A DNA stretch of 64,000 nt, taken from Bacteroidales bacterium. Lineage in GTDB: Bacteria; Bacteroidota; Bacteroidia; Bacteroidales; 4484-276. The position numbers were made by a program, and so were the translations under genes. The notes beneath the pieces were generated by a model. The model ran no database searches and was not told the origin of the DNA. It saw nothing but the letters and a program-made list of their open reading frames with translations. Positions 1 through 64,000 of the stretch are shown piece after piece. The stretch lies in assembly GCA_035647615.1 (NCBI GenBank), contig DASRND010000003.1:195135-259134 (forward strand). The letters are read 5' to 3'. The stretch's first letter is position 1. The number at the start of each line of letters is the position of its first letter.

Positions 1-393
1 GGCGTGAGCGCTTTTATGATTTGCGTAAATGAACTCACGGAGCTAAAATGCAACAAACGCATTGTGCTCGAAGATCTGGTGAAACTCGTTGCACCCTATG
101 CGCCGCATATTGCCGAAGAGCTGTGGAATCAGCTTGGACATACTGCCAGCGTAGTTCACGCGCCATTTCCCCAATTCGACGAGGCGATGCTTCACGAAGA
201 TACTTTCGAATATCCTGTGAGCATCAATGGTAAGCTGCGTTTCAAACTGCGTCTGCCGGTTGACATTTCCAAAGATGAAGCTGGTGAGCTTGCGCTGAAG
301 GATGAAGTTGCCAAAAAGTGGGTGGAAGGTAAGCAGGTGCGCAAGATCATTGTGGTGCCGCGCAAGATCATCAATATTGTGGTGAGCCCCTGA
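1..393 (+). CDS. leuS: leucyl-tRNA synthetase, C-terminal fragment (5' end outside window)
   Basis: The frame is open to the window edge. The tail reads VAPYAPHIAEELWNQLGH, then YPVSINGKLRFKLRLP and KIINIVV, as I recall for the bacterial LeuRS C-terminal domain. Confidence 0.85.
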   Translation, partial: GVSAFMICVNELTELKCNKRIVLEDLVKLVAPYAPHIAEELWNQLGHTASVVHAPFPQFDEAMLHEDTFEYPVSINGKLRFKLRLPVDISKDEAGELALKDEVAKKWVEGKQVRKIIVVPRKIINIVVSP

Positions 394-455
394 GTTGCAA
401 TTTTCGCAAACGAATTAAGTTAATAAAGGGCATAATTTCTGCTGAGATATCAATT

Positions 456-1262
456 ATGAAAAATATTGGAAAAATTGCCCTTATCCTCTTCTCAATTTTG
501 AGTGTCGCGGTAGCTTCGGCTCAGGGATACCCATACCGCGAAATCGAAAATAACGCCTGGCAATCGGGGGAGAAATTAAAATACAAAGTCTACTACGAAT
601 CGTTGCTTACCGGAAAGGTAAATGCCGGCACCGCTACCCTGGAGGTAAAAAACAGCAACCGTAGTTTCTATGGCCGCGATGTATACCATATTGTTGGCCT
701 TGGAAAATCCAACCGTGCTTTCGACTTTTTTTTTAAGGTTCGTGACCGGTTTGAATCTTATGTGGACAAGCAGGGGATTTTCCCGCATCTCTTTATCCGT
801 CGCACACTCGAAGGCAACTATAGGAAAGAAGATGATGTGATTTTTGATCACAAAAACCTGAAAGCTACCAGCCGCGATACCACCAAGAAAATCAGCCGTT
901 ACATTCAGGACATCGTTTCGGCATCATATTATGCACGCACCCTTAGTGCCGATACTTTAAAGGAAGGCGACAACATCTCTGTTAATTTTTTCCTCGACGA
1001 CTCGGCGTACGTATCCGTCATTCAGTTTCAGGGACGCCAGATTGTGGAGACGGAGCTGGGAAAGTTTCGATGCCTTGCCTTTAAGCCTATGGTGGTCACC
1101 GGCGAGGTATTCGGCAATCCATACCCGATGACCCTTTGGATTACCGACGACGAAAACAAACTCCCCGTACTCATCAAATCAGCGGTAATTGTGGGTAGTG
1201 TGAAAATAGAATTGATAAAATATTCCAACCTGCGAAATCCTATCGAAGCGAAGCTGGATTGA
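456..1262 (+). CDS. DUF3108-like secreted protein
   Basis: ATG start and a signal peptide (ILFSILSVAVASAQ). The blocks GEKLKYKVYY..GTATLEV and FKVRDRFESYVD..FIRRTLEGNYRKED match my memory of DUF3108. Confidence 0.65.
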   Translation: MKNIGKIALILFSILSVAVASAQGYPYREIENNAWQSGEKLKYKVYYESLLTGKVNAGTATLEVKNSNRSFYGRDVYHIVGLGKSNRAFDFFFKVRDRFESYVDKQGIFPHLFIRRTLEGNYRKEDDVIFDHKNLKATSRDTTKKISRYIQDIVSASYYARTLSADTLKEGDNISVNFFLDDSAYVSVIQFQGRQIVETELGKFRCLAFKPMVVTGEVFGNPYPMTLWITDDENKLPVLIKSAVIVGSVKIELIKYSNLRNPIEAKLD

Positions 1263-1411
1263 CAACGCATGGCGCGGGGCGCAGGGCGCAAAGAGCAGGA
1301 GGAGGATAATCCAACGTGCGTCCGAAGGTAACGATTGACGAATTGGATTGATTTGTCAGAATGTGATTCTACACCCTTCTTTTTGTATTTTTGCCTAAAA
1401 TATTTCTAATT

Positions 1412-2125
1412 ATGATAAAGCTAAGCGTCAACATCAACAAAATCGCTACTTTGCGCAATGCCCGTGGTGGCAACATTCCCGATGTCATCAAAGCGGCCAT
1501 CGACTGTGAACGATTTGGCGCGCAGGGCATCACGGTGCACCCACGCCCCGACGAGCGGCACATCCGTTACCAGGATGTCCGCGATCTGAAGCCGTTGCTC
1601 ACCACCGAGTTCAATATCGAAGGCTATCCATCACGGGTCTTTATCGATCTTGTGCTGGAAGCTGCTCCGGCGCAGGTAACGCTGGTGCCCGATCCGCCGG
1701 ATGCCATTACCAGCAACGCCGGCTGGGACACCATTAAAAACCAAAGCTTTCTTACGGAGGTTGTTGCCGAATTTAAACGCAACGGGATTCGCACTTCGTT
1801 ATTTGTCGAAACGGATCCAAGCATAATCGAAAATGCGAAGAAAACCGGTGCCGATCGTGTGGAGTTATACACCGAGCAATATGCCACCGACTTTCCCAAA
1901 AACGCCGAAGCTGCCGTGCGACCTTTTGTTGAAGCGGCAAGGGTAGCTGCTGCAAATAGCCTGGGATTGAATGCCGGCCACGATCTGAGCCTCGACAATC
2001 TGCGTTACTTTGCCCACAGCGTGCCCGGCCTGCTCGAAGTTTCCATTGGCCATGCCCTTATTTCCGATGCGCTTTATCTGGGATTGGAAAACACCATCCA
2101 GCTTTATCTGCGGCAGTTGCGGTAG
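1412..2125 (+). CDS. pdxJ: pyridoxine 5'-phosphate synthase
   Basis: [37 protein letters not shown] and the C-terminal EVSIGHALI are classic PdxJ blocks. I prefer the ATG at 1412 over the upstream TTG at 1391. Confidence 0.9.
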
Positions 2126-2224
2126 AAGCAGGCAATTTGGTTATGAATCTTTTATGATGATTTTTTAAGAACTATACTGTTGAAAAAACCGTTAATCCTA
2201 AACAGTTAATTAAAGGAGATTGAT

Positions 2225-2443
2225 ATGAAAACGTTAACACTACAAATACCAGAAACAGTTGATGAGAATAAATTCAAGATGCACCTTGCTGCTTTTCTTT
2301 TTGAAAAAGGTATTTTATCATCAGGGCAGGCCGCTAAAGTTGCTGGCATTTCAAAAAGAGAATTTATCGAAACAATTGGTCAATACGGCGTATCAGTATT
2401 TGGAGAAACCATTGAGGATTTAGAAAAGATTGTTGATGAGTAG
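2225..2443 (+). CDS. UPF0175-family antitoxin-like protein
   Basis: A 72-aa ORF with a helix-turn-helix-like segment (LSSGQAAKVAGISKREFIETIGQYGVSVF) typical of UPF0175. Its stop overlaps the downstream PIN-like gene by 8 nt (ATGAGTAG). Confidence 0.6.
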   Translation: MKTLTLQIPETVDENKFKMHLAAFLFEKGILSSGQAAKVAGISKREFIETIGQYGVSVFGETIEDLEKIVDE

Positions 2444-2894
2444 AATTATTATTTCAGATACAAGCTGTTTAATTGCATTGGCAAAGATTGGTGAACTTGA
2501 TCTTTTAAAGGATTTATTTCATGAGATTATTATTACAAAAAGTGTTGACGAGGAATATGGAGAGCCGCTGCCTGATTGGATTTTAATAACTGATGTTAAG
2601 AATAGAAGTAAACAAATTGAGTTGGAGAAACGCCTTGATCGTGGAGAAGCCAGTTCTATTGCTTTAGCTCTTGAGATAGAAAATTCAACCTTGATAATTG
2701 ACGAAATAAAAGGTAGAAAGATTGCAGAAGCATTACAGATTGACATAATTGGAACCATTGGTATCATACTGCTTGCAAATAAGCGAGGCTTGATATCAAA
2801 TCCATTAGACTTGATTCATTTGCTGGTTAAAAATGGATTTAGAGTGTCGGATAAATTACTTAAAATGATACTCGAAAGATATGGTTCACGTTAA
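2436..2894 (+). CDS. DUF3368 / PIN-like toxin candidate
   Basis: It starts IIISDTSCLIALAKIGELDLL (beta strand followed by Asp, then helix). It continues with RLDRGEASSIALA and LIIDEIKGRKIA, the layout of DUF3368 PIN-like proteins that pair with UPF0175. Confidence 0.6.
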   Translation: MSRIIISDTSCLIALAKIGELDLLKDLFHEIIITKSVDEEYGEPLPDWILITDVKNRSKQIELEKRLDRGEASSIALALEIENSTLIIDEIKGRKIAEALQIDIIGTIGIILLANKRGLISNPLDLIHLLVKNGFRVSDKLLKMILERYGSR

Positions 2895-3119
2895 CAGCTC
2901 TCAACAGTCAACGAAATTCAGTGAAATGAAAAGCTTGTTTTCTGAAGGCTTTATTAATTTTGTAATGAGATTAATCTATGGAACAAATGAGGAATTCTGT
3001 TATGATCGAAACTTAGACGTGTAAGCGGAAGTTTTTTACCGGCTAAAACAGAAATAAACGGAATACTCACTATACACAAACGTTATGCCTCACCTTAAGA
3101 AACCAAAAAATAAATAGAG

Positions 3120-5330
3120 ATGCAAGTAGATAAAATAGCATTCGAATATGCAATCAGTAAAATTGATGACGGGAATATCTTTGAGATTTTCGGTAATGAT
3201 TTTCTATCGGCAGTATTAGGTTATTCATTTATACCTGTTGGTAGGGCTAAGGATAAAGGCGTTGACGGATTTCAGCACATATTTTCAAGGGGTGATAGCC
3301 AAAAACACATATTTCAATTATCAACCGAATTGGATCACACAAGTAAAATTTACAACACAATCAAAAAGCTTCAAAAAAATGAAATTGAGTTTGATAGAAT
3401 TGTTTATGTAACTAACAGAAAAATAAACAACGCTGAGAGTTTAATAGATGAAATCTTTGACAAGATAAAAATCCCACTAACTATTTATGACATTCGTTGG
3501 TTTTCTGCTCACAGCAACCAAAGTGAACAAACTATCAAGGCCTATCAAATTTTTGTTGACACTTATCTTCATGAGTACTTCAAACCCGGAAAACACCAAA
3601 CAGTTGCTGATTTAGATTCTGATTCTCGTTTGTTTGTTTTTTTAGGTCAACAATTTGATAGCAATAGAGATGATTTAAAACTAGATGACTTACTCGCTGA
3701 AACTTTAATATTATACGCTTTAGAAGGGACAGACCCCGACAAGCATAACTTAAAATCAGAAGTGCAGATTAAGGAATCAATTAAGAAATATTTAAAGTTT
3801 GACCCACAACTCATAGACAGTAAAATCTCAGAAAGACTGATTGCTTTAACTGTAAAACCAAGAAAAATAAAATTCCATACTAAAGAAAAGGGTTATTGTT
3901 TGCCATATGAAACAAGATTAGAAATAGGTGAAAGAAATCTAAAAGATGAAGTCTTATTCAACGTCTTTTACACTCAGACGCAAGAGACGATTAAAAAATA
4001 TTTTTCAGATGTTGAAGTTCAAGTCAAAGACGTAGAAGCCCTTATTACCAAGGTTTTTAATAAGATATTTCTAAGACAGGGTCTTGAATTTTCAAACTTT
4101 GTTCTGAAGGGTGATAGCCATTCAGTAATTGAACAGAATTTAAATGATGTTATTGGACTAGCAGTAGATGAAAGCAGCGTTATTCTTTCTAATAAAGAAA
4201 AAGTTAAAACCGCACTTCACCTTGCTATAAGAGACATTGTATATAACGGCACATCCGAACAGAGAAGATTCTTGAAGAGCCTATCTAATACTTATTTGAT
4301 GATGTTCCTACTTCAATGGGAACCAAAACTTTCAACATATTTTCAAACGCTTGCATCTCATTTAAAAGTATTCGTTGATAACTCTATTATTATCCCAGCT
4401 CTTTCAGAATACTACCTAGATGAAGGTAACAGGAGACATTGGAATCTACTAATGGGGGCAAAAAAAGCCGGTATTTCAATGTTTATAAATGAAACATTAT
4501 TGAGTGAACTAGTTTCCCATTTAAGAATGGTAAGTAGCATTTATTATAATATGTTTTACCGTATGGAAGACTTCTACCTTAATGACGAGTTTGAACTGCT
4601 TTTTATTAACGAAATTTTAATCAGGGCTTATTTCTATGCGAAGAAAAAAGGGCAGATAAAAGATTTTGATAAATTCATTGACACTTTTGTGGATTCGCAA
4701 CTCAAAACTGCTAAGGATGAATTAATCGTTTATTTAAAAGAGATTTTTGGAATAACTTTTATTTCAAATGAAATGTGGGACATAAAAGTAAATGAAGACG
4801 AAAAAGCCAAGTTGACTGAAGAGTTGAGTTATAAGAAAGACTATGATATTAAAGCCGAAAATGATGCAGAAATGATTTTGGCAATATATTACTTGCGCAA
4901 TCGAAATGGCGAATCTTGTGATAGTGGAATCTTTGGTTATAAAACTTGGTGGCTTTCCAAAGATACATCAACATACAAAGCTGTTATTAAATGTTTTGGT
5001 CCAGACAAATATCCTGTTAGTTGTTACATAAGACCCGATTTCATTTACAACTATATAGCCTTAAAACCTACAACAGAAGAAGTCAATAATGCATACAATG
5101 AAATTTTCCCTACAATGTTGGGCGTAAATCTTAGCTATCATATGCCTAAAGAAGTTTCACAGGCAGTTCAAGAAAAAATCAAAGAATATCATTCTAAACC
5201 AGCTGTAAGAGTAAAACAAACCTTGAAAACTCTTTCTGACCGATTGAAATCCGATCCGACTTTAAAAAACAGAAATTCAGTAGAACACTTTTTGGATACA
5301 GAATTAAGCAAACTACAAGACGGAGAATAG
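3120..5330 (+). CDS. large orphan cytoplasmic protein; Mrr/AIPR-like N-terminus and possible PIN-like C-terminal half (function unknown)
   Basis: An uninterrupted 736-codon ORF that is strongly AT-rich, with no signal peptide or TM segment. The N-terminus reads FEIFGNDFLSAVLGYSFIPVGRAKDKGVDGF..IFQLST. The C-terminal acidic pattern is D420, E458, D582, D615. Confidence refers to it being a real CDS, not to its function. Confidence 0.85.
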   Translation: MQVDKIAFEYAISKIDDGNIFEIFGNDFLSAVLGYSFIPVGRAKDKGVDGFQHIFSRGDSQKHIFQLSTELDHTSKIYNTIKKLQKNEIEFDRIVYVTNRKINNAESLIDEIFDKIKIPLTIYDIRWFSAHSNQSEQTIKAYQIFVDTYLHEYFKPGKHQTVADLDSDSRLFVFLGQQFDSNRDDLKLDDLLAETLILYALEGTDPDKHNLKSEVQIKESIKKYLKFDPQLIDSKISERLIALTVKPRKIKFHTKEKGYCLPYETRLEIGERNLKDEVLFNVFYTQTQETIKKYFSDVEVQVKDVEALITKVFNKIFLRQGLEFSNFVLKGDSHSVIEQNLNDVIGLAVDESSVILSNKEKVKTALHLAIRDIVYNGTSEQRRFLKSLSNTYLMMFLLQWEPKLSTYFQTLASHLKVFVDNSIIIPALSEYYLDEGNRRHWNLLMGAKKAGISMFINETLLSELVSHLRMVSSIYYNMFYRMEDFYLNDEFELLFINEILIRAYFYAKKKGQIKDFDKFIDTFVDSQLKTAKDELIVYLKEIFGITFISNEMWDIKVNEDEKAKLTEELSYKKDYDIKAENDAEMILAIYYLRNRNGESCDSGIFGYKTWWLSKDTSTYKAVIKCFGPDKYPVSCYIRPDFIYNYIALKPTTEEVNNAYNEIFPTMLGVNLSYHMPKEVSQAVQEKIKEYHSKPAVRVKQTLKTLSDRLKSDPTLKNRNSVEHFLDTELSKLQDGE

Positions 5331-5425
5331 AAAGGCTAGGCATAGCTACCAACTGTTACCACACTTTCAGAAAAACACATTTGTTCTAAAATACTCCTTC
5401 TGTCAATTTGGATGTCCTTTGAAAC

Positions 5426-5734
5426 TCACTCCATCAGTAGCGTATCTTCTTCTTTATTAATCACTTCTCCAATCATGGCAGCATGAGGATAACCTTCCTG
5501 ATGTAATGCTTCTGGCGCAACATCCACCTTTTCCGGTGCCACGCACATCAACAGGCCGCCGGAAGTTTGTGCATCGAAAAACAACATTTCGTGGTTGTAA
5601 TCGATGGAAGCATTGAAGTGGCAATGGCTGCCGGCAAATTCCTTGTTGCGGAAAGCGGCGCCGGGAATTACACCCATTTCTATCAAATTCAGCACTTCAC
5701 CGAATACGGGTAATTTGTTGGTGTCGAAACGCAT
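5426..5734 (-). pseudogene. selD: selenide,water dikinase (SelD) C-terminal remnant
   Basis: LPVFGEVLNLIEMGVIPGAAFRNKEF..FDAQTSGGLLMCV..AMIGEV matches the last ~100 aa of SelD. The upstream in-frame sequence hits a stop at 5783-5785, exactly where the neighbouring T9SS gene ends, so the N-terminal two thirds is absent. Confidence 0.7.
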
Positions 5735-5782
5735 CGAAACTTTGGATGTCGCAGCAGGATTATTGATTATTGTTCGCTCATC

Positions 5783-7957
5783 TCACATTTTGATTATTCT
5801 TCCAATGGCAACGGTTTCTCCGCTGTTAATTTTTAAAAGATAAATACCTTTTTTCAATGAACCCATTTCTATGCAGTGATGGTTTTCAAAAGGAGAATGC
5901 AGGATCGAGCGATATACCACCTCACCGGTAAGGTTTATGAGTTCCACGGTTTGCAAGCCGGATTTACTTTCGATGTACAATTTATCACGCACTGGATTGG
6001 GAAATGCTTTAACATCCAAATTTTCTAGCTCAAATACGCTACTCACCACCGTAACCTGAACAGAGTCGCTGTGCGAACAAACACCATGATTCACCTGCAC
6101 CCAGATGTTCCATTCGCCAGGTCCCAATTCCCCACCGATAATCCGGATCGCATTGGATGTGTCGCCGGTTGACCAGAGGTAGTGTTCATAAATATCCGGC
6201 AGCGTCAGGGTAAGCGTATCGTGAAGTGCAATGGCCGTGTCGGCTCCCAGGTCGATTGTAAATCCCGGCTGGATGTCGATGGTTATGGTATCGTATTGCC
6301 AGCATCCGTAATCGTCAGCAGCCGAAAGTGTATAGGTGCCAGGCTCCGTAACGCTATACCAGCTTTTATCGGATAGCTCGTTATTCCAATAGTAATATGC
6401 ATATCCTTCCGGCCCATTCAAAATTGTGCTGTCGCAAACGGTTTCATCCGGGCCAAAGCTAAACTGCGCGGGTGGATGCCGTTGCATTTTCAGCAGCAAG
6501 CCGTCCGCTATCCATCCCATATAGGAATGAAGGGTGTCGTTTTCAAGTTTTAATGTACCCTCGAAATTTGCCGAAAACAGGATTTGTTTACAATTATCCA
6601 ACATGAAATTTTCAGGCTGCAGAGACCTTGAACTATAGGGAATATAAAAATTGCTAATCTCTCCTTGAGGCGAAATCTGTCCAAACGCTGTGCGGGGATA
6701 AGCATACACCATGGTAGTATCGAAAATTGTGACAGTACCTTGCATCCCACATGCGAAGTACAAGGTATCCTCGTAAGCGTCCAGAGAGAAATACACATAT
6801 CCATAAAAAGGAATGTACCACAACGACTCCCAATTTTCGTTAAACATAGTCAGGATAGTCTGTGGGTTATTTTCGTCATAGAAAAGCGTATCATTACCAA
6901 TAATCATGGTATCTCTCACAGCTGCTGAGAAATAGAATTGACCCTTTTCATCGATAACTAAATCTCTCATTATCATTTTCCATTCGAATATTTTCCCTGT
7001 ATGCGTGTAACCGGCTGAATCGAATGTAAGTACGAATGAACGGTCTTTAACAAATCCTTGTCCGGGATCGGGATGCATAATGGTGTCATTTGAAATAATG
7101 AGATTTGTTCTGGTTCTTCCATACACTACAAACCTGTCGCCATCTACCGAAATAAAATTTCTCTTATCCACATTAAGGTATCTATCGCTATCCATTGCTA
7201 CCGAATCATTCTTTTGATTATTTGTGTAAGAATCGCCGTAAAATGATTCCCTCCAAATGAGGTCTCCCGTGGTTTTGTCCATTTTGAGAATGGACGATAA
7301 AACCGTATTGGAAGAGATTACCGAATCCTGTCCAAAATATCGCACGGTATCGGTTTCGTAAGCCCACGATGTATGGGTGGTGTTTAGATAAAGATATCCG
7401 TCGTTGCCTACATACATTCCGGCGCACAAGTCATCGGTATTACCGGAAATGAGTTTGATGTATTCAATATTTAAATCAGAAGAAAGTTTGATTATTGCGA
7501 GATCCCGCCTGTGAAATACGAGCGGCCCGGTTTCTTCATCCCGAATTACACTATCCTGAATGCTCATCCAGTTAGCGAATGGACAGGCGAGATAGATATT
7601 ATTGTCGCGATCGGTTGTCATTGCCGGATCAATCCAATAGAAACTGGCCGAATCTGTAAACAGGTCAAGCGCAAACAAACAATTCCCATCGGGGTCGAAT
7701 TTGGCAATGGCTGCATTGTGCGCAATATTTCCGGCGGAAGGGTGCGCAAATAAGGTGTCGGGCAAGAAAATGGAATCCTGATAATTGACATTTACAAAAA
7801 CATTATTGTAAAAATCGGTGTGAAGAATTTCTGTCTCACTGCGATCCCCTTTTTGAGTAAAGGACACATTCCACAGAGGCTCGAAACTTTGGGCACAGAG
7901 GTTAACCTGGAAGCTAATCGTTAAAAGAAGCAAAGGTAAGATAAAATACTTTTTCAT
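5783..7957 (-). CDS. secreted protein with T9SS C-terminal sorting domain, function unknown
   Basis: Start taken at MKKYFILPLLLLTISFQVNLCAQ (signal peptide, ATG 7957) rather than the ORF-track start at 8080. The C-terminus FPNPVRDKLYIE..KKGIYLLKINSGE..RIIKM is a T9SS CTD. Confidence 0.75.
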   Translation of the reverse strand: MKKYFILPLLLLTISFQVNLCAQSFEPLWNVSFTQKGDRSETEILHTDFYNNVFVNVNYQDSIFLPDTLFAHPSAGNIAHNAAIAKFDPDGNCLFALDLFTDSASFYWIDPAMTTDRDNNIYLACPFANWMSIQDSVIRDEETGPLVFHRRDLAIIKLSSDLNIEYIKLISGNTDDLCAGMYVGNDGYLYLNTTHTSWAYETDTVRYFGQDSVISSNTVLSSILKMDKTTGDLIWRESFYGDSYTNNQKNDSVAMDSDRYLNVDKRNFISVDGDRFVVYGRTRTNLIISNDTIMHPDPGQGFVKDRSFVLTFDSAGYTHTGKIFEWKMIMRDLVIDEKGQFYFSAAVRDTMIIGNDTLFYDENNPQTILTMFNENWESLWYIPFYGYVYFSLDAYEDTLYFACGMQGTVTIFDTTMVYAYPRTAFGQISPQGEISNFYIPYSSRSLQPENFMLDNCKQILFSANFEGTLKLENDTLHSYMGWIADGLLLKMQRHPPAQFSFGPDETVCDSTILNGPEGYAYYYWNNELSDKSWYSVTEPGTYTLSAADDYGCWQYDTITIDIQPGFTIDLGADTAIALHDTLTLTLPDIYEHYLWSTGDTSNAIRIIGGELGPGEWNIWVQVNHGVCSHSDSVQVTVVSSVFELENLDVKAFPNPVRDKLYIESKSGLQTVELINLTGEVVYRSILHSPFENHHCIEMGSLKKGIYLLKINSGETVAIGRIIKM

Positions 7958-8263
7958 GATTTTGAAATTTTTGGGTTGACTATTCAAAATATTAATAATT
8001 AACTCATCCACAAAATACCCGGAAAACACTTCACCCGACTTGTCCAATAAATCATAAGCTACTGAAAACATGCTGCTCATGATTTTCTGTTTTTTATTTG
8101 GACACTACCAATACTTTCATTTCGCCACGGGAACTATAATACATCATAAACTATTTTAGGTGTTGTTCTGCGTATTGTAAAAAATAACAACGAGGCCATC
8201 ATGTAATAAATTGTTTGTAATTTCACCTCTCGTTTTTTAATCATTCATTAACACCAATGCTAT

Positions 8264-10210
8264 ATGAAAAAGTATTTATCCATTTTCGTTCTTTTCCTTT
8301 TTGCAGCCCCGCTCCTCTGGGCTCAATATTCTTCTAATCCCGCTGAAAACCTTCGCTTGAGCACTACTGCCGGCGAGCAGGCATTGCCCAAGGCGGCTGT
8401 GTGCCCCGACGGCAGCATGTATGTTTCCTGGTTTTCGTCGGAAGACGGTAATTACAACGTGCGCTTACAACTACTTGATGCCAACGGAAATCAATTGTGG
8501 GCCTCGGGCGGATTGCTCGTTAGCGACCAGCCACAGATGACGTGGCTCACCGACTATTCGCTTACTGCCGATCAGGCGGGCTATGCCGTGGTAGTATTTC
8601 AGGATGTTCGTAATACCAACAACAACGTGGTGGCTTACCGTGTGTCGCCGGCGGGCGAAATGATGTGGGGCGACGACGGCCTGATGCTTTCTGACAGCGA
8701 TGCATTCGACGTAAACCCGCAAGTGTGCGCCACCGAAGCCGGTAATATTGTATTTGCCTGGCCAAGTCAGGGCGCCACCAATGTGGTGATGATGCAAAAA
8801 GTTTCGCCAGCGGGCGATTTGCTCTGGGGCGATGGCATCACGCTGACAGCCACCGGAATTTCCTATACTTTTCCGTTTTTGCATCCTGCCGATGGCGACC
8901 ATGTATTCCTGATCTGGCACAAAGAAACAGGTCCCTTCTGGGCGGCCAACCGTGGACTCTATGCACAAAAGCTCAACACCGACGGCTCTTTTATGTGGCC
9001 CGATGATGTGGAAGTTTTCCCACCGATAGGATCCGGCGCCGTAATCACACTCGATTTTTGTCCGGATGACGCCGGCGGCATTGTTTTTACCAAATACGGC
9101 AACGACCAAGGGACGCATTTCAACTGCTGGGTGCAGCATATCACGGCTGCCGGCACGCTCACCATGCCCGTCGACAACTATGTTTCCACTTCCATGGACA
9201 GACTGCACATGTATCCCTCTCCGGCTTTTTTGCCACAGACGCAGGAAGTGATTTTCTATTTCATTGAACAGGATCTCAACCAAAACCAGCGTGGCCTGTA
9301 TGCCCAAAAATTCGATCTGCAGGGCATCCGCCAATGGACTGACGAAGGAAAGATGCTTTTGCCGCTGTCTGACAACGACTACTCCTTGCCAATGGCTTCC
9401 AGCTATCAGGACAAAGCGATCTGCGTTTACGGCGCTGCCGTTTTTGGAAATTCCCTCGACGAAAAAGTGCAGGCGGTGATGCTTCACAGCGATGGCTCGT
9501 ATGTGTGGAATGATCATTTTATAGATATGTGCACGGTACAAAGTGGCAAATCACACGCGGTACTTTCGACCATGCACAACAACCAATGGGTGGCTGTGTG
9601 GGAAGAAAGCCGTGGCGGAAATACCGACATTTATGCACAGAACATCCATCCCGACGGCGCGCTCGGCATCGTTGGCACAATGGGAAAAATTCAGGGCTTT
9701 GTGCGGGATGCAGCTACCAACATTGCTATTACCGAAGCTACCATTACTGCCGTTAATGCCGACGATGAAACCATTACCATTGCTACTCCGTTTGGCGCTC
9801 ATTACAGCATGATGCTCACGGAAGCTGTTTACGATCTTACCTGTGAAGCTGATGGCTATCTTACCACGGCCGCTGAGAATATTATTGTGGAAGAAGGGTC
9901 GAATGTCAACCACGATTTTTATCTGCAACCGCTAACAGAACTTACAGGTTTGAGGTCGGATGCCAAAATAAAAGTACAATGGTTTCCCAACCCATTCGGT
10001 AATATGCTAACTTTGCAGGTGCCTGATGATGTAGTTGGAAGTTGTTCTGTAACCATAAGCGATGCTTTTGGCCGCACGGTTTACGCAACCACAGTTGTTG
10101 ATGCATCAGGCGCATTTGTGATTGACACACGAACTTTTGGTTCAGGACTTTATTTTTATACTATACAAACACAACTACAAACAAATCACGGTTTATTAAT
10201 CAAAAACTAA
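8264..10210 (+). CDS. secreted protein with CarboxypepD_reg-like domain and T9SS C-terminal sorting domain
   Basis: Signal peptide MKKYLSIFVLFLFAAPLLWAQ. A repetitive G/W/D-rich body is followed by GKIQGFVRDAATNIAITEATITAV (carboxypeptidase regulatory-like). The CTD reads WFPNPFGNMLTLQV..GLYFYTIQT. Confidence 0.75.
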   Translation: MKKYLSIFVLFLFAAPLLWAQYSSNPAENLRLSTTAGEQALPKAAVCPDGSMYVSWFSSEDGNYNVRLQLLDANGNQLWASGGLLVSDQPQMTWLTDYSLTADQAGYAVVVFQDVRNTNNNVVAYRVSPAGEMMWGDDGLMLSDSDAFDVNPQVCATEAGNIVFAWPSQGATNVVMMQKVSPAGDLLWGDGITLTATGISYTFPFLHPADGDHVFLIWHKETGPFWAANRGLYAQKLNTDGSFMWPDDVEVFPPIGSGAVITLDFCPDDAGGIVFTKYGNDQGTHFNCWVQHITAAGTLTMPVDNYVSTSMDRLHMYPSPAFLPQTQEVIFYFIEQDLNQNQRGLYAQKFDLQGIRQWTDEGKMLLPLSDNDYSLPMASSYQDKAICVYGAAVFGNSLDEKVQAVMLHSDGSYVWNDHFIDMCTVQSGKSHAVLSTMHNNQWVAVWEESRGGNTDIYAQNIHPDGALGIVGTMGKIQGFVRDAATNIAITEATITAVNADDETITIATPFGAHYSMMLTEAVYDLTCEADGYLTTAAENIIVEEGSNVNHDFYLQPLTELTGLRSDAKIKVQWFPNPFGNMLTLQVPDDVVGSCSVTISDAFGRTVYATTVVDASGAFVIDTRTFGSGLYFYTIQTQLQTNHGLLIKN

Positions 10211-10215
10211 CTAAA

Positions 10216-13212
10216 ATGAACAAAAAGTACTTAATTTTCATGGTTTTGCTGATGGGATTTGTGCCCTTTGTTGTGGCGCAAAATTATTGGCTTCAAAAGA
10301 CAATCAACGATCCGCAAACGGGTCGAAGTATCGAAACCACCACTACCACGGTTCCTCCCGGAATGCCCGACGGAAAACTTATGGGCGATCCTTCAATGGC
10401 GCCGGGAATCAACTGGCAGTTTACTGATCCGGCAGGCATCGGGTCGCGCGTTGTGGTAGACGATGAGCAGGGGTTCACCTTCAATTCGTGGTGGCTCAAC
10501 AACGAACGTGTTTCGCTGTGGGATGATTCCAATGTACCCTTATGGGAAATGCCTGTTCCCACCGAATGGGAATATCCTATCGACATGACCTCCGATGGTA
10601 TGTTTGTCAATGTTGCTTTCGACAACTCCGTGTACATTTACAATACCGCTACACAAGCGCTGGTGTGGGAGCTGACAATACCTGGACAAGCTGTGGCAAC
10701 CTTCCTGAGCGAAGATGGAGCTATGCTTTATGTGCTGGAAAACGAAGGTGACGCCAAATGTCTGGCTTCAGCTTATGAGGTTGGCAACACCACTCCATTG
10801 TGGCAAACAGGTTTTATTAGTTCAGCTACCATTGCCGCTGCTTCCGGCGACCGTTCCAGATTGGCAGTATGTCAGTATTCCGGTGCCAATAAGCTATGGG
10901 TCATTGATACAGAAACTGGAGAAGTGATTTTTGATGCTGGATATAAAAATCAAAACCCGCCTGCTTTTAGTTATGATGGTAACATCCTGCTCAACGGCGA
11001 CTACAGTGGCTATGCCTATTTGTACAAATACAACGAAGAGCTTAATACCTATGAAGAGCAATGGTATTTTAAAGTAGGTGGCGGTGGAAGCTCGGCATGG
11101 GTTGTAGGTATGGCCGTTTCGGCTGACGGCACCACGGCAGCCATTGGCACCCTGGTGTTTTTGTCGGGAGGTTCTGATGGTGAGATTTATCTCTTCGATA
11201 CCTATTCGCCGGTGCCTCGCTGGGTGTATGGCAATTGCGGTGACGAGATTGCGGCTGTTAGCCTTTCCGACGACGGCGCTATGCTGGCTGCTGCCGGTTA
11301 CGGTCCCCTTGACCAATCCAAACCCGATGCTTATATCTTCCGTAGAGAATCCAATGAGCCCATCTTCACGCTTACCACGCCTGGTTCCTTCTTCGACGTG
11401 GATATGTCGGGCGATGGCATGATGTGCAGCGCGACGGGCAAAGCAGTCCATGCGGGTCAGATGGGTAGCGGCGGATTGCTTTATAACCTCAACACCAATC
11501 CAGGCGGCGGCGCTCTTGCCGGCTCAATTAATGAGGATTTGGCTAAAATTGAAATCGAAGGAATCGACGATTATTATAACTACAGCGAAAATGGTGAATA
11601 TCTCATCAGATTTATCCCTGCCGGTACTTACACCGTACGTGCTTCCAAAGTTGGATTTTATCCGGTAACGGTCGAAAATGTCGTTATCACCGAAGGCGGA
11701 CAAGCCAATCTCGATTTTACGCTCGAAGCTACCGGCGATGCCCCTTATCATTTGATGGCTACACAGGGTGCCGCACTTTCTGTTGATCTTTGGTGGGATT
11801 ATGATAATCCTTCAAATATTGAGGGTTTTAATATTTATCGCAAAACCATTGAGTTGGCGCAATTTCCCGAAGAACCCATTGCTACTGTTGGTAACACCGC
11901 ACTGGAGTTTTCCGACACAGAAGCGCTTCCACTCACCACGTATTATTATGCCGTTACGGCCAAATTCTCAGGTGATGTTCAGTCGCCTTATTCTGAGGTG
12001 GCCGAAGGTTTCACAGCAACAGGTTTTGTAATTGATAATATCTCTGTTTATGTAGGTTCCACTCCGGTGATTGACGGAACGATATCGGAAGGCGAATGGG
12101 ACGACGCTTTTGTAATGGATGCCTCCGATTTCCTGGGCATCAACGACAACACGCCCAATCCGGTGGGAAGCGTGACGATGTATTACAAAATGAACGAAGC
12201 CATGACTGAACTTTACGTAGCCTGTATCAACACCAACGATACGGTGCTCGAAGATCACGATGAGGTGGCTTTGTATATCGACGATAACAATGACGGCGTT
12301 TATCCTGCTCCCGGCGACAACTCCGAGGGAAACTATTGGGCTGTTTATTATGCTGCCGGAAACGAGATACGCTATCGCCCTATTTACAATACTGGTGGGG
12401 TAGGAGACGTGGTGCTGCTCGAAAATCCACAGATTGAAGTATCAATTGCTACGGGTGTGGTGGTGTATGAATTTATGATTCCGATTGGCGATGATGCCGA
12501 CTGGAAGATTAGTCCCAACGAAGACAACCAAAGCGGGCTATTTTTATTTGTGCTTGACGATCCAATCGAAAAAGACGGATATTGGCCTGCCGAAAATTTG
12601 CAAGTTTTTGATCCTGTCGGTTATGGCACCATCACTTTCGGTGCTGAAGATCTGATGCCTGAGCCGCCACAAAATGGTTTCATCTGGTGGGATCGCGCTG
12701 AGGCGCCGATCACCGTTTTGCTCTCCTGGGATTATCCCGAAATGAACGACTTCGATCATTTTAATGTATTCATCCATCGCGATGGCAACTCCGAGCTGGT
12801 GGCAGAAACCATCGGTTCGCAACTGGTATATGTTACCGACAACAACGATTATGCAACCTTCACGGTAACCACTGTGGATCAAGCGCAAAATGAGTCGGAA
12901 GAGTCGGAGCCGCTGATTTTTGATGTTACCGTCGGCATCAGCCAGCCGGAGCTGGAAATACAAGCGCAGGTTTATCCCAATCCTTCGTCCGGAGAGGTTA
13001 CGGTTGCTTTCGCAACAGCTTTTGCTACCCGTTGCAACATCGAAGTACTGGCTCCCAACGGAACACTTCTGGAGGTGGTTTTTGATGGCGTTTTAGATAC
13101 CGGAAAACAACAAATTAGCTGGCAGCCGAAGGAAGCAGCTCCGGGCATCTATTTCATGCGCATCCGCACCGCTGAAAGCACCATCATCCGGAAAATACTG
13201 ATGATGCCGTAA
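10216..13212 (+). CDS. secreted multi-domain protein (propeller-like repeats, CarboxypepD_reg-like, FN3-like, CBM9-like) with T9SS C-terminal sorting domain
   Basis: It starts 5 nt after the previous stop, so it is probably co-transcribed. It has a signal peptide, an IDGTISEGEWDDAF block (CBM9-like) and the CTD VYPNPSSGEVTVAF..GIYFMRIRT. Confidence 0.75.
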   Translation: MNKKYLIFMVLLMGFVPFVVAQNYWLQKTINDPQTGRSIETTTTTVPPGMPDGKLMGDPSMAPGINWQFTDPAGIGSRVVVDDEQGFTFNSWWLNNERVSLWDDSNVPLWEMPVPTEWEYPIDMTSDGMFVNVAFDNSVYIYNTATQALVWELTIPGQAVATFLSEDGAMLYVLENEGDAKCLASAYEVGNTTPLWQTGFISSATIAAASGDRSRLAVCQYSGANKLWVIDTETGEVIFDAGYKNQNPPAFSYDGNILLNGDYSGYAYLYKYNEELNTYEEQWYFKVGGGGSSAWVVGMAVSADGTTAAIGTLVFLSGGSDGEIYLFDTYSPVPRWVYGNCGDEIAAVSLSDDGAMLAAAGYGPLDQSKPDAYIFRRESNEPIFTLTTPGSFFDVDMSGDGMMCSATGKAVHAGQMGSGGLLYNLNTNPGGGALAGSINEDLAKIEIEGIDDYYNYSENGEYLIRFIPAGTYTVRASKVGFYPVTVENVVITEGGQANLDFTLEATGDAPYHLMATQGAALSVDLWWDYDNPSNIEGFNIYRKTIELAQFPEEPIATVGNTALEFSDTEALPLTTYYYAVTAKFSGDVQSPYSEVAEGFTATGFVIDNISVYVGSTPVIDGTISEGEWDDAFVMDASDFLGINDNTPNPVGSVTMYYKMNEAMTELYVACINTNDTVLEDHDEVALYIDDNNDGVYPAPGDNSEGNYWAVYYAAGNEIRYRPIYNTGGVGDVVLLENPQIEVSIATGVVVYEFMIPIGDDADWKISPNEDNQSGLFLFVLDDPIEKDGYWPAENLQVFDPVGYGTITFGAEDLMPEPPQNGFIWWDRAEAPITVLLSWDYPEMNDFDHFNVFIHRDGNSELVAETIGSQLVYVTDNNDYATFTVTTVDQAQNESEESEPLIFDVTVGISQPELEIQAQVYPNPSSGEVTVAFATAFATRCNIEVLAPNGTLLEVVFDGVLDTGKQQISWQPKEAAPGIYFMRIRTAESTIIRKILMMP

Positions 13213-13235
13213 AGGAATTTATTTTTAATAAAAAA

Positions 13236-13268
13236 AGAAAAACCCCGCCACATGACGGGGTTTTTTCT
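13236..13268. terminator. bidirectional rho-independent terminator between convergent genes
   Basis: The stem is CCCCG (13243-13247) pairing with CGGGG (13256-13260). An A-run lies on the 5' side and a T-run on the 3' side. Confidence 0.6.
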
Positions 13269-13303
13269 TTGATGGATATTTTTATAAAGCCGCTGCGGTA
13301 AAA

Positions 13304-14296
13304 TTAAACCATGCGAAGGAAATTAATTTCCTCGTTGGTAAGATGACGATAACGTCCGCGGGGTAGGTCTTTCTTGGTAAGGCCGGCAAAAAATACACGG
13401 TCGAGCTTAATTACATTATAACCCAGCGATTCGAAGATGCGCCGCACGATGCGGTTCTTGCCGGAATGCAGCTCAAGGCCAATTTCTCTTTTGTCTTTGC
13501 CGTCGCCCACATATGCCACAGCGTCGGGTTTTATCAATCCGTCGTCGAGCTGGATGCCGGCGGCGATGGAGTCCAGGTCGGCGGGGCGCACGTGTTGGTC
13601 GGTTTGCACGTGATAAATCTTACGCACGTTGCTCGCAGGATGTGTAAGCTTTTTGGCCAGATCGCCATCGTTGGTAAAAAGTAATAGTCCCAGTGTGTTG
13701 CGGTCGAGCCGCCCGACCGGATAAATACGTTCCTTGCAGGCGTTTTCCACCAGCATCATCACGGTGCGGCGGTCGGCGGGATCGTCGGTGGTGGTGATGT
13801 AACCTTTGGGTTTGTTGAGCAGCACATAGCGGTGCCTTTCGGAAGCAAGCGTTTCGCCGCCAATTTGTACTTTGTCGGTAGGTTTTACTTTCGAGCCAAG
13901 TTCACTCACCACCACTCCGTTTACATGAACGGAACCGCTCACAATGAGGTTGTCGGCTTCGCGGCGCGAGCAAACGCCGGCATTGGCAATGAATTTATTC
14001 AGACGGATGGTACCGCCATCTTTAACATATTCGCTAACTTTTCGTGGGCGTCGGCGTCCTCTCTCGGCGGGAGCTTTGCCACGGGGAGCCTTTTTTCCTT
14101 GTTCTTCATCACGAAAGCGATCGCTGATAAGACGGGCTGTTTTTGCCGATTTGGACGGACGATCTGATTTTGCGAATTTGGAAGGACGCCCTGGTTTTCC
14201 TGGTTTGGCCGGAGTAGTTTTCTTTTTTATAAATTTTGAGAAATCACCTGGTCTTTTTCTTTCGCCCCTTATTCGGGGCTTATCTTTGTCTGCCAT
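13304..14296 (-). CDS. rluB: rRNA pseudouridine synthase, RluB/RsuA family, with ~95-aa Lys/Arg/Pro-rich N-terminal extension
   Basis: S4 domain IRLNKFIANAGVCSRREADNLI and catalytic block YPVGRLDRNTLGLLLFTNDG. Confidence 0.8.
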   Translation of the reverse strand: MADKDKPRIRGERKRPGDFSKFIKKKTTPAKPGKPGRPSKFAKSDRPSKSAKTARLISDRFRDEEQGKKAPRGKAPAERGRRRPRKVSEYVKDGGTIRLNKFIANAGVCSRREADNLIVSGSVHVNGVVVSELGSKVKPTDKVQIGGETLASERHRYVLLNKPKGYITTTDDPADRRTVMMLVENACKERIYPVGRLDRNTLGLLLFTNDGDLAKKLTHPASNVRKIYHVQTDQHVRPADLDSIAAGIQLDDGLIKPDAVAYVGDGKDKREIGLELHSGKNRIVRRIFESLGYNVIKLDRVFFAGLTKKDLPRGRYRHLTNEEINFLRMV

Positions 14297-14324
14297 AATA
14301 ATTTAAGCGCGTATTTTTGAACGG

Positions 14325-14332
14325 CAAAATTA
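14325..14332 (-). promoter_or_regulatory. Bacteroidota -7 promoter box TAATTTTG upstream of rluB
   Basis: The minus strand reads TAATTTTG (consensus TAnnTTTG) 29 nt upstream of the ATG at 14296. Confidence 0.4.
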
Positions 14333-14365
14333 ATAAAACTAATCAATCAGGCGGGATTGTAAAAA

Positions 14366-15352
14366 TCAATTGACCAATAGATTACAGCCTCTTACGTCGG
14401 CGTGGTCGAAGCGGCCAAGCACTTCGAAGGTGCTATCTCTGTGTATTTTTCCCAGATCGCGTGTAGCGATAAAACAGCACGAATGCTGATTAGCCAGGTC
14501 GATGACGTTGATGCCTCCGGTTTTTCCTGTGGCGGCCAACGATAGGGGGTCGTTCACTTCTCGTATTATTATTTTCATCCACGGTGGCGTATCGAAAAGG
14601 CCGCTGCCTGCCGACCAGGCCTGCGAAAAGAGTTCGGTCATGCCATATTCTGAATGAATGCTGTTTACGCCGAAACCTTCAGTAAGCTGGCGGTGCAGCT
14701 CCTCCCGAACCATTTCGGGGCGCCGTCCTTTCATGCCACCGGTTTCCACCACGATGGGTTTGGTGTGTTTAACGTCGTAATTTTCGATCAAATCGAGCAA
14801 TGCATACGTTACACCTATCAGCATCACCGGCTGTCCGGCGTTGTGCAAAGCGTCGAGCTTTTCGGCCAAAGCCGCGTAATTATCCAGATAAAAACCACTT
14901 TCCTTCTTTCCGGTTTTTTCGATGAGTTTGTTGACCATGTAAACCAACGACGAATGCTTTTGCTGAAGATAAGATGGCAAAAGCGCCAGGATGTTAAAGT
15001 TGTCGATAGGTTCATAAAACCGCTCAAAGCCGTGCAGGAAAGATTTTTCATACATTGCCAAATCAGGAAAATAATGCCGGCTTGTGGTAATTTGTGTGGT
15101 ACCGCTGCTTTCGAAATGTCCGGCGGGAGCGTAGCTGCCGGTGACGATGCGGTGTGTTTTAAAAAATTCGATAGGTAAAAATGGAATCTGCTCCATGCGA
15201 TTTATCCGACCGACATTTACTTTGAGATGATCCACAAAGGAGCGGTAAATGTCGTTGCCATCGTATTGATAGCGAAATATTTTTAACGCCAGCTCGTTGA
15301 AGCTATCATCATCTTCGATCTCGAAAACTTGCTGAAGGAATAGAGGTTTCAT
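14366..15352 (-). CDS. LuxE/PaaK-family acyl-adenylate-forming enzyme (acyltransferase-like)
   Basis: The N-terminus FEIEDDDSFNELALKIFRYQYDGNDIYRSF, SSGTT, and the C-terminal GRFDHADVRGCNLL recall the Bacteroidota LuxE/PaaK family. Confidence 0.65.
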   Translation of the reverse strand: MKPLFLQQVFEIEDDDSFNELALKIFRYQYDGNDIYRSFVDHLKVNVGRINRMEQIPFLPIEFFKTHRIVTGSYAPAGHFESSGTTQITTSRHYFPDLAMYEKSFLHGFERFYEPIDNFNILALLPSYLQQKHSSLVYMVNKLIEKTGKKESGFYLDNYAALAEKLDALHNAGQPVMLIGVTYALLDLIENYDVKHTKPIVVETGGMKGRRPEMVREELHRQLTEGFGVNSIHSEYGMTELFSQAWSAGSGLFDTPPWMKIIIREVNDPLSLAATGKTGGINVIDLANQHSCCFIATRDLGKIHRDSTFEVLGRFDHADVRGCNLLVN

Positions 15353-15385
15353 TTGGATTTACGAATTACGATTAACTATTAACAA

Positions 15386-15922
15386 TTGAAAACGCCTGTA
15401 AAAATACTATTGTTACTTATCGCAATGGTTTTGCTGATGGGTTCCTGTATGAAAAAGGAAACTTACCCGATCATCCCGCACATCGAATATGCTGGTTTTA
15501 CCAAATTAGTGCATCCTTCCGGTTTTGACACGCTGGGCATCCTGCGTATCAACTATACCGACGGAGATGGCGACCTGGGTATTTCACAATTCGACACTAC
15601 TTCCTACAATTTTTTTGTGGCTTATTACAAAATGAAGAAGGGCGTGCTCGTTCCGGGAACTGTTTACAACAATGTGACGGGAAAATTTGACACGATCAAC
15701 TTCAACAACCGTTTCGGGCCACTCACCCCCAAAGATTACAGCGGATGGGTCAAAGGCGAGATCGAAGATACCATCAAGCCACTTTACGATCCGCGCTCCA
15801 CAGCAGCTTACGATACAATACAATTCAGGGTGCATATGGTCGATCGCGCAGGCCATCACAGCGACACAGTTCACACGCCACTTATCGTGGTGCGAAACCC
15901 GCAGAAAGGGGCTATTCATTAA
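15386..15922 (+). CDS. lipoprotein, function unknown
   Basis: TTG start gives MKTPVKILLLLIAMVLLMGSC, with a lipobox Cys. The start codon is uncertain; an in-frame ATG lies at 15425. Confidence 0.5.
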   Translation: MKTPVKILLLLIAMVLLMGSCMKKETYPIIPHIEYAGFTKLVHPSGFDTLGILRINYTDGDGDLGISQFDTTSYNFFVAYYKMKKGVLVPGTVYNNVTGKFDTINFNNRFGPLTPKDYSGWVKGEIEDTIKPLYDPRSTAAYDTIQFRVHMVDRAGHHSDTVHTPLIVVRNPQKGAIH

Positions 15923-15940
15923 GTTGGGGGTTTTCGGAAC

Positions 15941-16020
15941 AAAATTTCAAATCACAAATAAAACTCAATATTAAAATCTCAAAAACTAAAGCATCTTTGG
16001 CTTTGGCTTTTGGGATTTCG
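15941..16020. repeat. intergenic low-complexity repeat (AAATTTCAAAT..; ..TTTGGCTTTGGCTTTTGGGATTT), copy upstream of mrdA
   Basis: It shares a two-part motif with 17981-18086. Confidence 0.5.
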
Positions 16021-16075
16021 TTATGAAATGTTGAAAGTTTTAGTTTTATAATAAATCTTAACCAGCTTGGTTGAG

Positions 16076-16083
16076 TACTTTTG
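16076..16083 (+). promoter_or_regulatory. -7 promoter box TACTTTTG upstream of mrdA
   Basis: It matches TAnnTTTG and lies 37 nt upstream of the ATG at 16120. Confidence 0.45.
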
Positions 16084-16119
16084 CAGTGTCCTGTTTTTTT
16101 TTAATAGTTTGACATTAGA

Positions 16120-17940
16120 ATGGTCCAGAAGAAGATATTTGAAAACCGAAAATTTGTAGTTTCTGCAATTGTTATTGCAGCGGGTCTGATTTTCGTTATA
16201 CGGCTATTTTACGTCCAGATCATCAATGAAAAGTATGTGCTCTCAGCCAACAACAATGTGTTGCGTTACGAGGTGCAATATCCTGCGCGTGGGTTGGTTT
16301 TGGACCGCAATGGCGAATTGCTGGTTTACAACGAAGCTGCCTACGACCTGATGGTGGTGCCGCGGCTTGTAAAAAATCCCGACACAACTGAGTTTTGTAG
16401 CCTGCTGGATATTTCGTGCCAGGAGTTCCGCAAGCGTTTGCAGAAAGCACGCAGCTACTCCATGCACAAGCCAAGCATTTTTGTAGAGCAGGTGAGCAAG
16501 GAGCAATATGGTTTTATCGAGGAGCGTCTGTATAAATATCCGGGCTTTTTTGTTCAGTCGCGTACTTTGCGTAAATATCCACAACCCTCGGCTGCACATA
16601 CGTTGGGCTACATTGGCGAAGTAAGCCCGGCAGAAATCGAAGCCAATCCTTATTATAAATCTGCCGATTACATCGGCAAAAGTGGCATCGAGAAATCTTA
16701 CGAAAACACTTTGCGTGGTAAAAAAGGTATGCGCATCTCGATGGTAGATGTTTTCAACCGCGTGAAAGGTCGCTATATGGAAGGTCACTACGACTCCACC
16801 TCCATTGCCGGCAACGACCTTTTCATTACCATCGATGCGAACCTTCAGGCTTATGGCGAGCTACTCATGGCCAACAAAAAGGGGAGCATCGTAGCCATCG
16901 AACCTGCCACTGGCGAAATCCTGGCGCTGATCTCCAGCCCATCCTACGATCCCAATTTGCTCATCGGAAGGGTGCGCAGCAAAAATTATAATATGCTCTC
17001 CACCGATTCGCTGGTGCCACTTTTCAACAGAGCCTTGCTGGCCATGTATTCCCCCGGAAGCACATTCAAATTGGTGGATGCACTGGTGGGCCAGCAGGAA
17101 GGTGTTATCAATCCTTCCACGGCTTTTCCGTGTGCTGGCGTTGGCGCATTACCTATCAGATGCAGTCACAACCACGCCTCGCCATTGCAGTTGATCGAAT
17201 CTATCGAGCAATCTTGTAATCCATATTACTGGAGTGTTTTCAAAGCCATCATCGACAATCCGGCGTATGGCGGTTCCACCCGCAGAGCTTACGAAAAGTG
17301 GCGGCAGTATTTGCTGAGTTTTAATCTGGGGAAAACTTTCAATACCGACCTGCTTGTCGAACGCAGTGGCAACGTGCCCGAACCTGAATATTACGACAAG
17401 TATTTTGGCAAAAATGTGTGGCGCAGCATGACCATCCGTTCGCTTTCTATCGGGCAGGGCGAGCTGCTGGTAACGCCGTTGCAGCTAGCCAATTTCGCGG
17501 CGCTTGTCGCAAATCGTGGGTTTTATTACGACCCACACATTGGGAAAGTTATCGTAAAAAATCGCGTGCGCACCCCAATCGAATTTACCCGTCATAACAC
17601 GATGGTTGAGCCGCGGCATTTCGAGCCTGTGGTCGAAGGGATGCGGCGTGTGTTTGCTGGTAGCCATGGTACAGCGCGTTACTACGCCCACGACAGTATT
17701 AGTATGGGTGGGAAAACAGGAACGGTTCAAAATCCTCACGGCGAAAATCACAGCATTTTTATTGCCTTTGCGCCCATCGATAATCCCAAAATTGCCATCG
17801 CAGTGGTGGTCGAAAACGCCGGCTATGGCTCTACCTTTGCTGCACCTATTGCTACCCTGATGATGATGAAATATCTTTTGGGCGATTTTAAGCCGCCCTG
17901 GTTTGAAAAGAAAATGCTCGAAACCAATTTAATAGACTAA
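16120..17940 (+). CDS. mrdA: penicillin-binding protein 2 (peptidoglycan D,D-transpeptidase)
   Basis: N-terminal TM anchor, SPGSTFK active-site motif, KTGT motif (GGKTGTVQ), and rodA immediately downstream. Confidence 0.9.
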   Translation: MVQKKIFENRKFVVSAIVIAAGLIFVIRLFYVQIINEKYVLSANNNVLRYEVQYPARGLVLDRNGELLVYNEAAYDLMVVPRLVKNPDTTEFCSLLDISCQEFRKRLQKARSYSMHKPSIFVEQVSKEQYGFIEERLYKYPGFFVQSRTLRKYPQPSAAHTLGYIGEVSPAEIEANPYYKSADYIGKSGIEKSYENTLRGKKGMRISMVDVFNRVKGRYMEGHYDSTSIAGNDLFITIDANLQAYGELLMANKKGSIVAIEPATGEILALISSPSYDPNLLIGRVRSKNYNMLSTDSLVPLFNRALLAMYSPGSTFKLVDALVGQQEGVINPSTAFPCAGVGALPIRCSHNHASPLQLIESIEQSCNPYYWSVFKAIIDNPAYGGSTRRAYEKWRQYLLSFNLGKTFNTDLLVERSGNVPEPEYYDKYFGKNVWRSMTIRSLSIGQGELLVTPLQLANFAALVANRGFYYDPHIGKVIVKNRVRTPIEFTRHNTMVEPRHFEPVVEGMRRVFAGSHGTARYYAHDSISMGGKTGTVQNPHGENHSIFIAFAPIDNPKIAIAVVVENAGYGSTFAAPIATLMMMKYLLGDFKPPWFEKKMLETNLID

Positions 17941-17980
17941 GCCGTGACTCTATTTTATAAAGCGGAGGCACTTTATTAAT

Positions 17981-18086
17981 AAATTCCAAATGACAAGGAA
18001 ACAAGCTTCAAATAAATTACAAGTTTCAAAAATCAAATTTACAGCCAAAAAGCTACGGTGTTTGGGATTTGGCTTTTGGAGCTTTT
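17981..18086. repeat. intergenic low-complexity repeat, copy between mrdA and rodA
   Basis: AAATTCCAAATGACAAGG.. followed by TTTGGGATTTGGCTTTTGGAGC, related to 15941-16020. Confidence 0.5.
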
Positions 18087-18124
18087 GATATGAATGAATC
18101 GACTTTAAATATTATTACTAAAAA

Positions 18125-19384
18125 GTGAGTTCACGCAACAACATATTCAGCAATATCGACTGGTGGATGGTTCTGCTCTATCTTGTGATGGTTTTGCTGG
18201 GATGGCTCAACATTTATGCAGCCATTTACGAAGAGGAGCATAATTCTATTATCGATCTGTCGCAGCGTTATGGCAAGCAGATGATCTTTATCGGAAGCTC
18301 GTTGTTGCTGGCATTGGTCATACTGCTCACCGATGCAAAGTTTTTCTCTACCTTTTCGATGGTCATTTATTTGGCAACAATAGCTATGCTGGTGGGCGTG
18401 CTGCTATTTGGTAAAGAAATCGCGGGCAGCAAGTCGTGGTTTCAGATCGGCAGCTTTTCGCTCCAGCCGGCCGAGTTTGCCAAATTTGCAACCTGCTTGG
18501 CGGTAGCCAATTATCTGGGTGGCTCCAACATCGACTTTCGTAAATTCAGCTCTGTTTTTAAAGCATTCCTTATTCTGGCCATTCCGGCAGGACTTATCCT
18601 ACTGCAAAACGATACAGGCTCGGCGTTGGTGTACGCTGCTTTCATCTTTGTTTTTTATCGCGAAGGGATGACCGGTCAGGTGCTTATCATCGCATTAATC
18701 GTCATCTTTTTATTTTTGATGGCGCTGCTCATCGAACAGTGGATAATCATAGCCGGTCTGGTGTTGTTATCAGTGCTTTTTCTGATTTTGATGCGACGAA
18801 CTTTGCGAAGCGTTGCTATCCTGATAACATTTCTGGTGCTGGCTTCCGGATTTGTGTTTTCGGTGGATTATGCTTTCGATAATATCCTTGAGCCGCATCA
18901 TCGCACACGTATCAATGTGTTGCTTGGTAAAGAAACCGATACCAAAGGTGCCGGCTACAACGTCAACCAGTCGCTTATCGCAATAGGATCGGGAGGCTTT
19001 GCAGGAAAAGGGTTTCTGAATGGTACCCAAACCAAGTATAATTTCGTACCAGAACAAAGCACCGATTTCATTTTTTGCACTGTGGGCGAAGAGTGGGGAT
19101 TTATCGGCAGCACGTTGGTGGTGGCGCTATTTGTATTGCTCATCGTGCGCATCATTCTGCACTCCGAACGACAACGCTCCGCCTTTGGCCGCGTCTATGG
19201 CTATGGTGTAGCGTCCATTCTGTTTTTCCATTTCGCCGTCAATATCGCCATGACGCTGGGACTCTTCCCGGTAATTGGCATCCCATTGCCCTTCTTTAGT
19301 TACGGCGGCTCCTCGCTGTGGGCTTTCACTATCCTTCTCTTTATCTTCATAAAGCTCGATGCAAACCGGCTGAATATCCTCTAG
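18125..19384 (+). CDS. rodA: rod shape-determining protein RodA (SEDS family)
   Basis: GTG start, about 10 TM segments, and the SEDS blocks QPAEFAKF, DTGSAL, PEQSTDFIF and LPFFSYGGSS. Confidence 0.9.
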   Translation: MSSRNNIFSNIDWWMVLLYLVMVLLGWLNIYAAIYEEEHNSIIDLSQRYGKQMIFIGSSLLLALVILLTDAKFFSTFSMVIYLATIAMLVGVLLFGKEIAGSKSWFQIGSFSLQPAEFAKFATCLAVANYLGGSNIDFRKFSSVFKAFLILAIPAGLILLQNDTGSALVYAAFIFVFYREGMTGQVLIIALIVIFLFLMALLIEQWIIIAGLVLLSVLFLILMRRTLRSVAILITFLVLASGFVFSVDYAFDNILEPHHRTRINVLLGKETDTKGAGYNVNQSLIAIGSGGFAGKGFLNGTQTKYNFVPEQSTDFIFCTVGEEWGFIGSTLVVALFVLLIVRIILHSERQRSAFGRVYGYGVASILFFHFAVNIAMTLGLFPVIGIPLPFFSYGGSSLWAFTILLFIFIKLDANRLNIL

Positions 19385-19509
19385 GTGAGGTCATCTAGTC
19401 TCCGGCATCCCCCCGAACACTTTTTGCCCTGGCTTGTTATCTGCTCACAAAGCAAAAATAAGTTTTGCATCTCAAGAAATAAAAACACCTATTTTCTAAA
19501 AATAAAATC

Positions 19510-20667
19510 ATGAATAGTTTCACGTATTACAACCCCACAAAGATTATTTTTGGTGAAAACACCATCCGCCGAATCGTCCAGGAAATCCCATCAGACGCTG
19601 TCGTGCTGATGACTTACGGTGGAGGATCGATTAAAAAAAATGGTGCTTACGACCAGGTAAAAAAAGCTTTAAAAAATTATGAGGTTCTCGAATTTGGCGG
19701 CATAGAAGCCAATCCACAATACAGCACGCTGATGAAAGCGGTGGAGCTTTGTCGCGATAAGCAAGTTGATTTTCTGCTGGCTGTTGGCGGTGGCTCTGTG
19801 ATCGACGGCACCAAGTTTATTGCTGCCGCCGTGCCTTTTGAAGGCGATCCCTGGGATATGCCGGCCAAAGGTGCCAAAATAAAAAAAGCTTTGCCATTCG
19901 GAGCTGTCCTTACTTTGCCGGCCACCGGCAGCGAGATGAATGCCTTTGCTGTGGTGTCGCGTAAGGAAATTGGGAAGAAACTTTCTTTTGGCGCACCGCC
20001 GCATACATTCCCACGTTTTTCTGTACTCGATCCCACTTTTACTCGAACACTCTCCGCACGGCAGCGCGGCAACGGCGTAACGGATGCTTTCATCCATGTC
20101 ACCGAACAATACCTCACCTATCCGCAGGGTGCCGCGGTGCAGGATCGCATGGCCGAAGGAATTCTGAAAGTGCTTATCGATGAGGGTCCGGAATATGTCA
20201 AAGAATCAGGAGATATGAAGGCTGCTGCCAATATTGTATGGGCGGCGAGCATGGCACTCAATGGGCTGCTGGCCACCGGCGTGGTAACTGATTGGGCTAC
20301 GCACAGCATCGGGCACGAACTTACGGTGCTGCACAATATCGATCACGCGCGCACTCTGGCGGTGATTTGGCCGGGGATGATGAAAGTGATGAAAGAAGAA
20401 AAGAAAGGCAAGCTGCTGCAGTTTGCACAGCGTGTGTGGGATATCCGGGCGGGAAGTGAGCAGGAACAGATAGAAGAGGGTATCCGGCGCACCGAAGAAT
20501 TTTTTAATTCACTGCAAGTGCCCACAAGGCTTTCTGACTATGACCTGGGCGAAGATACCATCGACAGGATTATCGAAAACCTCAAGGATAATGGCTTTAC
20601 AGCACTGGGAGAGCAAAAAAAGGTTACCCCCGAAAAGATTCGCAGCATCCTCAGCGGTCGGCTTTAG
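19510..20667 (+). CDS. iron-containing (group III) alcohol dehydrogenase, YqhD/BdhA-like
   Basis: MNSFTYYNPTKIIFGEN, GGGSVIDGTKFIA and HSIGHELT..HNIDHARTLA, which includes the metal-binding His residues. Confidence 0.85.
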   Translation: MNSFTYYNPTKIIFGENTIRRIVQEIPSDAVVLMTYGGGSIKKNGAYDQVKKALKNYEVLEFGGIEANPQYSTLMKAVELCRDKQVDFLLAVGGGSVIDGTKFIAAAVPFEGDPWDMPAKGAKIKKALPFGAVLTLPATGSEMNAFAVVSRKEIGKKLSFGAPPHTFPRFSVLDPTFTRTLSARQRGNGVTDAFIHVTEQYLTYPQGAAVQDRMAEGILKVLIDEGPEYVKESGDMKAAANIVWAASMALNGLLATGVVTDWATHSIGHELTVLHNIDHARTLAVIWPGMMKVMKEEKKGKLLQFAQRVWDIRAGSEQEQIEEGIRRTEEFFNSLQVPTRLSDYDLGEDTIDRIIENLKDNGFTALGEQKKVTPEKIRSILSGRL

Positions 20668-20672
20668 GCACG

Positions 20673-21767
20673 TTACCGGTTGAGGCGGTAAAGGCTGCCG
20701 GGCAGTGCGCGCACCAAACCCTGAAATTCGAGCGTGAGCAGCGTGCTGCTTACTTTGTTTACGGGTAGCGACAAAGCCAGACTCATCTCGTCAAGCCCCA
20801 GCGTGTCGGCGTTGCGCAGCATATTTACAATGCTTTCTTCGAGCGGGGTAAGCTCTACAAAAAGTTGCCGCTGTATGCCTGTCTGCATATTTTCCTTGCG
20901 TTGCCACCCCATGATGTAAGCAATATCCTCGGCCGATTGCAACAAAGCAGCTTTGTTTATTTTGATCAACTTATTGCACCCTTCCGAAAAAACATCGCCA
21001 AGGCGCCCCGGCACGCTAAAGACGTCGCGGTTATAGCTATTGGCAATCTCAGCAGTAATCAGTGCTCCGCCCGAGAGGGCAGCTTCTACCACTACCACGG
21101 CGTCGGACATACCGGCGATGATGCGGTTGCGTTTGGGGAAGTTCTCCCGGTCGGGAAGGGTCTGGCTCATAAATTCGGCGAGGAGTGCCCCGTGATCACA
21201 AATCTTTTCTGACAAAGGTTTGTTGAGATAAGGATAAATCCTGTCGAGCCCATGGCCCAGCACCGCAGCGGTGTGAAGACCATGATCCAGCGCAGCTTTG
21301 TGCGCACATGTGTCGATGCCATAAGCCAGCCCGCTTAACACAAGCACATTGTAGCCAGCCAGACCTTCTACAATTTTGTTACAAATTTCTTTGCCATACT
21401 CCGTAGCCTTGCGCGTGCCCACGATGCTTACCACTTTGGCGGTATTGAGGTCGGTGTGGCCTTTTTGATAAAGCATGATGGGGCTGTCCTCACAGTTTTT
21501 TAGTCGCGCCGGGTATTGCTTATCGAGATAAAAAAGTGGCTGAATATTATTCTTTTCGATAAATTCAATTTCTTCTTTAGCGCGGTCCAGCACGTTATGC
21601 GAAAAGATGGAATCGATCAATTTGCTGCCGATGCCGGGGATTTTTTTTAGCGCTTCCCGACTTTCTTTAAAAACTGCTTCGGCACCACCGCAGTAGGCGA
21701 TGAGCTTTTTGCCAATCACATCACCGACACCGGGTAGCAGCGTTATTCCAATTTGATATGCTAACAT
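20673..21767 (-). CDS. dprA: DNA-processing protein DprA
   Basis: VSIVGTRKATEYGK..LSGLAYGIDTCAHKAAL..GALLAEF..FPKRNRIIAG, with a C-terminal winged-helix-like tail. Confidence 0.9.
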   Translation of the reverse strand: MLAYQIGITLLPGVGDVIGKKLIAYCGGAEAVFKESREALKKIPGIGSKLIDSIFSHNVLDRAKEEIEFIEKNNIQPLFYLDKQYPARLKNCEDSPIMLYQKGHTDLNTAKVVSIVGTRKATEYGKEICNKIVEGLAGYNVLVLSGLAYGIDTCAHKAALDHGLHTAAVLGHGLDRIYPYLNKPLSEKICDHGALLAEFMSQTLPDRENFPKRNRIIAGMSDAVVVVEAALSGGALITAEIANSYNRDVFSVPGRLGDVFSEGCNKLIKINKAALLQSAEDIAYIMGWQRKENMQTGIQRQLFVELTPLEESIVNMLRNADTLGLDEMSLALSLPVNKVSSTLLTLEFQGLVRALPGSLYRLNR

Positions 21768-21870
21768 TTTTAAAAATTGAAAGCCTAAAAATATAGATTT
21801 TTTGGCACCAGCCAGATGTTATGAGTATTTAAAGATCACATTAGGACAGGCTCGATAAGTCGGGATAAAT

Positions 21871-21878
21871 TATCTTTG
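21871..21878 (+). promoter_or_regulatory. -7 promoter box TATCTTTG upstream of lgt
   Basis: It matches TAnnTTTG and lies 27 nt upstream of the ATG at 21905. Confidence 0.45.
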
Positions 21879-21904
21879 CCAAAACTTTTAAAAAACAAAA
21901 AGAA

Positions 21905-22822
21905 ATGCTGTTACAATACATTGTCTGGAGCGTGAATCCTGAAATATTTCCCGGAACCGGAATCCATGTGCGATGGTACGGAGTTTTGTTTGCAGCAGCT
22001 TTCGGCTTTGGCTATCTGGTGATGCTGCGAATTTTTAAACATGAAAAACTGCCGGTGAGCATGCTCGACAAGCTTTCGATGTATATGCTTATCGCCACGG
22101 TGATAGGCGCGCGGCTGGGGCACATTATCTTTTACGAAGCAGATTATTACCTGGCCAATCCTATCGAAGTTCTAAAAATCTGGAACGGCGGACTGGCTTC
22201 ACATGGTGCCGCCATTGGTATCCTGGTGGGGTTGTGGCTCTTTACACGCAAAACCAAAAAGACCTATTTCTGGGTTATGGATCGCATCGTGATTGTAGTA
22301 GCGCTGGGCGGTGCTTTTATTCGTTTGGGCAACCTGATGAACTCCGAAATAATAGGAAACATCACCGACGTGCCCTGGGCTTTTATCTTTACGAGCTACG
22401 ATGCCGCGCCGCGTCATCCCGCACAAATCTACGAAGCGCTCAGCTATCTGGCCATCTTCGGATTCCTCTATTGGATATACTGGCGTAACGATGGCAAACC
22501 CAGGCCAGGATTCATTTTTGGGATATTCTTGATTTTGCTTTTTACGGCGCGCTTCCTCATCGAATTTGTAAAAGAACCCCAGGTAGATTTCGAAACCACC
22601 ATGACGCTCAACATGGGCCAATGGCTCAGTCTGCCCTTTATTGCCGTTGGATTGGTAATTGTGCTGATAAACCCGATAATGGCGACATTGACAGCTATTA
22701 TGAAAATAATCCAAAGATTCTTCAAGAATATAAAACTGACATTAAGACGGATATTAGGAAAAATTTGGAAATCTTTTGAGAGGCGGCTAGAAGAATTCTT
22801 AAAATGGAAACGAAGTTTATAA
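21905..22822 (+). CDS. lgt: prolipoprotein diacylglyceryl transferase; last ~45 codons read through a decayed HepT remnant
   Basis: Lgt blocks VRWYGVLFAAAF, GGLASHGAAIG and RHPAQIYEAL, then the last TM helix GQWLSLPFIAVGLVIVLI. The tail from ~22690 onward is nucleotide-homologous to hepT but is read in a different frame. Confidence 0.85.
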   Translation: MLLQYIVWSVNPEIFPGTGIHVRWYGVLFAAAFGFGYLVMLRIFKHEKLPVSMLDKLSMYMLIATVIGARLGHIIFYEADYYLANPIEVLKIWNGGLASHGAAIGILVGLWLFTRKTKKTYFWVMDRIVIVVALGGAFIRLGNLMNSEIIGNITDVPWAFIFTSYDAAPRHPAQIYEALSYLAIFGFLYWIYWRNDGKPRPGFIFGIFLILLFTARFLIEFVKEPQVDFETTMTLNMGQWLSLPFIAVGLVIVLINPIMATLTAIMKIIQRFFKNIKLTLRRILGKIWKSFERRLEEFLKWKRSL

Positions 22823-22950
22823 TTAAAAGTGCTTAAATAATCATCGGAACCCGAAGCCGAATAATTCATGGCTGCGACAAAATTTCCGATGATTTGACTT
22901 GGAGTATTGTAATCAATCATTTACCCTGATTAAAAGGCGAAACCAAGGGA
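22687..22950 (+). pseudogene. decayed HepT (DUF86) toxin remnant
   Basis: By-eye alignment of ~265 nt to 23402-23670 of the intact hepT downstream gives roughly 80% identity. There is a 3-nt deletion and in-frame stops, for example GCTTAAATAATC where hepT has GCCGAAAAAATT. GTRSRIIHGCD is still readable. Confidence 0.65.
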
Positions 22951-22980
22951 TTTTCGAATTAATAAAATGCCTAAGATGTT

Positions 22981-23020
22981 TGCGGTGGCTGAGCCTGTTG
23001 AAACCACGCAATCAAAAGGA
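22981..23020. repeat. ~40-nt hairpin-like motif TGCGGTG..TGAGCCTGTYGAAA.., copy 1
   Basis: It is similar to 56021-56060. Both copies lie just upstream of a plus-strand start codon. Confidence 0.4.
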
Positions 23021-23055
23021 ATGATGATTGATAAAAAAGATCATACTTTTGTGTT

Positions 23056-23355
23056 ATGAAGATTATCGACAAAAATATTGATAGAATCAGGGCTTTATGC
23101 AATGAGCATAGAGTGGCTCAGCTATTTGTATTTGGTTCAGTATTGAGTGATCGTTTTGATGATGCAAGTGATGTCGACTTTCTGGTTGATTTTGCAGGGG
23201 TAGATTTGTACGATTATGCGGATAATTATTTTGATTTTAAAAAATCGTTGGAAAATGTACTCAGGAGGGAGGTAGACTTGCTTGAAGGGAAAGCCGTTAA
23301 AAATCCATATCTTCTTGAATCGATAAATGCTTCAAAACAATTGATCTATGGATAA
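23056..23355 (+). CDS. mntA: MntA-type nucleotidyltransferase antitoxin
   Basis: GSVLSDRFDDASDVDFLVDF is the minimal nucleotidyltransferase G-S..D-x-D motif. It overlaps the downstream DUF86 gene by 8 nt (ATGGATAA). Confidence 0.75.
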   Translation: MKIIDKNIDRIRALCNEHRVAQLFVFGSVLSDRFDDASDVDFLVDFAGVDLYDYADNYFDFKKSLENVLRREVDLLEGKAVKNPYLLESINASKQLIYG

Positions 23356-23698
23356 AGAGATAAAAACATGGCTTTATGATACTTTGCAATCCATCGAAGA
23401 GATTGAAAGCTATTATGAAAACAAGCCAAGGATTTATGAAGAATATAAAACGGACATTAAGACTAAGAGGGCTATTGAGCGGAATTTGGAAATCATTGGA
23501 GAGGCCGTTAATAGGATTCTAAAAAAAGACCCGAAATTTATACTTAACAATGCCGAAAAAATTATCGGAACCCGAAACCGAATAATTCATGGCTACGACA
23601 AAGTTTCTGATGATTTGGTTTGGAGTATTGTAATCAAGCATTTACCCCGGCTAAAAGACGAAGTGGATGGATTGTTGAGCGAATCATGCGGTGATTAA
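23348..23698 (+). CDS. hepT: HepT (DUF86/HEPN) toxin
   Basis: RNRIIHGYD is the HEPN R-x4-H-x-Y motif. The protein is 116 aa and pairs with the upstream nucleotidyltransferase. Confidence 0.8.
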   Translation: MDKEIKTWLYDTLQSIEEIESYYENKPRIYEEYKTDIKTKRAIERNLEIIGEAVNRILKKDPKFILNNAEKIIGTRNRIIHGYDKVSDDLVWSIVIKHLPRLKDEVDGLLSESCGD

Positions 23699-23798
23699 GA
23701 TGTGTTTTTACCGCAAATAGTGCGGAAAATAAAAACGCACTCTTCAGTAACCATTTCCCTCCTCATTCTAAAAACCTTTTTTTTAAAATCGATTTATA

Positions 23799-23840
23799 AA
23801 AAAAATGCCGGCAACAGATATCTGTTTGCCGGCATTTTTT
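23799..23840. terminator. bidirectional terminator hairpin
   Basis: AAAAAATGCCGGCAACAGATATCTGTTTGCCGGCATTTTTT is a near-perfect palindrome flanked by an A-run and a T-run, between convergent genes. Confidence 0.65.
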
Positions 23841-23860
23841 ATTTGTGCGACTGCAGAGGG

Positions 23861-26800
23861 CTAAAACTTCTCCAACAGCTCGTTTAGAATTGCATCGGTT
23901 TTTGTAGCCTGTTCGGATTGCTTGAACTCTCTGGCCAGCATCGACATACGCTGCAGTACCATGACAGCCTGTTCAGTTTCCTGCTGGTAATATTGCTTAA
24001 ACTTAGGTTTTAAAGAAGCATAATACTCCAGATCTCCGGCGTAATTATTTATAAAAATATCGGCGGAAGCATTGCCTTTTTCCATGGCACCAGCTTCGTA
24101 ATAGTTTTGCACCAACGACAGCGTGTACAGGTCGTAATGAAACTTGTTGTCGGGGAAGAACTTCTGCATAGTGTCGAGCACTACCACGGCAGAATCGGGC
24201 ATATTTTCCGCGATGAGTGCCTGCGACAGCCGCAAATAATTTTGCATCGGCATGATGGAGTTGCGGCGGCTTTCGGGGTCTAGATATACTTTCGGGTCGT
24301 TCAGGTTACCCCATTTCGCCTTGTTCACCAGCAAGTCGTAACATTCGTCGGTGTTGATTCCGCCCAGACCTCTGTACATGTGGTCGGCTTTTACGGGTAA
24401 AAACCGATAAACTATGCCTTCGAGGTGGCAATATTCATCTACATTCAGCACATTTTCGATAGCGGCCGGACTGGTAAAATAAATGGGTCGCTTCCAGTTG
24501 TTTGAGGCGATGAGGTCGAGCAGCATCAAATCATTTTTATACAAATAGCTTTGCCCCTTTATCTTCCAGCTGACCACCGGCTCAATACGGTCGTACATGT
24601 CTTCCGGAATCAGTTTATTACTCACAAGATAAGCCGAGTCGGTGGTGAGCTTCAGATTTCGTGTGGGTGCAAAATTAAACGAGGAGCCGTCGCCAAGAGA
24701 TACTTTTGAATCAGCGTTTGAACTGGCGATAAAATTGATGACCTGTTTTAGCTCCACCGGGCCTTGCAGTCTTTCGAGTACCGGCACGTAATTATTGGTA
24801 CCTTTTTCGTAATCCTCTGCTTTAAGTGTAAAAGGCAGTTTTTCGGAGTCATAAATTTTGCGCATCATCTGGTGGATGTACCACTCGCCGGAAGCCAGCA
24901 TAAAATTCACTACGCGCACGTCGGTGCGGATTCCTTCTACTTCCTGTACGTACCAAAGCGGGAAAGTGTCGTTGTCGCCGTTGGTAAACAGAATGGCGTT
25001 GGGTTCGCACGATTCCAGATAATTGATTGCAAAATCGCGGGCTGCATATTTCCCGGAGCGGTCGTGATCGTCCCACCCTTCAGAAGCCATGAGGCCGGGC
25101 ACCAGCACCAGCGATAGCACTGTTGCGATAATTGCCGACAGTTTTGGATTTATCACTTTGCGCAAAAGGTTATAAATGGCCAGTACGCCCAGTCCTATCC
25201 ACATGGCAAAAGCGTAGGCGGAGCCGGCGTAGGCGTAGTCGCGCTCACGTGGCTGATACGGATATTGGTTGAGGTACACCACAATGGCTGCTCCTGTCAT
25301 CAAAAACAACAGCCCTACTACGATGGTATTGCGGTAGTCGCGGTTGAGCTGGAAAAATAGCCCGGCCAGTCCCAGCAGCAGAGGCAGCATGAATAGCTTG
25401 TTGTTAGCGCGGTTTTGGCGGGTGGCTGGCAGATTGTTCTGGTTGCCCAGTTTTTTTGCATCCAAAGCTTCGATACCGGTAATCCAGTTGCCGTTTTCGA
25501 TGCTGCCATGTCCCTGAATATCGTTTTGCCGGCCGGAGTAGTTCCACATAAAATAGCGGAAATACATAAAGCCCATTTGGTAGCTGAAAAAATAGGTCAG
25601 GTTTTCGCTAAAGGTAGGTTTCACAATGGTTTCCACTTTGCCTTCTCGGTTGGTGTGGGGGATGGGGACACCTTTTATTTTTCCCCAGTTTTTGTATTCG
25701 CGTATGTGCGTCTCTTTGGAGTTGCTCCACATTCGCGGAAAAACAGTAGTAAACTCAGGATCGTAAACAGGAATGACGCCTTTGCGGTCATCGGCAACCA
25801 CATATTTTTTGTCTTTGTCGCTGCGGATGTACACCGGCGTACCATCTTCCGAACCTGTCACCGGCGAGTTATAATAAGGCCCGTGGACTAATGGCCACGT
25901 GCCATATTGCTCCCGGTTGAGGTATGACAGCAGACCAACCGCATCTTTGGGTGCATTTTCGTTGATGGGCGTATTGGTGTTGGCGCGTATTACAATAATT
26001 AAAAAAGTAGAATAGCCAATGAGGATAAAAGTGATGGAGAGCACGGCTGTGTTGAGCAGCGATTTTTGTTTGCGGAAAAAATAGATCAGCAAGGCCGCAC
26101 CTCCGCCCACAAGAAGTCGCAGGAAGAAACTACCTGTGCCCCGGCTTTCGAGCATTATCAACAGAAAGAGTAAACCGGCAAGTCCGATGGCAATTTTTGC
26201 GTCGCGTGGGTTAACGCTGTTGGTAGCTTTGATGGCAAAAACAATGAGCGCAATCAGCAAAAACGCCAGGAAGATGGTACCGCTGTTGAAAGGAAGCCCC
26301 AGAGTATTTACAAAAATAAGTTCTGAGTGGGCAAACAACGATGCAATTTCCGGGATGATGCCAAACATGATAAAAGCCAGAATGGCTATCGAGATGCCGC
26401 CGGCTAAAAACATGCCCTTGGCGGTGGGTTTGTATTTACGGAAGTAAATCACAAAAGTGATGGCTGGAATGGCCAGCAGGTTGAGCATGTGCACACCCAC
26501 CGAAAGTCCTACCATGTAGGCGATAAGTACAAGCCAGCGCGCCGAGTGTTGTTCATCGGCCACTTCGTCCCACTTGAGGATAGCCCAGAACACGAAGGCG
26601 GTAAAGAACGACGACATGGCGTACACCTCGCCTTCTTCTGAGGAGAACCAAAACGAATCGCTGAACGTGTAAGCCAGAGCGCCTACGATGCCGCTGCCAA
26701 AGATGGCGATCATGCGGCCGGTGTTCATTTCGCCACCCAGCAGCGCAGCTTTGCGTGCCAGGATGGTGATGGTCCAGAACAAAAACAAGATGGTGAAGCT

Positions 26801-27061
26801 ACTCGAAAGCGCCGACATAATGTTGATTGAAAGCGCCACTTTGCTCACGTCGCCAAAGGCAAACAAGGAGAAGATACGTCCTATCAGCTGGAAAAAAGGC
26901 GCTCCCGGCGGATGGCCTACCTGCAATTTGTATGCTGTTGCAATGTATTCTCCACAGTCCCACCAACTGGCGGTAGGCTCTACTGTGAGCAAGTAAACCA
27001 CCGTCGCGATCAACCAGACACCCCAACCTATCAGGATGTTGAGTTTTTTGTATTGTTTCAT
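23861..27061 (-). CDS. DUF2723-family large polytopic membrane protein (glycosyltransferase-like)
   Basis: Start taken at MKQYKKLNILIGWGVW (ATG 27061). The N-terminus TVEPTASWWDCGEYIATAYKLQVGHPPGAPFFQLIGRIF is the DUF2723 signature as I recall it. There are many TM segments and a soluble C-terminal half. Confidence 0.75.
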   Translation of the reverse strand: MKQYKKLNILIGWGVWLIATVVYLLTVEPTASWWDCGEYIATAYKLQVGHPPGAPFFQLIGRIFSLFAFGDVSKVALSINIMSALSSSFTILFLFWTITILARKAALLGGEMNTGRMIAIFGSGIVGALAYTFSDSFWFSSEEGEVYAMSSFFTAFVFWAILKWDEVADEQHSARWLVLIAYMVGLSVGVHMLNLLAIPAITFVIYFRKYKPTAKGMFLAGGISIAILAFIMFGIIPEIASLFAHSELIFVNTLGLPFNSGTIFLAFLLIALIVFAIKATNSVNPRDAKIAIGLAGLLFLLIMLESRGTGSFFLRLLVGGGAALLIYFFRKQKSLLNTAVLSITFILIGYSTFLIIVIRANTNTPINENAPKDAVGLLSYLNREQYGTWPLVHGPYYNSPVTGSEDGTPVYIRSDKDKKYVVADDRKGVIPVYDPEFTTVFPRMWSNSKETHIREYKNWGKIKGVPIPHTNREGKVETIVKPTFSENLTYFFSYQMGFMYFRYFMWNYSGRQNDIQGHGSIENGNWITGIEALDAKKLGNQNNLPATRQNRANNKLFMLPLLLGLAGLFFQLNRDYRNTIVVGLLFLMTGAAIVVYLNQYPYQPRERDYAYAGSAYAFAMWIGLGVLAIYNLLRKVINPKLSAIIATVLSLVLVPGLMASEGWDDHDRSGKYAARDFAINYLESCEPNAILFTNGDNDTFPLWYVQEVEGIRTDVRVVNFMLASGEWYIHQMMRKIYDSEKLPFTLKAEDYEKGTNNYVPVLERLQGPVELKQVINFIASSNADSKVSLGDGSSFNFAPTRNLKLTTDSAYLVSNKLIPEDMYDRIEPVVSWKIKGQSYLYKNDLMLLDLIASNNWKRPIYFTSPAAIENVLNVDEYCHLEGIVYRFLPVKADHMYRGLGGINTDECYDLLVNKAKWGNLNDPKVYLDPESRRNSIMPMQNYLRLSQALIAENMPDSAVVVLDTMQKFFPDNKFHYDLYTLSLVQNYYEAGAMEKGNASADIFINNYAGDLEYYASLKPKFKQYYQQETEQAVMVLQRMSMLAREFKQSEQATKTDAILNELLEKF

Positions 27062-27190
27062 CAGATATCGATTTTGTGCCTTTTCTATTTTGTGGGCGAA
27101 ATTAAACATTTTCGGCCGAGCGGGTAACGATAAAGATTTTCTAAAGAGAAATGACGAACGAAATAATAGCAGAATTCCTACTCATCCACC

Positions 27191-27272
27191 AGTCACCCCG
27201 TGAATTTTGATTAGACCGAAAACATTCGCTCGGGCATTGGTTTGCTGGCCAGACGTTATTCACGGGGTGACT
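27191..27272. repeat. 82-bp palindromic element, copy 1
   Basis: It has perfect 15-nt terminal inverted repeats, AGTCACCCCGTGAAT and ATTCACGGGGTGACT. The internal part contains a G/C-rich palindromic core (GCTCGGGC in this copy, GCCCGGGC in copy 2) and the palindrome CTGGCCAG. Confidence 0.85.
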
Positions 27273-27285
27273 TCATCCACTCGCC

Positions 27286-27367
27286 AGTCACCCCGTGAAT
27301 GCTGACTAAACCTAAAACATTAGCCCGGGCATTGGTTTGCTGGCCAGACGTTATTCACGGGGTGACT
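27286..27367. repeat. 82-bp palindromic element, copy 2 (tandem, 13-nt spacer)
   Basis: It has the same 15-nt termini. The right half of the interior is identical to copy 1 and the left half is diverged. Confidence 0.85.
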
Positions 27368-27575
27368 TTCATTATCTGATTAATTTTTTTTCATGTACTT
27401 CATCATCTTGCAACTTGTCCGTGATATTCTATCGTCGGCCTGTTGACTTACCCAATGCCCATGTAAATGAAAAATTATAGAAAACATCCTTCGTGATGGA
27501 ATATTCTTTAATTTTGGCTCTTAATAAATTATAATCAGGCAAATGAGTAGAAATAACCTTTAAAAAAATAAAATT

Positions 27576-27680
27576 ATGAGCAAAGGACAAGACTCAAAGA
27601 AAGCAGTTAAAAAAGAGCCAGCTAAAACTCCAAAAGAAAAAAAGGAGGAAAAGAGATTGAAGAAAGCTGGTAAAGGCTAA
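27576..27680 (+). CDS. 34-aa lysine-rich small protein (hypothetical)
   Basis: ATG in an A-rich context gives MSKGQDSKKAVKKEPAKTPKEKKEEKRLKKAGKG. A 10-bp stem hairpin follows at 27710-27738. It is below the ORF-track cutoff. Confidence 0.35.
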   Translation: MSKGQDSKKAVKKEPAKTPKEKKEEKRLKKAGKG

Positions 27681-27770
27681 TTTCTTCCGGAAAACAAAGT
27701 ACAACAAAACCTAAGCGGTCGTTTTAGTACCGCTTAGGTAGAACGTTACGGACAATTTAAAAGATAGACA

Positions 27771-28670
27771 ATGAAACACAATAGTCTAAAAATTATGGCG
27801 CTAAGTGCTGTAGCGTTTTTGACCTGTTTTTCAGGTATTATCAGACATGATGTTGATGAAAAGGAGTACTTAAAATTAGCCGAAGAGACACAATTTGATT
27901 GTGTTGGCCGAATTTTTAAAGACACTTCGGCCAGTGGATCTTGTGTGTTAATTAGCAATCGCTTTGTTTTATCAGCCGCACACGTTTTTATTGACACCGA
28001 TACCCGACCTGACACAATGGAGATTAACGGACAGACTATTACTGTATTTACTCCTTACAACGAAAGGGTTACGGATGTAAATAAACTCACCCTGGTTTTC
28101 AATGGGCAAAAAGTTAAAGTTAAAAAATTAACATTACATCCTAATTATCTGGACAGTTTAACGAAAGGTTCGTGCGACATAGCACTAATTGAATTAGAGC
28201 AACCTTTAAAAGGTATTTCACCTGCAAAACTTAACGATGCCTTTGACGAGCTAAAATCAAATGTTGTAGGTGTTGGTTATGGTGCATCCGGACCAGCAGA
28301 CAGACCAGATTTAGTGGATTTATTACATAAAAAGATTGCTGGAGAAAATGTCATTGATAGCATCGGAGGTTCAGAGCTTTCAGGAAATGGAACCATACTT
28401 TTATGTGACTTCGATCACCCAACCCGGGATGACTGCAACAAAATGGGCAGTTCGGTCCCCAGACCTTTGGAGTATATTAGCACTGGAGGTGATAGTGGCG
28501 GGGGATTGTTTAGAAAAAACGGTAATGACTGGGAATTAATTGGAATTTGTGGTGGTGCTGGAGGAGGAATTGATCTTGCACAATTCATGAAAACATATTA
28601 TTACGGACAAATTATGGAATGGACGAGAGTAGCAGCGTTCACAGAATGGATTGATGAACAGACAAAATGA
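27771..28670 (+). CDS. secreted trypsin-like (S1 family) serine protease
   Basis: It has a signal peptide and the catalytic triad contexts LSAAHV (His), DIALIEL (Asp) and GGDSGGGLF (Ser). Confidence 0.8.
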   Translation: MKHNSLKIMALSAVAFLTCFSGIIRHDVDEKEYLKLAEETQFDCVGRIFKDTSASGSCVLISNRFVLSAAHVFIDTDTRPDTMEINGQTITVFTPYNERVTDVNKLTLVFNGQKVKVKKLTLHPNYLDSLTKGSCDIALIELEQPLKGISPAKLNDAFDELKSNVVGVGYGASGPADRPDLVDLLHKKIAGENVIDSIGGSELSGNGTILLCDFDHPTRDDCNKMGSSVPRPLEYISTGGDSGGGLFRKNGNDWELIGICGGAGGGIDLAQFMKTYYYGQIMEWTRVAAFTEWIDEQTK

Positions 28671-28728
28671 AATGTCTGTAACATTGCATTGGCATTATGG
28701 AACAATTCATAAACTAAATAAAACAAAA

Positions 28729-29424
28729 ATGAAAACACTAAAACTTTTGGTAATAGCAGGGATGATGTTACTTCTGGGGTTGAACCTTCAGGCCCAGAAA
28801 ATTAATTATGGGGTTCTTGCAGGATATGTTTATGCTACCCCACATGTTACCCAGTATGAAGATTATGGTACAAAATTGTTTTATCCAATGCATTCGTTTA
28901 ATGTAAACGGATTTGTTGAATACCGGCTTTCCGAAACCTGGGGCATAGCAGCAGAACCCGGGTACATTAGAAAAGGAGGTGTTTTTAAGGATAAGGAAGA
29001 TATTTCGAACTCTTCTGATCATCAACTTCGACTTCATTACATTCAGCTACCGATACTTGCGAATGTTTATTTCTCAGATAGGTTCTTTATTTCCTTCGGT
29101 CCTGAGTTTGCTTATTTAATTAACAAAGACGCCAGTTTTCCATCTCTGGAAGAACAACATTCTGCTTATTATAAATTTACTCCTCTTGAAGAAAGCGCTT
29201 TTGAAATTTCAGCATTGATTGGTGTAAACTATAGCATTACAAAGAATATTGATTTAGGGTTAAGGTATAATCATAGCATTACACGTTTTTCCGAGATAGG
29301 CTGGATTAATCCCAGATATGGAATCGATCTTGGAATCGTTTCGGAACGCTCAAACGCATACAATCAATACCTGCAATTTATAGTGAGGTACAGAATAAAA
29401 CCCGGTGCTAACAAGCGTTCATAA
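28729..29424 (+). CDS. outer-membrane beta-barrel protein (porin-family / PorT-like barrel)
   Basis: Start taken at MKTLKLLVIAGMMLLLGLNLQAQ. It shows alternating beta-strand periodicity, YIQLPILANVYF and a terminal aromatic-rich strand. Confidence 0.6.
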   Translation: MKTLKLLVIAGMMLLLGLNLQAQKINYGVLAGYVYATPHVTQYEDYGTKLFYPMHSFNVNGFVEYRLSETWGIAAEPGYIRKGGVFKDKEDISNSSDHQLRLHYIQLPILANVYFSDRFFISFGPEFAYLINKDASFPSLEEQHSAYYKFTPLEESAFEISALIGVNYSITKNIDLGLRYNHSITRFSEIGWINPRYGIDLGIVSERSNAYNQYLQFIVRYRIKPGANKRS

Positions 29425-29427
29425 AAC

Positions 29428-29688
29428 ATGGATAAGGATTTTTTAAAATCAAAGATTAAAACAAACGTCTATCACATAAAACCTGATAGCAACGTAGCTT
29501 TGCATAAACACCAGAAATTTGATGAAGTATTCTACTGTATGAAAGGTGAAGGTTTTGGTGTATTGGAAAATGAAGAACAAGAATTGACTGTTGGTAAGGC
29601 TTTCATTGTAAAAGAAAACACGATGCACGCCTTACGTTCTGATTCTGAAATGTGGGTGGCCTCTTTTTTAATTCCAGTTACGGATTAG
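29428..29688 (+). CDS. cupin-domain protein
   Basis: The 86-aa protein carries ALHKHQKFDEVFYCMKGEG..VGKAFIVKENTMHAL, matching the two cupin motifs. Confidence 0.6.
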   Translation: MDKDFLKSKIKTNVYHIKPDSNVALHKHQKFDEVFYCMKGEGFGVLENEEQELTVGKAFIVKENTMHALRSDSEMWVASFLIPVTD

Positions 29689-29710
29689 ATTTTAAAGAAT
29701 TGACGGGTAA

Positions 29711-29765
29711 CATAGCCCAAGCATTTGTTTATCGGCCTGGCTGGCGTTATTCACGGGGGTAACTT
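29711..29765. repeat. degenerate right half of the 82-bp palindromic element
   Basis: CATAGCCCAAGCATTTGTTTATCGGCCTGGCTGGCGTTATTCACGGGGGTAACT aligns to the right half of copies 1 and 2. Confidence 0.6.
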
Positions 29766-29779
29766 CCGAATACATCATC

Positions 29780-29861
29780 AGTCACCCCGTGAATGCTTCC
29801 TAAACTTAAAACATTAGCCGGGGCATTAGGTTGCTGGCCAGACGTTATTCACGGGGTGACT
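29780..29861. repeat. 82-bp palindromic element, copy 3
   Basis: It has the same perfect 15-nt termini, and the interior is closely similar to copy 2. Confidence 0.85.
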
Positions 29862-29938
29862 TCACTACTCACCGCTCATCTCTCCAACTGCTGGCTGAGG
29901 ACTGCCCCCTGCTGACTTTTCATTCCAAATATCTGTTG

Positions 29939-29946
29939 TAAATTTG
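29939..29946 (+). promoter_or_regulatory. -7 promoter box TAAATTTG upstream of speB
   Basis: It matches TAnnTTTG and lies 24 nt upstream of the ATG at 29970. Confidence 0.45.
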
Positions 29947-29969
29947 TCGCTCAAAAACATTAACATAAA

Positions 29970-30845
29970 ATGGAAACATCTGAAATTTTTGGTGGTCTCG
30001 AAGCGCAATATGCTGAGCTTGCCAGCGCTGTCGCGGTAGTGTTGCCTGTTCCTTACGACGAAACAAGCACCTGGGGCAAGGGCGCTGACAATGGTCCGGC
30101 TGCTATCATCGAAGCTTCAGCCAACATGGAGCTTTACGACATCGAGACCGATACCGAGATTTACAAAACAGGCATTTACACCGCCGAAGCTGTAACGGAG
30201 AAGTCGTCGCCGGAAGCGATGGTAAACGCTGTGGAAAAAGCTGCTGACAAATATCTAAAGCAAAATAAGTTTTTGGTGGGTCTTGGCGGCGAACACAGCG
30301 TCACCACCGGATTTGTGCGCGCCTACGCCCGCCACTTCGACAACCTGAGTGTGCTACAGCTCGACGCCCACACGGATCTGCGCCCCGAATATCAAGGATC
30401 GCCTTACAGCCACGCTTCGGTGATGTCGCGGGTACGCGAGATTTGTCCGTTTGTGCAAGTGGGAATCCGCAGCATGGACATTGTTGAAAAGCCATTTTTG
30501 GTGGATGAAAAACTCTTCCTGGCCGAAGATATTTACGACAACGACGATTGGATGGAGGACGCTGTGGATCAGCTTACCGAAAATGTGTTTATCACCATCG
30601 ACCTCGATGTGTTCGACCCTTCCATCATGCCCAGCACCGGCACGCCCGAACCGGGAGGATTGTATTGGTATCAGGTGATAAAATTCCTGCGCCGCGTGAT
30701 AGAAGAAAAAAATGTAGTGGGTTTTGATGTGGTGGAGCTGGCGCCCGTGGACGATAATAAAGCGCCCGACTTCCTCGCTGCCAAGCTGATTTACAAACTA
30801 CTAACTTACAAATTCCAAGACCAGGCCACCCGCGCAATAAAATAG
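29970..30845 (+). CDS. speB: agmatinase (ureohydrolase/arginase family)
   Basis: GGEHSVT, LDAHTDLR and ITIDLDVFDPSIMPSTGTPEPGG are the Mn-binding ureohydrolase motifs. Confidence 0.85.
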   Translation: METSEIFGGLEAQYAELASAVAVVLPVPYDETSTWGKGADNGPAAIIEASANMELYDIETDTEIYKTGIYTAEAVTEKSSPEAMVNAVEKAADKYLKQNKFLVGLGGEHSVTTGFVRAYARHFDNLSVLQLDAHTDLRPEYQGSPYSHASVMSRVREICPFVQVGIRSMDIVEKPFLVDEKLFLAEDIYDNDDWMEDAVDQLTENVFITIDLDVFDPSIMPSTGTPEPGGLYWYQVIKFLRRVIEEKNVVGFDVVELAPVDDNKAPDFLAAKLIYKLLTYKFQDQATRAIK

Positions 30846-30920
30846 TGAACCTTGCGCTACAGCGGCTGTTTTGACATTAACAGAATTTTATTTATTCCTA
30901 ATTATAAAGATTTAGAAATC

Positions 30921-31937
30921 ATGAACAAGAAGAGCTTACTCAAAGAAACCATCCGTCATATCGACATCAAATCCTTCGACAGCACGCCCATCATCGATGC
31001 GATGCGTGGCATGTCGTTCTCCTCGCGTGATACGGCTGCGGCTGCCGACATTTTGCAACGCATGATCAATGACGACGACTGCACCATCTGGCTCACACTT
31101 GCTGGCAGCACCAGTGCCGGCGGATGTATGCAGGTGTATGTGGATATGATCAAAAATAATATGATCGATGCCGTGGTGGCTACAGGCGCTTCCATCGTGG
31201 ATATGGATTTTTTCGAGGCGCTCGGTTACAAACATTATCGCGGAACTCCATTTGTGGATGATATGGAGCTGCGTTCGCAATACATCGACCGCATTTATGA
31301 TACTTTTATTGATGAAGAAGAGCTGCAGGCCTGCGACGACGCCACCCAAAAAATTGCCGACAGCCTCGAGCCGCGTCCATATTCGTCGCGTGAGTTCATT
31401 CGCGAAATGGGACGCTATCTTACCAAACATTCCGTAAAAAAAGATTCGCTGGTACAAGTGGCCTTTGAACACAATGTTCCCATTTTCTGTCCCGCTTTTT
31501 CTGACTGCAGCGCTGGTTTTGGTTTAGCAAAACATCAGTGGAAAAATCCCGACAAACACGTTTCCATTGATTCGGTAAAAGATTTTCTGGAGCTTACCAA
31601 AATAAAAATGGAAGCCGGTGGCTCGGGATTGTTTATGATTGGTGGCGGCGTGCCCAAAAACTTCGCTCAGGACACAGTAGTCTGCGCCGAAATATTAGGA
31701 AAAGAAGTTCCCATGCACAAATATGCTGTGCAGATTACCGTAGCCGACCCACGCGATGGCGCCTGCTCGAGCTCTACACTAAAAGAAGCCGCTTCTTGGG
31801 GCAAGGTAGATACCATGTACGAACAAATGGTCTACGCTGAAGCTACAACAGTGTTGCCGCTCATCATCAGCTATGCCTACCACAAAGGAGACTGGAAAAA
31901 ACGCAAACAAAGAGAGTGGACCAAGCTATTTGATTAG
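30921..31937 (+). CDS. deoxyhypusine synthase-like protein
   Basis: Start taken at MNKKSLLKE (ATG 30921). LTLAGSTSAGGCMQVY, VVATGASIVDMDFFEALG, MIGGGVPKNF and DGACSSSTLKEAASWGK resemble the DHS family. Confidence 0.75.
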   Translation: MNKKSLLKETIRHIDIKSFDSTPIIDAMRGMSFSSRDTAAAADILQRMINDDDCTIWLTLAGSTSAGGCMQVYVDMIKNNMIDAVVATGASIVDMDFFEALGYKHYRGTPFVDDMELRSQYIDRIYDTFIDEEELQACDDATQKIADSLEPRPYSSREFIREMGRYLTKHSVKKDSLVQVAFEHNVPIFCPAFSDCSAGFGLAKHQWKNPDKHVSIDSVKDFLELTKIKMEAGGSGLFMIGGGVPKNFAQDTVVCAEILGKEVPMHKYAVQITVADPRDGACSSSTLKEAASWGKVDTMYEQMVYAEATTVLPLIISYAYHKGDWKKRKQREWTKLFD

Positions 31938-31964
31938 AACCTCTTATTTTTGATTTAAAAAAAA

Positions 31965-31999
31965 GGGGCTTCCTGTAACGATCAGGAAGCCCCTTTTTT
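31965..31999 (+). terminator. rho-independent terminator after the DHS-like gene
   Basis: GGGGCTTCCTG..CAGGAAGCCCC is an 11-bp stem followed by TTTTTT. Confidence 0.75.
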
Positions 32000-32225
32000 A
32001 ACGCCTCATCCCTGCCCCTCTGCTGGACAGTAGGATTGTTTGCTAAGCGAAGCATGTTGTTTTGGGTTTCGGATTACGTCACGAAAGAGAGCTCCCTTCC
32101 CCGTGTCGGAGAAGGGTCGGGGATGGGGCAATGACGACGAAAATCTGAGTATGGAGTCGAAGAATATGTTGGGAACACTACACCTAAATAATTGCAACTA
32201 TTTGGTTTTTTTCTTTTTAACTCCC

Positions 32226-33338
32226 CTATTGCACCACCATCTTACGCATCTGGCGTCCTTTTGGGGAGGTGAGGATCAGATAATAAATTCCGGATTGGAT
32301 ATTCGATGGCTGCCATTCCAGACGATGGCTTCCAGGAGTATAACTTCCGTTAGCCGGATTGGCTACACACTGTCCAATGGAATTATAAATTTCGATGGTA
32401 ATATCATTTTTATCCAATAGCTCAAAAGTAATGGTAGTGCTTCCCGCAAATGGATTGGGAACATTTTGTCGCAATAAAATTCCTTCGATCACCAGCGGAT
32501 CGGCTATGGAGGAGGAGCCAAGCACAGGCGAGCCGGCATGCACCCATGCGGTGTATATCAGTTCGGCCAAAGCATGCGAAGCGCTTTTGAAAAGATGCGT
32601 GGTGAACTCATTGGAATATTCCCACAGCGCCTGCTTGTAGGCCTGTGAGCCGGTGTTGCCCGAAACGCTTTTGGCGTAGTCGTCGGCCATGAGTATCGAA
32701 TCGACATAGGGATAATTTTGATAAATGTATCCAAAGATGTATTCCGGCACATCGTCAACAAATTCGGCAGGTGAGCCTTCGTAATTAATCTGTGAGATGT
32801 AAGCGTTGATCATGGTGGATTCGTAGCGTGAATGGATACCGGTGTTGCCGGTAAACTGCCCGTTGTAGTTGCGGGTAATATGCATGGGCATGTGTCCGTC
32901 GGCTACGTAATGGCCAAGGTCGGCGGCAAAGAGCACGGCCTTTTCCCAATCGTAGCGCTCGAAGCAGCTTACCAGCGAATCGAAGGTGCGCAGGGTAGCC
33001 CACGGCAACACACCCTGGTTGTAAACGAAATAGGTGCCGTAAAGCATGATCACCGAGTCGAGCGTTTGCGGGATACGCCCGGTTTCGTTAAACAACTGAT
33101 AATTGTCGATGTCGATAAAATGGCGTGGGCTTTCGTTGGGATCGCTGCTCTTGCGTTTGTCGGCATCGCTGGCATGGGCTGCCAGTATAGCAGTCCACTG
33201 ATCGAAATCCGCCATGTGCTCATTATACGACAGCGACGCTCTCTGACTGATGTGGAAATGTCCGACATGACCCCAACCCGACAACAGAATGATAGCAACT
33301 GTCGCGAGAGGTAAAAGGAAAACTTTCTTGTTTTTCAT
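32226..33338 (-). CDS. S1/P1-nuclease / zinc phospholipase C-like enzyme with T9SS C-terminal sorting domain
   Basis: Signal peptide, then GWGHVGHFHISQRA, HFIDIDNY and DLGHYVADGHMPMHIT (His/Asp zinc-ligand-like blocks). The CTD reads VPNPFAGSTTITFEL..GIYYLILTS. Confidence 0.55.
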   Translation of the reverse strand: MKNKKVFLLPLATVAIILLSGWGHVGHFHISQRASLSYNEHMADFDQWTAILAAHASDADKRKSSDPNESPRHFIDIDNYQLFNETGRIPQTLDSVIMLYGTYFVYNQGVLPWATLRTFDSLVSCFERYDWEKAVLFAADLGHYVADGHMPMHITRNYNGQFTGNTGIHSRYESTMINAYISQINYEGSPAEFVDDVPEYIFGYIYQNYPYVDSILMADDYAKSVSGNTGSQAYKQALWEYSNEFTTHLFKSASHALAELIYTAWVHAGSPVLGSSSIADPLVIEGILLRQNVPNPFAGSTTITFELLDKNDITIEIYNSIGQCVANPANGSYTPGSHRLEWQPSNIQSGIYYLILTSPKGRQMRKMVVQ

Positions 33339-33535
33339 AAAAATGAAGTTTGTGGTTTTTTTGGCAAAGTTAATTTTTAATGAGGACGTTGGTTATGTTG
33401 CAAAATAGTTGGCTGATTTTGTAAAACAAAAATGAATTTATGAATGTGATACAAGAACCAAGAGCGCTCAAAGAATTTAAAACGGCGCAAAAGGACGTTT
33501 AGTGGAATGGATAAAAAGGCTGTGATTTTGAGAGA

Positions 33536-33567
33536 AAAATAAAAACCCGCAACGAGATGCTGCGGGT
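33536..33567 (-). terminator. rho-independent terminator downstream of tRNA-Cys
   Basis: On the minus strand, CCCGCA..TGCGGG forms the stem (33546-33566) and is followed by a T-run. Confidence 0.6.
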
Positions 33568-33581
33568 TGGTGTTTATTTCC

Positions 33582-33655
33582 TGGAGGTGTCGAGCGGATT
33601 CGAACCGCTGTAGGCGGTTTTGCAGACCGCTGCCTGACCGCTCGGCCACGACACC
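33582..33655 (-). tRNA. tRNA-Cys (anticodon GCA), CCA encoded
   Basis: The minus strand gives GGTGTCG TG GCC GAGCGGTCA GGC A GCGGT CTGCAAA ACCGC CTAC AGCGG TTCGAAT CCGCT CGACACC T CCA. This is a 74-nt cloverleaf that I folded by hand. Confidence 0.9.
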
Positions 33656-33832
33656 TGATTTTAAATTTGAACCGGGATTGCAAAAATAACACATTTTGGT
33701 AAACAGAAGCGAAAATTATGATTAGAACCTAACTTTGTTCCTAAATAGCCTCTGCGTCTCCCCGCCCCAGCGGTTTCTACTTTTTTGTCGCTGCAGATGA
33801 ATTTTATTAATTTCACCGCCCAAAATCAGAGT

Positions 33833-34447
33833 ATGACAAAAAAGGAAGGATTTATAAAAAGAAACAAGCGCACCATCAGCGATTTCATCCGCCTGCACAG
33901 GCTCGACGCGCTTACCGACGTGGCTTTATTTGTCATCATCACTTTGGTGATCCATTTCAGCTTTCGCTTTTGGGCCAACCAATTGCATTTTTATCCCATC
34001 AAAGAACTTTATTTAAGCATTGGCACCTGGCTGTCGGATCAGGTTTATGTACAAAGCATCTGGTTTGTAGAACATGTTTTAAAGATTCCGTTTACGGCAG
34101 TGGATCAAACGCGCACGATGTATTTCACCAACAGCGGCTACATAGCTGTCAATTCGAGCTGCTCCGGTTTTAAGCCGATGCTGCAGTTTGTGCTGCTGAT
34201 GATGATTTATCCGGGGCCTTGGCGCCACAAACTTTGGTTTATCCCAATGGGACTTTTCATTGTTCATCTCACCAATTTGTTTCGCATCACCGGGCTTTCG
34301 GTAGTGATCGTGAATTGGCCCAACTACTGGGATTTTAGCCACGACTATTTGTTCAGGCCGTTTTTTTATGTGGTAATTTTCTCGCTCTGGGTATGGTGGG
34401 TGGAGCGATTCAGGCCCATGACCAAAAAAACAAAGGCAACATCTTAG
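33833..34447 (+). CDS. exosortase/archaeosortase-family intramembrane protein (orphan)
   Basis: It is polytopic with NSSCSGFKPML (Cys), HLTNLFRITG (Arg) and FSHDYLF (His) in the order of the exosortase catalytic triad. The start is uncertain among TTG 33785, ATG 33797 and ATG 33833. Confidence 0.5.
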   Translation: MTKKEGFIKRNKRTISDFIRLHRLDALTDVALFVIITLVIHFSFRFWANQLHFYPIKELYLSIGTWLSDQVYVQSIWFVEHVLKIPFTAVDQTRTMYFTNSGYIAVNSSCSGFKPMLQFVLLMMIYPGPWRHKLWFIPMGLFIVHLTNLFRITGLSVVIVNWPNYWDFSHDYLFRPFFYVVIFSLWVWWVERFRPMTKKTKATS

Positions 34448-34485
34448 TGCTGCCTTTGCTGGTTGATTATCTCTAAAAAATTTCT

Positions 34486-35394
34486 CTATCGTAACTCAAA
34501 AGAGCTTTCGCCAACGATTTCCCCATCCATATAAATGGAAACAAGATAGCGGCCTACCATAGCGTTCTCATCCGAATTTTTCTTATCCCAGTAGACGCAA
34601 AGATCCATCGACTCGCCTTCGTATTTCACATCCCGTTTGATGGAATATTGGAGTTTGGTGTTGTTGGCCATAAAAGTGTATTCATCGCCGGTGTCGTACA
34701 TAAGAATAATGCCATCGGGGCGGGCAATGCGGAAATAGATGGATTTGATGCCAGATTTCACGAGTGTATTTTCGCCCAGGGTAAAGCAAATCTGAACGCG
34801 GTCGGTGCGTTTGGCTTTGTCGGTTTCAGTCTGTCGTGAGCCGCGCTGGCGGATGCCGGTAGATTTGATGTTGTAGGCGCGCAGCACCGAAGCACTTTGC
34901 ACAATGTTTTCCAGTTCGACACGCTGTTCCTGCAGCGTCACATTTTTCACCTGTTCGCTCTTAAAGCTTTCGCGGATGCGCTGATTTTCCTGCTTCAGAT
35001 CATCGTTTACACGATAGAGTGAGTCCATTTGGTTTACGTAGCCTTTGGCCACATCGCGGAGCCTGTCGAGTTTTTTCTTTATCTGAAAATATTCCCATTT
35101 ATAATTCAGCAGATCCTTGATCTCCGAAGCATTGGCCTGTATCAGGCTGTCGCGCGAAGCCAGGGTATCCGACAAACGGCCATAGTTAGATTTCACATCG
35201 TTATGTTCTTGCAGAAGCGCATTGAGTTCGTTTTGCAGCTCAGTACGCATCATCTCTTTTTCTACGGTCATATCTTCCACCTTTGTGGCTGTGTTGATGT
35301 ACATGTAGCCCAGCAGCAATACCAGCAGCAGAAGTATGGCCAGAAGAATGATGTAGATAATCGGTTTCGATTTTTTTGGTGCCTGTTCAGTCAT
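34486..35394 (-). CDS. membrane-anchored coiled-coil protein, function unknown
   Basis: An N-terminal TM segment (IIYIILLAILLLLVLLLGY), about 150 aa of heptad-rich sequence, then a beta-rich C-terminal domain. Confidence 0.5.
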   Translation of the reverse strand: MTEQAPKKSKPIIYIILLAILLLLVLLLGYMYINTATKVEDMTVEKEMMRTELQNELNALLQEHNDVKSNYGRLSDTLASRDSLIQANASEIKDLLNYKWEYFQIKKKLDRLRDVAKGYVNQMDSLYRVNDDLKQENQRIRESFKSEQVKNVTLQEQRVELENIVQSASVLRAYNIKSTGIRQRGSRQTETDKAKRTDRVQICFTLGENTLVKSGIKSIYFRIARPDGIILMYDTGDEYTFMANNTKLQYSIKRDVKYEGESMDLCVYWDKKNSDENAMVGRYLVSIYMDGEIVGESSFELR

Positions 35395-35584
35395 TTCTCG
35401 TTATACTTTATTGTAGTTTGAAAAATCAAGTAGTTAAATAATATCCATTATCGGCGGCAAAATTAGCAAATTTCGTGTGGATTATTTTCGCAGCAGCTAT
35501 TAAAAATGCTTTCGCCGGACACTTATTGCATTAGCAATATTTTATAAATTTGGCGTAATAGACAAAAAGTAGGCAATAAGCTTC

Positions 35585-36763
35585 TTATCGTTGATGCCGG
35601 CTCACTGCGTCGTGGAGTTGTTCCATGGCTTGCTGCACCAACTGGTGCGGGCATGCCACGTTGAGGCGCATAAAACTCTCGCCACCGGTGCCAAACATTT
35701 CGCCTTCGTTTAAACCCAGACGGGCATTATTTACAAAAAAATCTTTCAACCCTCCGACAGGTAATTCCAGATCGCTGCAGTCGAGCCAGATCATGTAGGT
35801 GCTTTCTGGCTCGATCATCCTAATCAGCGGGATGTTTTGCTGCAAATATTCCCGCACAAGAGTTATGTTTTGCTGCACGTATTCGAGCAATTGCCTCAGC
35901 CAGTCCTCGCCATGCTCATAAGCAGCCTGCAGCGCGATGGCACCAAAAAGGTTGCCCATGCCCGCGTGCAACTGGTCGTTGAGCATGTGGTTGTATTTGT
36001 CGAGGAGTTCCTGGTTTGGGATGATAAGATAAGAAGTGGCCAGCCCCGCCAAATTAAAGGTTTTGGAAGGTGCGTTGCAGGTGATGGTTTGCGCAGCCAC
36101 CTCCTCGCTAAGCGATGCCAGCGGGATGTGCTGATGTCCATCCAAGATAAGGTCGGAATGAATTTCGTCGGAGATGATGAGCACGTCGTTGTCGATGCAA
36201 ATCTGTGCCATGGTTTCTAACTCGTGGCGCGTCCAGACGCTACCGCCGGGATTGTGTGGATGACAAAGCATAAGTATGCGCGCACCAACGGCTTTTTGTT
36301 TCAGATCGTCAAGATCCATGCTAAGCCGGCCGTTTTTTAACACCAAAGGATTTTCAACAATTTCGCATTCATTTTCTCGGATGGCGCTGAAAAACGGGAA
36401 ATAGACCGGTGGCTGCACGATGATGCGGTCGCCAGGTTTTGTGAGCGCCATCACCAGCATATTGAGCGCCGGCACCACGCCCGGACTAAAACTCAGCCAT
36501 GCCGGATCGACATCCCACCCATGGCGTTTTTTCATCCAACCGACAATGGCATTATTAAATTCATCACCGCGAAAGGTGTAGCCTGTTATTTCGTGTTCCA
36601 GGCGCTTTCGCAGCGCATCGATCACAAAGTCGGGCGTGCGGAAATCCATGTCGGCCACCCACATCGGCAGCACTTCTTCGCTGCCAAAGATGCGCTGGCG
36701 GGCATCATATTTTATGCAATTTGTCCCTTCACGGGAAATGATTTCGTCAAAGTTGTATTTCAT
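35585..36763 (-). CDS. MalY/PatB-type PLP-dependent C-S lyase (cystathionine beta-lyase-like aminotransferase)
   Basis: MKYNFDEIISREGTNCIKYD..MWVADMDF..NPHNPGG..SDEIH..SKTFNLAG, with the PLP lysine. I prefer the ATG at 36763 over the TTG at 36781. Confidence 0.8.
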   Translation of the reverse strand: MKYNFDEIISREGTNCIKYDARQRIFGSEEVLPMWVADMDFRTPDFVIDALRKRLEHEITGYTFRGDEFNNAIVGWMKKRHGWDVDPAWLSFSPGVVPALNMLVMALTKPGDRIIVQPPVYFPFFSAIRENECEIVENPLVLKNGRLSMDLDDLKQKAVGARILMLCHPHNPGGSVWTRHELETMAQICIDNDVLIISDEIHSDLILDGHQHIPLASLSEEVAAQTITCNAPSKTFNLAGLATSYLIIPNQELLDKYNHMLNDQLHAGMGNLFGAIALQAAYEHGEDWLRQLLEYVQQNITLVREYLQQNIPLIRMIEPESTYMIWLDCSDLELPVGGLKDFFVNNARLGLNEGEMFGTGGESFMRLNVACPHQLVQQAMEQLHDAVSRHQR

Positions 36764-36865
36764 ATTTTCTTTTTTAATCAATTATTACAAACCCATTATC
36801 GAAAGGAACAACGAAAAATGCAGAGGGTTTAAAAAATTCAAAATACTATGATTCTATTCAAGTTT

Positions 36866-37999
36866 TTAATGCCATTTTCGCTTTCGCGAGAAAAGCAGAC
36901 GGAGGCGGATGAAAAAGCCGATGAGTAAAAGGAACAATTCAAAAAACGGCGTAAGCAGCAACAGGTTTTTTTCGTGGAGGCGCTTTTGTATCAGGCCGAA
37001 CAGGATGAGTTGGCTGATGAATCGCAAAGCAAATATTGCTGCCACCGAAATCCAGGGAGCCTTTAATAACAGGAGAGCTGCCAGCAAAGTGTAGAAAAGG
37101 AAGAGCGACAAAGTGTAGGTTTCGATGAGCACGCGGTGGCCTGTTTTAAAATAATGGCGCATGCCCAGCCTTTTTTTTTCGCTGATCAGCCAACGCCGGA
37201 AAGAATACGGTCGCACCTGATCGATGCGGCTGCCGGCACTTATTTGCACCGACACATTTTTGCGCGTGGCGGTTTTATTTACAAAGAGTTCGTCGTCGCC
37301 GGCGTTGATGGTGTAATGAGCGCTGAAGCCTTTGTTTCGGTAAAATAGTTCGCGGGTGTAGGAGAGGTTGCGGCCGATGCCTTTGAATGGGATTCCGCTA
37401 AGTGCCATCGAAAGGTAAAGCAACGCATCATAAAAAGCCGTAAACCGCAGCCATTTATTGATTCGTGATGTCGTGCGCCAGGAAGCATATCCCAGTACAA
37501 TCTCGCGCCCGGGCTGCATGGCTGCCGTCATCTCCGATATCCACTGCTCGTTGGCCGGGCAACAGTTGATGTCGGTGAGCAAAATCAGATCGCTGTAAGC
37601 CGACTTGATGCCCAGCGATAATGGAAACTTTCGACCCGAAAACCAGTTGAGACTTTGCGTAAGCTCTACAATGCGCAGGTGGGGATATTTGGCCGTAAAT
37701 TCATCCATCAGCTCCATGGTGCCGTCTTCGGAGTTATCAACCACCAGAACAACTTCGTACCTGCGATGCACCTGTTCAAGGAAAGCCGCCAGGTTTTCGT
37801 TTACATCCCGATATTGGTTGTTGGCCATAATTACAATTGAAACAGGCGTTTCATCAGCTACTTCAAAGGTTTTTTTGTAAAAAGCCAACCGCACAAACAC
37901 CAGCCAGAAGTAGATGAGCTGCACCATTGTAACGGCGGCAAAACCTACCAGGAGCCAGAATAATAAAGGTTGTTCAGGTATAAATTCTGTAAATGTCAT
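36866..37999 (-). CDS. membrane-bound family 2 glycosyltransferase
   Basis: An N-terminal TM segment, VSIVIMANNQ..VVLVVDNSEDGT (GT2 DxD region), and C-terminal TM segments. Confidence 0.7.
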   Translation of the reverse strand: MTFTEFIPEQPLLFWLLVGFAAVTMVQLIYFWLVFVRLAFYKKTFEVADETPVSIVIMANNQYRDVNENLAAFLEQVHRRYEVVLVVDNSEDGTMELMDEFTAKYPHLRIVELTQSLNWFSGRKFPLSLGIKSAYSDLILLTDINCCPANEQWISEMTAAMQPGREIVLGYASWRTTSRINKWLRFTAFYDALLYLSMALSGIPFKGIGRNLSYTRELFYRNKGFSAHYTINAGDDELFVNKTATRKNVSVQISAGSRIDQVRPYSFRRWLISEKKRLGMRHYFKTGHRVLIETYTLSLFLFYTLLAALLLLKAPWISVAAIFALRFISQLILFGLIQKRLHEKNLLLLTPFFELFLLLIGFFIRLRLLFSRKRKWH

Positions 38000-38173
38000 T
38001 GCTGTGCAAATAGTGGCGGCAAAAGTAGAATTAAGCAGGCAGATGTAAATGGGCGTTGATAAGTTTTCGGATTAGCTTTTGGGGCGTTAAATTTGCATAA
38101 AGTCTATGTTTATGAACCATCCGTATTACGATTCCGATCAGTTGCGCAGAATGCTGCTTGCTAATCAATTCAT

Positions 38174-38181
38174 TACATTTG
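38174..38181 (+). promoter_or_regulatory. -7 promoter box TACATTTG upstream of the sulfatase gene
   Basis: It matches TAnnTTTG and lies 35 nt upstream of the ATG at 38216. Confidence 0.45.
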
Positions 38182-38215
38182 TCACTTTAAAATATTTTCA
38201 TTCAAACTCATTTCT

Positions 38216-39832
38216 ATGAAGCATATTCAATTTCTATTCATTCGATTTTTTAAACCAGGGCTTCTGTTTGTGATCATGATGGCGTTGTTGGTTTCCTGTT
38301 CGGAGCAGGTGGTGCAAAGGCCTAACATCATTTTTATCATGAGCGACGATCATGCTTACCAGGCCATTAGCGCTTATGAGGATCATCTCATTCACACCCC
38401 AAACATCGACAAACTCGGCGATGAGGGAATGCGCTTCGACCGTGCGTATGTTACCAATTCGATTTGCGCACCAAGTCGTGCTGTAATTCTTACCGGCAAG
38501 CACAGCCACATAAACGGGGTGCGCGATAATGAGACAGATTTCGACAGCAGTCAGACTACGTTTCCAAAATTATTGCAACAAGCAGGCTACCAAACAGCTA
38601 TCGTGGGGAAGTGGCATTTGAAATCGGATCCCAAAGGTTTTGATTTTTGGAAGATTCTGATTGATCAGGGCGACTATTATCAGCCCGAATTTAAAACCAG
38701 CGAGGGAATCTTTACAATGCAGGGCTATGTTACGAACATAATAACTGATATGGCTTTGGATTTTCTCTCGAAGCAAACCAACCAGAAAAAACCTTTTATG
38801 CTGATGTATCAACACAAGGCACCGCATCGCGCATGGCTGCCGCCACAACAATATCTGGATGCTTTTTGGAGCCAGCCTATCCCGATCCCAAAAACGCTGT
38901 TTGACGATTACCAAAACCGTGGAAGTGCTGCCAGGCAAGCCGAAATGCGGATAAGCGACCACATGGGGTTGACGAATGATACTAAAATAGAGCCTAAAAT
39001 TTTGGATTCTCTTGGCATGAAGGAGTTCATGAAATGGTTTGCCAATATTTACAATGACAAACTCTCCCGCCTCACCGCCGCCGAAAGGGAAAAGTGGGAT
39101 AGCGTTTATGGGCCGATGAATGAAGCCTTTTTTAATAATCCGCCGCAGGGCGATTCGTTGACGCTCTGGAAGTACCGGCGTTACATGGAAGATTATCTGG
39201 CCACCATAAAATCGATAGATGACAATGTTGGCAGGTTGCTCGATTATCTTGACGAATCCGGGCTGGCTGAAAACACCATCGTTGTTTACACTTCCGACCA
39301 GGGATTTTACCTGGGTGAGCATGGCTGGTTCGACAAACGATTTATGTATGAAGAATCGTTCAGAACGCCGCTACTGGTGCGCTGGCCCGATAAAATTAAA
39401 CCCGGAACCGTAAACTCGAATTTGGTACAAAACCTCGACTTTGCCGAAACCTTTCTGGACGCTGCCGGTGTAGATATTCCCGACGATATGCAGGGCGAAA
39501 GTTTGCTGCCACTTTTTGCCGAGAACGATAAGGATTGGCGCAATGGGCTTTATTATCATTATTACGAATATCCGGCTTTCCATGCCGTGAAGCGCCATTA
39601 CGGAGTGAGTACTGATCGATACAAGCTCATCCATTTTTATTACGATGTGGACGAGTGGGAGCTTTATGATCTCGTAAAGGATCCTGACGAAATGCAAAAT
39701 GTAATTGATAATCCGGAATACCAGCAAGTAAAGGAAGAGTTGTTGGTTCGGTTGGATGAATTGCGAAAGCAATACGGAGATTCGGATGAATTGACAAAGG
39801 AGATTTTAGAAAGCGACCTCAATAGGAAATAG
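38216..39832 (+). CDS. sulfatase (S1 family, formylglycine-dependent)
   Basis: Signal/lipoprotein-like leader, IIFIMSDDH and the CAPSRAVILTGK (C-x-P-x-R) motif. Confidence 0.85.
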   Translation: MKHIQFLFIRFFKPGLLFVIMMALLVSCSEQVVQRPNIIFIMSDDHAYQAISAYEDHLIHTPNIDKLGDEGMRFDRAYVTNSICAPSRAVILTGKHSHINGVRDNETDFDSSQTTFPKLLQQAGYQTAIVGKWHLKSDPKGFDFWKILIDQGDYYQPEFKTSEGIFTMQGYVTNIITDMALDFLSKQTNQKKPFMLMYQHKAPHRAWLPPQQYLDAFWSQPIPIPKTLFDDYQNRGSAARQAEMRISDHMGLTNDTKIEPKILDSLGMKEFMKWFANIYNDKLSRLTAAEREKWDSVYGPMNEAFFNNPPQGDSLTLWKYRRYMEDYLATIKSIDDNVGRLLDYLDESGLAENTIVVYTSDQGFYLGEHGWFDKRFMYEESFRTPLLVRWPDKIKPGTVNSNLVQNLDFAETFLDAAGVDIPDDMQGESLLPLFAENDKDWRNGLYYHYYEYPAFHAVKRHYGVSTDRYKLIHFYYDVDEWELYDLVKDPDEMQNVIDNPEYQQVKEELLVRLDELRKQYGDSDELTKEILESDLNRK

Positions 39833-39861
39833 TGATTCTTGAAAAGATCTTCGTGGTAAAG

Positions 39862-39960
39862 TCAGGGTTTGCAACAGGAGCCTCGTAGAGGCAGCAGTAT
39901 GGTAGAAAATTGAGGTCAGGAGAAAAAAGCCTCGTAGAGGCGACACTATGATCTTGCAGA
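39862..39960. repeat. hairpin-repeat unit pair A (two GCCTC-GTA-GAGGC hairpins)
   Basis: The hairpins are at 39880-39892 and 39929-39941. The first is followed by TATGGTAGAA. Confidence 0.6.
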
Positions 39961-40020
39961 ATTATCATATTGTATTCTGAAAAAGGCTTAATTAATTGAT
40001 GGTTCAATCGAATGGAAAAA

Positions 40021-40125
40021 GGTCTTTAATTCTATTATAATTTCGCTCCTACGGAGCTTTGTGTTTTCATTGTTACTTTATTCTACCATAATTCCGCTCC
40101 TACGGAGCTTTCTCTGTCAATTTTG
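40021..40125. repeat. hairpin-repeat unit pair B, inverted relative to A (two GCTCC-TAC-GGAGC hairpins)
   Basis: The hairpins are at 40044-40056 and 40095-40107. The reverse complement aligns to unit A, including TATGGTAGAA. Confidence 0.6.
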
Positions 40126-40146
40126 GCCAAAGGGTCGATGGCTAAT

Positions 40147-40377
40147 TTATACATTGTATTTTTTGTCGAATTCCTCTTTTACTTCCTGTTCCTGCCAGTC
40201 GTGATATGAATCAGGGTTTTCTTTGTAATTCTTCAAGCGCTGGTCGATGATTTTTTTATGATGTTCCGGAATATCAGAATCATCAATGGGTCCATGCGTT
40301 GTAAATCCAAGATTTTTCATTAGTTCCTTAAAAAAAGGGACTCTTTGATCGGGTATCGAAACAGAAAAGTTTGCCAT
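40147..40377 (-). CDS. addiction-module-component-like small protein (orphan antitoxin candidate)
   Basis: The C-terminal half of this 76-aa protein, IPEHHKKIIDQRLKNYKENPDSYHDWQE, resembles the TIGR02574-type antitoxin component. No partner toxin ORF is adjacent. Confidence 0.4.
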   Translation of the reverse strand: MANFSVSIPDQRVPFFKELMKNLGFTTHGPIDDSDIPEHHKKIIDQRLKNYKENPDSYHDWQEQEVKEEFDKKYNV

Positions 40378-40624
40378 GATTCAATGCTTTTATTTTACTC
40401 AGATGCAAATTTAATACAATTTGGGTATTCCCTTTTCTTCTTACAGATACAAGATGGCAAATGCTTTAACTAACAGAATTCCTGACCTGTTTGTTGATTT
40501 ACAGCTGTCAACAACTCTTTATCCACTACGCGGAATTCATCACAGGGGATTTAATATTGATGAATAAAAGCAACCCCCAAGCCTCCGACACCTCGAAGAA
40601 GTTTTACAAATAATGCTAGTTACC

Positions 40625-43312
40625 CTATCTCAAAATAATCTCATCCGAAAAAATCATCGATTCGTAGCCGGAGCCTGAATGATGCCACTCGGGCAACTTG
40701 CCGTAATAGTAGGCAATTACTTTCAGGTATCGTGTTTTCAGGCTATTAAATTCGGTGGTGTAATTGTGTTTTAAGCTGCCCTTTTCTTCAGGAGTAATTG
40801 TGTTGGCCAGGCTTTGGATAAGGACGTATTCGTCATCCAAATCATTTTTCCCATAAATTTCGATCTTCGTTGGGAAGATAACCCAGTCGTAGGTATTTTG
40901 ATAAAATCCCATCGAAAAGAAATTTATTGTTTGGATTTCTGACAGGTCAATTTCGATGTCGATATTCTGGCCCGAAAATCCCTGCCACAGGCCGCTCCGC
41001 AAAACGTCGGCCTCGCCCTGCTTCCCGTCCAAGAGGGCATTTTTTCCTCCGCCATCGTAGCCGGGGTGATAATTTGAATAGGATGAATTAAGTTTATGTA
41101 ATTTCCCAATTCCCTTGTGATAGATAATGGTGGTTTCGGTTTTTGGAAAGGCTTTCGCCGGATGGATTACCCCGGCCACAATTTTGGTGTCTTCATCAAT
41201 AAAAACTGGCTCTTTATACTTTGCCGACGACATTGTTACGGTATCTGCGTTTAATGCATAATAAATTTCCTGGTCGTCAAATATCGAACGAATAGAAATC
41301 TCCCGTCCTTTTTCAGTCAGCGTATCGGCGGCAGTAATCAGGCAATGGTATTTTAGGTTTTCGATGCTTTCGGTTAGTTTTTCAAACTTTGCCACATTCT
41401 TTTCTAACCACCACGGGCGGTTTTCCAGATTCCATAAATGCACATACTCTGATTGCAAGGCTCCGGCCTCATCAGCCAACAGGTCGATTTGCTTTTTTAA
41501 TTCAACATCCGATTTATTGCTCGCTCCATTTATAAACTCGGAAATATCAATCCTGAGCAAATTTTTGTGTAAGGTAAATTTTACTTGACGGATGGCAAAC
41601 AGCAAATAGTCGAGAGTGCTCTTGTTGTACCTGATTTGTGGGGCAAGGGCTTCGATGCTTTGTTTTAAAGCCACCGTTTGCTCCAGCATAGCGCGATTTT
41701 CATCCCTTCTTCCATCTCTAACATAATCGAAATAGATGGGGAAAACGGGTTCGAAAAAGCGACTGTTGTTTAAAATATCCCGTACGCCCGATTGGTGGAA
41801 GCCTGAAAAGGAAATCATAGCATCCGTCAATGAACTTTCATTTAATCCATAAAAAATGGCATCATAATTCCGGTTGAAGGCGTGGTATATTTTTTCTCTT
41901 TCCACATCGGATGCTTCCATCGACAAATTCGATGCGGGTGCATTCCAACTATTTTCGGCACCCCAGGCAAAGCCGTGCCAGTTGTTTTGGAAAAAGTTCA
42001 TCCCGTCGTCGTCCCAGCTCGTGTTTAGTACGCCGGTAGCCCCGTGTTTGTAGGCATCTCTGATAAAATTATAGACATTGATTTGGGTAGAATAAAAATC
42101 TGGAAAAATATTTGACCAGCAGTTAATGCCCGGAGCCACCCAAAAGTTAAGCCCGGATTCGGAGAGCGGCGTAACGGCATATTCAAAATTATCGGCGGCA
42201 TGATAGCCCCAGGCGATCACAGTAATATCACTGGGCAACTGTCCGATTATTTCCGGGTGGTTGCCCACAATGTCGCCCCACATCACTATTTTTTTTCCGT
42301 AAGGTTTTAGCAGGCTGTCCAGCTTATTGATATGACTAACATACACGCCGCCAATGCCGAGGCTTTCCGCCATTGCCTTGGATTTTCCTTCGCCCAGGCC
42401 GTGGGTTTCATCACAATTAATATTGAAATATTCGCCTTCAAAGGCAGGGACAATTTCGCTGTATGCCTCAGCAAGAAACTGGTAGGATTCGTCCATGGCC
42501 GGCGAAATGATATGCCCGGCTTCGGCCAAATGCTGATATTGGGGGAGGGAAAGTGTTTTTTCCATGTGGCCAAACGACTGGTAATTTCCGATAAGATGCA
42601 CGTGATGTTTTTTAGCATAGGAACTTAATTCTTCAAGCTGTGCTTTGGTAATTCCGTCGGCGGGTGCGATTCCCGGGTGGCTGTCGAACTGGAAAACATG
42701 CTCGATGTAGAGGGTGAAATAATTCAGTTTGAAAGCAGCCATTTTAAGGATTTGGGCTTTCAACGTTTCCATGCTTGGGATGGGTCCGCGGCTGATGTCA
42801 TCCTGCCAGCCACGCACCGCAATGTCGGGATAATCGTAAATAGTTAAACCGGGAATCATGCTTCCGCTGCGATTGGCTTGAATGACTTGTTTCAGGGTTT
42901 GGATGCCATAGAAAATCCCGGCATCGGTTTTTGAAATTATTTTAATTCCCCCTGACGAAACTGCCAAAACATAGCCCTCATCGCCCGGCTCGAAAGCGGC
43001 ATCTAAGGCATTATCTTTTATAATCTCCGTCCATCTTGTTTCTGATTCAACTCTGATAAATTCGATACAATTATTTGTTGCCTTTTTAGCTTTTTCTAAA
43101 TTGATGTTCAATTCCTGCTGAATACAATCTCTTAGTTCATCAGCGTAAAACGAACCCTGCGCATAGCCGACAATTTTTGTGTTTTCATCAATCCTGAAAG
43201 CACCATCCCGAAGCTCGATTTGCTTAGGCCGGGGAATTAATTTCAACTGTGCGCTGAGCAAGGTTCCCTGCAAAAGGATTAAAATAAGGATCGAGATTTT
43301 TAGTGTTTTCAT
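40625..43312 (-). CDS. GH20-like beta-N-acetylhexosaminidase with C-terminal F5/8 type C (discoidin) domain
   Basis: Signal peptide and the GH20b-like start LIPRPKQIELRDGAF. It also has YDYPDIAVRGWQDDISRG, NINCDETHGLG (D-E pair) and a discoidin-like C-terminus. Confidence 0.65.
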   Translation of the reverse strand: MKTLKISILILILLQGTLLSAQLKLIPRPKQIELRDGAFRIDENTKIVGYAQGSFYADELRDCIQQELNINLEKAKKATNNCIEFIRVESETRWTEIIKDNALDAAFEPGDEGYVLAVSSGGIKIISKTDAGIFYGIQTLKQVIQANRSGSMIPGLTIYDYPDIAVRGWQDDISRGPIPSMETLKAQILKMAAFKLNYFTLYIEHVFQFDSHPGIAPADGITKAQLEELSSYAKKHHVHLIGNYQSFGHMEKTLSLPQYQHLAEAGHIISPAMDESYQFLAEAYSEIVPAFEGEYFNINCDETHGLGEGKSKAMAESLGIGGVYVSHINKLDSLLKPYGKKIVMWGDIVGNHPEIIGQLPSDITVIAWGYHAADNFEYAVTPLSESGLNFWVAPGINCWSNIFPDFYSTQINVYNFIRDAYKHGATGVLNTSWDDDGMNFFQNNWHGFAWGAENSWNAPASNLSMEASDVEREKIYHAFNRNYDAIFYGLNESSLTDAMISFSGFHQSGVRDILNNSRFFEPVFPIYFDYVRDGRRDENRAMLEQTVALKQSIEALAPQIRYNKSTLDYLLFAIRQVKFTLHKNLLRIDISEFINGASNKSDVELKKQIDLLADEAGALQSEYVHLWNLENRPWWLEKNVAKFEKLTESIENLKYHCLITAADTLTEKGREISIRSIFDDQEIYYALNADTVTMSSAKYKEPVFIDEDTKIVAGVIHPAKAFPKTETTIIYHKGIGKLHKLNSSYSNYHPGYDGGGKNALLDGKQGEADVLRSGLWQGFSGQNIDIEIDLSEIQTINFFSMGFYQNTYDWVIFPTKIEIYGKNDLDDEYVLIQSLANTITPEEKGSLKHNYTTEFNSLKTRYLKVIAYYYGKLPEWHHSGSGYESMIFSDEIILR

Positions 43313-43485
43313 ATCAATAAATTAAAGCTGTAAAGATAATCCGATTTGAAAATAAAAAAGAGGCTGACAAACACGTTGCCAACCTCCATCTTAACAAAGG
43401 GAATCAACACTTCTATTCAACAACTATCTTTCGCACGACGGGTTGGTCGTCCGTTTCAAATTTTATAAAATAGAAAAATGAATCT

Positions 43486-45651
43486 CTATCTGGCAATAAT
43501 CAGCTTCTCCGAAACTGTGATTGCTTTCGAATCGGAGGTAAATTGCAGGTGGTACAATCCATTTGAAAGGTGGTGGGCATCAATCACCGATTGTTCACCC
43601 GAAACCCTTTGCTCAAACACCATTTGTCCGTTTGTATTAAAGATGCGTACAGAACCTGCCTGGCCATTAGGAGTTGTAAATGTAAAAGTACCATTGTTGG
43701 GCATCGGGAAAATGGAGATCGTTTTCTGAGCTTCTACCGGATCAGCAATGCCTACTGGTTCTAAGGTTTTAAATTCCACAATCGTGGCAGGGCCCCATTC
43801 GTCGAGTGCATTTTTACCAACAGCAATAGCATAGTAATCTGTGTTTGCAAACAAATCTATCCACACCCAGTCGTCGATGGCATACATGGGTGAACCAAAT
43901 TCGATAATAACAGCAACAGCCGAATCCTGACCAATCTCATTAAAATACGATTTAGTAATCAGACCGTCATAAAACAGCGCCGTTTGGTCGTTGGGTATAG
44001 CGATGAGTCGTGCCGAGCTGTCGGTAATTTGAGAAACCTGCACCTGCATTTCTGCCAGTCCGTTGCCGCCACCCGTGAGTGTTGTTACAGTTTTTGTGTT
44101 GAGCGGATAACCAAATCCGTTGGCATCGAGCGGACGTGCATAAAGGGTATATTCGGTGTTTGGAGCTTGGCCGGTCCAAAGATGGGTAAAGGCTTCTGTT
44201 TTTTCGATGCCCCACATTTGCACCAGCGAATCGACTGATACGCCCAGCCAGGCTGACCACATCGCCATTTCGGACTGGGTGCTAAGCAATGCAAAATAGC
44301 TTGCACAGGCTACGTTGGGCGTAAAGGAAGCTTCAACCGTGGTGTTGGTAATTTCTAAAGGAGTTATTATAACAGCAGGATCGGAAACTTCGTCATTCAT
44401 AAAACGAGCAACCAAAAACTCGGGGAAGTCTGCGCCCGCGGTGTGGCCGGCCACAACAATTTTTCCGTCGGGTTGAATGGCTACGGCTGTGCCCTGATCA
44501 ATATCTTTGTTTAAATCGGTGATAGTTATTCCATCCGTTCCAAACGAGGTGTCGAGAAGACCATTAGCATTCAGCCTTACCAAACCCATATCGTAATCTT
44601 CTGGCCCTTCGGCGTAGCCGCTCAATATAATTTTATCGTCATTCTGAATTACCATATCTGTAAGATAGTTGCCACCGTAAATAAGATTTACCGTGGTAAT
44701 TCCATTGGTGCCAAAGGTGTTGTCGATGTTTCCGTTCTCATCTAAACGTGCCGCAGCGAAATCGTAGCGCAAAGGTTGGGTGCCAATCCAGGTGTGGCCG
44801 CCGGCTATTATTTTCCCATCACTTTGCAGAGCAATGGCAATCATAAAATCGTATCCTGTGCCAATGCTGAATAATGTAGAACCGAATTCGCCAAACGTAA
44901 CGTCGAGTGCGCCATTGGCGTCGAAGCGGGCAATTCCGAATGCATAATTTGCAGCAGCGTCAAAGGCCAATCCGCCAACTAAAATTCTGCCATCATTTTG
45001 TATAACGACATCCTGGCCAAAGCACAAACCGATGCCTACATCAGCAGAAGCGAGGCCGCCTGTGCCGAAAGTATTATCAAGTGTTCCGTTGGTATTATAT
45101 CTCACCAACATGAACCTTTCTTCGTGGTCGCCGGCAAGCAAAATTTTCCCATCATCCTGCAACACTATGGCTTCTGCCACTTCGCTGGTGTTGCCGAAAT
45201 CGGTTATTACAATGCCATTTGTTCCAAAGGTATTGTCAGGCGTTCCGTCAGCATTGAGTCTGATAAGCAACACGTCGGTGGAAGAACCCGTGAAAATATA
45301 ACCACTAAGCACGATCTTTCCATCGGGTTGTAGAACCATATCAAGTACATAATCGCTGGTGGTAGTGGCCGAAATGGAAACCATACCGTTGGTGCCAAAG
45401 GTGTTGTCGTTAGAACCGTCTTCGTTGTAGCGTACTACGGCAACATCGTAATTGGGGGAAAAGCCGGTGTGTCCGGCGGCAATAATTTTTCCGTCGGGCT
45501 GCACGGCTATGGCACGAGCCATATTAAATCCCTCGGTGATTACGCTGGTTACGATGCCTTCGTTACCAAACGAAAAATCCAATGTGCCCGGTTGCGCCTG
45601 GGCAAAAGTTACTGTTGCTAAAAGTGCAATTACTGTAAAAATCTTTCTCAT
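43486..45651 (-). CDS. delta-60-repeat secreted protein with T9SS C-terminal sorting domain
   Basis: Start taken at MRKIFTVIALLATVTFAQAQ (ATG 45651). About 8 repeats of D(G/N)xxDxTFGTNGI..QxDGKI are followed by the CTD FPMPNNGTFTF..GLYHLQFTS. Confidence 0.7.
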   Translation of the reverse strand: MRKIFTVIALLATVTFAQAQPGTLDFSFGNEGIVTSVITEGFNMARAIAVQPDGKIIAAGHTGFSPNYDVAVVRYNEDGSNDNTFGTNGMVSISATTTSDYVLDMVLQPDGKIVLSGYIFTGSSTDVLLIRLNADGTPDNTFGTNGIVITDFGNTSEVAEAIVLQDDGKILLAGDHEERFMLVRYNTNGTLDNTFGTGGLASADVGIGLCFGQDVVIQNDGRILVGGLAFDAAANYAFGIARFDANGALDVTFGEFGSTLFSIGTGYDFMIAIALQSDGKIIAGGHTWIGTQPLRYDFAAARLDENGNIDNTFGTNGITTVNLIYGGNYLTDMVIQNDDKIILSGYAEGPEDYDMGLVRLNANGLLDTSFGTDGITITDLNKDIDQGTAVAIQPDGKIVVAGHTAGADFPEFLVARFMNDEVSDPAVIITPLEITNTTVEASFTPNVACASYFALLSTQSEMAMWSAWLGVSVDSLVQMWGIEKTEAFTHLWTGQAPNTEYTLYARPLDANGFGYPLNTKTVTTLTGGGNGLAEMQVQVSQITDSSARLIAIPNDQTALFYDGLITKSYFNEIGQDSAVAVIIEFGSPMYAIDDWVWIDLFANTDYYAIAVGKNALDEWGPATIVEFKTLEPVGIADPVEAQKTISIFPMPNNGTFTFTTPNGQAGSVRIFNTNGQMVFEQRVSGEQSVIDAHHLSNGLYHLQFTSDSKAITVSEKLIIAR

Positions 45652-45697
45652 TGTTTTAAAAGTTAGTTTAGATGTTAATGGTTCTAATAGAATGGTG

Positions 45698-45850
45698 TTA
45701 CTTATTGTCATGATTTTTCTCCTGTTCTTTAGTTAGTTCTTTAAGCAGCTTTTCTAAAATTTTACGCTCTTCCTTTTTCTTTTTAATAAAATGCTCAAGC
45801 TGTATCGCCCCTTGGTCATTTTCCATTTTCGCTCCGTGCTCCTTTTTCAT
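45698..45850 (-). CDS. 50-aa charged helical micro-ORF (hypothetical)
   Basis: MKKEHGAKMENDQGAIQLEHFIKKKKEERKILEKLLKELTKEQEKNHDNK. It lies between the LuxR-type regulator and the delta-60 gene on the same strand, is below the ORF-track cutoff, and has no homology support. Confidence 0.25.
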   Translation of the reverse strand: MKKEHGAKMENDQGAIQLEHFIKKKKEERKILEKLLKELTKEQEKNHDNK

Positions 45851-45988
45851 CTGTAATTGTTTTGGACGGCAAGAGTAGGTCAGTTTATAAAATTGGCCAA
45901 ATTAAACGCCTGCACATTGCTGCTACGCATAGCAAAAGCACCACAACAATGTTGCTACAGGAATTTTAAAACGTTGGTAACAAGTAAT

Positions 45989-47674
45989 TTAAAGTGAGGC
46001 TAAAAACTCTGTCAACCCGGTTTCTGAGTTGGTGAGTTGGAGTTTTTTGCGAAGGCGGGTACGGGCAACTTCTATACTCCGGAGGGATTGGCTGGTGATG
46101 GATGCAATTTCTTTGGTGGTCATATTTAGGCGCAGGAAGGCGCAAAGACGGCGTTCGTTGGTAGTAAGATTAGGAGCTACCGATTGTAGCTTTTCATAAA
46201 ACTCATTGTGAACCTGCTGATATCTAAGCTCAAATTCTTCCCAGGCGTTTTCTTCCTGCACCTTATTCAGGTTCTTAATAACGGTATTGATGGTATTCTC
46301 ATTTTTTTCAGTCAGATTAAGTTTGTTGTCCGAGAGCACTTCCACCACTTGCCCGATCAGTTCGTTTTTTTGAATCATGCTCATCACGTGTGTGGTCAGT
46401 TCCTTATTTCGGATTTCAAGTTCGTTTTGCAGGTTTTTGTTTTCAAGGATGGTGTTCTTGGTGTTTAAAGACAAGTTATCCTTTTCGAGATTGAGCCGCT
46501 TATTGCGATTATTCGACAAAACATAGAGAAGAACAAATACCAATAGTATTAAAACCAGCAAAGCAGCCGTAAACATGTAAATAGTATTTAGCCTGTCTTG
46601 TTCGAGTTGCCTAATTTTCTGCTGTTCGCTGAACTGAGAGCTTAGCTCCAGCCTCGTTAATTCTTTTAAGGTCTCGGCACTATTTATTGTATCCTTGAGC
46701 TGATCGTACAATACAAAATATTTAAGCGCCGAATCAGCATTATTTTGCTGATAATAATAGGTGTAGAGTTTTTCTGATGCAATACTCCGCAATTCGATAC
46801 TACCTATTTTATTAGCTGTTTCATAACTCGAATAAAAATATGTGCGAGCTTTATCAGGCTGATTTGTTTGTAAATAATATTCAGCCAATAAATTGTACGA
46901 TTCTGTCAGTCCAACAAGATCATTATTTTCGGGTTTTATTTCCATCGCCCTTGTAAGGTTTACAAAAGCACTATCCGGTTCATTGATGTCAAGAAACAGA
47001 CTTGCGATATTATTCAAAACACTAACTCTGTTATAGTCCGGATCAGCCACAGATTCGATTTGTGATAAACTTTTTCTGTAATAATAAAGCGATGAATCAT
47101 ATTGTTGTAGCTCCTGATATACTATTCCCAGATTATTTAAGATCTTTGGTATCTGAGATTTATAATTCTCGTCAGGGCTATTATCAGGTAATTCTTCTAA
47201 AATCTGAAGTGCTTCTAAAAAGCTATTTCTGGCTACGGTGTAATCTTCCATTTTTAAGCGGATAGCTCCGATGTTTGCAAGCACAAAAGCAATTCCCGGT
47301 TTGTTGCCTTTTTCCTTTTGGATTTCGAGGTAAGCATAAAAATAGGCGGTGGCAGTTTCAAATAATCCCTGTGTAAAATAGGCATTTCCGGCATTGAACA
47401 TGGCGTATTCGATAAGAGTCATATCCTTGCTCTCCTTCGCGACATCCAGAGCTTTTTCCGCTTCCCGGATTGAAGCTTTCAAGTCGTACGAACCATAAGC
47501 CTGCGATAGCCTGACTAAAGTAAACACCTTAATGCTCTTACTTTGGGCCTCGCTAACTACTCGGTTCAGCGAGTCGATTACTTGCTGCTGGTCATCATCT
47601 TTTCCCCATAGTAATAGCGATTGTATTGTAAATACAATTAAAACTACAATACGTATGTTGGCTGCTAAATTCAA
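45989..47674 (-). CDS. TPR-repeat, membrane-spanning LuxR-family transcriptional regulator
   Basis: TTG start. The layout is N-terminal hydrophobic segment, TPR-like repeats, internal TM (IYMFTAALLVLILLVFVLLYVL), a coiled coil, then the C-terminal LuxR HTH LTTNERRLCAFLRLNMTTKEIASITSQSLRSIEVARTRLRKKL. Confidence 0.75.
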   Translation of the reverse strand: MNLAANIRIVVLIVFTIQSLLLWGKDDDQQQVIDSLNRVVSEAQSKSIKVFTLVRLSQAYGSYDLKASIREAEKALDVAKESKDMTLIEYAMFNAGNAYFTQGLFETATAYFYAYLEIQKEKGNKPGIAFVLANIGAIRLKMEDYTVARNSFLEALQILEELPDNSPDENYKSQIPKILNNLGIVYQELQQYDSSLYYYRKSLSQIESVADPDYNRVSVLNNIASLFLDINEPDSAFVNLTRAMEIKPENNDLVGLTESYNLLAEYYLQTNQPDKARTYFYSSYETANKIGSIELRSIASEKLYTYYYQQNNADSALKYFVLYDQLKDTINSAETLKELTRLELSSQFSEQQKIRQLEQDRLNTIYMFTAALLVLILLVFVLLYVLSNNRNKRLNLEKDNLSLNTKNTILENKNLQNELEIRNKELTTHVMSMIQKNELIGQVVEVLSDNKLNLTEKNENTINTVIKNLNKVQEENAWEEFELRYQQVHNEFYEKLQSVAPNLTTNERRLCAFLRLNMTTKEIASITSQSLRSIEVARTRLRKKLQLTNSETGLTEFLASL

Positions 47675-47856
47675 AATTTGTTTTCTATAAAAGAAGATGC
47701 AAATTTATTCAAATCTTTTTGTAGTACGGTTGTTTTTTTTTAGAACAATTGATTTTCAAGGTCATAAAAATGATGTTGTGTTTTTGTTGTAGTCTTTTTG
47801 TCAAGGTGTAGCAGAATAGTGCCGTCGTTTCATTTTTCTAATGGTAGTTGTCGATT

Positions 47857-47864
47857 TAATTTTG
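47857..47864 (+). promoter_or_regulatory. -7 promoter box TAATTTTG upstream of 47911
   Basis: It matches TAnnTTTG, 47 nt upstream of the ATG. The surrounding 20 nt are identical to the rluB promoter region. Confidence 0.45.
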
Positions 47865-47910
47865 CCGTTCAAAAAATATCAGCATTAATTACAAATTAAA
47901 AATTTTACAA

Positions 47911-50900
47911 ATGAATTTTTACAAACAAAGCATCGCTTACCTGGTAATCGTGTTACTGGCAATAAGTTTCAATACTGTCCAGGGTCAGATTACACTCCGG
48001 GAAACTACCGATCAAAAACTATCCACAGAAAACTTTATTCATGGCCAAAACGGATTTTCGCTGGCTCAGGACTTTCAGATGACCATGTCGATGCAAGATC
48101 GCGGGCCAAAAGAATGGATTACTATTGGTACTAATTCTTCGCCCTGGGGTTCGTACAACTATCCGGTGGATTTTTTTTGGAACACCTCGCTTACCCAAAG
48201 TATTTACACTGCTGAGGAGATGAATCACGAATCCTGCTCCATCGAGCAAGTAATTTACACCTACAAAACCTTGACCGGCAATTACCCTGACACTATTAGC
48301 ACAGAATATTTCAGATTCTGGATTGCCAATACCGACCAGTCGTCGCTGTCAGAGGAAGCCGGCTTTTGGATTCCCCTGGAAGCGTTTACGCTTGTGTACG
48401 AAGGAATGGTAGAAATGTATAGCGGCCAGAATCAGGAGATGCTGTTTGACCTGGACAGTCCTTTTGTGTACAACGAATCCAATATTTGTATCATGGTTGA
48501 GCATACGCTAAGCGATAATACTTTCGAGAACCATTTCAATTTTGAAGCCTCTACCCTCGACGACAACGATAAAAGGTCGCGTCTTTATGTCAGCTACGAT
48601 ACACCTTATGATTTTACGCTGCCTACCAACGATCCTTCACAAAACGGAATGGATCTTCCGCAATTGGCCGATGTTAAACTATTTATCAATACAACTGCCG
48701 AGGCCAGCCTGGCCGGTACCATTACCAACCCTGATGCTGAACCTGTAGCCGATGTCCTGGTGAAAATCCTGGGCACCGACCTGCAAACCTACACAAACGA
48801 CCAGGGCGAATACGAATTTTCGTATGTAGTACCCGGAACATATACGGTGCGCTATTCTGCCTTTGGCTATGTGATTGATGAAATGACGCTGGATATTTCT
48901 AATGCTGTTACCCAGGATGTGGTTTTGGCTTATCTTCCCAAAGCTACAGTAGAAGGTACCGTGCTGGACAATGATAACAACCCGATTGCCGATGTCAACA
49001 TTCAGATAAGCGGCTACGACACTTACGTGGGAACAAGCGATGCCAGCGGCAATTTTGCCATCCAGGATGTGTATTATGATGATTTTTATACGGTTGCTTT
49101 TTCAAAAAATGGTTACCAAACTGAAATTATCGAATTAGCTGTCAACAATCCCACAGTGGACATGGGCGATATTAATATGACCGATAAACTGGAAAGCCCA
49201 TCCTATGTAACAGCCGTCAACAACGATGATGTTGTGAATGTCGATTGGCTTGCACCTTCGGAACGAACAGTTTACCGCCGCGATGGCGATGAAATGGTAA
49301 CGCAGATCGGACATAACTATGCCGGTGAAGTTGCTGTGTTTGGCCAGGCTTTCGCAGAGCCGGCCAAATTGTATGAAATGAGCTGGTATCTCAACTTGGT
49401 GGACTATCCGCACGAGTTTGTTAATGTTTTTGTATTTTCACTAAATGCCCAGGGGAATCCATCGAACAACATTCTTTTTGAGCAGGCTGATGTTCCCAAC
49501 GTGGATTTACAATGGACAACTTTTAGGTTTCCGGATACCATCGTTGCCGAAAACGGATTTTATATGGCCTTAAGTTATCCCCAACGCTTAGAGCTGGGAA
49601 TTGACGGCGGCAACGATCCCGAATTTCCTTTTGAAGCCGGCGTAAACTGGGTTTCGGAAGATTATGGAAGTAACCAATTCCTGCTGATGGAAGACCTGGG
49701 ACTGGGCGAGATACCCGGCAACCTGATGATCAGGGCCGAGGGCTACAATATGAATACCGGTGAGAAACTTCAATCGCCAGCCCCTACACCATCACGTAGC
49801 TTAAATACATTCACGGTTTACCGTCTTGAGGATGGCCAGGAGCTGCAGCCCGAGTTATGGGTATTGCTCGAAGAAAACCTAACCACCACCTTCTATATCG
49901 ACGAAGACTTTTCGACCTTAGATCCGGGCTGGTACAAATATGCCATTGAGGCTGTCTATTCAGGCGGACTCCCATCCCAAGCGGCATTCTCCAATCATCT
50001 CGAAAATCAATTGACTACCCAGGTAACGATAAACGTGAGCACAAACACACCAAACAACGAAAGCCAGGGAGCACTGATAAAACTTACCGGCAGCGACGAA
50101 AGCCATACCTATACCCAAATCGTTGAACAAGAAAATGGTGTAGTGATTTTTGAAGTTATTTTCAAAGATACGTATTCGATTTTAGTAAGCCACAAAGGCT
50201 TTGAGGATTATACGCAGTCGAACCTTGATTTTTCAGCGGAACCTGCCTACTCAATAGATGTTGAGCTGATAGAAATGATTGTACAGCCCTTCAATCTCGG
50301 CATTGATCTTTATCCGGATCTGTCGGCCTTGTTCCGGTGGAACCATACCGTCGATATCTTTGAAGATTTTGAGGGTTGTACCGATTTTGAAATCGAACCT
50401 GCCGGCGTTGTGGAATGGCTATACAATGATGTAGATAAAAAAACTACTGTTGGGCTCGCCAATATCAGTTTCCCTAATGAAAATGAACCGCATTCATTTA
50501 TGATTTTTAATCCCACACAAACCGATCCTCCAATTGACCTGGAGTTAAATCCCGGCATTGCTCCACACAGCGGCGATAAGTTTCTGGCCAGCTTCGAAGC
50601 GAGCTCGGGCGCCAATGATGATTATTTTATTTCGCCAGAACTGAATTTTTTCCGGGATTTTAAGTTCAGTTTTTTTGCAAAATCATTTGATGATTATCCG
50701 TCATTAAATAAAATAAGGGTAGGATATTCTACCACAGGCTTTCAGCCTGAAGATTTCACCTGGTTAAATTCATCAGCCATCGAAGTGCCCATGTATGATT
50801 GGAACAGCTATGAATACGACCTGAATGCAGAAACCAAATATGTGTGCATTCGCAATGTTTCTGAGGGTGCCTTCATACTGATGATTGATGATGTATCAAT

Positions 50901-51351
50901 TTACACCGAAGAGGCAAAAAGCCGTGCACTGCTTACCTACGAGGTTTACCTGAATAATACCCTGATGGGCGAAACCACCGAAGATACTTACACCTTTGAT
51001 TCGGACGACGTTATTCCCAACGAAACAAATGTGGCCGGCGTTAAAGCCATCTACGCGAGTGGCGAAAGCGAAATGTCAACCATCGAATTTATGGGCGTAT
51101 TTGTTTCTATGCCCGAGCCTGCGCTTCAGGCAAAAATGGAAGTATTTCCCAATCCGTCAAATGGTGCATTTACCATCCGGCTCGATGGTGAATACGAAGT
51201 TTCGATTATCAACAGTATGGGTGTAGTAGTTTTCAGGGAAACTATTTCGCACACGGAGCAGCTTAACCTCCAGAATCTAAGCCCCGGCATTTATGTTATC
51301 AGTGCCAAATCGGACCTAAAATCTTCTGTTAGCAGAATTATTATCCGCTAA
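47911..51351 (+). CDS. choice-of-anchor-J-like secreted protein with CarboxypepD_reg-like domains and T9SS C-terminal sorting domain
   Basis: Signal peptide, two GTITNPDAEPVADVLVKI / GTVLDNDNNPIADVNIQI regulatory-like domains and ANDDYFISPEL (choice-of-anchor J / cleaved-adhesin-like). The CTD reads VFPNPSNGAFTI..GIYVISAKS. Confidence 0.7.
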   Translation: MNFYKQSIAYLVIVLLAISFNTVQGQITLRETTDQKLSTENFIHGQNGFSLAQDFQMTMSMQDRGPKEWITIGTNSSPWGSYNYPVDFFWNTSLTQSIYTAEEMNHESCSIEQVIYTYKTLTGNYPDTISTEYFRFWIANTDQSSLSEEAGFWIPLEAFTLVYEGMVEMYSGQNQEMLFDLDSPFVYNESNICIMVEHTLSDNTFENHFNFEASTLDDNDKRSRLYVSYDTPYDFTLPTNDPSQNGMDLPQLADVKLFINTTAEASLAGTITNPDAEPVADVLVKILGTDLQTYTNDQGEYEFSYVVPGTYTVRYSAFGYVIDEMTLDISNAVTQDVVLAYLPKATVEGTVLDNDNNPIADVNIQISGYDTYVGTSDASGNFAIQDVYYDDFYTVAFSKNGYQTEIIELAVNNPTVDMGDINMTDKLESPSYVTAVNNDDVVNVDWLAPSERTVYRRDGDEMVTQIGHNYAGEVAVFGQAFAEPAKLYEMSWYLNLVDYPHEFVNVFVFSLNAQGNPSNNILFEQADVPNVDLQWTTFRFPDTIVAENGFYMALSYPQRLELGIDGGNDPEFPFEAGVNWVSEDYGSNQFLLMEDLGLGEIPGNLMIRAEGYNMNTGEKLQSPAPTPSRSLNTFTVYRLEDGQELQPELWVLLEENLTTTFYIDEDFSTLDPGWYKYAIEAVYSGGLPSQAAFSNHLENQLTTQVTINVSTNTPNNESQGALIKLTGSDESHTYTQIVEQENGVVIFEVIFKDTYSILVSHKGFEDYTQSNLDFSAEPAYSIDVELIEMIVQPFNLGIDLYPDLSALFRWNHTVDIFEDFEGCTDFEIEPAGVVEWLYNDVDKKTTVGLANISFPNENEPHSFMIFNPTQTDPPIDLELNPGIAPHSGDKFLASFEASSGANDDYFISPELNFFRDFKFSFFAKSFDDYPSLNKIRVGYSTTGFQPEDFTWLNSSAIEVPMYDWNSYEYDLNAETKYVCIRNVSEGAFILMIDDVSIYTEEAKSRALLTYEVYLNNTLMGETTEDTYTFDSDDVIPNETNVAGVKAIYASGESEMSTIEFMGVFVSMPEPALQAKMEVFPNPSNGAFTIRLDGEYEVSIINSMGVVVFRETISHTEQLNLQNLSPGIYVISAKSDLKSSVSRIIIR

Positions 51352-51381
51352 AACAGATAGCCTAAATGCTTTAAAAATAGA

Positions 51382-51418
51382 AAAGGCCTTTGATTCCAGA
51401 GAATCAAAGGCCTTTTTG
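51382..51418 (+). terminator. rho-independent terminator
   Basis: AAAGGCCTTTGATTC-CAGA-GAATCAAAGGCCTTT is a perfect 15-bp stem followed by TT. Confidence 0.75.
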
Positions 51419-51665
51419 ATGGAACTATAAAACGCCTGCCACCAGCCCGGGGGATGGAATAATTAAAGTCGGCTAAAAAATTCTATCAACAACAAATTGC
51501 TGTTAGCAGGATTGAGCTTTTTTTCCGAGCGTATTCTGGTCACTTCCATGCTTTTAAGTTTCACTCATTGCCGAATAAAATCTAACTTAAAACTAAAACT
51601 ATCTCAGAATAAAGTAAACATTTATAATTTAGCCACCTAAACCAAAATCATAAAACAAAACCATA

Positions 51666-52127
51666 ATGAAAAAAATTGGATTCATTGTCGCTTTGCTGGC
51701 ATTGGTGCTGGGTTTGGCCTTTACCATCAACAGCATCGTTAAGGGTCTTTACGTCGAAATGGCAATCTTTGCCACCATGGCGAGCATGGCAATTTTTTAT
51801 TTGCTCTTTCAGCTACTAATAAACAGACAAAAGAAAAAAGGAATCGTTCCAAGGCCTGTTCCCACGCTAAATCCTCCACTACCCGATGAAATGATCCTCT
51901 CGCCCGGTATTGATAAAATTTTCAGATACGTGTGGAAACACATTAAACTAATAGCTGTGGTGTCTATAATTTTTATTTTGAGCTATAATTGTTGGATAGT
52001 GAAAACGGAGGATACATTGGCTATAATATACTTTTCATTTTGTTTGGGCATTGTTCTGGACTCCGTCATCTTTTTATTTTACAAGAAACTTAAACATAAG
52101 AAGGAGCCAATGGCCGAAGCTCTTTAG
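51666..52127 (+). CDS. small integral membrane protein, function unknown
   Basis: A 153-aa protein with four hydrophobic segments and no recognisable motif. Confidence 0.5.
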   Translation: MKKIGFIVALLALVLGLAFTINSIVKGLYVEMAIFATMASMAIFYLLFQLLINRQKKKGIVPRPVPTLNPPLPDEMILSPGIDKIFRYVWKHIKLIAVVSIIFILSYNCWIVKTEDTLAIIYFSFCLGIVLDSVIFLFYKKLKHKKEPMAEAL

Positions 52128-52207
52128 CAATAGTAAATAACGGAGGCTTTCTTTTTAGGCTTTCACCTCCCTGGCAAACTTTGTATTTTCCAATTTTAGT
52201 AAATAAT

Positions 52208-52240
52208 AAAACCCCCGATGGAACTCCGCCGGGGGTTTTT
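52208..52240 (+). terminator. rho-independent terminator
   Basis: CCCCCG (52212-52217) pairs with CGGGGG (52230-52235), followed by TTTTT and preceded by an A-run. Confidence 0.65.
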
Positions 52241-52364
52241 CAATTAACCACAAAGACAAAAGAAAAAACCGCGGAGGCGGAGAGACGCAGAGAGAAAAGG
52301 ACAAAAAAGCTTTGCGCCTCTAGGGTGAATCTGTTTTCTTTTACCCCCCCGTTCCCTGCTTTTT

Positions 52365-52895
52365 TTACTTAATCTTCTCCAGATTTTTCATCCCATCAAT
52401 GTTCATCGACTTGGAGAGTTTGGCGATGGTTTTCAGGTCGATGTTGCCGGTGATGCTGATGAAGCCTGCTTCGTTGGGCTGGTTGATGATCAGCAGCAGC
52501 TCGTTGATGTTTTTGCCATTTTTGCGGATCATAAACTTCACCGATTCGCCCCCCTCGTTCACGGTCATCAGTTCCGAAAAATCTTTCAGCTTCACACCGT
52601 TGAGTTCGTTTTTGAATTCTATGAGCCTGAGCGACTGCACTGTGTCTTCCAACATTAGTATGCGGATGTATTCGAGTCCCTGCACCACTTTGTTGAGTTC
52701 CTGCATATCCTCGCCTTCGGCCTCCTGCGTTATTTCGGCAAAAAGGCTGAAGAGTTCTTTGGTAACATGCACGGTAGTAAAACCGTCTTTGGCGCCATAC
52801 TTATCAAAAAGCGCATCCGTAACGTTTTGTGCTTGCGCCGTAGCTCCCGAGAGCATCAGCACAATTGCAGCGGCAATCATTGTGATTTTTTTCAT
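52365..52895 (-). CDS. DUF4252-domain secreted protein
   Basis: Signal peptide, then DALFDKYGAKDGFTTVHVTKELFSLFA. It occupies the typical third position after an ECF sigma factor and a TM protein. Confidence 0.7.
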   Translation of the reverse strand: MKKITMIAAAIVLMLSGATAQAQNVTDALFDKYGAKDGFTTVHVTKELFSLFAEITQEAEGEDMQELNKVVQGLEYIRILMLEDTVQSLRLIEFKNELNGVKLKDFSELMTVNEGGESVKFMIRKNGKNINELLLIINQPNEAGFISITGNIDLKTIAKLSKSMNIDGMKNLEKIK

Positions 52896-52908
52896 TGTTC
52901 TAAATTTT

Positions 52909-53514
52909 TTAAGGTTTAAAAACTATTTTGAATTTGGATAATTTTCCGAGATCATCGAGGCTCTCTGAAGCCTTGTCCATCTTGTGGTTTATGGTTTTGA
53001 TGTTGCGATCGAATGCTCCCAGATTCTGCATTTTGACCTGTGTATTTTGCAATTTGTCGAGCTTTTTCAGCGGCTCGGCGCCCTGTGTAAATTTTGCCCC
53101 GACATAAGCCAGTGCCTGTTGTGTTTGCAGAAATGCTGCTTCCGTCTCGGCGTGTGTGTAGGAAGTGGCGGCTACAAAATGAGTATCAGCGGGTCGCTGA
53201 TAAAACGTGATGGTGAGCGTAAAAAGCAACAGCAGCGCAGCAGCAATGCCACCGACGTAATAATAAAGTTGTCGCGATCGGTAGAAGGGGATAGATGCTG
53301 TATGTTGCAGGCGGTTCTCTATTTTTTCTGTTACGGCAGGTGGCAGCGTTTCTTGTTTTGCTTTCGCAAAATGCCCGAACATTTGCGCTTCGGCGGCAAA
53401 CTGCGGATCGGCGCCGGGCGAGAGCAGATAGGCTTCTAATTGCCTTTCTTCTTGCAGCGTGGTGCCGCCTTCGTAATATTTTTTGAGTAGTATTTTAACT
53501 TCTGTTGTATGCAT
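52909..53514 (-). CDS. putative anti-sigma factor (single-pass membrane protein)
   Basis: Its start overlaps the sigma-factor gene by 20 nt. It has one central TM segment (YYYVGGIAAALLLLFTLTITFY). The call is positional inference only. Confidence 0.45.
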   Translation of the reverse strand: MHTTEVKILLKKYYEGGTTLQEERQLEAYLLSPGADPQFAAEAQMFGHFAKAKQETLPPAVTEKIENRLQHTASIPFYRSRQLYYYVGGIAAALLLLFTLTITFYQRPADTHFVAATSYTHAETEAAFLQTQQALAYVGAKFTQGAEPLKKLDKLQNTQVKMQNLGAFDRNIKTINHKMDKASESLDDLGKLSKFKIVFKP

Positions 53515-54007
53515 AGTTGTGTTGTTTTATGATGGCTTCGCGCAGCGTTTTACGGGCACGCGAAAGGTTGACACGAATTGTATTTACATTCATTTTCACC
53601 ACCGCAGCTATTTCTTCGTATTCCAGTTCTTCCACATCGCGCAGATGGATGATAAGGCGCTGCTGTTCGGGCAGCCGGCTGATGAGACTGTGTGCCAGCG
53701 CCACGTCGTCTTTCGTCTCCAATGCCGATGCGGGGGTATGCGTTGTAGCAGGTTCGGTGATGTTGTCCAAAGAACTGTTTTGATAACTTTTGGCTTTTAT
53801 CCTGTCGAGGCAAAGGTTGCGCGCAATGACCATGGCCAGCGCCTGTATGCTTCGGTAAGCGGACAGGTCGTGCCGTTTTTGCCACAGCCGCACCATGGTT
53901 TCCTGCAGCACATCCTGGCTGTCGGCATCCGCAAGATAATTCCGGGCCAGCCGGTAAATTTTATCCTGATGCGGGAGCACCTCGTCGATAAATGCTTGTT
54001 CTGTCAT
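53495..54007 (-). CDS. ECF-type RNA polymerase sigma factor (sigma-70 family)
   Basis: Region 2 reads DSQDVLQETMVRLWQKRHDL. Region 4 reads LPEQQRLIIHLRDVEELEYEEIAAVVKMNVNTIRVNLSRARKTL. Confidence 0.85.
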   Translation of the reverse strand: MTEQAFIDEVLPHQDKIYRLARNYLADADSQDVLQETMVRLWQKRHDLSAYRSIQALAMVIARNLCLDRIKAKSYQNSSLDNITEPATTHTPASALETKDDVALAHSLISRLPEQQRLIIHLRDVEELEYEEIAAVVKMNVNTIRVNLSRARKTLREAIIKQHNYAYNRS

Positions 54008-54250
54008 CAGTTAGTCAGACGAATCTGTTTTGATTTCATTACAAAAAGAAACTACGAAATAAAGATTAAAGCCATTTCCAGCCCTCGTCGGGTATTTTTT
54101 TTAATAAAAAGAAATGCCACCTTCCTGCTTTAAACCTGGTTCTGGTGGTAGTCATCCAATTTTAAAAACTAAAAACACCCAGGTACCGTCTGTAGTTGAT
54201 TCTGTCAAAATTTATAATGCGTCAGCCATTGCTCGGCGTCCGATTTTAAT

Positions 54251-54258
54251 TATTTTTG
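54251..54258 (+). promoter_or_regulatory. -7 promoter box TATTTTTG upstream of the POT transporter gene
   Basis: It matches TAnnTTTG and lies about 80 nt upstream of the ATG at 54339. Confidence 0.35.
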
Positions 54259-54338
54259 CGCTTTTCCGAAAATATCAAGTGTTCGGGACGATATTAACAA
54301 ACTAATTAATAACTCATTATTCACAAAACACTACAATT

Positions 54339-55895
54339 ATGTTCAAAGGACACCCTAAGGGTTTAATTCCAGCGTCGCTTGCCAACATGGGCGAACGGTT
54401 TGGATTTTACACAATGATGGCAATTTTAGTGCTGTTTTTGCAAGCAAAGTTTGGATTAAGTGGTACAAATGCCGGATACATTTATTCGGGGTTCTATTTT
54501 TCCATTTACATCCTCGCGCTGGTCGGCGGAATCATTGCCGATAGAATCAAGAATTTTAAAGGAACCATTTTCGCAGGTTTAATATTAATGGGAGTCGGCT
54601 ATGCTATTATGGCTTTCCCAACACCAACACCTGTTCCCAATCTCCCGCTATACCTGTCCTTATCCATTTTTGGGTTATTTGTAATTGCTTTTGGCAATGG
54701 CTTGTTCAAAGGAAACTTACAAGCTCTGGTTGGACAAATGTATGATAATGAAAAGTATGGCAAATTAAGAGATTCCGGATTTTCATTGTTTTATGCCTTT
54801 ATTAATGTTGGAGCTATTTTCGCGCCTTTTACCGCACTTGGTATCAGAAACTGGTGGCTTGGCACCAATGGTTTTGTTTACAACGCAAGTCTTCCCGAGC
54901 AATGTCATACTTTTTTAGATCCGGGCAAAGTTATGTCGGCCGAAAACATTGCCAATTTCCAGAATTATGCTAATGAAGCGGTTGTTGGTAGTGGTACTGT
55001 AACTGATCTTACTGCTTTTGCCAACGAATACTTGAATGTATTCAGCACAGGCTTCCATTATGCATTTGGTATTGCAATTATTGCTATGCTAATTTCTACA
55101 GTTATTTACTTGGCCAACAAAAAGAAATTCCCCAATCCTGGAACTGTAAAAGTTTCGGGAGATGGTACTATTACCGAAGAAATAAAAATGGAAGCTAAGG
55201 AAGTAGCCCAACGAATTTATGCCTTATTAGCTGTTTTTGGTGTGGTCATTTTCTTTTGGTTCTCGTTTCATCAAAATGGCTTAACACTAACATTTTTTGC
55301 ACGAGACTATACCGATCTAAGCCTTTTTTCTTTTACAATATTTGGGCTTAAATTTGAAGGTGCTGAGATGTTTCAATCTATGAATCCGTTTTTCGTGGTT
55401 TTCTTAACGCCTATTATAGTAGGTTTGTTCGGATGGTTACGCTCACGAGGTATAGAGCCATCAACGCCTAAGAAAATCGCCATTGGGATGGGTATTGCCA
55501 GTTTGGCATTTGTACTTATGGCTATCGGATCATTGGGTCTGCCTTTGTTTTCTGACATTAGCTCATCCCAAGGTGGTACTCCGCTCCTCGATGCAGAGCG
55601 CGTTACACCATTCCTCTTGTTTGGAACCTATTTTATCTTAACCGTTGCTGAGTTATTTATTAGTCCCATGGGAATCTCGTTTGTTTCTAAAGTTGCGCCC
55701 CCACAATTTCAGGGCATGGCTCAGGGCGGATGGCTTGGAGCAACAGCTTTGGGTAATGGCCTGTTATTCATCGGTGCTATCCTTTACGAATCGATTCCAA
55801 TTTGGATGACCTGGAGTATTTTTGTAGTCGCTTGTGCCATTTCGATGCTGACGATGATCTTTATGTTGCGTTGGCTCGAAAGAGTGGCCAGATAA
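54339..55895 (+). CDS. proton-dependent oligopeptide transporter (POT/PTR2 family, MFS)
   Basis: GHPKGLIPASLANMGERFGFYTMMAILVLFL and GGIIADR are the PTR2 signatures. It has about 14 TM segments. Confidence 0.85.
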   Translation: MFKGHPKGLIPASLANMGERFGFYTMMAILVLFLQAKFGLSGTNAGYIYSGFYFSIYILALVGGIIADRIKNFKGTIFAGLILMGVGYAIMAFPTPTPVPNLPLYLSLSIFGLFVIAFGNGLFKGNLQALVGQMYDNEKYGKLRDSGFSLFYAFINVGAIFAPFTALGIRNWWLGTNGFVYNASLPEQCHTFLDPGKVMSAENIANFQNYANEAVVGSGTVTDLTAFANEYLNVFSTGFHYAFGIAIIAMLISTVIYLANKKKFPNPGTVKVSGDGTITEEIKMEAKEVAQRIYALLAVFGVVIFFWFSFHQNGLTLTFFARDYTDLSLFSFTIFGLKFEGAEMFQSMNPFFVVFLTPIIVGLFGWLRSRGIEPSTPKKIAIGMGIASLAFVLMAIGSLGLPLFSDISSSQGGTPLLDAERVTPFLLFGTYFILTVAELFISPMGISFVSKVAPPQFQGMAQGGWLGATALGNGLLFIGAILYESIPIWMTWSIFVVACAISMLTMIFMLRWLERVAR

Positions 55896-55923
55896 TTTCT
55901 TTTTCTTGTTTCATATTCAACAG

Positions 55924-55957
55924 AGGCGAACCCATGAGGTGCGCCTTTGTTGTTTTT
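55924..55957 (+). terminator. possible terminator after the POT gene
   Basis: AGGCG..CGCCT is a short stem followed by TTGTTGTTTTT. The stem is weak. Confidence 0.4.
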
Positions 55958-55990
55958 GAAGGAAGAGAAGAAGGGAGAAGAAGAGAGGAA
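55958..55990 (+). repeat. 33-nt uninterrupted polypurine tract
   Basis: The plus strand reads GAAGGAAGAGAAGAAGGGAGAAGAAGAGAGGAA. Confidence 0.9.
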
Positions 55991-56020
55991 TGAGAAGCAA
56001 TGAACGATTAACACTTGCCC

Positions 56021-56060
56021 TGCGGTGATTGAGCCTGTCGAAATCAGCGTAGTCGAAGGG
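56021..56060. repeat. ~40-nt hairpin-like motif TGCGGTG..TGAGCCTGTYGAAA.., copy 2
   Basis: It is similar to 22981-23020 and is flanked by the direct repeat AACGATTAACA (56004-56014 and 56064-56074). Confidence 0.4.
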
Positions 56061-56082
56061 AACAACGATTAACAAACAATTA

Positions 56083-57030
56083 ATGCAGCCAACATTTCCC
56101 TGGGGACACACCCGTCGTTTTAACGCTTACGCGCAATATTTCGAAAGGATTTTTGGCGGTCGTGTGCAAAAAGTTACCATCGACGCGGGCTTTACCTGCC
56201 CCAACCGCGATGGCACCAAAGGTCTGGGCGGCTGTACCTATTGCAACAACGATGCTTTCAGCCCCTCCTATTGTTCTCCCGAAAAAAGCATTACACAACA
56301 GATCGAAGAAGGAATCGTCTTTCACGCCAATCGCTACCGCCGTGCTTCTAAGTTCCTGGCTTATTTTCAGGCTTACTCCAATACTTACGACACGCTCGCC
56401 AATTTGCGCCGCCGCTACGATGAGGCGCTTCAAAACGAAAATGTAGTCGGGCTGGTGATTGGTACCCGCCCCGACTGCATCGATGAAGAGAAGCTGGAAT
56501 ATTTTGCACAGTTGGCCCGGACGCATTGGGTCATCATCGAATATGGCATCGAGTCGTGCTACGATGCTACACTCAAGCGCATCAACCGTGGGCATACTTT
56601 TGCGGAAGCCGAAAAGGCAATTCGCCTCACGGCTGATTATGGATTGAAAACAGGCGCGCATCTTATCTTCGGTTTACCCGGCGAAACCAGCCAAATGATA
56701 CTCGACGAGGCAGCAATTGTTTCATCATTGCCATTAACAACCATAAAATTCCATCAACTACAAATTGTAAAAAACACCGTGATGGAGCGGCAATATCGGC
56801 AGCAGCCGGAAGATTTTAGATTTTTTAACCTTGACGAATACATCGATTTGGTCATCGATTTTTTGGAGATTCTCAGTCCCGCTATTGTTGTCGAAAGGTT
56901 TGCTGGTGAAGTGCCTCCGCGTTTCATTGCCGGGCCTCACTGGGGGTCGCTGCGCTACGATCAGATTCTGAACGCCATCGAGCAGCGGCTTCTGCAACGT
57001 AATACATGGCAGGGTAGGTTGTTTTTGTAA
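56083..57030 (+). CDS. TIGR01212-family radical SAM protein (YhcC-like)
   Basis: [20 protein letters not shown] is the cluster motif characteristic of TIGR01212, and [10 protein letters not shown] is also present. The protein is 315 aa. Confidence 0.85.
56761..57014 (+). repeat. 254-bp direct repeat, copy A (3' end of the radical SAM gene)
   Basis: It differs from 57717-57970 at only 2 positions (T/C at 56848 vs 57804; G/A at 56876 vs 57832) in my base-by-base comparison. Confidence 0.9.
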
Positions 57031-57111
57031 AAAGGCAGTACGCGATAAAGCGCAATGCTAAGAAAACTCAGGAAAAAGCCAGGCAGTTTTTATTACGGCC
57101 TGTGCAGATGG

Positions 57112-57137
57112 AAAAAAAAACCGGTGAAACCACGGGC
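57112..57137 (-). terminator. terminator of the 147-aa membrane protein gene
   Basis: The minus strand has the bulged stem CCGTGGTTTCACCGG followed by TTTTTTTTT. Confidence 0.5.
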
Positions 57138-57180
57138 TTTGATTCATTGATATCTTTTTAATTGGGTAATTCTTGAAGAA

Positions 57181-57624
57181 CTAACTGCTGTAGAATTCTT
57201 TGCCAGGGGATTTGATAAGATCCCACAAAGCTCCCAGAATGAACAAACAATACCCGACTAACATTCCGGCACAGAACATCAACCCGAGTCCTATTCGTGT
57301 GTGGGGTGTATTCCAACCATTTATACCAAAGGTTAAACATAATCCGAAGATCAAAACAAAATTAAATAATAATGCAAAGATTTTTCTCCTATTAACCGTT
57401 TTTGCATTTTCATTCCTCAAGGATTCATTGTCTGGAGATTTGTTAAAAAACCGCGGAGGATCCATAATGTACACCCCAACCCAGGCCAAATATCCAGAGC
57501 ATGCCATCAACACGAGTCCTATTAGTGTGTGGGGTGTAAACCAACCATAAGTACCAAAGGTTAGACATAACACGACGCAGAGAACAAAAACAAATCTTCT
57601 TGCATTTCTATTTTTCAAATTCAT
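57181..57624 (-). CDS. 147-aa four-TM membrane protein with internal tandem duplication, function unknown
   Basis: ATG start. The two halves align: LCLTFGTYGWFTPHTLIGLVLMACSGYLAWVG against LCLTFGINGWNTPHTRIGLGLMFCAGMLVGY. Confidence 0.55.
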   Translation of the reverse strand: MNLKNRNARRFVFVLCVVLCLTFGTYGWFTPHTLIGLVLMACSGYLAWVGVYIMDPPRFFNKSPDNESLRNENAKTVNRRKIFALLFNFVLIFGLCLTFGINGWNTPHTRIGLGLMFCAGMLVGYCLFILGALWDLIKSPGKEFYSS

Positions 57625-57716
57625 AGTTTTGGGAGTTTCAATGGTTTAAAAACTGTTTTTAATTTCAATAAGATATCAATGTCAAAGGAAGTTCAAAAAT
57701 AGGAAAATTTTCAAAC

Positions 57717-57983
57717 CAAATTGTAAAAAACACCGTGATGGAGCGGCAATATCGGCAGCAGCCGGAAGATTTTAGATTTTTTAACCTTGACGAATACATC
57801 GATCTGGTCATCGATTTTTTGGAGATTCTCAATCCCGCTATTGTTGTCGAAAGGTTTGCTGGTGAAGTGCCTCCGCGTTTCATTGCCGGGCCTCACTGGG
57901 GGTCGCTGCGCTACGATCAGATTCTGAACGCCATCGAGCAGCGGCTTCTGCAACGTAATACATGGCAGGGACGTGCGTTATAA
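57717..57983 (+). pseudogene. duplicated 3' fragment of the radical SAM gene (254-bp direct repeat copy B plus divergent last codons)
   Basis: It encodes the same last ~80 aa (..[26 protein letters not shown]) but ends RAL instead of RLFL. It has no N-terminal radical SAM domain. Confidence 0.8.
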
Positions 57984-58032
57984 AACATTGTTGACGAAAG
58001 CGAATTTTTATTGGTTGTAATATCCAAATGTT

Positions 58033-58040
58033 TACTTTTG
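58033..58040 (+). promoter_or_regulatory. -7 promoter box TACTTTTG upstream of 58100
   Basis: It matches TAnnTTTG and lies 60 nt upstream of the ATG. Confidence 0.4.
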
Positions 58041-58099
58041 CAGTTAATTCATTTTAAACCTTGTATTAATTATTTTATAAATCTAAATCAAAAAACATT

Positions 58100-61000
58100 A
58101 TGCTTAAAAAGTTACAAATGATCGTAGTGCTGATGGCCCTTTCTGTGGTAACATTTGCACAAATTAATGAAGACTTTGAGAGTTACAATGCTGGTGAACA
58201 ACTCGTTACACAAGCAATAGCTCAGGGTCTTGATTACTGGACAACCTGGAGTGGAACCCCGGGTAGCGCGGAAGACCCTATGGTATCCTCTGCCCTTGGA
58301 ACAAAATCAGTGGTTCTTGAAGGAACTAACGATGCTGTTCTTTTGCTTGGCGACAAAACCTCTGGCGTTTTCAACCTGGAATTTGATTTTTACGTCCCGG
58401 CAGGAAAATTTGGATACTTCAATGTTTTGCAGGTATTTGCCGGTGCAGGCAGCGAATGGGGTATGCAAGCCTTTTTTGATGCTGGTGGTGTTGGTTCTGT
58501 GGATGCTGGTGGCGAAGGTGCCGGATCATTCACCTATAGCTACGACACCTGGACTCCTGTAAAAATGCTCATCGACCTGGACACCGATTTCGCTGAAATG
58601 TGGGTGAATGGCGCAAGCGTTATTACCTGGACATGGAGTGGTGGAACATTTGGTACCGGAACTATAAATCAGCTTGCTGCTTTTGGCATTTTCGCCTGGG
58701 ACGAGAACGGAACTCCCGGTACTCACTTCGACAACATCTCATTCGAGCCTGTTTCTTCTGTTGAAATCTTTGACAATTTCGAAGCTTACAATGCTGGCGG
58801 AAAACTCGTGCAGCAAGCTTTGGCTCAGGGCATCACCTACTGGACCTGCTGGAGCGGCGACGGTGGCGCTGGTGGCGCTGAAGATCCCACTGTAACGACT
58901 GATCAAGCTAACAGCGGCAGCAATTCATTCATGATCGATGGTACCAACGACGTGGTTATTAAATTGGGCGACAAAACTGCAGGTAAATATTCCTACGATT
59001 TTTACATGTATGTTCCCACCGGATTTGTTGGTTATTACAACATGCTGCAAAACTGGAATCCGGGTGGCAGTTCTGCTACATGGGGTTTGGAAGTTTATTT
59101 CGATCCGGGTGGAAGTGGCAAAGTAAATGCCGCCAACACTACTCCTTTAACAACATTTAACTATCCCTACGATAGCTGGATTCATGTAGAGAATATCATC
59201 AACCTGAATACTGATAACGCTGTTGTCAAAATTAATGGTACCGAGGTAGCTTCATGGGAATGGAGCATCGGCGCTTCGGGCGGTGGTGTCAACAAATTAG
59301 CTGCCGCTGACTTTTATGCTGCTGCTACCAACGGAACACCAAAATTCTATGTGGACGATGTGATGCTTACTGAGCTGGAACCTGCTGTAGGCCCTTCCGA
59401 AATTACTGTTACACCCGCATCTTTCAGCTTCGATCTGGAAGCTGGTGCTTCTACTACCAAAACCCTAACAATCGGCAACGATGGTATTGCCAAGCTCGTT
59501 TGGGCTGGTTATCCCGAATATGCAATGGGAAAAGCAGCCAATTTCACACCTGTTGATTATTCAAATATCAGCATTTCTGAAGTTGCAGTTGTAGAAACCA
59601 ATGGCTCGGCCAGCCCTGAAGCTACCGACGACCAGGTGATATTGCATTATGACGGCGACAATGCCAACGCTGTAGGTCTTACCAGTGGCGGTTCCTTTGA
59701 AGTAGGTGCGAGATTCCCGGTAACGACGACCAACAACTATATTGGAATGGCAATTTATGAAGTTCAGGTTTGGGTAAATGACTTTGTAACTGCCAGTGCT
59801 ATCAAGATTTATGGCCATGGTACTGAAGGACAGGCTGGCGAGCTTCTGCATGAACAAGCCTTCGCAGCAACTATAGGTTGGAACAACGTAGGTCTTAATA
59901 CTCCTATCGACATTACTGGTGGCGACATCTGGGTTGCACTTGCCCTCTCGCATGATGAAGGTGTATTCGTAGCTGGTTGCGATGGAGGTCCTGCCGTTAC
60001 CAATGGCGACTGGTTTAAGTCGGGCGCTGCCTGGGTGCCAATGCACGTGGCGAATCCCGCACTTGATGCTAACTGGAACATCCGCGCTGTAGCCGAAGGA
60101 ACTCCTACGTCGGGCTTTATGACCCTCAATCCGGCTTCCGGCCAGATAATGTCAGGCGAAACAACCAACGTTACTGTTACTTTTGATTCCGATGGTTTGA
60201 CCATGGGAACTTACAATGCCAATATCGTTCTCAATAGCAACGACCCTGTAACCCCGCAGAAAATGGTTCCTGTAACCCTCAATGTTACAAGTGCTGTCAA
60301 CTTCCCGGTAATCAATGTAAATCCAATATCCTTGGAATTTGGACTTGGTTATAACTCCCAGGAAACCCAGTCCTTGAATGTTTCAAACGTTGGTAATGTT
60401 AATCTTAACGTTAACATGAGCATTACCTATGGTGAAGATGCACTTGCACCTGTAACAACTCCGGTTGAAGAATACATAAATGTAATTAACCCCGAGCAGC
60501 TTAGCCTTGCCAACACCGCTAATCCAACTCCATCGCCCAACGTTACCGATGATTTTGTAATACGTTACGACAATGGTGTTAACGATGATGCTATCGGACT
60601 AACCTCGGGTGGTACCTTCGAGGTTTCAGCTTATTGGCCTGCTGCTACTATGGGTCAATATGCAGGTATGGATCTTACATCTGTCGAAATTTACATCAAC
60701 GATCCACCTACTTCCAGTGTCCTGAAAATTTACGGTCAGGGGACTGCTACTGTTCCTGGTACATTGCTTCACCAACAAACTCTTTCTGTTAATCCGGTTG
60801 CATGGAATATTATCCAACTTTCAACTCCGGTTACCATTACCGGCAATGATATCTGGATTGGCTACGAAGTAACCCACGCTACTGGCATATATTCTCCTGG
60901 TTGTGATGCAGGCCCTGCAGTTGCAGGCTATGGCGATATGATTTCGCTGGACGGTGTAAGCTTCGAGCCTATGTCGGCCTTAGGTCTTAACTACAACTGG

Positions 61001-61477
61001 AATATTGCCGCTACCATTAGTGGTGAAGCTCAGGTGGAGTGGTTGAGCATCAACCCAATGTCGGGTATGGTAACCCCTGGCAACATGCTTCCTTTTGATG
61101 TTACAGCCGACACAGAACCCTTCGATGGACCTACAGATGAAACTTATCATGCTTCTATCTGGATTGCCTCCAACGACCCGGCCACTCCAATGCTGGAAGT
61201 GCCCGTAACGCTTGAATTCCCTGTAGGAATGAGAGACCTTTACAGCGATGCTTATATGATGATGTTCCCCAACCCTGCCAACAACATGGTTAACCTTTCG
61301 ACCAACTATGCCATGAGCAATGTTAAGGTTGTTAATCAACTGGGTCAGGTAGTATTGGAGCAAACACCAAACAGCAAAACAGTAATTGTAAATACAGCCC
61401 AACTCCAGGCAGGTATTTATTTTGTGAAGGTTACCTCCGAAGCCGGACAATCCACTCACAAGCTGGTTATCGAATAA
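58100..61477 (+). CDS. 1125-aa modular secreted protein with T9SS C-terminal sorting domain, function unknown
   Basis: It has a signal peptide and two pairs of internally duplicated modules. The CTD reads MFPNPANNMVNLST..GIYFVKVTSEAG. Confidence 0.75.
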   Translation: MLKKLQMIVVLMALSVVTFAQINEDFESYNAGEQLVTQAIAQGLDYWTTWSGTPGSAEDPMVSSALGTKSVVLEGTNDAVLLLGDKTSGVFNLEFDFYVPAGKFGYFNVLQVFAGAGSEWGMQAFFDAGGVGSVDAGGEGAGSFTYSYDTWTPVKMLIDLDTDFAEMWVNGASVITWTWSGGTFGTGTINQLAAFGIFAWDENGTPGTHFDNISFEPVSSVEIFDNFEAYNAGGKLVQQALAQGITYWTCWSGDGGAGGAEDPTVTTDQANSGSNSFMIDGTNDVVIKLGDKTAGKYSYDFYMYVPTGFVGYYNMLQNWNPGGSSATWGLEVYFDPGGSGKVNAANTTPLTTFNYPYDSWIHVENIINLNTDNAVVKINGTEVASWEWSIGASGGGVNKLAAADFYAAATNGTPKFYVDDVMLTELEPAVGPSEITVTPASFSFDLEAGASTTKTLTIGNDGIAKLVWAGYPEYAMGKAANFTPVDYSNISISEVAVVETNGSASPEATDDQVILHYDGDNANAVGLTSGGSFEVGARFPVTTTNNYIGMAIYEVQVWVNDFVTASAIKIYGHGTEGQAGELLHEQAFAATIGWNNVGLNTPIDITGGDIWVALALSHDEGVFVAGCDGGPAVTNGDWFKSGAAWVPMHVANPALDANWNIRAVAEGTPTSGFMTLNPASGQIMSGETTNVTVTFDSDGLTMGTYNANIVLNSNDPVTPQKMVPVTLNVTSAVNFPVINVNPISLEFGLGYNSQETQSLNVSNVGNVNLNVNMSITYGEDALAPVTTPVEEYINVINPEQLSLANTANPTPSPNVTDDFVIRYDNGVNDDAIGLTSGGTFEVSAYWPAATMGQYAGMDLTSVEIYINDPPTSSVLKIYGQGTATVPGTLLHQQTLSVNPVAWNIIQLSTPVTITGNDIWIGYEVTHATGIYSPGCDAGPAVAGYGDMISLDGVSFEPMSALGLNYNWNIAATISGEAQVEWLSINPMSGMVTPGNMLPFDVTADTEPFDGPTDETYHASIWIASNDPATPMLEVPVTLEFPVGMRDLYSDAYMMMFPNPANNMVNLSTNYAMSNVKVVNQLGQVVLEQTPNSKTVIVNTAQLQAGIYFVKVTSEAGQSTHKLVIE

Positions 61478-61507
61478 TTGGTTTTCATAATTTTAATTTT
61501 TGGAAAA

Positions 61508-61538
61508 GTCCCGGTATCTTTGCCGGGGCTTTTTTTTT
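61508..61538 (+). terminator. rho-independent terminator
   Basis: GTCCCGG..CCGGGGC is a 7-bp stem with one G-U pair, followed by TTTTTTTTT. Confidence 0.7.
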
Positions 61539-61542
61539 GTTT

Positions 61543-61878
61543 ATGAAAGAGATCAACTTTTTTGAGCAGGTGCACCAGGTGGCGATGTTGGTTCCTTATG
61601 GCCGGGTTACCAGCTATGGAGCTATCGCCCGTTATCTGGGCATCGGCGGCTCGGCGCGAATGGTGGGATGGGCCATGCGGGCATCGCACACGCAAGTTGG
61701 CAATGTGCCGGCACATCGTGTGGTAAATCGCAACGGCTTGCTAACCGGCAAGCATGCCTTCGGTGGTCCTTTGGTGATGCAGCAGTTGCTCGAAGCCGAA
61801 GGCATAATTGTAGTTGATGATAAAATTGTTGATTTTGAAAAGCATTTCTGGGATCCCGGGAAGGAGATGGACAGGTAG
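61543..61878 (+). CDS. MGMT-family DNA-binding protein lacking the acceptor cysteine (alkyltransferase-like, ATL-type)
   Basis: VPYGRVTSYGAIARYLG and VPAHRVVNRNG are present. The canonical PCHRV reads PAHRV here. I prefer the ATG at 61543 over the TTG at 61537. Confidence 0.8.
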   Translation: MKEINFFEQVHQVAMLVPYGRVTSYGAIARYLGIGGSARMVGWAMRASHTQVGNVPAHRVVNRNGLLTGKHAFGGPLVMQQLLEAEGIIVVDDKIVDFEKHFWDPGKEMDR

Positions 61879-62047
61879 AAATCTATTTTTAAAAAAAGGA
61901 TTATTAATACCAATCACATAAAATATCGACTTTAATACCAAGCACTAAATCCAGATTTTCCAATCCAGACTTTCTATTATTTTGTTGAAAATTACTAAAC
62001 AGGTCTGGTGTTTTTATAGATAGCGAAAGTGAAATAAAAAATAAGTT

Positions 62048-63010
62048 TTGAAAGGAAATAGCGACATAGCCGATTGGATAAAAGCTGAAGCATCAGCGCT
62101 TGGTTTTGATGCGTGCGGTATTGCGCGAGCCGGATTTCTGGAAAAGGAGGCGCCGGTGCTCGAACGTTGGCTCCGCCAAAACATGCACGGTACCATGCAA
62201 TACATGGAGAACTATTTCGACAAGCGCCTCGATCCGCGCAAGTTGCTCGAAGGGGCGCAGTCGGTGATTGTGCTGGTGAGCAACTATTTTCCGGAAACGC
62301 CGCTGCCCGAAAAGGATAATTTTATTTTGTCGAAATATGCCTATGGAACCGATTATCATTTTGTAATCCGTGACCGGATGCGACAGCTCATCGAAAGACT
62401 CCGCGAAAAGACCGGCGATATTGCTGCACGTGGCTTTGTTGATTCGGCGCCGTTACTTGAACGCGCCTGGGCATCACGAGCCGGATTGGGGTGGATTGGC
62501 AAAAACGCCAATTTTATCATTCCCCGAAAGGGCTCCTTTTATTTCCTTTCGGAAATCATCACTGACTTGTGGCTGCCCGCCGACACGCCAAAAGCTACCG
62601 ACCTGTGCGGCGCCTGTCGCAACTGCATCGACGCCTGCCCGACACAGGCCATCGTGGCTCCCGGCGTAGTGGATGTGCGCCGTTGCATCTCTTATCTTAC
62701 CATCGAACTGCGCGACGAAATTCCCGAAGAATTTGCCGGACAATTTCACGATCGGATTTTTGGCTGTGACATTTGTCAGGATGTATGTCCCTGGAATCGG
62801 TTTCAGAAGTCACACAGCGAGCCGCTTTTTGCTCCAAACCCAGATTTATTTGAGATGACAAAACTCAAATGGCAAGAACTGACGCAGGATGAGTACCGTG
62901 TTTTATTTAAAAAATCACCCGTTAAGCGAGCAAAATATCACGGCCTGATGCGCAACATCCGGTTTGCGGCAAAAGATGATCATTTAGGCGACGAATCCTC
63001 AGATCGGTAG
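62048..63010 (+). CDS. queG: tRNA epoxyqueuosine(34) reductase
   Basis: CGACRNCIDACPTQAI and FGCDICQDVCPWN are the two 4Fe-4S ferredoxin motifs, and the N-terminal region is QueG-like. It uses a TTG start. Confidence 0.85.
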   Translation: MKGNSDIADWIKAEASALGFDACGIARAGFLEKEAPVLERWLRQNMHGTMQYMENYFDKRLDPRKLLEGAQSVIVLVSNYFPETPLPEKDNFILSKYAYGTDYHFVIRDRMRQLIERLREKTGDIAARGFVDSAPLLERAWASRAGLGWIGKNANFIIPRKGSFYFLSEIITDLWLPADTPKATDLCGACRNCIDACPTQAIVAPGVVDVRRCISYLTIELRDEIPEEFAGQFHDRIFGCDICQDVCPWNRFQKSHSEPLFAPNPDLFEMTKLKWQELTQDEYRVLFKKSPVKRAKYHGLMRNIRFAAKDDHLGDESSDR

Positions 63011-63286
63011 CGGGCGGGATTTTTTTTGAATTCGCTCACGGAGATTCCGGTTACAAAATATCGATAGGAATGAATACAATCCCGGGATGATGAATTGTGG
63101 TTGAACATCAAATTTCGAATCTTAAATTTCGAATAAAAGTCCCAACGAGGCGACGTCCTCCCAATTGCTGGCTGTTGGCTGCTGCCTTCCTGCCGTCGCC
63201 GGCCAGCTCTTGCCCTCTGAAAGCGCAATAAACACAACAAAAAGTAGTTATGGAATAATATTTTTAGCCCATCAACACATATCGAA

Positions 63287-64000
63287 ATGAAGATAACGAA
63301 ATCCGCTTTTGTCATTATTTGTGCGCTGTTTTTCACCAGTAACGCGAATGCTCAGATCGCTATCGGCGAGTGGCGCGATCATTTGCCCTACAAGCGTACC
63401 ATTGCTGTGGCCGAAGCCGGTCAGCGCATTTACTGTGCAACCCAGTACAGCCTTTTTTATTTTGATAAAGATGACAATAGCATCGGCCGCTATTCCAAAG
63501 TAAATGGGCTTTCTGATATTGGCATCAGCGCCATGGCCTGGAACGAGCAATACCAAACCCTGATGATAGCTTACACCAACGCCAACATCGATTTGCTGAA
63601 AGGGGGGCGGATTGTGAATATCAGCGATATCAAGCGCAAGCAGATTTTGGGCAATAAAACCATCAACAATATTACCTTCATCGACAACCTGGCTTATCTC
63701 TCCTGTGGCTTTGGTATCGTGGTGCTGGATATTGAAAAGGAGGAATTCCCCGAGCCCACCTATTACATTGGCGACGAAGGCGCTGTCGTAAATGTGCTGG
63801 ACATCACCCTGGGCAACGACACATTATACGCTGCTACGGCAGAAGGCATTTACAAAGCTTCCTACAGCAGTCCCAACCTGGCGCATTATATTGTCTGGTC
63901 GGTCGATCAGCGACTCTATCCTGATGCAACTTTTAATACAATAGAATTTTTTGCCAACAAGCTGGTAGTGAATTATTACGACGATGGTTATAAAAAAGAT
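63287..64000 (+). CDS. secreted beta-propeller-like protein, 5' part (3' end outside window); possibly PorZ-like T9SS component
   Basis: It is not in the ORF track because there is no stop in the window. My translation is MKITKSAFVIICALFFTSNANAQIAIGEWRDHLPYKRTIAVAEAG..VNGLSDIGISAMAWN..IAYTNANIDLL. The PorZ resemblance is from memory only. Confidence 0.6.
   Translation, partial: MKITKSAFVIICALFFTSNANAQIAIGEWRDHLPYKRTIAVAEAGQRIYCATQYSLFYFDKDDNSIGRYSKVNGLSDIGISAMAWNEQYQTLMIAYTNANIDLLKGGRIVNISDIKRKQILGNKTINNITFIDNLAYLSCGFGIVVLDIEKEEFPEPTYYIGDEGAVVNVLDITLGNDTLYAATAEGIYKASYSSPNLAHYIVWSVDQRLYPDATFNTIEFFANKLVVNYYDDGYKKD

Follow-up and report, generated by a model that had tools for sequence, protein, structure and literature searches.

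Between pdxJ and the T9SS-cargo genes, an uncultured Bacteroidales lineage has an interval that is best explained as a recombination hotspot rewritten several times: it holds a composite islet with a candidate defence gene encoding a 736-aa protein with two predicted nuclease domains, and a separate replacement removed most of selD; we give this explanation as a whole a probability of about 0.68. The DNA analysed, hereafter the window, is a 64,000-nt stretch of a Bacteroidales bacterium assembly (GCA_035647615.1, DASRND010000003.1:195135–259134), and coordinates are counted from its first nucleotide. Its features are as follows.

1412..2125, plus strand: pdxJ, conserved left anchor of the hotspot (PF03740, E 3.7e-90; NCBIfam equivalog)
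2015..2141, plus strand: pdxJ 3′ end plus 16 bp, counterpart of the left 148-bp repeat copy (blastn against L092)
2142..3005, plus strand: TA cassette, module 1, common to L163 (to 3005) and L092/L169 (to 2888)
2225..2443, plus strand: UPF0175 antitoxin-like gene, 72 aa (PF03683, E 4e-15; PADLOC PDC-S70, E 1.6e-9)
2436..2894, plus strand: COG2405/DUF3368 PIN toxin-like gene, 152 aa from ATG (PF11848; PDC-S70)
3006..3076, no strand: spacer joining modules 1 and 2, no similarity found in compared loci
3077..5344, plus strand: module 2, putative transferable unit of the 736-aa gene (limits of DNA identity)
3120..5330, plus strand: 736-aa coding sequence, with ~43 bp upstream and 14 bp downstream inside module 2
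3120..3599, plus strand: residues 1–160, predicted Mrr/MspJI-like PD-(D/E)xK nuclease domain (AF2, Foldseek, conserved residues)
3627..4355, plus strand: residues 170–412, putative winged-helix module then helical bundle (AF2 secondary-structure order)
4356..5069, plus strand: residues 413–650, predicted PIN_12 (DUF4935)-like nuclease domain (Foldseek, conserved acids)
5426..5746, minus strand: selD 3′ remnant, breakpoint near 5746 (NCBIfam SelD; L164 alignment)
5747..8199, minus strand: lineage-specific replacement segment with a 765-aa T9SS-cargo gene (gap in L164 homology)
5783..8080, minus strand: 765-aa T9SS-cargo gene (Por_Secre_tail, E 1.1e-10)

An AT-rich islet downstream of pdxJ

The G+C content is 32.6% at 2126–5425 versus 45.1% elsewhere in the window, the lowest value among all 3.3-kb windows (mean 44.3%, s.d. 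3.1%), which bears out the sharp drop past pdxJ described in an original prediction made from this sequence; its spot counts of 36/60 G+C at 1681–1740 and 14/60 at 3361–3420 were exact. The three co-oriented genes that it described are likewise present (UPF0175 at 2225–2443, DUF3368/PIN at 2436–2894 and the 736-aa open reading frame (ORF) at 3120–5330). Set against 32 other long ORFs, these genes have the three lowest GC3 values (0.255–0.278 versus 0.514 ± 0.078; more than 3 s.d. under the host mean for the 736-aa gene) and the largest codon-usage distance, so that the islet deviates from the rest of the window on both of the measures proposed for checking it.

Occupancy of the pdxJ site in related genomes

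Relatives with a 92–95% identical PdxJ carry different sequence at this site. Aligned as the original prediction had suggested, L164, L165 and L168 have an empty site with selD and tusA/dsrE intact; L092 and L169–L172 have the TA pair without the 736-aa gene; and L163 has the TA pair followed by a different downstream sequence. A site that is empty or differently filled in such close relatives upholds the proposal of a horizontally acquired accessory islet, and because occupancy varies, a conserved synteny of the three genes, which had been named as evidence against acquisition, was not seen.

Alignment to the empty-site genome L164 places breakpoints at 2141/2142, 5479/5480, 5746/5747 and 8199/8200, with homology on the pdxJ side ending at 2141. 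L163 is 90.5% identical to the window over 1379–3005 and diverges beyond 3005; L169 is 83.9% identical over 1380–2888. L001 (Tenuifilum sp.) and L004–L006 have the 736-aa gene at other, unrelated loci; these copies share ~80.7% DNA identity with the window only over 3077–5344, and similarity to copies elsewhere never extends to the TA pair. The intervening 3006–3076 had no similarity to L163, L169, L164 or other copies of the 736-aa gene. We infer that the islet is two independently acquired modules, a TA cassette and the 736-aa gene, the latter moving as a single gene and, at the pdxJ site, specific to the lineage of the window. The original prediction had instead pictured one islet, and a single integrative event that delivered all three genes and whose insertion or turnover cut away most of selD would account for their shared orientation, contiguity and uniformly AT-rich composition as well as for the truncated selD adjoining them. 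We find it scarcely plausible, given the sister lineages with the TA pair alone, the divergence of L163 within the islet and the confinement of 736-aa similarity to module 2; moreover, the selD stop codon faces the islet, and the T9SS-cargo segment that took the place of the lost 5′ part lies beyond the remnant.

In L092 and L169, 148 bp from the pdxJ 3′ end stand as a direct repeat on either side of the TA cassette, an insertion scar (L092 self-comparison by blastn, 5827–5972 versus 6739–6886, 93%). Window positions 2015–2140 match L092 6739–6864 at 92% (blastn), and the right repeat copy is missing from the window. We found no flanking direct repeats in the window, no tRNA within 28 kb and no integrase among the islet ORFs; the hallmarks of an integrase-type genomic island, namely an integrase or recombinase and a tRNA or att target with flanking repeats, are not present in the islet. 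The earlier statement that integrase, tRNA and direct repeats are all lacking thus stands for the window itself, but a sister lineage retains the 148-bp repeat, so the mechanism of acquisition is partly visible.

The locus resembles defence-island and integration hotspots in its conserved flanks, here pdxJ and the orf648/orf998 T9SS-cargo genes, and in a cargo that alternates between close lineages, all of it of defence/TA type or fast-evolving surface genes. It differs from them in having no integrase, tRNA or transposase, the only mechanistic trace being the 148-bp duplication of a protein-gene 3′ end. The locus is an ordinary variable hotspot that holds one good uncharacterised defence candidate.

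The TA cassette

The UPF0175 gene lies immediately upstream of the PIN gene on the same strand, with the 8-nt overlap noted originally (ATGAGTAG at 2436–2443). The PIN toxin-like protein scores 38.9 bits against PF11848 (DUF3368; cut-off 27.3) and matches the PADLOC PDC-S70 HMM over its full length at E 3e-38. The PADLOC search proposed for the islet proteins identified the TA pair as a PDC-S70 candidate and left the 736-aa protein without a match. On this sequence evidence, the pair is a known candidate defence system, PDC-S70, a putative TA. UPF0175 has been reported exclusively together with COG2405 (PMC5499597), and a PDC-S70 representative cut the plating of T4, T5 and T7 100- to 1000-fold in E. 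coli (bioRxiv 10.1101/2024.09.26.614923). With both Pfam domains above threshold, the typical antitoxin-then-toxin order and overlapping stop and start codons, the window pair is an ordinary member with no notable difference; its sole distinctive feature is the pdxJ-derived repeat around the cassette in the sister lineage.

Separate replacement of the 5′ part of selD

The selD ORF at 5426–5734 (minus strand) covers positions 250–341 of the 347 in the NCBIfam SelD model and corresponds to the final 102 of the 345 codons in the intact SelD of L164, with 83.5% DNA identity to L164 selD over 5480–5746. The original prediction that the islet borders a selD keeping only ~100 codons is correct as to length, but the border is the intact 3′ end and not the truncation point: the intact stop codon faces the islet, and the truncation (~5746) lies at the opposite end, next to the T9SS-cargo gene. 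Homology between the window and L164 is interrupted at 5746–8200, where L164 has the 5′ part of selD and the TusA/DsrE gene, and segment 5747–8199 occupies the place of selD codons 1–239 together with tusA/dsrE. The suggested tie between islet arrival or turnover and selD loss does not survive this comparison, since the 239 missing codons were replaced on the side away from the islet; the islet itself apparently did not truncate selD.

The 3′ remnant is most likely inert. It has neither the full length nor the N-terminal AIRS domain of a functional SelD, the catalytic Cys/Sec-Lys region having gone with that entire domain; its dN is 2–4 times that of the flanking genes; and one sister lineage has deleted it wholly. 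That it instead encodes a functional small AIRS_C-like protein is very unlikely, even though an internal Met leads in an uninterrupted frame to the native stop, AIRS_C-only short proteins of 115–197 aa occur in databases (some on long contigs), and its dN/dS against L164, 0.135, is far from 1; a low pairwise dN/dS is expected if truncation was recent relative to the divergence.

These end states would fit an interval from pdxJ to the T9SS-cargo genes that acted as a recombination hotspot and was rewritten several times. In the ancestral state, kept in L164, pdxJ would have converged on an oppositely oriented 62-aa ORF, followed by selD and tusA/dsrE in that same orientation. A 2.45-kb segment with the 765-aa T9SS-cargo gene would have replaced tusA/dsrE and the first 239 selD codons. 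A ~0.8-kb UPF0175/COG2405-PIN cassette would have entered directly after pdxJ, likely by Campbell-type recombination via a stretch that matched the pdxJ 3′ end exactly. The 736-aa gene would have come on its own, at the cost of the right repeat copy and the 62-aa ORF. Both the order of events and the Campbell-type mechanism are read back from the end states, with no integrase or circular form seen.

A widespread family of 736-aa proteins

The 736-aa gene is not the orphan that it had been called. Its protein is one of a family that fills more than 1,100 clusters at 50% identity (1,162 cluster representatives at E ≤ 1e-3, of which 353 reach E ≤ 1e-30), with more than 460 close cluster representatives and members all of about 735–750 aa. 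The family occurs in Bacteroidota, Acidobacteriota, Gammaproteobacteria and Spirochaetota and also on Enterobacteriaceae plasmids, at 55–75% identity across phyla. Annotation resources pass over it for want of a Pfam, NCBIfam or PADLOC model: the window protein had no match among Pfam, NCBIfam or PHROG models or PDB sequences, nor at E ≤ 1 among 5,027 PADLOC v2.0.0 models. E. coli has the family in 5 of 5,426 complete genomes, on plasmids every time (WP_016156503.1 is one such natural copy), and no copies were found among 50,697 phage records. The gene is low in G+C (27–34%) in all seven hosts examined, and it had no conserved neighbour or partner gene in the genomes examined, its context differing in each.

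Predicted domains of the 736-aa protein

Conserved residues, counted along with domain matches over 66 family members, and fold prediction indicate an N-terminal Mrr/MspJI-like PD-(D/E)xK domain. The AF2 model has an alpha-beta-beta-beta-alpha-beta core (pLDDT 80–92 over most of residues 1–150), which Foldseek matched with probability 1.00 to MspJI, FokI, BamHI, EcoT38I and AspBHI (all E 0.002–0.15) and also to phage ‘restriction endonuclease’ and Mrr-like proteins. E22, D45 and K76 are present in 66/66 members, Q66 in 65 and D49 in 64. Its helix Glu, G-x-D-G-G-x-D-G loop and Q-x-(S/T) strand resemble the Mrr_cat signature; Mrr_cat was matched weakly by 11/66 members at E ≤ 1 (best 2.9e-4), and the window protein had no match to PF04471 (Mrr_cat) at the gathering score. 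Mrr-like effector domains of short-pAgo partners are, with the Mrr/MspJI enzymes, among the nearest known counterparts; the only PADLOC match of the family consensus was a weak N-terminal one to a pAgo-associated REase-TIR model (E 0.0039).

The domain shares its restriction-endonuclease fold (Foldseek) with modification-dependent, type IV enzymes of the Mrr/MspJI type, but it lies at the N terminus where theirs is C-terminal, has a PIN-like domain as fusion partner and comes without a recognisable SRA or Mrr-N DNA-binding domain. The canonical Lys of (D/E/Q)xK, present as QxK in those enzymes, is Ser/Thr in 65/66 members, with the invariant K76 8 residues later; with this replacement, the domain may be one that binds without cutting.

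Residues 170–412 had no family or fold match. The order of helices and strands suggests that this central helical region, a possible sensor or regulator, may hold a winged-helix module ahead of a helical bundle.

At the C terminus, conserved residues and fold prediction indicate a PIN_12-like metal-dependent nuclease domain. Acidic residues are conserved at D420/422 (58/66, the first Asp falling at either position), E430 (66/66), E463 (64/66), D582 (55/66) and D/E615 (60/66), and the E. coli plasmid homologue keeps them all. Foldseek matched the domain to VapC15 (probability 0.72–0.84, TM 0.53), HARP (0.45–0.49) and a phage ‘PIN like domain’ (probability 0.98 over 254 columns). All fold matches of the protein have E > 0.001, those to PIN being weaker than those to PD-(D/E)xK. 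Sub-threshold matches to PIN_12 were found in 7/66 members (best E 1.2e-3) and to PIN in 2/66; the family consensus reached 13.5 bits (E 0.099) against PIN_12 over beta1–beta2, and the window protein had no match to PF16289 at its gathering score of 32 bits.

PIN_12/DUF4935 (PF16289) proteins share several features with the C-terminal 240–320 residues: four conserved acids on the PIN strands, to which the family adds the invariant E430, then a strand 2 followed by a long helical insert and a strand 3 followed by a pair of helices. In both, the gene is monocistronic. The AF2 order (strand 453–457, helices 458–543, strand 545–548, helices 559–570 and 576–595, strand 609–612) matches the helical inserts of the DUF4935 description (PMC5499597). 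One PIN_12 protein, the single-gene integron cassette Cosus/Brc24, defends against T7 and requires its PIN acidic residues (bioRxiv 10.1101/2024.07.02.601719). The window protein differs in falling under the Pfam threshold, in being ~2x the DUF4935 length and in adding the N-terminal PD-(D/E)xK domain and the central helical region.

Genomic neighbourhoods and possible function

Anecdotally, members of the 736-aa family often lie beside BREX, AbiE, PDC-S05, Ppl-like or TA genes. BREX and HipBA are near the gene in L178, AbiEi, PDC-M36A and a Schlafen-type ATPase in L175, PDC-S05 in L181, VapBC and flanking IS481 copies in L183, a Ppl-like ATPase on the E. coli plasmid and the adjoining PDC-S70 pair in the window; 3 of the 11 contexts examined (L001, L007 and L173) are plain housekeeping neighbourhoods.

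We lean slightly towards the 736-aa protein being a self-contained anti-phage or anti-mobile-element immunity protein, with the TA pair beside it as a separate module belonging to that functional class. The central region would keep the protein inactive until foreign or modified nucleic acid is sensed; the activated protein would then cleave DNA and/or RNA, with direct restriction of the invader or abortive infection as the outcome. The fuller proposal, which we hold tentatively and at somewhat less than even odds, is an undescribed, widely transferred single-protein immune system, ranging from Bacteroidota to E. coli IncF plasmids, in which Mrr/MspJI-like and PIN_12-like nucleases are joined by a sensor region.

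The protein could also be a selfish or element-maintenance nuclease and not host immunity, acting for example in addiction or post-segregational killing, in plasmid competition or as a type IV restriction enzyme serving its carrier DNA. Copies among TA genes on IncF-type enterobacterial plasmids, IS481 on both sides in L183, the Mrr/MspJI-like fold and the AT-rich, singly mobile gene are all compatible with this. We nevertheless judge it unlikely, as the gene lacks a conserved neighbour that could serve as antitoxin, methylase or partner, the copies found are mostly chromosomal and none appeared in the phage records; the split from defence is also partly semantic, type IV restriction being defence too. 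Strong purifying conservation across phyla and solitary copies between housekeeping genes in L173 and L007 could point to a housekeeping repair or RNA-processing factor, its low G+C owed to amino-acid composition. Such a role is hardly credible for a patchily distributed gene with strongly deviating GC3 that is missing at the same locus in close relatives, changes context from genome to genome and is found in E. coli so rarely and only on plasmids.

Implications

Neither the variable hotspot nor the known TA pair alters the current picture. The useful result is the 736-aa family, whose architecture is conserved over its full length and which has two predicted nuclease active sites and, anecdotally, repeated defence-island company; the E. 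coli plasmid copy allows it to be tested directly. The locus itself offers a clean, dated series of states at one intergenic site in which a selenium-utilisation module (selD and tusA/dsrE) was lost and surface-protein and defence cargo gained. Should the 736-aa family prove to be a defence system, it would be a new architecture built on one gene, and the annotation of defence in Bacteroidota and metagenomes would gain from it.

A low-G+C islet downstream of pdxJ

G+C content falls from approximately 50% in pdxJ to 30–36% across positions 2126–5425 and rises again in the selD remnant. This is the drop that the original prediction had read from spot counts of two 60-nt lines, both of which (36/60 and 14/60) were exact on recount. 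The islet has 32.6% G+C versus 45.1% elsewhere in the window, the lowest value among all 3.3-kb windows and about 3.7 s.d. under the mean. Its three genes differ clearly from the window background, with GC3 values of 0.255–0.278 versus 0.514 ± 0.078 in 32 other long open reading frames (ORFs) and with the codon usage farthest from that background. The features of the site are as follows.

2225–2443, UPF0175 gene (antitoxin of the toxin–antitoxin (TA) pair)
2436–2894, DUF3368/PIN gene (PIN protein of the TA pair)
3120–5330, gene for a 736-aa protein
5426–5734, minus strand, selD remnant
5783–8080, minus strand, gene for a 765-aa type IX secretion system (T9SS) cargo protein

The family assignments of pdxJ (Pfam), UPF0175 (E = 4e-15) and DUF3368/PIN (score over the Pfam threshold) were upheld, as was the 8-nt overlap of the TA genes (ATGAGTAG, 2436–2443). 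The pair also matches PDC-S70, a PADLOC candidate defence system (PIN protein, E = 3e-38; antitoxin, E = 1.6e-9). A scan of the window found no integrase, flanking repeat or tRNA near the site, in agreement with the original prediction, and Rfam and terminator scans of the islet region returned no match and no terminator-like site.

Two further low-G+C patches occur in the window. At 22.5–23.7 kb (~36% G+C), the genes for a 99-aa nucleotidyltransferase (Polbeta/NTP_transf_2, E = 2e-11) and a 116-aa HepT-like HEPN RNase (E = 3e-21) overlap and make up a second TA pair (23056–23698, plus strand), with the MNT/HepT architecture described for PDC-M05. Inside a low-G+C stretch at 27–29.5 kb, the gene for a 299-aa trypsin-like protease and that for a 256-aa outer-membrane beta-barrel protein overlap (27771–29424, plus strand); this pair has a GC3 of 0.30, the lowest after the islet genes, and may be another acquired segment.

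Four states of the pdxJ site

A PdxJ search of genome contigs was uninformative on the empty site, as relatives among the matches listed were at most 77% identical and showed no synteny. Equally uninformative were contigs encoding the identical T9SS-cargo protein: as members of the same population, they all have this islet. The window is from an uncultured Bacteroidales bacterium whose PdxJ is identical (100%) to a protein from a metagenome-assembled genome. Relatives whose PdxJ is 92–95% identical were located by scanning metagenomes with the DUF3108 neighbour, which is less conserved, and by exact-protein look-ups of close PdxJ variants. Four states of the site emerge.

Site states after pdxJ in the window and these relatives
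State a (L164, L165, L168): 62-aa ORF, intact 345-aa selD and TusA/DsrE fusion, all pointing towards pdxJ, then T9SS-cargo genes orf649/orf998; no TA pair, 736-aa gene or 765-aa gene
State b (L092, L169–L172): TA pair, second copy of the pdxJ 3′ end, three REP-like palindromes, 724-aa T9SS-cargo gene pointing towards pdxJ; no selD, no 736-aa gene
State c (L163): TA pair and 111 bp in common with the window (to 3005), then unrelated DNA; DNA upstream of pdxJ also differs
State d (window, L088–L091): TA pair, 736-aa gene, selD remnant, 765-aa gene

Empty, TA-only and alternative states occur among these relatives, including an L164-type site with intact selD and no islet. The three islet genes are therefore not a conserved syntenic block, and the site is variable and, as had been proposed, accessory.

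The 'empty' site is not quite empty: in L164 (8143–8331, minus strand), L165, L168 and L114 (1183–1371, minus strand), pdxJ and selD flank a 62-aa ORF that matches nothing in Pfam. This ORF is cut to 37 aa in L166, and in the window the islet takes its place. In L163, the block of pdxJ, TA pair and 111 bp is 90.5% identical to window 1379–3005, and the similarity begins exactly 33 bp upstream of the pdxJ ATG; further upstream, Poly_export, a 780-aa gene and a 93-aa gene stand in place of leuS–DUF3108 (L163 1–9000 versus window 1–1379). The spacer between DUF3108 and pdxJ (1263–1379) has no match in L164 or L169. Together, this switch of context and the unmatched spacer therefore indicate a second recombination boundary just upstream of pdxJ.

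Loss of selD belongs to a separate segment

The islet is of composite origin: sister lineages in state b carry its TA pair alone. Homology to the empty-site relative L164 covers window positions 1–1262, 1380–2141, 5480–5746 and 8200–13212, and these interruptions therefore delimit two separate replacement segments. The first, 2142–5479, carries the TA pair and the 736-aa gene and occupies the place of approximately 430 bp in L164, a stretch made up of the 62-aa ORF and the final 54 bp of selD, which have diverged. The second, 5747–8199, carries the 765-aa T9SS-cargo gene and occupies the place of L164 selD codons 1–239, tusA/dsrE and an intergenic region.

The predicted truncation of selD is real: the C-terminal fragment covers SelD model positions 250–341 of 347, and the protein alignment shows the final 102 codons and places the breakpoint near residue 240. 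The fragment is encoded on the minus strand; the end with its native stop (5426) is towards the islet, and some 36 bp separate the broken 5′ end from the stop of the 765-aa gene. Given this orientation and the two segments, the disappearance of most of selD therefore goes with the T9SS-cargo segment on the far side and not, as originally suggested, with the AT-rich islet. We also considered import of the remnant together with the islet and rejected it: its DNA identity to L164 selD, 83.5%, falls within the 83–87% seen for the vertical flanks, and its G+C resembles that of the host, so it is a vertical leftover. Its dN/dS of 0.135 (0.05–0.12 in flanking genes), with dN two to four times higher, is compatible with recently relaxed constraint, although not decisive.

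The closest database relatives of the remnant (P0122–P0132) are all short AIRS_C-only proteins of 75–197 aa. Contig ends do not explain the shortness of P0129 and P0130 because their contigs are 19 and 95 kb long; truncated selD may be recurrent, or a family of short AIRS_C proteins may exist. In L169–L172 (1–993), selU (tRNA 2-selenouridine synthase, Rhodanese and AAA_SelU) is found ~8 kb upstream of pdxJ even though selD is deleted at the locus, and either a second selD lies elsewhere or selU is stranded; the matching region falls outside the window. The 765-aa gene (segment 5747–8199, minus strand) is lineage-specific cargo, absent in L164-type relatives, and its protein is only 71% identical to the 724-aa version in L092/L169, whereas flanking genes are 85–92% identical.

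Insertion scar of the TA cassette

In L092 and L169, the TA cassette lies between copies of a 148-bp direct repeat (93% identical) that consists of the last 105–111 bp of pdxJ and 23–37 bp downstream. The right copy runs on into the native downstream flank of the empty site in L164 (alignment A5) and the left copy into cassette DNA; the right copy is missing from the window and L163. The mechanism of acquisition had been described as invisible, which holds for the window, where there is no repeat; in this sister lineage, which keeps one, part of it can be seen. Such an end state would be expected from a Campbell-type single crossover of circular DNA with the pdxJ 3′ end, or from an integrase acting at an att site within pdxJ; neither a recombinase nor a circular form was observed for the cassette.

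Between the right repeat copy and the T9SS-cargo gene, L092 (~6926–7035, equivalent to L169 ~10700–10815) has three copies of a ~20-nt REP-like palindrome, AACCCTGTCAGGGTTTAGG. They are not present in the window, which has the selD remnant there.

PIN proteins of the COG2405/DUF3368 type, paired with UPF0175 proteins, have been recognised as a putative TA family (PMC5499597), such pairs are listed by PADLOC as PDC-S70 (PMC12988326), and one PDC-S70 representative was reported to lower plating of T4, T5 and T7 100- to 1000-fold (bioRxiv 10.1101/2024.09.26.614923). The TA module is an unexceptional example of this known type.

The 736-aa gene is a widespread, singly mobile unit

The 736-aa gene had been called an orphan, a description that does not survive database comparison. 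A word-indexed search recovered more than 460 relatives at 54–94% identity, nearly all of 731–750 aa and none with a Pfam domain, from hosts including Tenuifilum, Dysgonamonadaceae, Pyrinomonadaceae, Colwellia and Leptospira. An exhaustive profile search yielded 1,162 cluster representatives at E ≤ 1e-3 (353 of them at E ≤ 1e-30), with the full-length architecture kept down to ~22% identity. Eight Enterobacteriaceae plasmids carry a homologue annotated as hypothetical (23.5% identity over 96% of the length). Among 5,426 complete E. coli genomes, 5 contain it, each time plasmid-borne; a search of phage records found no copy.

The gene moves on its own. DNA similarity to copies at unrelated loci elsewhere is limited to 3077–5344, G+C is 27–34% in seven of seven hosts examined irrespective of host composition, and no neighbouring gene is conserved across the loci examined. 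The surroundings of the unit were also searched for terminal repeats, inverted or direct, and for a duplicated target; only short matches at chance level came up.

Predicted architecture of the 736-aa protein

Direct sequence searches against Pfam, NCBIfam, PADLOC, PHROGs and the PDB found nothing, the family profile gave only a chance sulfotransferase match in the PDB, and the majority consensus performed no better against Pfam than single members. An AF2 model from a 126-sequence alignment reached pLDDT 78.1 and pTM 0.69; residue conservation and Pfam matches were tallied over 66 diverse members.

Residues 1–150 very probably adopt a restriction-endonuclease fold. The model has an alpha-beta-beta-beta-alpha-beta unit that Foldseek aligns over ~170 columns, at probability 1.00, with the catalytic domains of MspJI, FokI, BamHI, EcoT38I and AspBHI (E = 0.014–0.15), and with phage 'restriction endonuclease' and Mrr-like proteins (E = 0.002–0.03). 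Mrr_cat is the commonest Pfam match (11/66 members, best E = 2.9e-4), followed by PIN_12 (7/66) and PIN (2/66), with 49 other families in one member each; consensus residues 14–127 weakly match a pAgo-associated REase-TIR model. E22, D45 and K76 are invariant, D49 is present in 64 and Q66 in 65 of the 66 members, and the Lys expected in (D/E/Q)xK is Ser/Thr in 65. The central region (170–412), which has no fold or family match, may comprise a module whose helices and strands are arranged as in a winged helix and, after it, a bundle of helices.

Residues 413–650 are likely to form a PIN-like domain: strands and helices follow the PIN order, strand 2 leads into a long helical insert and strand 3 into a pair of helices, as described for DUF4935/PIN_12 (PMC5499597). 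Conserved acids are D420 or D422 (58/66), E463 (64/66), D582 (55/66) and D/E615 (60/66); E430, R502, R593 and G606 are invariant, and the E. coli homologue has a classical 'LDTT' first PIN motif. Foldseek matches are weaker than for the N terminus, all at E > 0.1: VapC15 (probability 0.72–0.84, target TM 0.53), HARP and a phage 'PIN like domain' (probability 0.98 over 254 columns). Alignment of the C-terminal profile with hhalign against COG2405 and VapC templates, which were shallow and from fetched loci, gave no signal.

Genomic neighbourhood and proposed role

Neighbours of the 736-aa gene
Window: PDC-S70
L178: BREX (BrxL, PglZ, PglX-like) and HipBA
L175: AbiEi (E = 7.5e-87), PDC-M36A, Schlafen/AlbA_2 ATPase
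L179/L180 (plasmids): Ppl-like ATPase (E = 6e-35), RelB, RES and ParD genes
L181: PDC-S05 (E = 1.7e-140) and a methylase fragment
L183: VapBC and IS481 copies
L004: AAA_14/DUF4143 and EAD11
L001, L007, L173: housekeeping genes only

These neighbourhoods are suggestive of an association with defence, by guilt by association and not as a statistic. We rejected the idea that the 736-aa gene and the TA pair are functionally linked, there being no COG2405/UPF0175 neighbour at any other copy. The enterobacterial homologue, WP_016156503.1 in E. coli, always sits in the same block (L179 7434–13196, on E. coli G3/10 plasmid pSYM5/6, and L180), with a 146-aa hypothetical gene upstream and a convergent 'TrlF family AAA-like ATPase' downstream that matches the PADLOC Ppl, PDC-M49A and AriA models.

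We infer that the 736-aa protein works on its own as a nuclease of immunity. In this scheme, foreign or modified DNA would be engaged by the Mrr-like domain, possibly together with the winged-helix-like module. A second cleavage activity, directed at RNA or at DNA that is structured or single-stranded, would come from the PIN-like domain, and the central helical region would keep the protein inactive until triggered; the invader may be restricted directly or the infection aborted. The main rival reading is that the nuclease serves its own mobile DNA, via plasmid competition or type IV-like restriction. For immunity by a single gene, Cosus, a PIN_12 single-gene integron cassette, has been reported to provide phage defence that depends on the PIN acidic residues (bioRxiv 10.1101/2024.07.02.601719).

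The islet and its TA pair are ordinary. The 736-aa family is large, unannotated and associated with defence islands, and it is testable in E. coli; its architecture, Mrr-like and PIN_12-like in one chain, is new, and the protein would be a nuclease-based single-gene defence, not something categorically new.

Follow-up and report, generated by a model that had tools for sequence, protein, structure and literature searches.

The window analysed here, a stretch of 64,000 nucleotides taken at its full length, contains an open reading frame (ORF) for a protein of 736 amino acids, which is directly preceded by a toxin-antitoxin (TA) pair and bracketed by two short, complementary arms (Table 1). A preliminary description of the locus had already noted both the ORF and the TA pair, and both were confirmed. 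The pair consists of a UPF0175-family antitoxin and a DUF3368/PIN-type toxin, for which 1683 homologues were found. Together with the 736-aa gene it lies in an island of low GC content (about 0.33 versus 0.46-0.50 in the flanks). A connection between the pair and the 736-aa protein had been suggested, but it is unsupported, as the TA pair does not co-occur with the family gene across about 60 loci; it is a neighbour and no conserved partner of the 736-aa gene. DNA homology to the closest relatives begins at position 3077, downstream of the TA pair, and ends at position 5344. These sharp borders were considered as evidence of mobility and dropped, because saturated synonymous divergence (dS) would leave neutral flanks unrecognisable in any case. 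In a search for an empty site among pdxJ-containing metagenome contigs, no close relative with the window's flanks was found.

Table 1. Features of the 736-aa gene and its surroundings, in window coordinates
Feature	Position	Strand	Basis or remarks
Possible cassette-leader / R'-like half-site (CGTTAATCCTAAAC), tentative	2190-2203	+	Read ahead of the TA pair
UPF0175-family antitoxin	2225-2443	+	PF03683, E=4e-15; PADLOC PDC-S70
DUF3368/PIN-type toxin, second gene of the PDC-S70 candidate pair	2436-2894	+	PF11848, E=7.7e-10; PIN-TPR-GreABC, E=1.3e-5; PADLOC PDC-S70, E=3e-38
Left arm, GTTRRRY-type core half-site (GTTATGCCTCACC), 5' boundary of the cassette remnant	3082-3094	+	Preserved in relatives although synonymous sites are saturated
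Conserved A-rich cassette leader (TTAAGAAACCAAAAAATAAATAGAG), half-site to ATG	3095-3119	+	Alignment of upstream regions
736-aa ORF	3120-5330	+	Member of a large unannotated protein family
Residues 1-165, Mrr/MspJI-type PD-(D/E)xK restriction-endonuclease-fold domain (predicted structure)	3120-3614	+	Foldseek against PDB and BFVD, recurrent weak Pfam matches, residue statistics
Residues 166-404, helical region with probable winged helix	3615-4331	+	Secondary structure of the model; helices 188-242, β-hairpin 251-260
Residues 405-650, probable PIN-like α/β domain with helical insert (~490-543)	4332-5069	+	PIN-clan matches, BFVD, order of elements, residue statistics
Residues 651-736, C-terminal helical region	5070-5327	+	Model and conservation; P664, G668 and R697 conserved
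Right arm, decayed inverse-core site (GGCTAGGCATAGC)	5334-5346	+	R'' 7-mer GCATAGC (5340-5346)

The 736-aa protein had been described as an orphan, which is wrong. One search returned more than 460 matches, and an exhaustive search resulted in 781 representative clusters, so that, counted as 50%-identity clusters, the relatives of the protein number at least 781. Nearly all of them are full-length homologues of about 735 aa, and the family spans many phyla as well as enterobacterial plasmids. None of the relatives carries an annotation, and searches of Pfam, PADLOC, NCBIfam, PHROGs and PDB sequences with the 736-aa protein returned nothing above threshold: the full-length protein matched 0 Pfam families and 0 families of PADLOC-DB v2 at E <= 1, and profile searches against PDB sequences with the whole protein and with each domain gave only noise. 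The profile searches proposed earlier have thus led to no above-threshold family assignment, but sub-threshold matches to Mrr-type and PIN-clan families recur. The protein is presumably soluble; as had been stated, it has no TM-like segment (the 19-residue Kyte-Doolittle mean peaks at 1.27), and a Walker A motif was not found in it. With a dN/dS ratio of 0.02-0.03 at saturated dS, the ORF is under very strong purifying selection and is a real gene. Fast-evolving sensor domains do not usually show such strong purifying selection over the entire length of a protein, and this counts against reading the protein as a defence effector.

A first AlphaFold model of the protein, built with 28 close relatives, was too weak (pLDDT 69.8, pTM 0.37), and the fold search with it was uninformative. 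A usable model (pLDDT 82.1, pTM 0.70) was obtained because the alignment was made more diverse (53 sequences). Residue conservation was counted in 331 unique family members.

In the predicted structure, residues 1-165 form a domain with a restriction-endonuclease fold. Foldseek matched this part to EcoT38I, MspJI, FokI and BamHI with probabilities of 0.96-1.00 over about 165 columns, MspJI and EcoT38I being the best matches. The E-values of the same matches were 0.02-0.6, with none below 1e-3, because the query was a multi-domain model of 736 aa. Among viral structures (BFVD), the domain matched phage restriction endonucleases and an Mrr-like protein. Pfam matches to residues 1-165 in 54 members, query included, were to Mrr_cat (9/54), SMEK_N (7/54) and AIPR_N (6/54); Mrr_cat was the most frequent, its best member reaching E=2.9e-5, and the query's N-terminal domain alone matched AIPR_N with E=0.0016 (18.9 bits at a cut-off of 28). 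No N-terminal match to these three families reached the Pfam gathering score. Structure search and recurrent matches together support the Mrr/AIPR-like N-terminus that had been proposed. The likeness to AIPR proteins is limited to weak AIPR_N similarity at residues 67-126, and the AIPR core domain was not matched in any Pfam scan of the family.

According to the structure search, the PD-(D/E)xK fold is shared with Mrr/MspJI-AspBHI, SMEK and AIPR_N, and the 736-aa protein has the helix-borne Glu, the GxxDxGxDG loop and the β-strand Gln motif in common with Mrr-type domains. Such domains act as effectors in defence systems; SMEK, for example, has been described as an Mrr-like nuclease that serves short-pAgo defence systems as effector and whose nearest enzyme is AspBHI (bioRxiv 10.1101/2023.06.08.544223; PMC10810196). 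The N-terminal motif that had been read from the query is real and highly conserved throughout the family, with D45 and K76 present in 331/331, Q66 in 330/331 and D49 in 328/331 members. E22 is found in 325/331, the remaining six being alignment gaps. The lysine of the (Q/E)-x-K element had been reported missing, and this is borne out: position 68 is Ser or Thr in 329/331 members, and the absence of the lysine is therefore a family trait. Consequently, the full catalytic E...D...(E/Q)-x-K constellation of Mrr-type domains does not occur across the 331 members. The invariant K76 lies eight residues after the canonical lysine position on the next helix and, judging from its conservation, may replace the canonical lysine. 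The loop with D45, G47 and D49 is modelled with low AlphaFold confidence. The putative site of the N-terminal domain may support metal-dependent DNA cleavage.

Compared with Mrr, MspJI, SMEK-APAZ and AIPR proteins, the 736-aa protein carries about 570 additional fused residues without counterpart. The first part of these, the middle region, contains the conserved motifs LEGTDP and CLPYETR and the invariant residues L201, T204 and R266. Pfam searches gave no consistent family match for residues 166-404, and the winged helix within them is probable from the order of elements in the model.

For residues ~415-650, a PIN-like domain is plausible. Pfam matches from the PIN clan recur within residues 405-650 of 57 family members (PIN_12 in six, with a best E-value of 6.9e-4, PIN in two, PIN_3 and DUF4411 in one each), all of them below the Pfam thresholds. 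In one PIN match, residues ~419-475 pair with model positions 3-56, so that β1-α3 coincides with the beginning of the PIN model. BFVD contains a viral 'PIN like domain' structure that matched with a probability of 0.84, and the order of secondary-structure elements in the AlphaFold model fits a PIN fold with an insert. Comparing this region by hhalign with the PIN family of the adjacent DUF3368 toxin gave a negative result (probability 0.2%), which is not decisive because the DUF3368 reference is low in diversity. The PIN-like C-terminal half proposed in the preliminary description is thus backed by the recurrent PIN-clan matches but not by hhalign or by the conservation of its first Asp. Two of the four acidic residues named there hold across the family, D582 (308/331) and D615 (Asp or Glu in 317/331), but D420 and E458 do not. 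Position 420 is Asp in 120/331 members, in about 100 others an Asp is found at position 422, and in about 105 (~32%) neither position is acidic. E458 is variable; invariance among the acidic residues is seen at E430 (331/331) and E463 (327/331). R593 is invariant as well, and W610 and W611 are nearly so.

With PIN nucleases, such as VapC-type toxins and the families PIN_12, PIN, PIN_3 and DUF4411, this region shares the order β-α-α-β-α...β-α-β-α and the location of acidic residues: behind β1, within α3, at the beginning of α5 and behind β4. It differs from them by an insert of ~55-80 residues past α3, by the additional invariant E430 and R593, and by a first Asp that occurs in about two thirds of the members and at either of two positions; a set of four conserved acidic residues (D, E, D, D) is hence not found across the 331 members. 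From its conservation, E430 might compensate for the variable first Asp. Whereas PIN toxins are proteins of ~140 aa accompanied by an antitoxin, the PIN-like domain is embedded in a chain of 736 aa.

It has been considered whether the Mrr/MspJI-type domain could be the sole catalytic centre of a modification-dependent, type IV-like restriction enzyme, with the winged-helix and PIN-like parts binding or recognising modified DNA and the PIN-like part catalytically dead in at least some clades. The top structural matches, MspJI and EcoT38I, the predominance of Mrr_cat among the Pfam matches, the stricter conservation of the N-terminal residues than of the first PIN Asp and the proximity of R-M systems in some genomes are consistent with such an enzyme. 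However, the canonical catalytic lysine is replaced by Ser/Thr throughout the family, and the Pfam searches did not reveal any of the known readers of modified bases (SRA, YTH, EVE or similar). Moreover, E430, E463, D582, D/E615 and R593 are as conserved as the N-terminal site, which favours a second functional centre. A type IV-like enzyme is regarded as unlikely on balance.

In the query's Bacteroidota-centred clade, the 736-aa gene is a single-gene integron-type cassette, a status that covers this clade and one gammaproteobacterium only. The preliminary description did not contain the cassette structure. In the relatives, a GTTRRRY half-site is located upstream of the gene, and the stop codon is followed by a complementary RYYYAAC and an attC hairpin of ~130 nt; the cassettes form co-oriented arrays. 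The flanking arms covary between clades. The attC structure is 71.8% paired, compared with 57% in shuffles (0/500) and 37-44% when slid, and 21/27 pairs show compensatory changes. Of the boxes, AAC is invariant in the relatives and GTT nearly so. A hand-written attC rule requiring perfect 9-bp stems mostly matched simple palindromes and was replaced by a covariance model; a generic scan for 13-mer inverted repeats was weakly above controls. The covariance model had 58 matches, all located in arrays and on the strand of the gene, compared with 2 matches in 0.53 Mb of control sequence. In 11 loci the match starts 7-34 nt past the stop codon, and arrays comprise up to nine sites (locus L065) or six sites (locus L025), each just after an ORF on the same strand. 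The R'' of a cassette matches its upstream half-site at 7/7 positions in 8/10 loci and at 6/7 in the other two, whereas it agrees with the R' that closes the cassette's attC at 3-7/7 positions (median 4/7).

The copy in the window is a cassette that has become fixed beside the TA module in the low-GC islet, and of its boundaries only the decayed left and right arms are left. The arms are complementary at 11/13 positions, the split-site comparison gives 6/7, and the R'' 7-mer of the window reads GCATAAC in the closest relative. The covariance model found no attC in the window, neither between TA pair and gene nor after the gene; the attC body of the relatives is absent. A leader like the one between the left arm and the start codon also opens other cassettes in arrays, and the possible half-site that precedes the TA pair looks similar to the (aaaa)C|GTT-N-AACCCTAAA leader with which cassettes of relatives begin. 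No integron integrase or tyrosine recombinase was detected within ±10 kb of the arrays examined, and a 341-aa ORF that had been taken as an integrase candidate in one array locus is a sensor protein. These arrays could represent CALINs or else belong to long chromosomal integrons.

The ORF bracketed by covarying inverted repeats, together with many metagenome contigs consisting of the gene plus only ~100 bp, could also suggest a new one-gene transposon with terminal repeats and a nuclease-type transposase. The repeats were initially taken as transposon ends, a reading that was replaced by the attC reading on the basis of the covarying arms, the covariance model and the split-site test. The split R'/R'' of attC accounts for them completely: behind the right arm comes the ~130-nt hairpin ending in G|TT, and sites of identical type follow unrelated ORFs in arrays, all in the same orientation. 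In an unsystematic look, the gene was single-copy wherever it could be counted and no target-site duplications were noticed. The fold is neither that of a DDE nor that of an HUH transposase. The transposon, already disfavoured, is thus highly improbable.

Integron cassettes are known to store phage-defence systems as well as TA modules (bioRxiv 10.1101/2024.07.02.601719; 10.64898/2026.03.17.712381), and papers in Science and Nature Microbiology from 2025, as cited in 10.64898/2026.03.17.712381, also treat integrons as defence stores. Like BRiCs and like defence cassettes from sedentary chromosomal integrons, the cassette described here is a single compact and apparently promoter-less unit between G|TT and attC. 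The attC sites of the relatives resemble integron attC in their RYYYAAC and GTTRRRY boxes and imperfect palindrome, and the arrays resemble defence integrons in being co-oriented and in containing TA and Abi cassettes. In contrast to known defence cassettes, this one is unusually long (2.27 kb), its 736-aa product matches no PADLOC model, and the window copy has lost its attC. The Bacteroidota-type arrays differ from known integrons in having no integrase within 10 kb and are CALIN-like in this respect; their attC sites differ from known ones in the unusually conserved leader past G|TT.

In all, 168 matching stretches of the family (at least 79 distinct loci) were found in 185,579 species genomes of many phyla, and none in 50,697 phage genomes. 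Copies are located on eight enterobacterial plasmids, the homologue on an E. coli plasmid being WP_016156503.1. Neighbour clustering of about 60 loci found no recurrent neighbour family around the gene, and ORFs of ~145 aa upstream, including the one in E. coli, were rejected as partners, being unrelated to each other. In a defence-neighbour survey, which is semi-quantitative and without matched control, genes within ±2 positions included type IV and type IIG restriction enzymes, PglX, DpdF, PsyrT, pAgo, SIR2, PbeA, HEPN and Schlafen-type helicases. One copy comes directly after a type I R-M operon and has a NERD protein in its vicinity, another adjoins an AlbA_2 ATPase in the cargo of an ICE, a third lies beside HigBA, and in one array an AbiJ-type cassette is found two cassettes upstream of the family gene. 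The examination of homologue neighbourhoods, which had been suggested earlier, thus revealed many adjoining defence genes, but several copies are inserted singly among housekeeping genes and have no defence neighbours. Gene contexts vary even among close relatives.

The gene occurs in cassette arrays and on plasmids as well as beside TA modules, all of them settings in which stabilising functions are frequent (10.64898/2026.03.17.712381). This and the very strong purifying selection would also fit a selfish nuclease of the addiction or exclusion type, which retains its array, plasmid or island and has no anti-phage role; plasmid carriage as such needs no role against phage. For such a function, however, a cognate antitoxin or immunity partner would be expected, and none is conserved; a lone nuclease of 736 aa without inhibitor is an unlikely addiction module, and many of the neighbours are bona fide defence genes. 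A selfish stabilising role is therefore considered rather improbable. Even less probable is an accessory enzyme of DNA repair or RNA processing with a cellular, non-conflict role that is carried on mobile DNA by chance. Both PD-(D/E)xK and PIN folds occur widely in repair and RNA metabolism, and strong purifying selection, constant length and the copies among housekeeping genes would agree with this. Yet a phylum-hopping distribution with only 168 stretches in 185,579 species genomes, contexts that vary between close relatives, and carriage by cassettes, plasmids and ICEs form the pattern of an accessory conflict gene.

The observations are jointly best explained by a soluble, stand-alone, multi-domain nucleic-acid enzyme that is carried as an integron-type cassette and serves as a one-protein defence effector against phages or plasmids (probability about 0.5). 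In this enzyme, the N-terminal Mrr/MspJI-type domain would provide a full acidic and glutamine constellation (E22, D45, D49, Q66) with K76 as stand-in lysine, the helical, probably winged-helix middle would bind DNA, and the PIN-like α/β domain would contribute a second conserved acidic cluster (E430, E463, D582, D/E615). The middle and PIN-like parts may recognise foreign nucleic acid or become activated by it, whereupon one or both nuclease sites would cut DNA and/or RNA. The outcome could be direct action like that of a restriction enzyme or an abortive-infection response. The analysis establishes the family and its conservation, the N-terminal fold, the cassette with its attC and the genomic contexts; catalytic activity, substrate, trigger and defence phenotype of the 736-aa protein are putative. 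The single-gene defence candidate of the preliminary description gains from the missing conserved partner, the frequent defence genes nearby and the cassette in attC arrays, but this support comes from context. As a whole, the earlier observation was confirmed in part and its interpretation supported in part, and the 736-aa gene is a good candidate for a new anti-phage defence gene.

Avs/AVAST-type STAND proteins are large single chains in which helical regions come after an N-terminal effector of the Mrr-like or REase-like type, and they occur in defence islands. Their general layout is similar to that of the 736-aa protein, with an N-terminal nuclease fold and helical regions, although Avs4 and DSR2 were found only as whole-chain Foldseek matches of very low probability. 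In contrast to these proteins, the 736-aa protein lacks an NTPase, with no Walker A motif and no STAND or AAA match in Pfam; it has no repeat-type sensor and instead possesses the PIN-like region as a second catalytic candidate.

A family of at least 781 clusters with a fixed architecture of ~735 aa, which is wholly unannotated in Pfam, NCBIfam, PHROGs and PADLOC, thereby receives a first testable description of its domains and conserved sites. Natural homologues on plasmids of E. coli, Klebsiella and Citrobacter make the family testable at once. The cassette explains how the gene moves, extends the concept of integrons as defence-gene banks, known from Vibrio and mobile integrons, to the CALIN-like arrays that Bacteroidota-type genomes carry, and provides a covariance model for a Bacteroidota-type attC family. 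If the protein is a defence system, it would represent a new single-gene architecture, with Mrr-like and PIN-like domains in one chain. With clearly less than even odds, the family may constitute a new one-protein immune system, in which an Mrr-type site with relocated lysine is combined with a PIN-like site with variable first acid, and which is carried as an unusually large integron cassette in attC arrays of Bacteroidota and elsewhere on plasmids and in defence islands of many phyla. This would add a new defence family and would identify integron-type arrays outside the Proteobacteria as defence-gene banks.

Reading of the window bears out the 736-residue reading frame put forward in the preliminary description, and all motifs quoted there are found in the protein sequence, which contains no transmembrane-like segment, as had been stated, and no Walker A motif. 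Its designation as an orphan did not hold. A word-indexed search returned more than 460 relatives, and an exhaustive search of 1.84 billion cluster representatives returned 781 representatives at E ≤ 1e-3, nearly all of which are 725-770 aa long and align end to end. The family spans Bacteroidota, Acidobacteriota, several Proteobacteria classes, Chloroflexota, Verrucomicrobiota, Chlamydiota, Nitrospirota, Actinomycetota, and others, and it is rare, with 168 matching stretches at at least 79 distinct loci in 185,579 species genomes. Wherever the source names them, its members are called 'hypothetical protein', and the query, i.e. the protein encoded in the window, has no match in Pfam, PADLOC, NCBIfam, PHROGs, or the PDB sequences. 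The dN/dS ratio between the query and its closest relatives is 0.02-0.03 with saturated synonymous sites, indicating that the protein is functional and tightly constrained.

The proposed Mrr/AIPR-like N-terminus is upheld by structural matches and by weak, recurring Pfam matches. An AlphaFold model was built from a diverse 53-sequence alignment (mean pLDDT 82.1, pTM 0.70). In Foldseek, residues 1-165 match EcoT38I, MspJI, FokI, and BamHI with probabilities of 0.96-1.00, and phage proteins labelled 'restriction endonuclease' and 'Mrr-like' are matched as well. None of the E-values falls below 1e-3, which is to be expected when a 165-residue domain is sought within a 736-residue query. When this region was scanned against Pfam in 54 members, Mrr_cat was found in 9 (best 2.9e-5), SMEK_N in 7, and AIPR_N in 6, the last including the query itself (E = 0.0016, residues 1-165 alone), and nearly all other families match just one or two members. 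SMEK serves short-Argonaute defence systems as their Mrr-like effector nuclease, with AspBHI as its closest characterised enzyme (bioRxiv 10.1101/2023.06.08.544223; PMC10810196), and kinship with AspBHI agrees with the MspJI-family fold matches of the domain. Among 331 unique members, D45 and K76 are conserved in all, Q66 in 330, and D49 in 328, and at position 22 all 325 members covered by the alignment have glutamate (E22). The missing lysine of the (Q/E)-x-K motif, noticed earlier in the window protein, is a family-wide trait, this position being serine or threonine in 329 of 331 members. K76, located on the next helix, may take over the role of the canonical lysine. D45, G47, and D49 lie in the loop 42-59, where confidence in the model is lowest. 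This segment (GxxKDKGVDG) is also the most conserved loop of the protein, with D45 invariant and G47 and D49 near-invariant, and it was the worst-modelled segment in both AlphaFold runs (pLDDT <50).

Residues 166-404 are helical in the model and have no consistently matching family in the Pfam scan. Helices at 188-242 are followed by a β-hairpin at 251-260, an order of elements suggesting that residues 188-260 are arranged like a winged helix.

The PIN-like C-terminal half had also been proposed before, and it remains plausible. Residues ~415-650 are modelled in the order β-α-α-β-α, helical insert, β-α-α-β-α-β-α, which is the order that a PIN fold has when an insertion follows α3. Scanned alone, this region gives PIN-clan matches to PIN_12 in 6 of 57 members (best 6.9e-4), PIN in 2, and PIN_3 and DUF4411 in one each, none of which reaches the curated threshold; in one member, the match aligns residues ~419-475 with positions 3-56 of the 172-position PIN_12 model and keeps register with the beginning of the fold. 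In a viral structure library, the region matches a 'PIN like domain' protein with a probability of 0.84 over 236 columns. Against the assignment stand the negative outcome of a profile-profile test against DUF3368 PIN toxins, a reference of low diversity (probability 0.2%), and the variability of the first catalytic aspartate, which is D420 in 120 of 331 members, is found at 422 in ~100, and occupies neither position in ~105. Of the acidic residues originally singled out, D582 (308 of 331) and D/E615 (317) are conserved, but D420 and E458 are not, E430 (331) and E463 (327) being conserved instead. Together with R593 (331), W610 (329), and W611 (325), these residues mark a candidate second acidic site that is likely to be functional, whatever the exact fold. 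The restriction-fold matches of the N-terminus and this second set of conserved residues pull in opposite directions on the reading as a type IV-like enzyme, in which the Mrr-type site alone would be catalytic and which we consider unlikely.

In the relatives, a non-coding block starting with (C)GTT lies ~40-20 bp upstream of the ATG and is conserved even though synonymous sites are saturated; behind the stop codon lies its complementary counterpart, which ends in AAC. The arms vary between clades and are complementary within each locus, as in the left/right pairs GTTATGCCTAACC/GGCTAGGCATAAC, GTTGGCTGTAACC/GGCTACAGCCAAC, GTTGCCCACAATA/TACTGTGGGCAAC, and GTTACAAGCAACCC/GGGCAGCTTGTAAC. In many loci, the right arm leads into a ~120-140 nt long imperfect hairpin ending ...AAAAC|GTT, beyond which another cassette apparently opens with a similar leader. 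This layout is the anatomy of an integron attC site, consisting of a RYYYAAC inverse core (R''), an imperfect palindrome, and a GTTRRRY core (R'). In ten hand-picked sites, R-box/L-box/inner-stem pairing amounts to 71.8%, compared with 57% in shuffles (none of 500 as high) and 37-44% with slid partners, and both partners have changed in 21 of 27 pairs, figures that are somewhat favoured since the structure was derived from the same ten sequences. Searching 1.52 Mb of family loci with a covariance model made from these sites yields 58 matches, all on the gene's strand and organised in arrays; a 0.53-Mb control consisting of unrelated contigs of related organisms yields 2. Each array site starts a few bases past a same-strand ORF, and in 11 loci a site starts 7-34 nt past the stop of the family gene. 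The control matches (E-values of 8e-8 and 0.002, one each) lie on two of 80 contigs chosen only for their pdxJ homologue, and attC-like sites of this type are thus thinly scattered in related environmental genomes.

Recombination at G|TT implies that a cassette's own R'' should match the half-site upstream of its gene. Of 10 loci, eight match at 7/7 and the other two at 6/7, compared with 3-7/7 (median 4) for the far-end R' of the cassette's own attC, an R' that is part of the next cassette. The alternative that the repeats flanking the gene are transposon ends is made unnecessary by this attC evidence and is extremely improbable. Outside the query's clade, a Bacteroidota-centred group in which the gene is an integron-type cassette of 2.27 kb, an attC-like site follows the gene in one locus only, that of a Wenzhouxiangella gammaproteobacterium; elsewhere, the gene has left, or never used, the cassette vehicle.

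After G|TT, array cassettes share a leader of approximately GTT-N(6-9)-AACC(C)TAAAA(G/A)ACCGAC. In contrast to classical attC sites, where conservation is that of the 7-bp R' box, conservation extends through this leader, which may serve this attC family as a signal for expression or recombination. One annotated array, located amid housekeeping genes, consists of three co-oriented cassettes encoding an AbiJ-type abortive-infection protein (AbiJ_NTD3 and Abi_C), an AHSA1 protein, and the family protein. No integrase was found within ±10 kb of this array or of one other; judged from these ±10 kb, the arrays are thus either CALIN-like or segments of long chromosomal integrons. A 341-aa ORF considered as an integrase candidate was rejected as a sensor protein. 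In a Tenuifilum MAG, a perfect 11-bp terminator-like hairpin (GTCGAGTAGGC...GCCTACTCGAC) stands right after the stop in place of the right arm and attC, representing another route to cassette fixation. The copies on contigs binned as 'Bacteroidetes bacterium HGW-12' (L012) and 'Thermoflexibacter sp.' (L017) share 94% protein and ~84% DNA identity with the window gene, and closely similar attC sites follow each; this likeness reflects either transfer of one cassette lineage or mis-binned short contigs.

Coordinates of features in the window and in loci of relatives and controls
Feature	Sequence	Position	Strand	Detail
pdxJ	window	1412-2125		left boundary of islet
Low-GC islet	window	2190-5420		GC ~0.33
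Leader-like motif	window	2190-2203		CGTTAATCCTAAAC
UPF0175-family antitoxin	window	2225-2443	+	PADLOC candidate PDC-S70; stop 2441-2443
DUF3368/PIN-type toxin	window	2436-2894	+	PADLOC candidate PDC-S70, E=3e-38; ATG at 2436
Spacer	window	2885-3092		
GTTAAC	window	2890-2895		overlaps toxin stop codon
Left half-site	window	3082-3094		GTTATGCCTCACC
Family gene	window	3120-5330	+	736 residues
Loop 42-59	window	3243-3296		
Right arm	window	5334-5346		GGCTAGGCATAGC
AIRS_C fragment	window	5426-5734	-	102 aa
Three large ORFs	window	5783-13212	-, +, +	765, 648, 998 aa
attC sites	L025	6585, 7383, 8428, 9783, (family gene), 12215, 14496	gene's strand	covariance model
attC sites	L065	nine sites (on the 5.1-Mb contig CAXXXS010000001.1)	gene's strand	covariance model
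Leader	L017	1569-1740		
Leader	L032	12203-12370		
Leader	L023, L025, L026, L038	upstream of gene		
AbiJ-type cassette	L178 (= L032)	8173-9114		first of three
Terminator-like hairpin	L001	12212-12262		Tenuifilum MAG
Control match	L098	1547-1678		
Control match	L112	7668-7769	-	
Enterobacterial homologue, surroundings	L092	9434-15196		pSYM5/6

The window copy has kept the left half-site and the leader; in its right arm, AAC is altered by an A-to-G change. The attC body is absent, homology to the relatives ending at 5344, and the covariance model detects no attC in the window even with filters off; the spacer upstream of the gene folds no better than shuffles. The previously described TA pair directly upstream was recognised as a UPF0175 antitoxin and a DUF3368/PIN toxin, and it lies outside the family gene's unit, since DNA homology with the closest relatives covers only 3077-5344. 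The two TA genes overlap by 8 bp, and the toxin family is very common (1683 homologues). TA pair and family gene share an islet of low GC content (flanks 0.46-0.50) bounded by pdxJ and a truncated AIRS_C-domain gene. A leader-like motif is found ahead of the TA pair, which may also be a decayed cassette. Based on this motif and the cassette remnants at the family gene, the islet may tentatively be regarded as two decayed cassettes fixed between pdxJ and the AIRS_C fragment. This fragment matches only the last ~50 positions of AIRS_C (SelD/PurM/ThiL-type) and, as the next gene starts just 48 bp beyond, appears to be what truncation has left of a longer gene where the islet ends on the right. 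Further right, reading of the translations gives the impression of N-terminal signal-like segments and T9SS-sorting-domain-like C-termini in three large ORFs.

Clustering of the four genes on either side of the family gene in ~60 loci revealed no recurrent neighbour, and small upstream ORFs in several loci, including E. coli plasmids, are mutually unrelated. The family is present on eight plasmids of Escherichia, Klebsiella, and Citrobacter. The enterobacterial homologue WP_016156503.1 (24% identity over 96% of length) is encoded in 5 of 5426 complete E. coli genomes, on a plasmid every time. On the E. coli G3/10 plasmid pSYM5/6 (L092) and Klebsiella pM63-1 (L093), it always has one and the same 146-aa hypothetical protein on its upstream side, and a 'TrlF family AAA-like ATPase' is encoded convergently downstream; these genes lie amid IS elements, a RES-domain protein, and TA genes, and the whole may represent a small plasmid-borne defence islet. 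The family occurs in 0 of 50,697 phage genomes and on 1 of 2.9 million IMG/VR contigs. Matches among the 150 genes within two positions of family members include type IV and type IIG restriction enzymes, PglX, DpdF, PsyrT, pAgo, SIR2 proteins, PbeA, HEPN proteins, Schlafen-type helicases, and integrases, an association that is semi-quantitative, being counted without a matched control. One copy comes immediately after a type I R-M operon and has a NERD protein in its vicinity, one is ICE cargo beside an AlbA_2 ATPase, one adjoins a PLD-helicase-DUF3427 protein, and one adjoins HigBA. A selfish stabilising or exclusion function would suit carriage on plasmids and cassettes, and next to so many defence genes it appears quite unlikely. 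Some copies are solitary insertions amid housekeeping genes. An accessory role in repair or RNA processing is very unlikely.

The family protein is conserved and encoded by a stand-alone gene; it has a restriction-fold head and, further along the chain, a second centre of conserved acidic residues. The gene is carried by cassettes, plasmids, and islands in which defence and TA genes are found as well. According to published work, integron cassettes commonly code for phage-defence systems and TA modules (bioRxiv 10.1101/2024.07.02.601719; 10.64898/2026.03.17.712381). We infer, with a probability of about one half, that the protein is a one-component defence nuclease, restriction-like or abortive. 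In such a system, the middle and PIN-like parts would serve recognition or activation, one or both predicted nuclease sites would carry out cleavage, and the mode of action would be either restriction-like or abortive. The folds and the concept of a single-gene nuclease defence cassette are of already known kinds; the family, its architecture, the altered Mrr-type site, and the carriage in Bacteroidota-type attC arrays appear to be undescribed in the libraries and literature searched. Rather than a demonstrated system, the family is a well-defined candidate, ready for immediate testing.

Follow-up and report, generated by a model that had tools for sequence, protein, structure and literature searches.

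A dispersed family of small intergenic hairpin repeats in Lentimicrobiaceae (Bacteroidales), apparently built like REP doublets

In a 64-kb stretch of Bacteroidales DNA (64,000 nucleotides, hereafter the window), three copies of an 82-bp sequence with inverted ends lie on the two sides of a low-GC segment upstream of the agmatinase gene speB. What kind of repeat these elements are, whether they occur elsewhere and whether they delimit the segment between them are the questions raised by this locus. Among the known small repeats of bacteria, REPINs and BIMEs are REP doublets that form hairpins and are served by RAYT (TnpA-REP) tyrosine transposases, as in Pseudomonas fluorescens SBW25 and E. 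coli. Neither REPINs nor elements of the IS200/IS605 type generate target-site duplications, whereas the Correia elements duplicate a TA target. Enterobacterial REPs can stop transcription or protect the 3' ends of mRNAs. To our knowledge, repeats of the REPIN type have been studied almost exclusively in Proteobacteria.

The three copies, c1 (27191-27272), c2 (27286-27367) and c3 (29780-29861), have the same orientation on the forward strand. Each is 82 bp long, starts with AGTCACCCCGTGAAT and ends with ATTCACGGGGTGACT; these ends form a perfect 15-nt inverted repeat around an interior of 52 nt, and in c1 the arms occupy positions 27191-27205 (left) and 27258-27272 (right). All three are recovered with the profile of the family described below (E-values 3.5e-14, 3.2e-15 and 4.6e-15 for c1, c2 and c3, respectively), and the coordinates and perfect terminal repeats proposed in an initial sequence-only reading of this DNA were found unchanged. 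The copies c1 and c2 are separated by a 13-nt spacer (TCATCCACTCGCC, 27273-27285), with a head-to-tail period of 95 bp. The 15-mer end occurs 6 times in the window, counting both strands and even allowing for up to 2 mismatches, against an expected 0.11 occurrences, and none of 100 shuffled sequences reached this number. Over 85 nt, the identity to c1 is 92% for c2 and 84% for c3; in the alignment, the differences cluster in the left interior half, as had been noticed at the outset, when the right half was described as nearly invariant. Of the two interior motifs that had been pointed out, CTGGCCAG is indeed common to c1, c2 and c3, whereas GCCCGGGC is exact in c2 only and is represented by the variants GCTCGGGC in c1 and GCCGGGGC in c3. 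The only open reading frames over the three copies are chance frames of 40-55 aa that run into the flanks, and the elements have no coding capacity.

Apart from c1-c3, a search of the window with the family profile (nhmmer) detected no further copies except for a half copy on the same strand (29711-29765), which comprises the right interior half and a degenerate right arm, ATTCACGGGGGTAACT (29749-29764), with one inserted G and one substitution compared to the intact arm. Taken alone, this half copy matches the profile weakly (E = 0.062), but the alignment indicates that it is real, if decayed, in line with its original description as a degenerate right half; it is kept, with 1 mismatch, in L052, a strain closely related to that of the window. 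The arrangement in which a solo right arm is followed by a short spacer and a full copy is also present at two other loci, L007 and L084.

The pair c1 and c2, 13 nt apart, is located between the start of a divergent gene encoding a TMEM260-like O-mannosyltransferase family protein (23861-27109, reverse strand, transcribed away from the elements) and a low-GC accessory segment on the forward strand (27368-29710; GC content 34-42% vs 46-54% in the flanks), hereafter the cassette, of which c2 is the left neighbour. The cassette, annotated from Pfam matches and the gene calls of the source contig, contains a lysine-rich 34-aa ORF (27576-27680) followed by genes for a trypsin-like peptidase (27771-28670), an outer-membrane beta-barrel protein (28729-29424) and a small cupin (29428-29688). 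On its right side, the half copy and c3 are situated between the cupin gene and the agmatinase gene (29970-30845, forward strand; Pfam Arginase, E = 3e-66, and so named in the sources), which is followed by a deoxyhypusine synthase gene. The distance from c3 to the agmatinase start codon is 108 nt, and a Bacteroidetes-type -7 box, TAAATTTG, can be read directly from the sequence downstream of c3, at about 29938-29945. The gene context first described for the copies, with c1 and c2 in a divergent promoter region and the half copy and c3 just upstream of speB, is therefore the one found here.

The elements are members of a dispersed, previously undescribed family of small intergenic hairpin repeats in Lentimicrobiaceae (Bacteroidales). 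The same two ends at the same spacing were identified at about 145 other loci, 49 from genomes and 96 from metagenomes (many of the latter duplicate the genome loci), nearly all of them in Lentimicrobiaceae or other Bacteroidales and the majority in Lentimicrobiaceae MAGs (metagenome-assembled genomes); a mere local duplication, which the sequence-only reading had envisaged in case the element occurred only here, is at odds with this distribution. The metagenomes were scanned with a family-wide pattern after a 22-mer of the window's subfamily, CCAGACGTTATTCACGGGGTGA, gave no match in metagenome contigs. In the two best-sampled Lentimicrobiaceae MAGs, the sampled loci hold at least 25 and at least 23 copies. 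All copies are intergenic: 30 lie between tandem, 13 between divergent and 9 between convergent genes, and 4 are enclosed by nothing but spurious ORFs of about 100 aa. All types of intergenic context are thus represented, no neighbouring gene is common to the copies, and about 20 of the 30 copies between tandem genes share the orientation of these genes. The orientation of the elements is not linked to GC skew (25 vs 34 loci, p 0.3), so that targeting of one replication strand finds no support. A 72-nt version with the same ends is found in MAGs labelled as other phyla, beside unrelated housekeeping genes among which no shared neighbour was detected, and a sister family has the ends AGTCATCCGATGAAT, in which the mini-palindrome of the arm is kept through a paired C-to-T and G-to-A change. 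No match was obtained in IMG/VR contigs, and a phage origin was rejected; a literature search found no paper carrying the element sequence.

Throughout the family, the ends appear as inverted doublets (132 of 148 ends, 89%), with a start-to-start distance of 65-67 nt in 56 of 66 doublets. Within a genome, the ends of different copies are 96% identical, whereas the interiors of about 52 nt are 59% identical, compared to 51% for shuffled sequence; a search with the interior only retrieved 30 copies, 29 of which possess ends at 0-1 mismatch. The ends are themselves short, imperfect palindromes of the form TCAC-CCC-GTGA, which one subfamily lengthens to ATTCAC-N3-GTGAAT, and the stem of 4-6 bp that an end can form on its own is weak as DNA (-1.3 to -2.7 kcal/mol). 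Tandem head-to-tail arrays are present at L006, L008, L013 and L041 as well as in the window, solo ends adjoin full copies, and at other loci, too, a right arm is repeatedly separated from the following left arm by a short spacer, of 14-18 nt.

Each of c1, c2 and c3 is predicted to fold as one long hairpin, both as RNA (-33 to -36 kcal/mol, z -3.8 to -6.4; -33.1 kcal/mol, z -4.2 for c1) and as DNA (-18 to -19 kcal/mol, z -3.9 to -4.8). The interiors of the family fold better than shuffled interiors, with z averaging -1.6 on one strand and -1.8 on the other. The strand preference is inconsistent: of 67 copies, 45 are more stable on the opposite strand, and both sides carry G-U and A-C mismatches. 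As for the covariation among copies that had been suggested as a check, the outer stem of 15 bp is retained by RNAalifold and position 2/82 of the terminal stem covaries (G-C in 52 copies, A-U in 7 and U-A in 1), but family-wide covariation of the interior is not demonstrable, and in subfamily alignments the inner helices differ from subfamily to subfamily. A comparison of the window with Rfam 15 at the gathering score produced a single match, a tRNA, and none at the elements; even at E up to 10, the region 27100-29950 yielded only a chance microRNA match (20.9 bits vs a gathering score of 91), so the elements do not correspond to a known RNA family. The hairpins lack a following T-tract, nor is any terminator-like structure predicted at the elements.

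The idea that the copies mark recombination boundaries of the cassette finds weak support in a comparison with L052, which is 97.6% identical to the window and differs in cassette content: the low GC content and the strain variability of the segment stand, but the differences do not fall at elements. L052 lacks the trypsin-like gene owing to an internal indel away from any element, and its left junction is different, with a breakpoint 17 nt rightward of the position of c2 and no element there, so that this strain has the cassette without c2. The cassette is low in GC and variable between strains but is not a discrete unit with the elements as its ends. A comparison with empty sites had been proposed together with this idea. 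Relatives in which the agmatinase is 92-98% identical contain no element near speB, but the genes upstream of speB in these genomes are unrelated, and there is therefore no clean empty site; no filled site paired with a clean empty site was found, and no transposition event was seen.

Between the window and L052, the interiors of the orthologous c3 copies differ at 19 of 43 positions, with no indels, whereas the flanks of the two copies are 99% identical. The c3 interior has thus been replaced between strains, which shows recombination among copies and points to gene conversion. The L052 interior resembles the neighbouring half copy and the copy at L084, which belongs to the window's own subfamily and lies in an unrelated gene context. 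A diversity-generating retroelement was ruled out as the cause of the swap, the substitutions being of all types and not adenine-specific. Hypervariability of the interior as a general property was likewise ruled out, since other orthologous pairs keep the interior as well as, or better than, the flanks (94% vs 79-85% identity for L001/L121 and 81% vs 85-93% for L043/L107). An inverton was also considered: in none of 79 matched-flank comparisons, including that of the window with L052, did the interior align better when reverse-complemented, most of the pairs in this weak test being identical.

Target-site duplications of 4 nt or more were found in none of 71 copies; duplications of 3 nt were seen in 2 of the 71, and of 2 nt, in A/T-rich flanks, in 14. 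A phmmer search with an IS200 TnpA query that may be imperfect, run on the 2599 ORFs of some 1.05 Mb surrounding the copies, revealed no IS200- or RAYT-like ORF. A regular expression for the RAYT motif, applied to neighbouring ORFs, identified one RAYT-like gene (L152), which is flanked by a different hairpin repeat. The Pfam scan of 150 neighbouring ORFs was confined to the 25 commonest families and is uninformative for single-copy enzymes. In the 145 loci (about 1 Mb), no pair of arms at an IS-like distance encloses a transposase.

The REPINs characterized by Bertels and Rainey consist of two invariant 16-mers, inverted and 71 bp apart, which form tandem clusters and leave singlets as decayed remnants; their spacer is less conserved, with length and hairpin capacity as the critical features (PMC3116915). 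The elements described here resemble REPINs and BIMEs in the near-invariant ends of about 15-16 nt, which are inverted and keep a constant distance from each other (65-67 nt in this family and 71 nt in SBW25 group I), in a poorly conserved spacer that holds its length and hairpin capacity, and in their extragenic location, lack of target-site duplication, head-to-tail clusters and decayed singlets. They differ in that the roughly 1.05 Mb surrounding the copies yielded no RAYT flanked by these ends, in that the copies number tens rather than hundreds per genome, and in that the host belongs to the Bacteroidales. In addition, the ends are shorter palindromes (stems of 4-6 bp) than those of REPs, and AGTCACCCCGTGAAT and its complement are devoid of the GTAG or CGTC tag reported for most REPs (PMC3733652). 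In Bacteroidales, TnpA-REP proteins of subclass 2.6 are reportedly flanked by “atypical secondary structures” (PMC6006769).

With bacterial MITEs, including Correia/NEMIS of Neisseria, ERIC/IRU of enterobacteria and those of Porphyromonas gingivalis (one is listed in PMC4596501), the elements share terminal inverted repeats, intergenic location, a whole-length hairpin, the size range (about 80-150 bp for these MITEs) and an association with rearrangements. However, such MITEs duplicate their target and their copies are similar over the full length, whereas here no duplication is seen and the interiors are near-random between copies. Integron attC and Xer pdif sites likewise have a hairpin with conserved inverted boxes at its base and a variable centre in which structure is kept, and, as with those sites, some copies of the family separate small accessory modules including toxin-antitoxin pairs. 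Unlike attC, the ends (AGTCAC-CCC-GTGAAT) do not match RYYYAAC / GTTRRRY, there is no GTT at the right boundary, each end is fully paired with its partner, and the stems lack an unpaired spacer or extrahelical bases; unlike in integron arrays, most copies are solitary beside ordinary genes, arrays join element to element rather than gene to element, and no integrase gene was noticed among the neighbours that were annotated. The sequence-only reading had left the choice between a MITE- and a REP-like structured repeat open. For what is a dispersed family, the REP/REPIN-like label is the better fit, because there is no target-site duplication, copies within a genome share little beyond the ends, and no IS with these ends was seen.

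We consider it probable, although well short of certain, that the elements are hairpin repeats without coding capacity or autonomy, organized in the manner of REP doublets (REPINs/BIMEs), and that a trans-acting protein keeps their ends and copies them. The functional modules would be the two 15-bp ends; as these are inverted and about 52 nt apart, a single strand of DNA or RNA could fold into one long hairpin. Recognition of the ends by the protein would keep them nearly invariant. By analogy with REPINs, this protein would most likely be a domesticated transposase or nuclease, encoded by a single-copy gene like those on which such repeats depend, and it may occasionally copy the unit to new intergenic sites without target duplication, whereas the interior would drift freely provided that its length and some self-pairing persist. 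The data show that copies multiply locally into head-to-tail arrays, decay to solo ends and exchange sequence by gene conversion. In the window, c1, c2 and c3 are mutual closest relatives. They would have arisen where they now lie, upstream of speB, by duplication and conversion at a low-GC junction prone to rearrangement, and would not be the termini of a discrete mobile cassette.

Several properties of the ends would also suit paired double-stranded sites for a host DNA-binding protein (nucleoid-associated, insulator-like or a regulatory dimer/tetramer), maintained by host selection and not by mobility: each end is a near-palindrome, TCAC-N3-GTGA, the two sites are fixed at 67 bp centre to centre and far better conserved than the interiors, the sister family alters both half-sites together, and the 72-nt version retains the ends beside unrelated housekeeping genes in MAGs labelled as other phyla. 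Such a role is nevertheless rather unlikely, given that copies occupy every intergenic context with no common neighbour gene, that close relatives lack copies at the same genes, and that tandem arrays and decayed solo ends are more typical of a proliferating and decaying repeat than of a regulon; moreover, the excess self-pairing of the interiors is not needed for double-stranded binding. A function at the RNA level, whereby the transcribed hairpin would stop transcription, protect 3' ends in the manner of enterobacterial REPs or give rise to a small structured RNA, seems improbable as well. The predicted RNA hairpins are very stable (z down to -6.4), about two thirds of the intergenic copies between tandem genes are oriented with these genes, and c3 follows the last cassette gene and precedes the promoter-like -7 box of speB, but T-tracts, terminator-like predictions and Rfam matches (E up to 10) are all missing at the elements, neither strand is consistently better folded, and 13 copies, c1 and c2 among them, are flanked by divergent genes, a position in which one would not expect read-through transcripts. 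The terminator, insulator and small-RNA roles raised in the sequence-only reading are not favoured by this evidence. Besides, an RNA-level effect would be a by-product compatible with the REP-doublet explanation rather than an alternative origin.

Descent from a DDE-type IS, in which the elements would be classical MITEs, pairs of them would move the DNA in between and c2-cassette-c3 would form one mobile unit, we regard as very unlikely. Perfect terminal inverted repeats, small size and absence of coding capacity agree with it, as does the position of c2 and c3 as direct repeats flanking the low-GC segment. Accessory modules, mostly toxin-antitoxin pairs, are also found between element pairs in L002, L005, L017, L091 and L116, and L002 and L005 carry the same two modules in swapped order within unrelated outer flanks. 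On the other hand, target-site duplication (0/71 at 4 nt or more, 2/71 at 3 nt), an IS-length element with these ends and a transposase gene are lacking, the last two in about 1 Mb; the interiors within a genome, only 59% identical, are unlike those of recently amplified MITEs; and the cassette of L052 has no c2, its left breakpoint being 17 nt from the expected c2 end. We would give similarly little credence to the ends being crossover sites of an unrecognised hairpin-based, attC/pdif-like site-specific recombination system in Bacteroidales that swaps interiors and shuffles accessory modules. The modules of such a system would be the toxin-antitoxin pairs and the peptidase/OMP/cupin segment of the window; it would account for a c3 interior that was replaced without indels between near-identical strains, for the two toxin-antitoxin modules in swapped order at L002 and L005 and for the toxin-antitoxin pairs that are frequent between elements.

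The elements are a new example of familiar selfish or structural DNA, and the known workings of such repeats are unchanged by them. A REPIN-like architecture in an uncultured anaerobic lineage of Bacteroidales would widen the known range of these repeats beyond Proteobacteria, and the shorter, 72-nt form found in MAGs with labels of other phyla would widen it again. The partner enzyme, once found, could show whether Bacteroidetes-type RAYTs or another protein maintain such repeats. Since the elements mark rearrangement-prone junctions and gene conversion, they are relevant to MAG quality and to strain-level comparison in digester and sediment communities. They also break short-read assemblies, and contigs of several public runs stop within c1 and c3. 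These breaks, observed in Logan contigs, were dropped as proof of the genome-wide copy number, because c2 and c3 share an identical stretch of 32 nt, which is sufficient alone to explain them.

Three 82-bp elements, c1 (27191-27272), c2 (27286-27367) and c3 (29780-29861), each start with AGTCACCCCGTGAAT and carry its perfect reverse complement at the other end, leaving an inter-arm distance of 52 nt, and a half copy, the decayed right half of such an element with ATTCACGGGGGTAACT as its arm, lies at about 29711-29765. On the two strands of the window, the 15-mer arm occurs six times with at most two mismatches, against a chance expectation of 0.11, and six occurrences were reached in none of the shuffled windows. 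A profile of the family, searched against the 64 kb, added only the half copy to c1-c3; sequence and profile search thus bear out the sequence-only reading, which had described three elements with perfect 15-nt inverted ends and half of another. Its description of the left interior half as divergent is likewise borne out by alignment: over 85 nt, c2 and c3 are 92% and 84% identical to c1, with the mismatches mostly within that half. Every copy folds into a single long hairpin, with energies of -33 to -36 kcal/mol as RNA (z from -3.8 to -6.4) and of -18 to -19 kcal/mol as DNA (z of about -4 to -5). The elements show neither a T-tract nor a terminator-like signature, their orientation bears no relation to GC skew, and a comparison with Rfam, which had been proposed as a check, matched them to no family. 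The sole Rfam match at gathering score in the window is a tRNA gene (33585-33655, minus strand).

The reading as a family was to fall if the element occurred only here; instead, the same element is present at many loci in other genomes and metagenomes. Scanning for 12-nt arm cores spaced 40-70 nt apart recovered 49 loci in species-representative genomes, nearly all of them from Lentimicrobiaceae or unclassified Bacteroidales MAGs, and 96 loci in metagenome contigs, many sequence-identical to MAG loci; the same scan of viral contigs returned none. After deduplication, 146 copies were retained, 104 of which measure 81-83 nt, and two MAGs hold at least 25 and at least 23 copies in the sampled loci alone. 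Locus L084 carries a copy of the window subfamily in an unrelated context, and there too a solo right arm lies ahead of the copy, with a spacer of 14 nt between the two. A 72-nt version with arms ATTCACCCCGTGAAAT (L003:2495-2567, L012:5266-5337, L025:3872-3942, L074:4463-4534 and L098:1970-2041) has a single occurrence in each of the MAGs labelled Cloacimonadota, Neomarinimicrobiota and Pseudomonadota, where its neighbours are unrelated housekeeping genes, among them PilZ/Usp, MnmA/PanB, rubrerythrin/desulfoferrodoxin and OTCase; this suggests a wider superfamily or horizontal spread, with MAG contamination as an alternative source.

The copies are all intergenic, 30 lying between tandem, 13 between divergent and 9 between convergent genes; the ORFs that seemed to contain four of them are spurious, at about 100 aa. 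Target-site duplications of 4 nt or more were found at none of 71 copies. In the genome loci, 132 of 148 arms belong to inverted doublets, with a start-to-start distance of 65-67 nt in 56 of 66. Within a genome the arms are 96% identical, whereas the interiors average 59%, compared with 51% for shuffled interiors under the same aligner. This contrast is more than a selection effect of an arm-based search, because a search with interiors only returned 30 copies, 29 of which have arms with no more than one mismatch; had the arms drifted at the pace of the interiors, hardly any perfect 24-nt core would be expected.

What is kept in the interiors is their length and a self-complementarity greater than that of the same sequences after shuffling (mean z of -1.6 on one strand and -1.8 on the other), with no consistent strand preference in folding. 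Across the whole family, RNAalifold retains the 15-bp outer stem alone, and the pair at positions 2/82 of this stem covaries (G-C in 52 copies, A-U in 7, U-A in 1), while subfamily alignments yield inner helices that differ from one subfamily to another. The arm is itself a small palindrome, TCAC-CCC-GTGA, and in the subfamily with ATTCAC...GTGAAT it extends to a perfect palindrome of the form 6-3-6. A sister repeat with arms AGTCATCCGATGAAT, in which two arm-internal pairing positions, i.e. both half-sites, have changed together, adjoins some copies at a distance of about 13-15 nt: it is found at L034:~7095-7125, L038:~7610-7640, L039:~6930-6960 and L049:~1083-1110, beside the copies at L034:7006-7088, L038:7524-7606, L039:6844-6925 and L049:997-1079, respectively. 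Solo arms also adjoin full copies, and head-to-tail arrays with a period of 95-100 bp occur in the window and at four other loci (L006, L008, L013 and L041).

In the window, c1 and c2 are placed between the start of a minus-strand TMEM260-like glycosyltransferase gene and a stretch of 34-42% GC, compared with 46-54% on either side. This stretch has genes for a basic peptide of 34 aa, a trypsin-like peptidase, a beta-barrel protein of the outer membrane and a small cupin, and after it come the half copy, c3, agmatinase (speB) and deoxyhypusine synthase. The whole window lies within NODE_3, a 360-kb contig of ENA sample ERZ12298774, and the agmatinase is attributed by sources to a Bacteroidales MAG. 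The 34-aa lysine-rich ORF (MSKGQDSKKAVKKEPAKTPKEKKEEKRLKKAGKG), an annotated gene in the gene calls of the source contig, precedes, within 27576-27740, a hairpin of the form CCTAAGCGG...CCGCTTAGG. A second patch of low GC (34-37% over 22600-23800) includes an MNT/HepT (nucleotidyltransferase/HEPN) toxin-antitoxin pair at 23056-23698, immediately downstream of the TMEM260-like gene and with no element adjoining.

A strain variant of this region, L052 (ENA sample ERZ24875805), is 97.6% identical across the shared DNA and contains the small ORF, the beta-barrel gene, the cupin, the half copy, c3 and speB. Its frame for the small ORF runs on to 49 aa, and the hairpin that follows has the same stem and a changed loop. 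The gene for the trypsin-like peptidase is present or absent depending on the strain: L052 has 17 nt in place of 27748-28714, with no element or repeat at the breakpoints. On the left, homology ends at 27385, 17 nt past the end of c2, again with no element there, and beyond it L052:3-1919 encodes the C-terminal portion of a restriction-modification enzyme of Type ISP (Pfam Type_ISP_C, E 7e-77, with an Eco57I methylase domain), and therefore a defence gene at a variable junction. In relatives whose agmatinase is 92-98% identical, the gene upstream of speB is one for a C25 peptidase or for a TonB-dependent receptor, and no element lies within 17 kb. Given these element-free breakpoints and the differing genes in relatives, the region upstream of speB is a rearrangement-prone junction, and the low-GC segment, the ends of which do not coincide with the elements, is not a unit bounded by them. 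The proposal that the copies mark the boundaries of a mobile cassette is accordingly not supported in its strong form; what is shown is recombination among copies at a strain-variable junction.

Such recombination is illustrated by c3. Between the window and L052, its flanks differ at one position in 138 nt upstream and one in about 60 nt downstream, whereas a 43-nt stretch of the interior has 19 differences and no indels. In its L052 form the stretch is similar to the half copy next to it and to the copy at L084, and in its window form to c2; the simplest reading would be gene conversion between members of the family. Because the substitutions are of every kind, nothing points to a diversity-generating retroelement. 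Nor is interior hypervariability a general trait, since in other orthologous pairs the interior is at least as conserved as the flanks.

Element pairs 0.6-1.3 kb apart mostly enclose a toxin-antitoxin pair: DUF433/DUF5615 with a HicB-like gene (L002:216-1911 and L005:5737-7347), DUF2683/PIN (L017:1440-3000), BrnT/CopG (L116:11489-12786) or TacA/GNAT (L091:4616-5764); at L101 the enclosed gene encodes a beta-barrel protein of the same Pfam family as that of the window. L002 and L005 contain the same two element-bounded modules in swapped order between unrelated outer flanks, an arrangement that would agree with elements serving as sites of recombination for small modules. Against this, small modules and intergenic repeats both gather in variable regions, most copies are solitary and lie beside ordinary genes, and the ends of the 82-nt element do not resemble the core sites of integron attC, so that such a role appears highly improbable.

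The label of a REP- or MITE-like structured repeat holds in general, a REP doublet being the better fit. The REPINs (inverted REP doublets) of Pseudomonas fluorescens consist of two invariant 16-mers, inverted and 71 bp apart, with a spacer that is less conserved and has its length and its ability to form a hairpin as the critical properties; they are extragenic and occur in tandem clusters, and singlets are decayed remnants (PMC3116915). The 82-nt element agrees with this description almost point for point. Its arms have no GTAG/CGTC tag, which is reported for most REPs (PMC3733652), and of the 2599 ORFs in about 1.05 Mb of DNA surrounding the copies, none came out as IS200- or RAYT-like in a phmmer search with an approximate IS200 TnpA query. 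We therefore say only that the element, by its architecture, would work like a REPIN, and do not assign it to the class served by RAYT (TnpA-REP) transposases.

A motif scan recovered one RAYT-like gene, on the metagenome contig L152 (L152:6318-6980, minus strand; NHMH ... YIHNNP; Pfam Y1_Tnp, E 1.5e-5). A stretch of L152 is identical to the copy and flanks of L011, a locus of the CAZQIV MAG, and the gene therefore belongs to the same genome as about 20 element copies. It appears to serve another repeat, because the hairpin repeat that flanks it, with five copies within L152:5850-7125, is an unrelated one (ACAGGCTAAGCCTGT plus ACGAGGCACAGCCTCGT); gene and repeats are a REPtron, and the Bacteroidales genome in which it lies has the 82-nt elements as well. 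Since a TnpA-REP subclass, 2.6, with "atypical secondary structures" on its flanks has been reported from Bacteroidetes (PMC6006769), a putative partner enzyme encoded elsewhere in the carrier genome is plausible. The literature searched contained no paper with the arm sequence in a bacterial context and none on repeats in Lentimicrobiaceae; the 82-nt family itself is undescribed, and the kind of bacterial repeat is already known. Its interest is modest and lies mainly in the host lineage and in the putative partner enzyme.

A further short repeat, AAGTGAAACCCTGACTTAACACA and its relatives, lies immediately against the arms at nine or more loci, including L001:~6800-6829, L021:~3374-3403 and ~2088-2117, and the right flanks of copies in L009, L022 and L023. 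A 37-nt piece of it is 97% identical across seven loci, and the carrier genomes hold several co-clustering families of short repeats.
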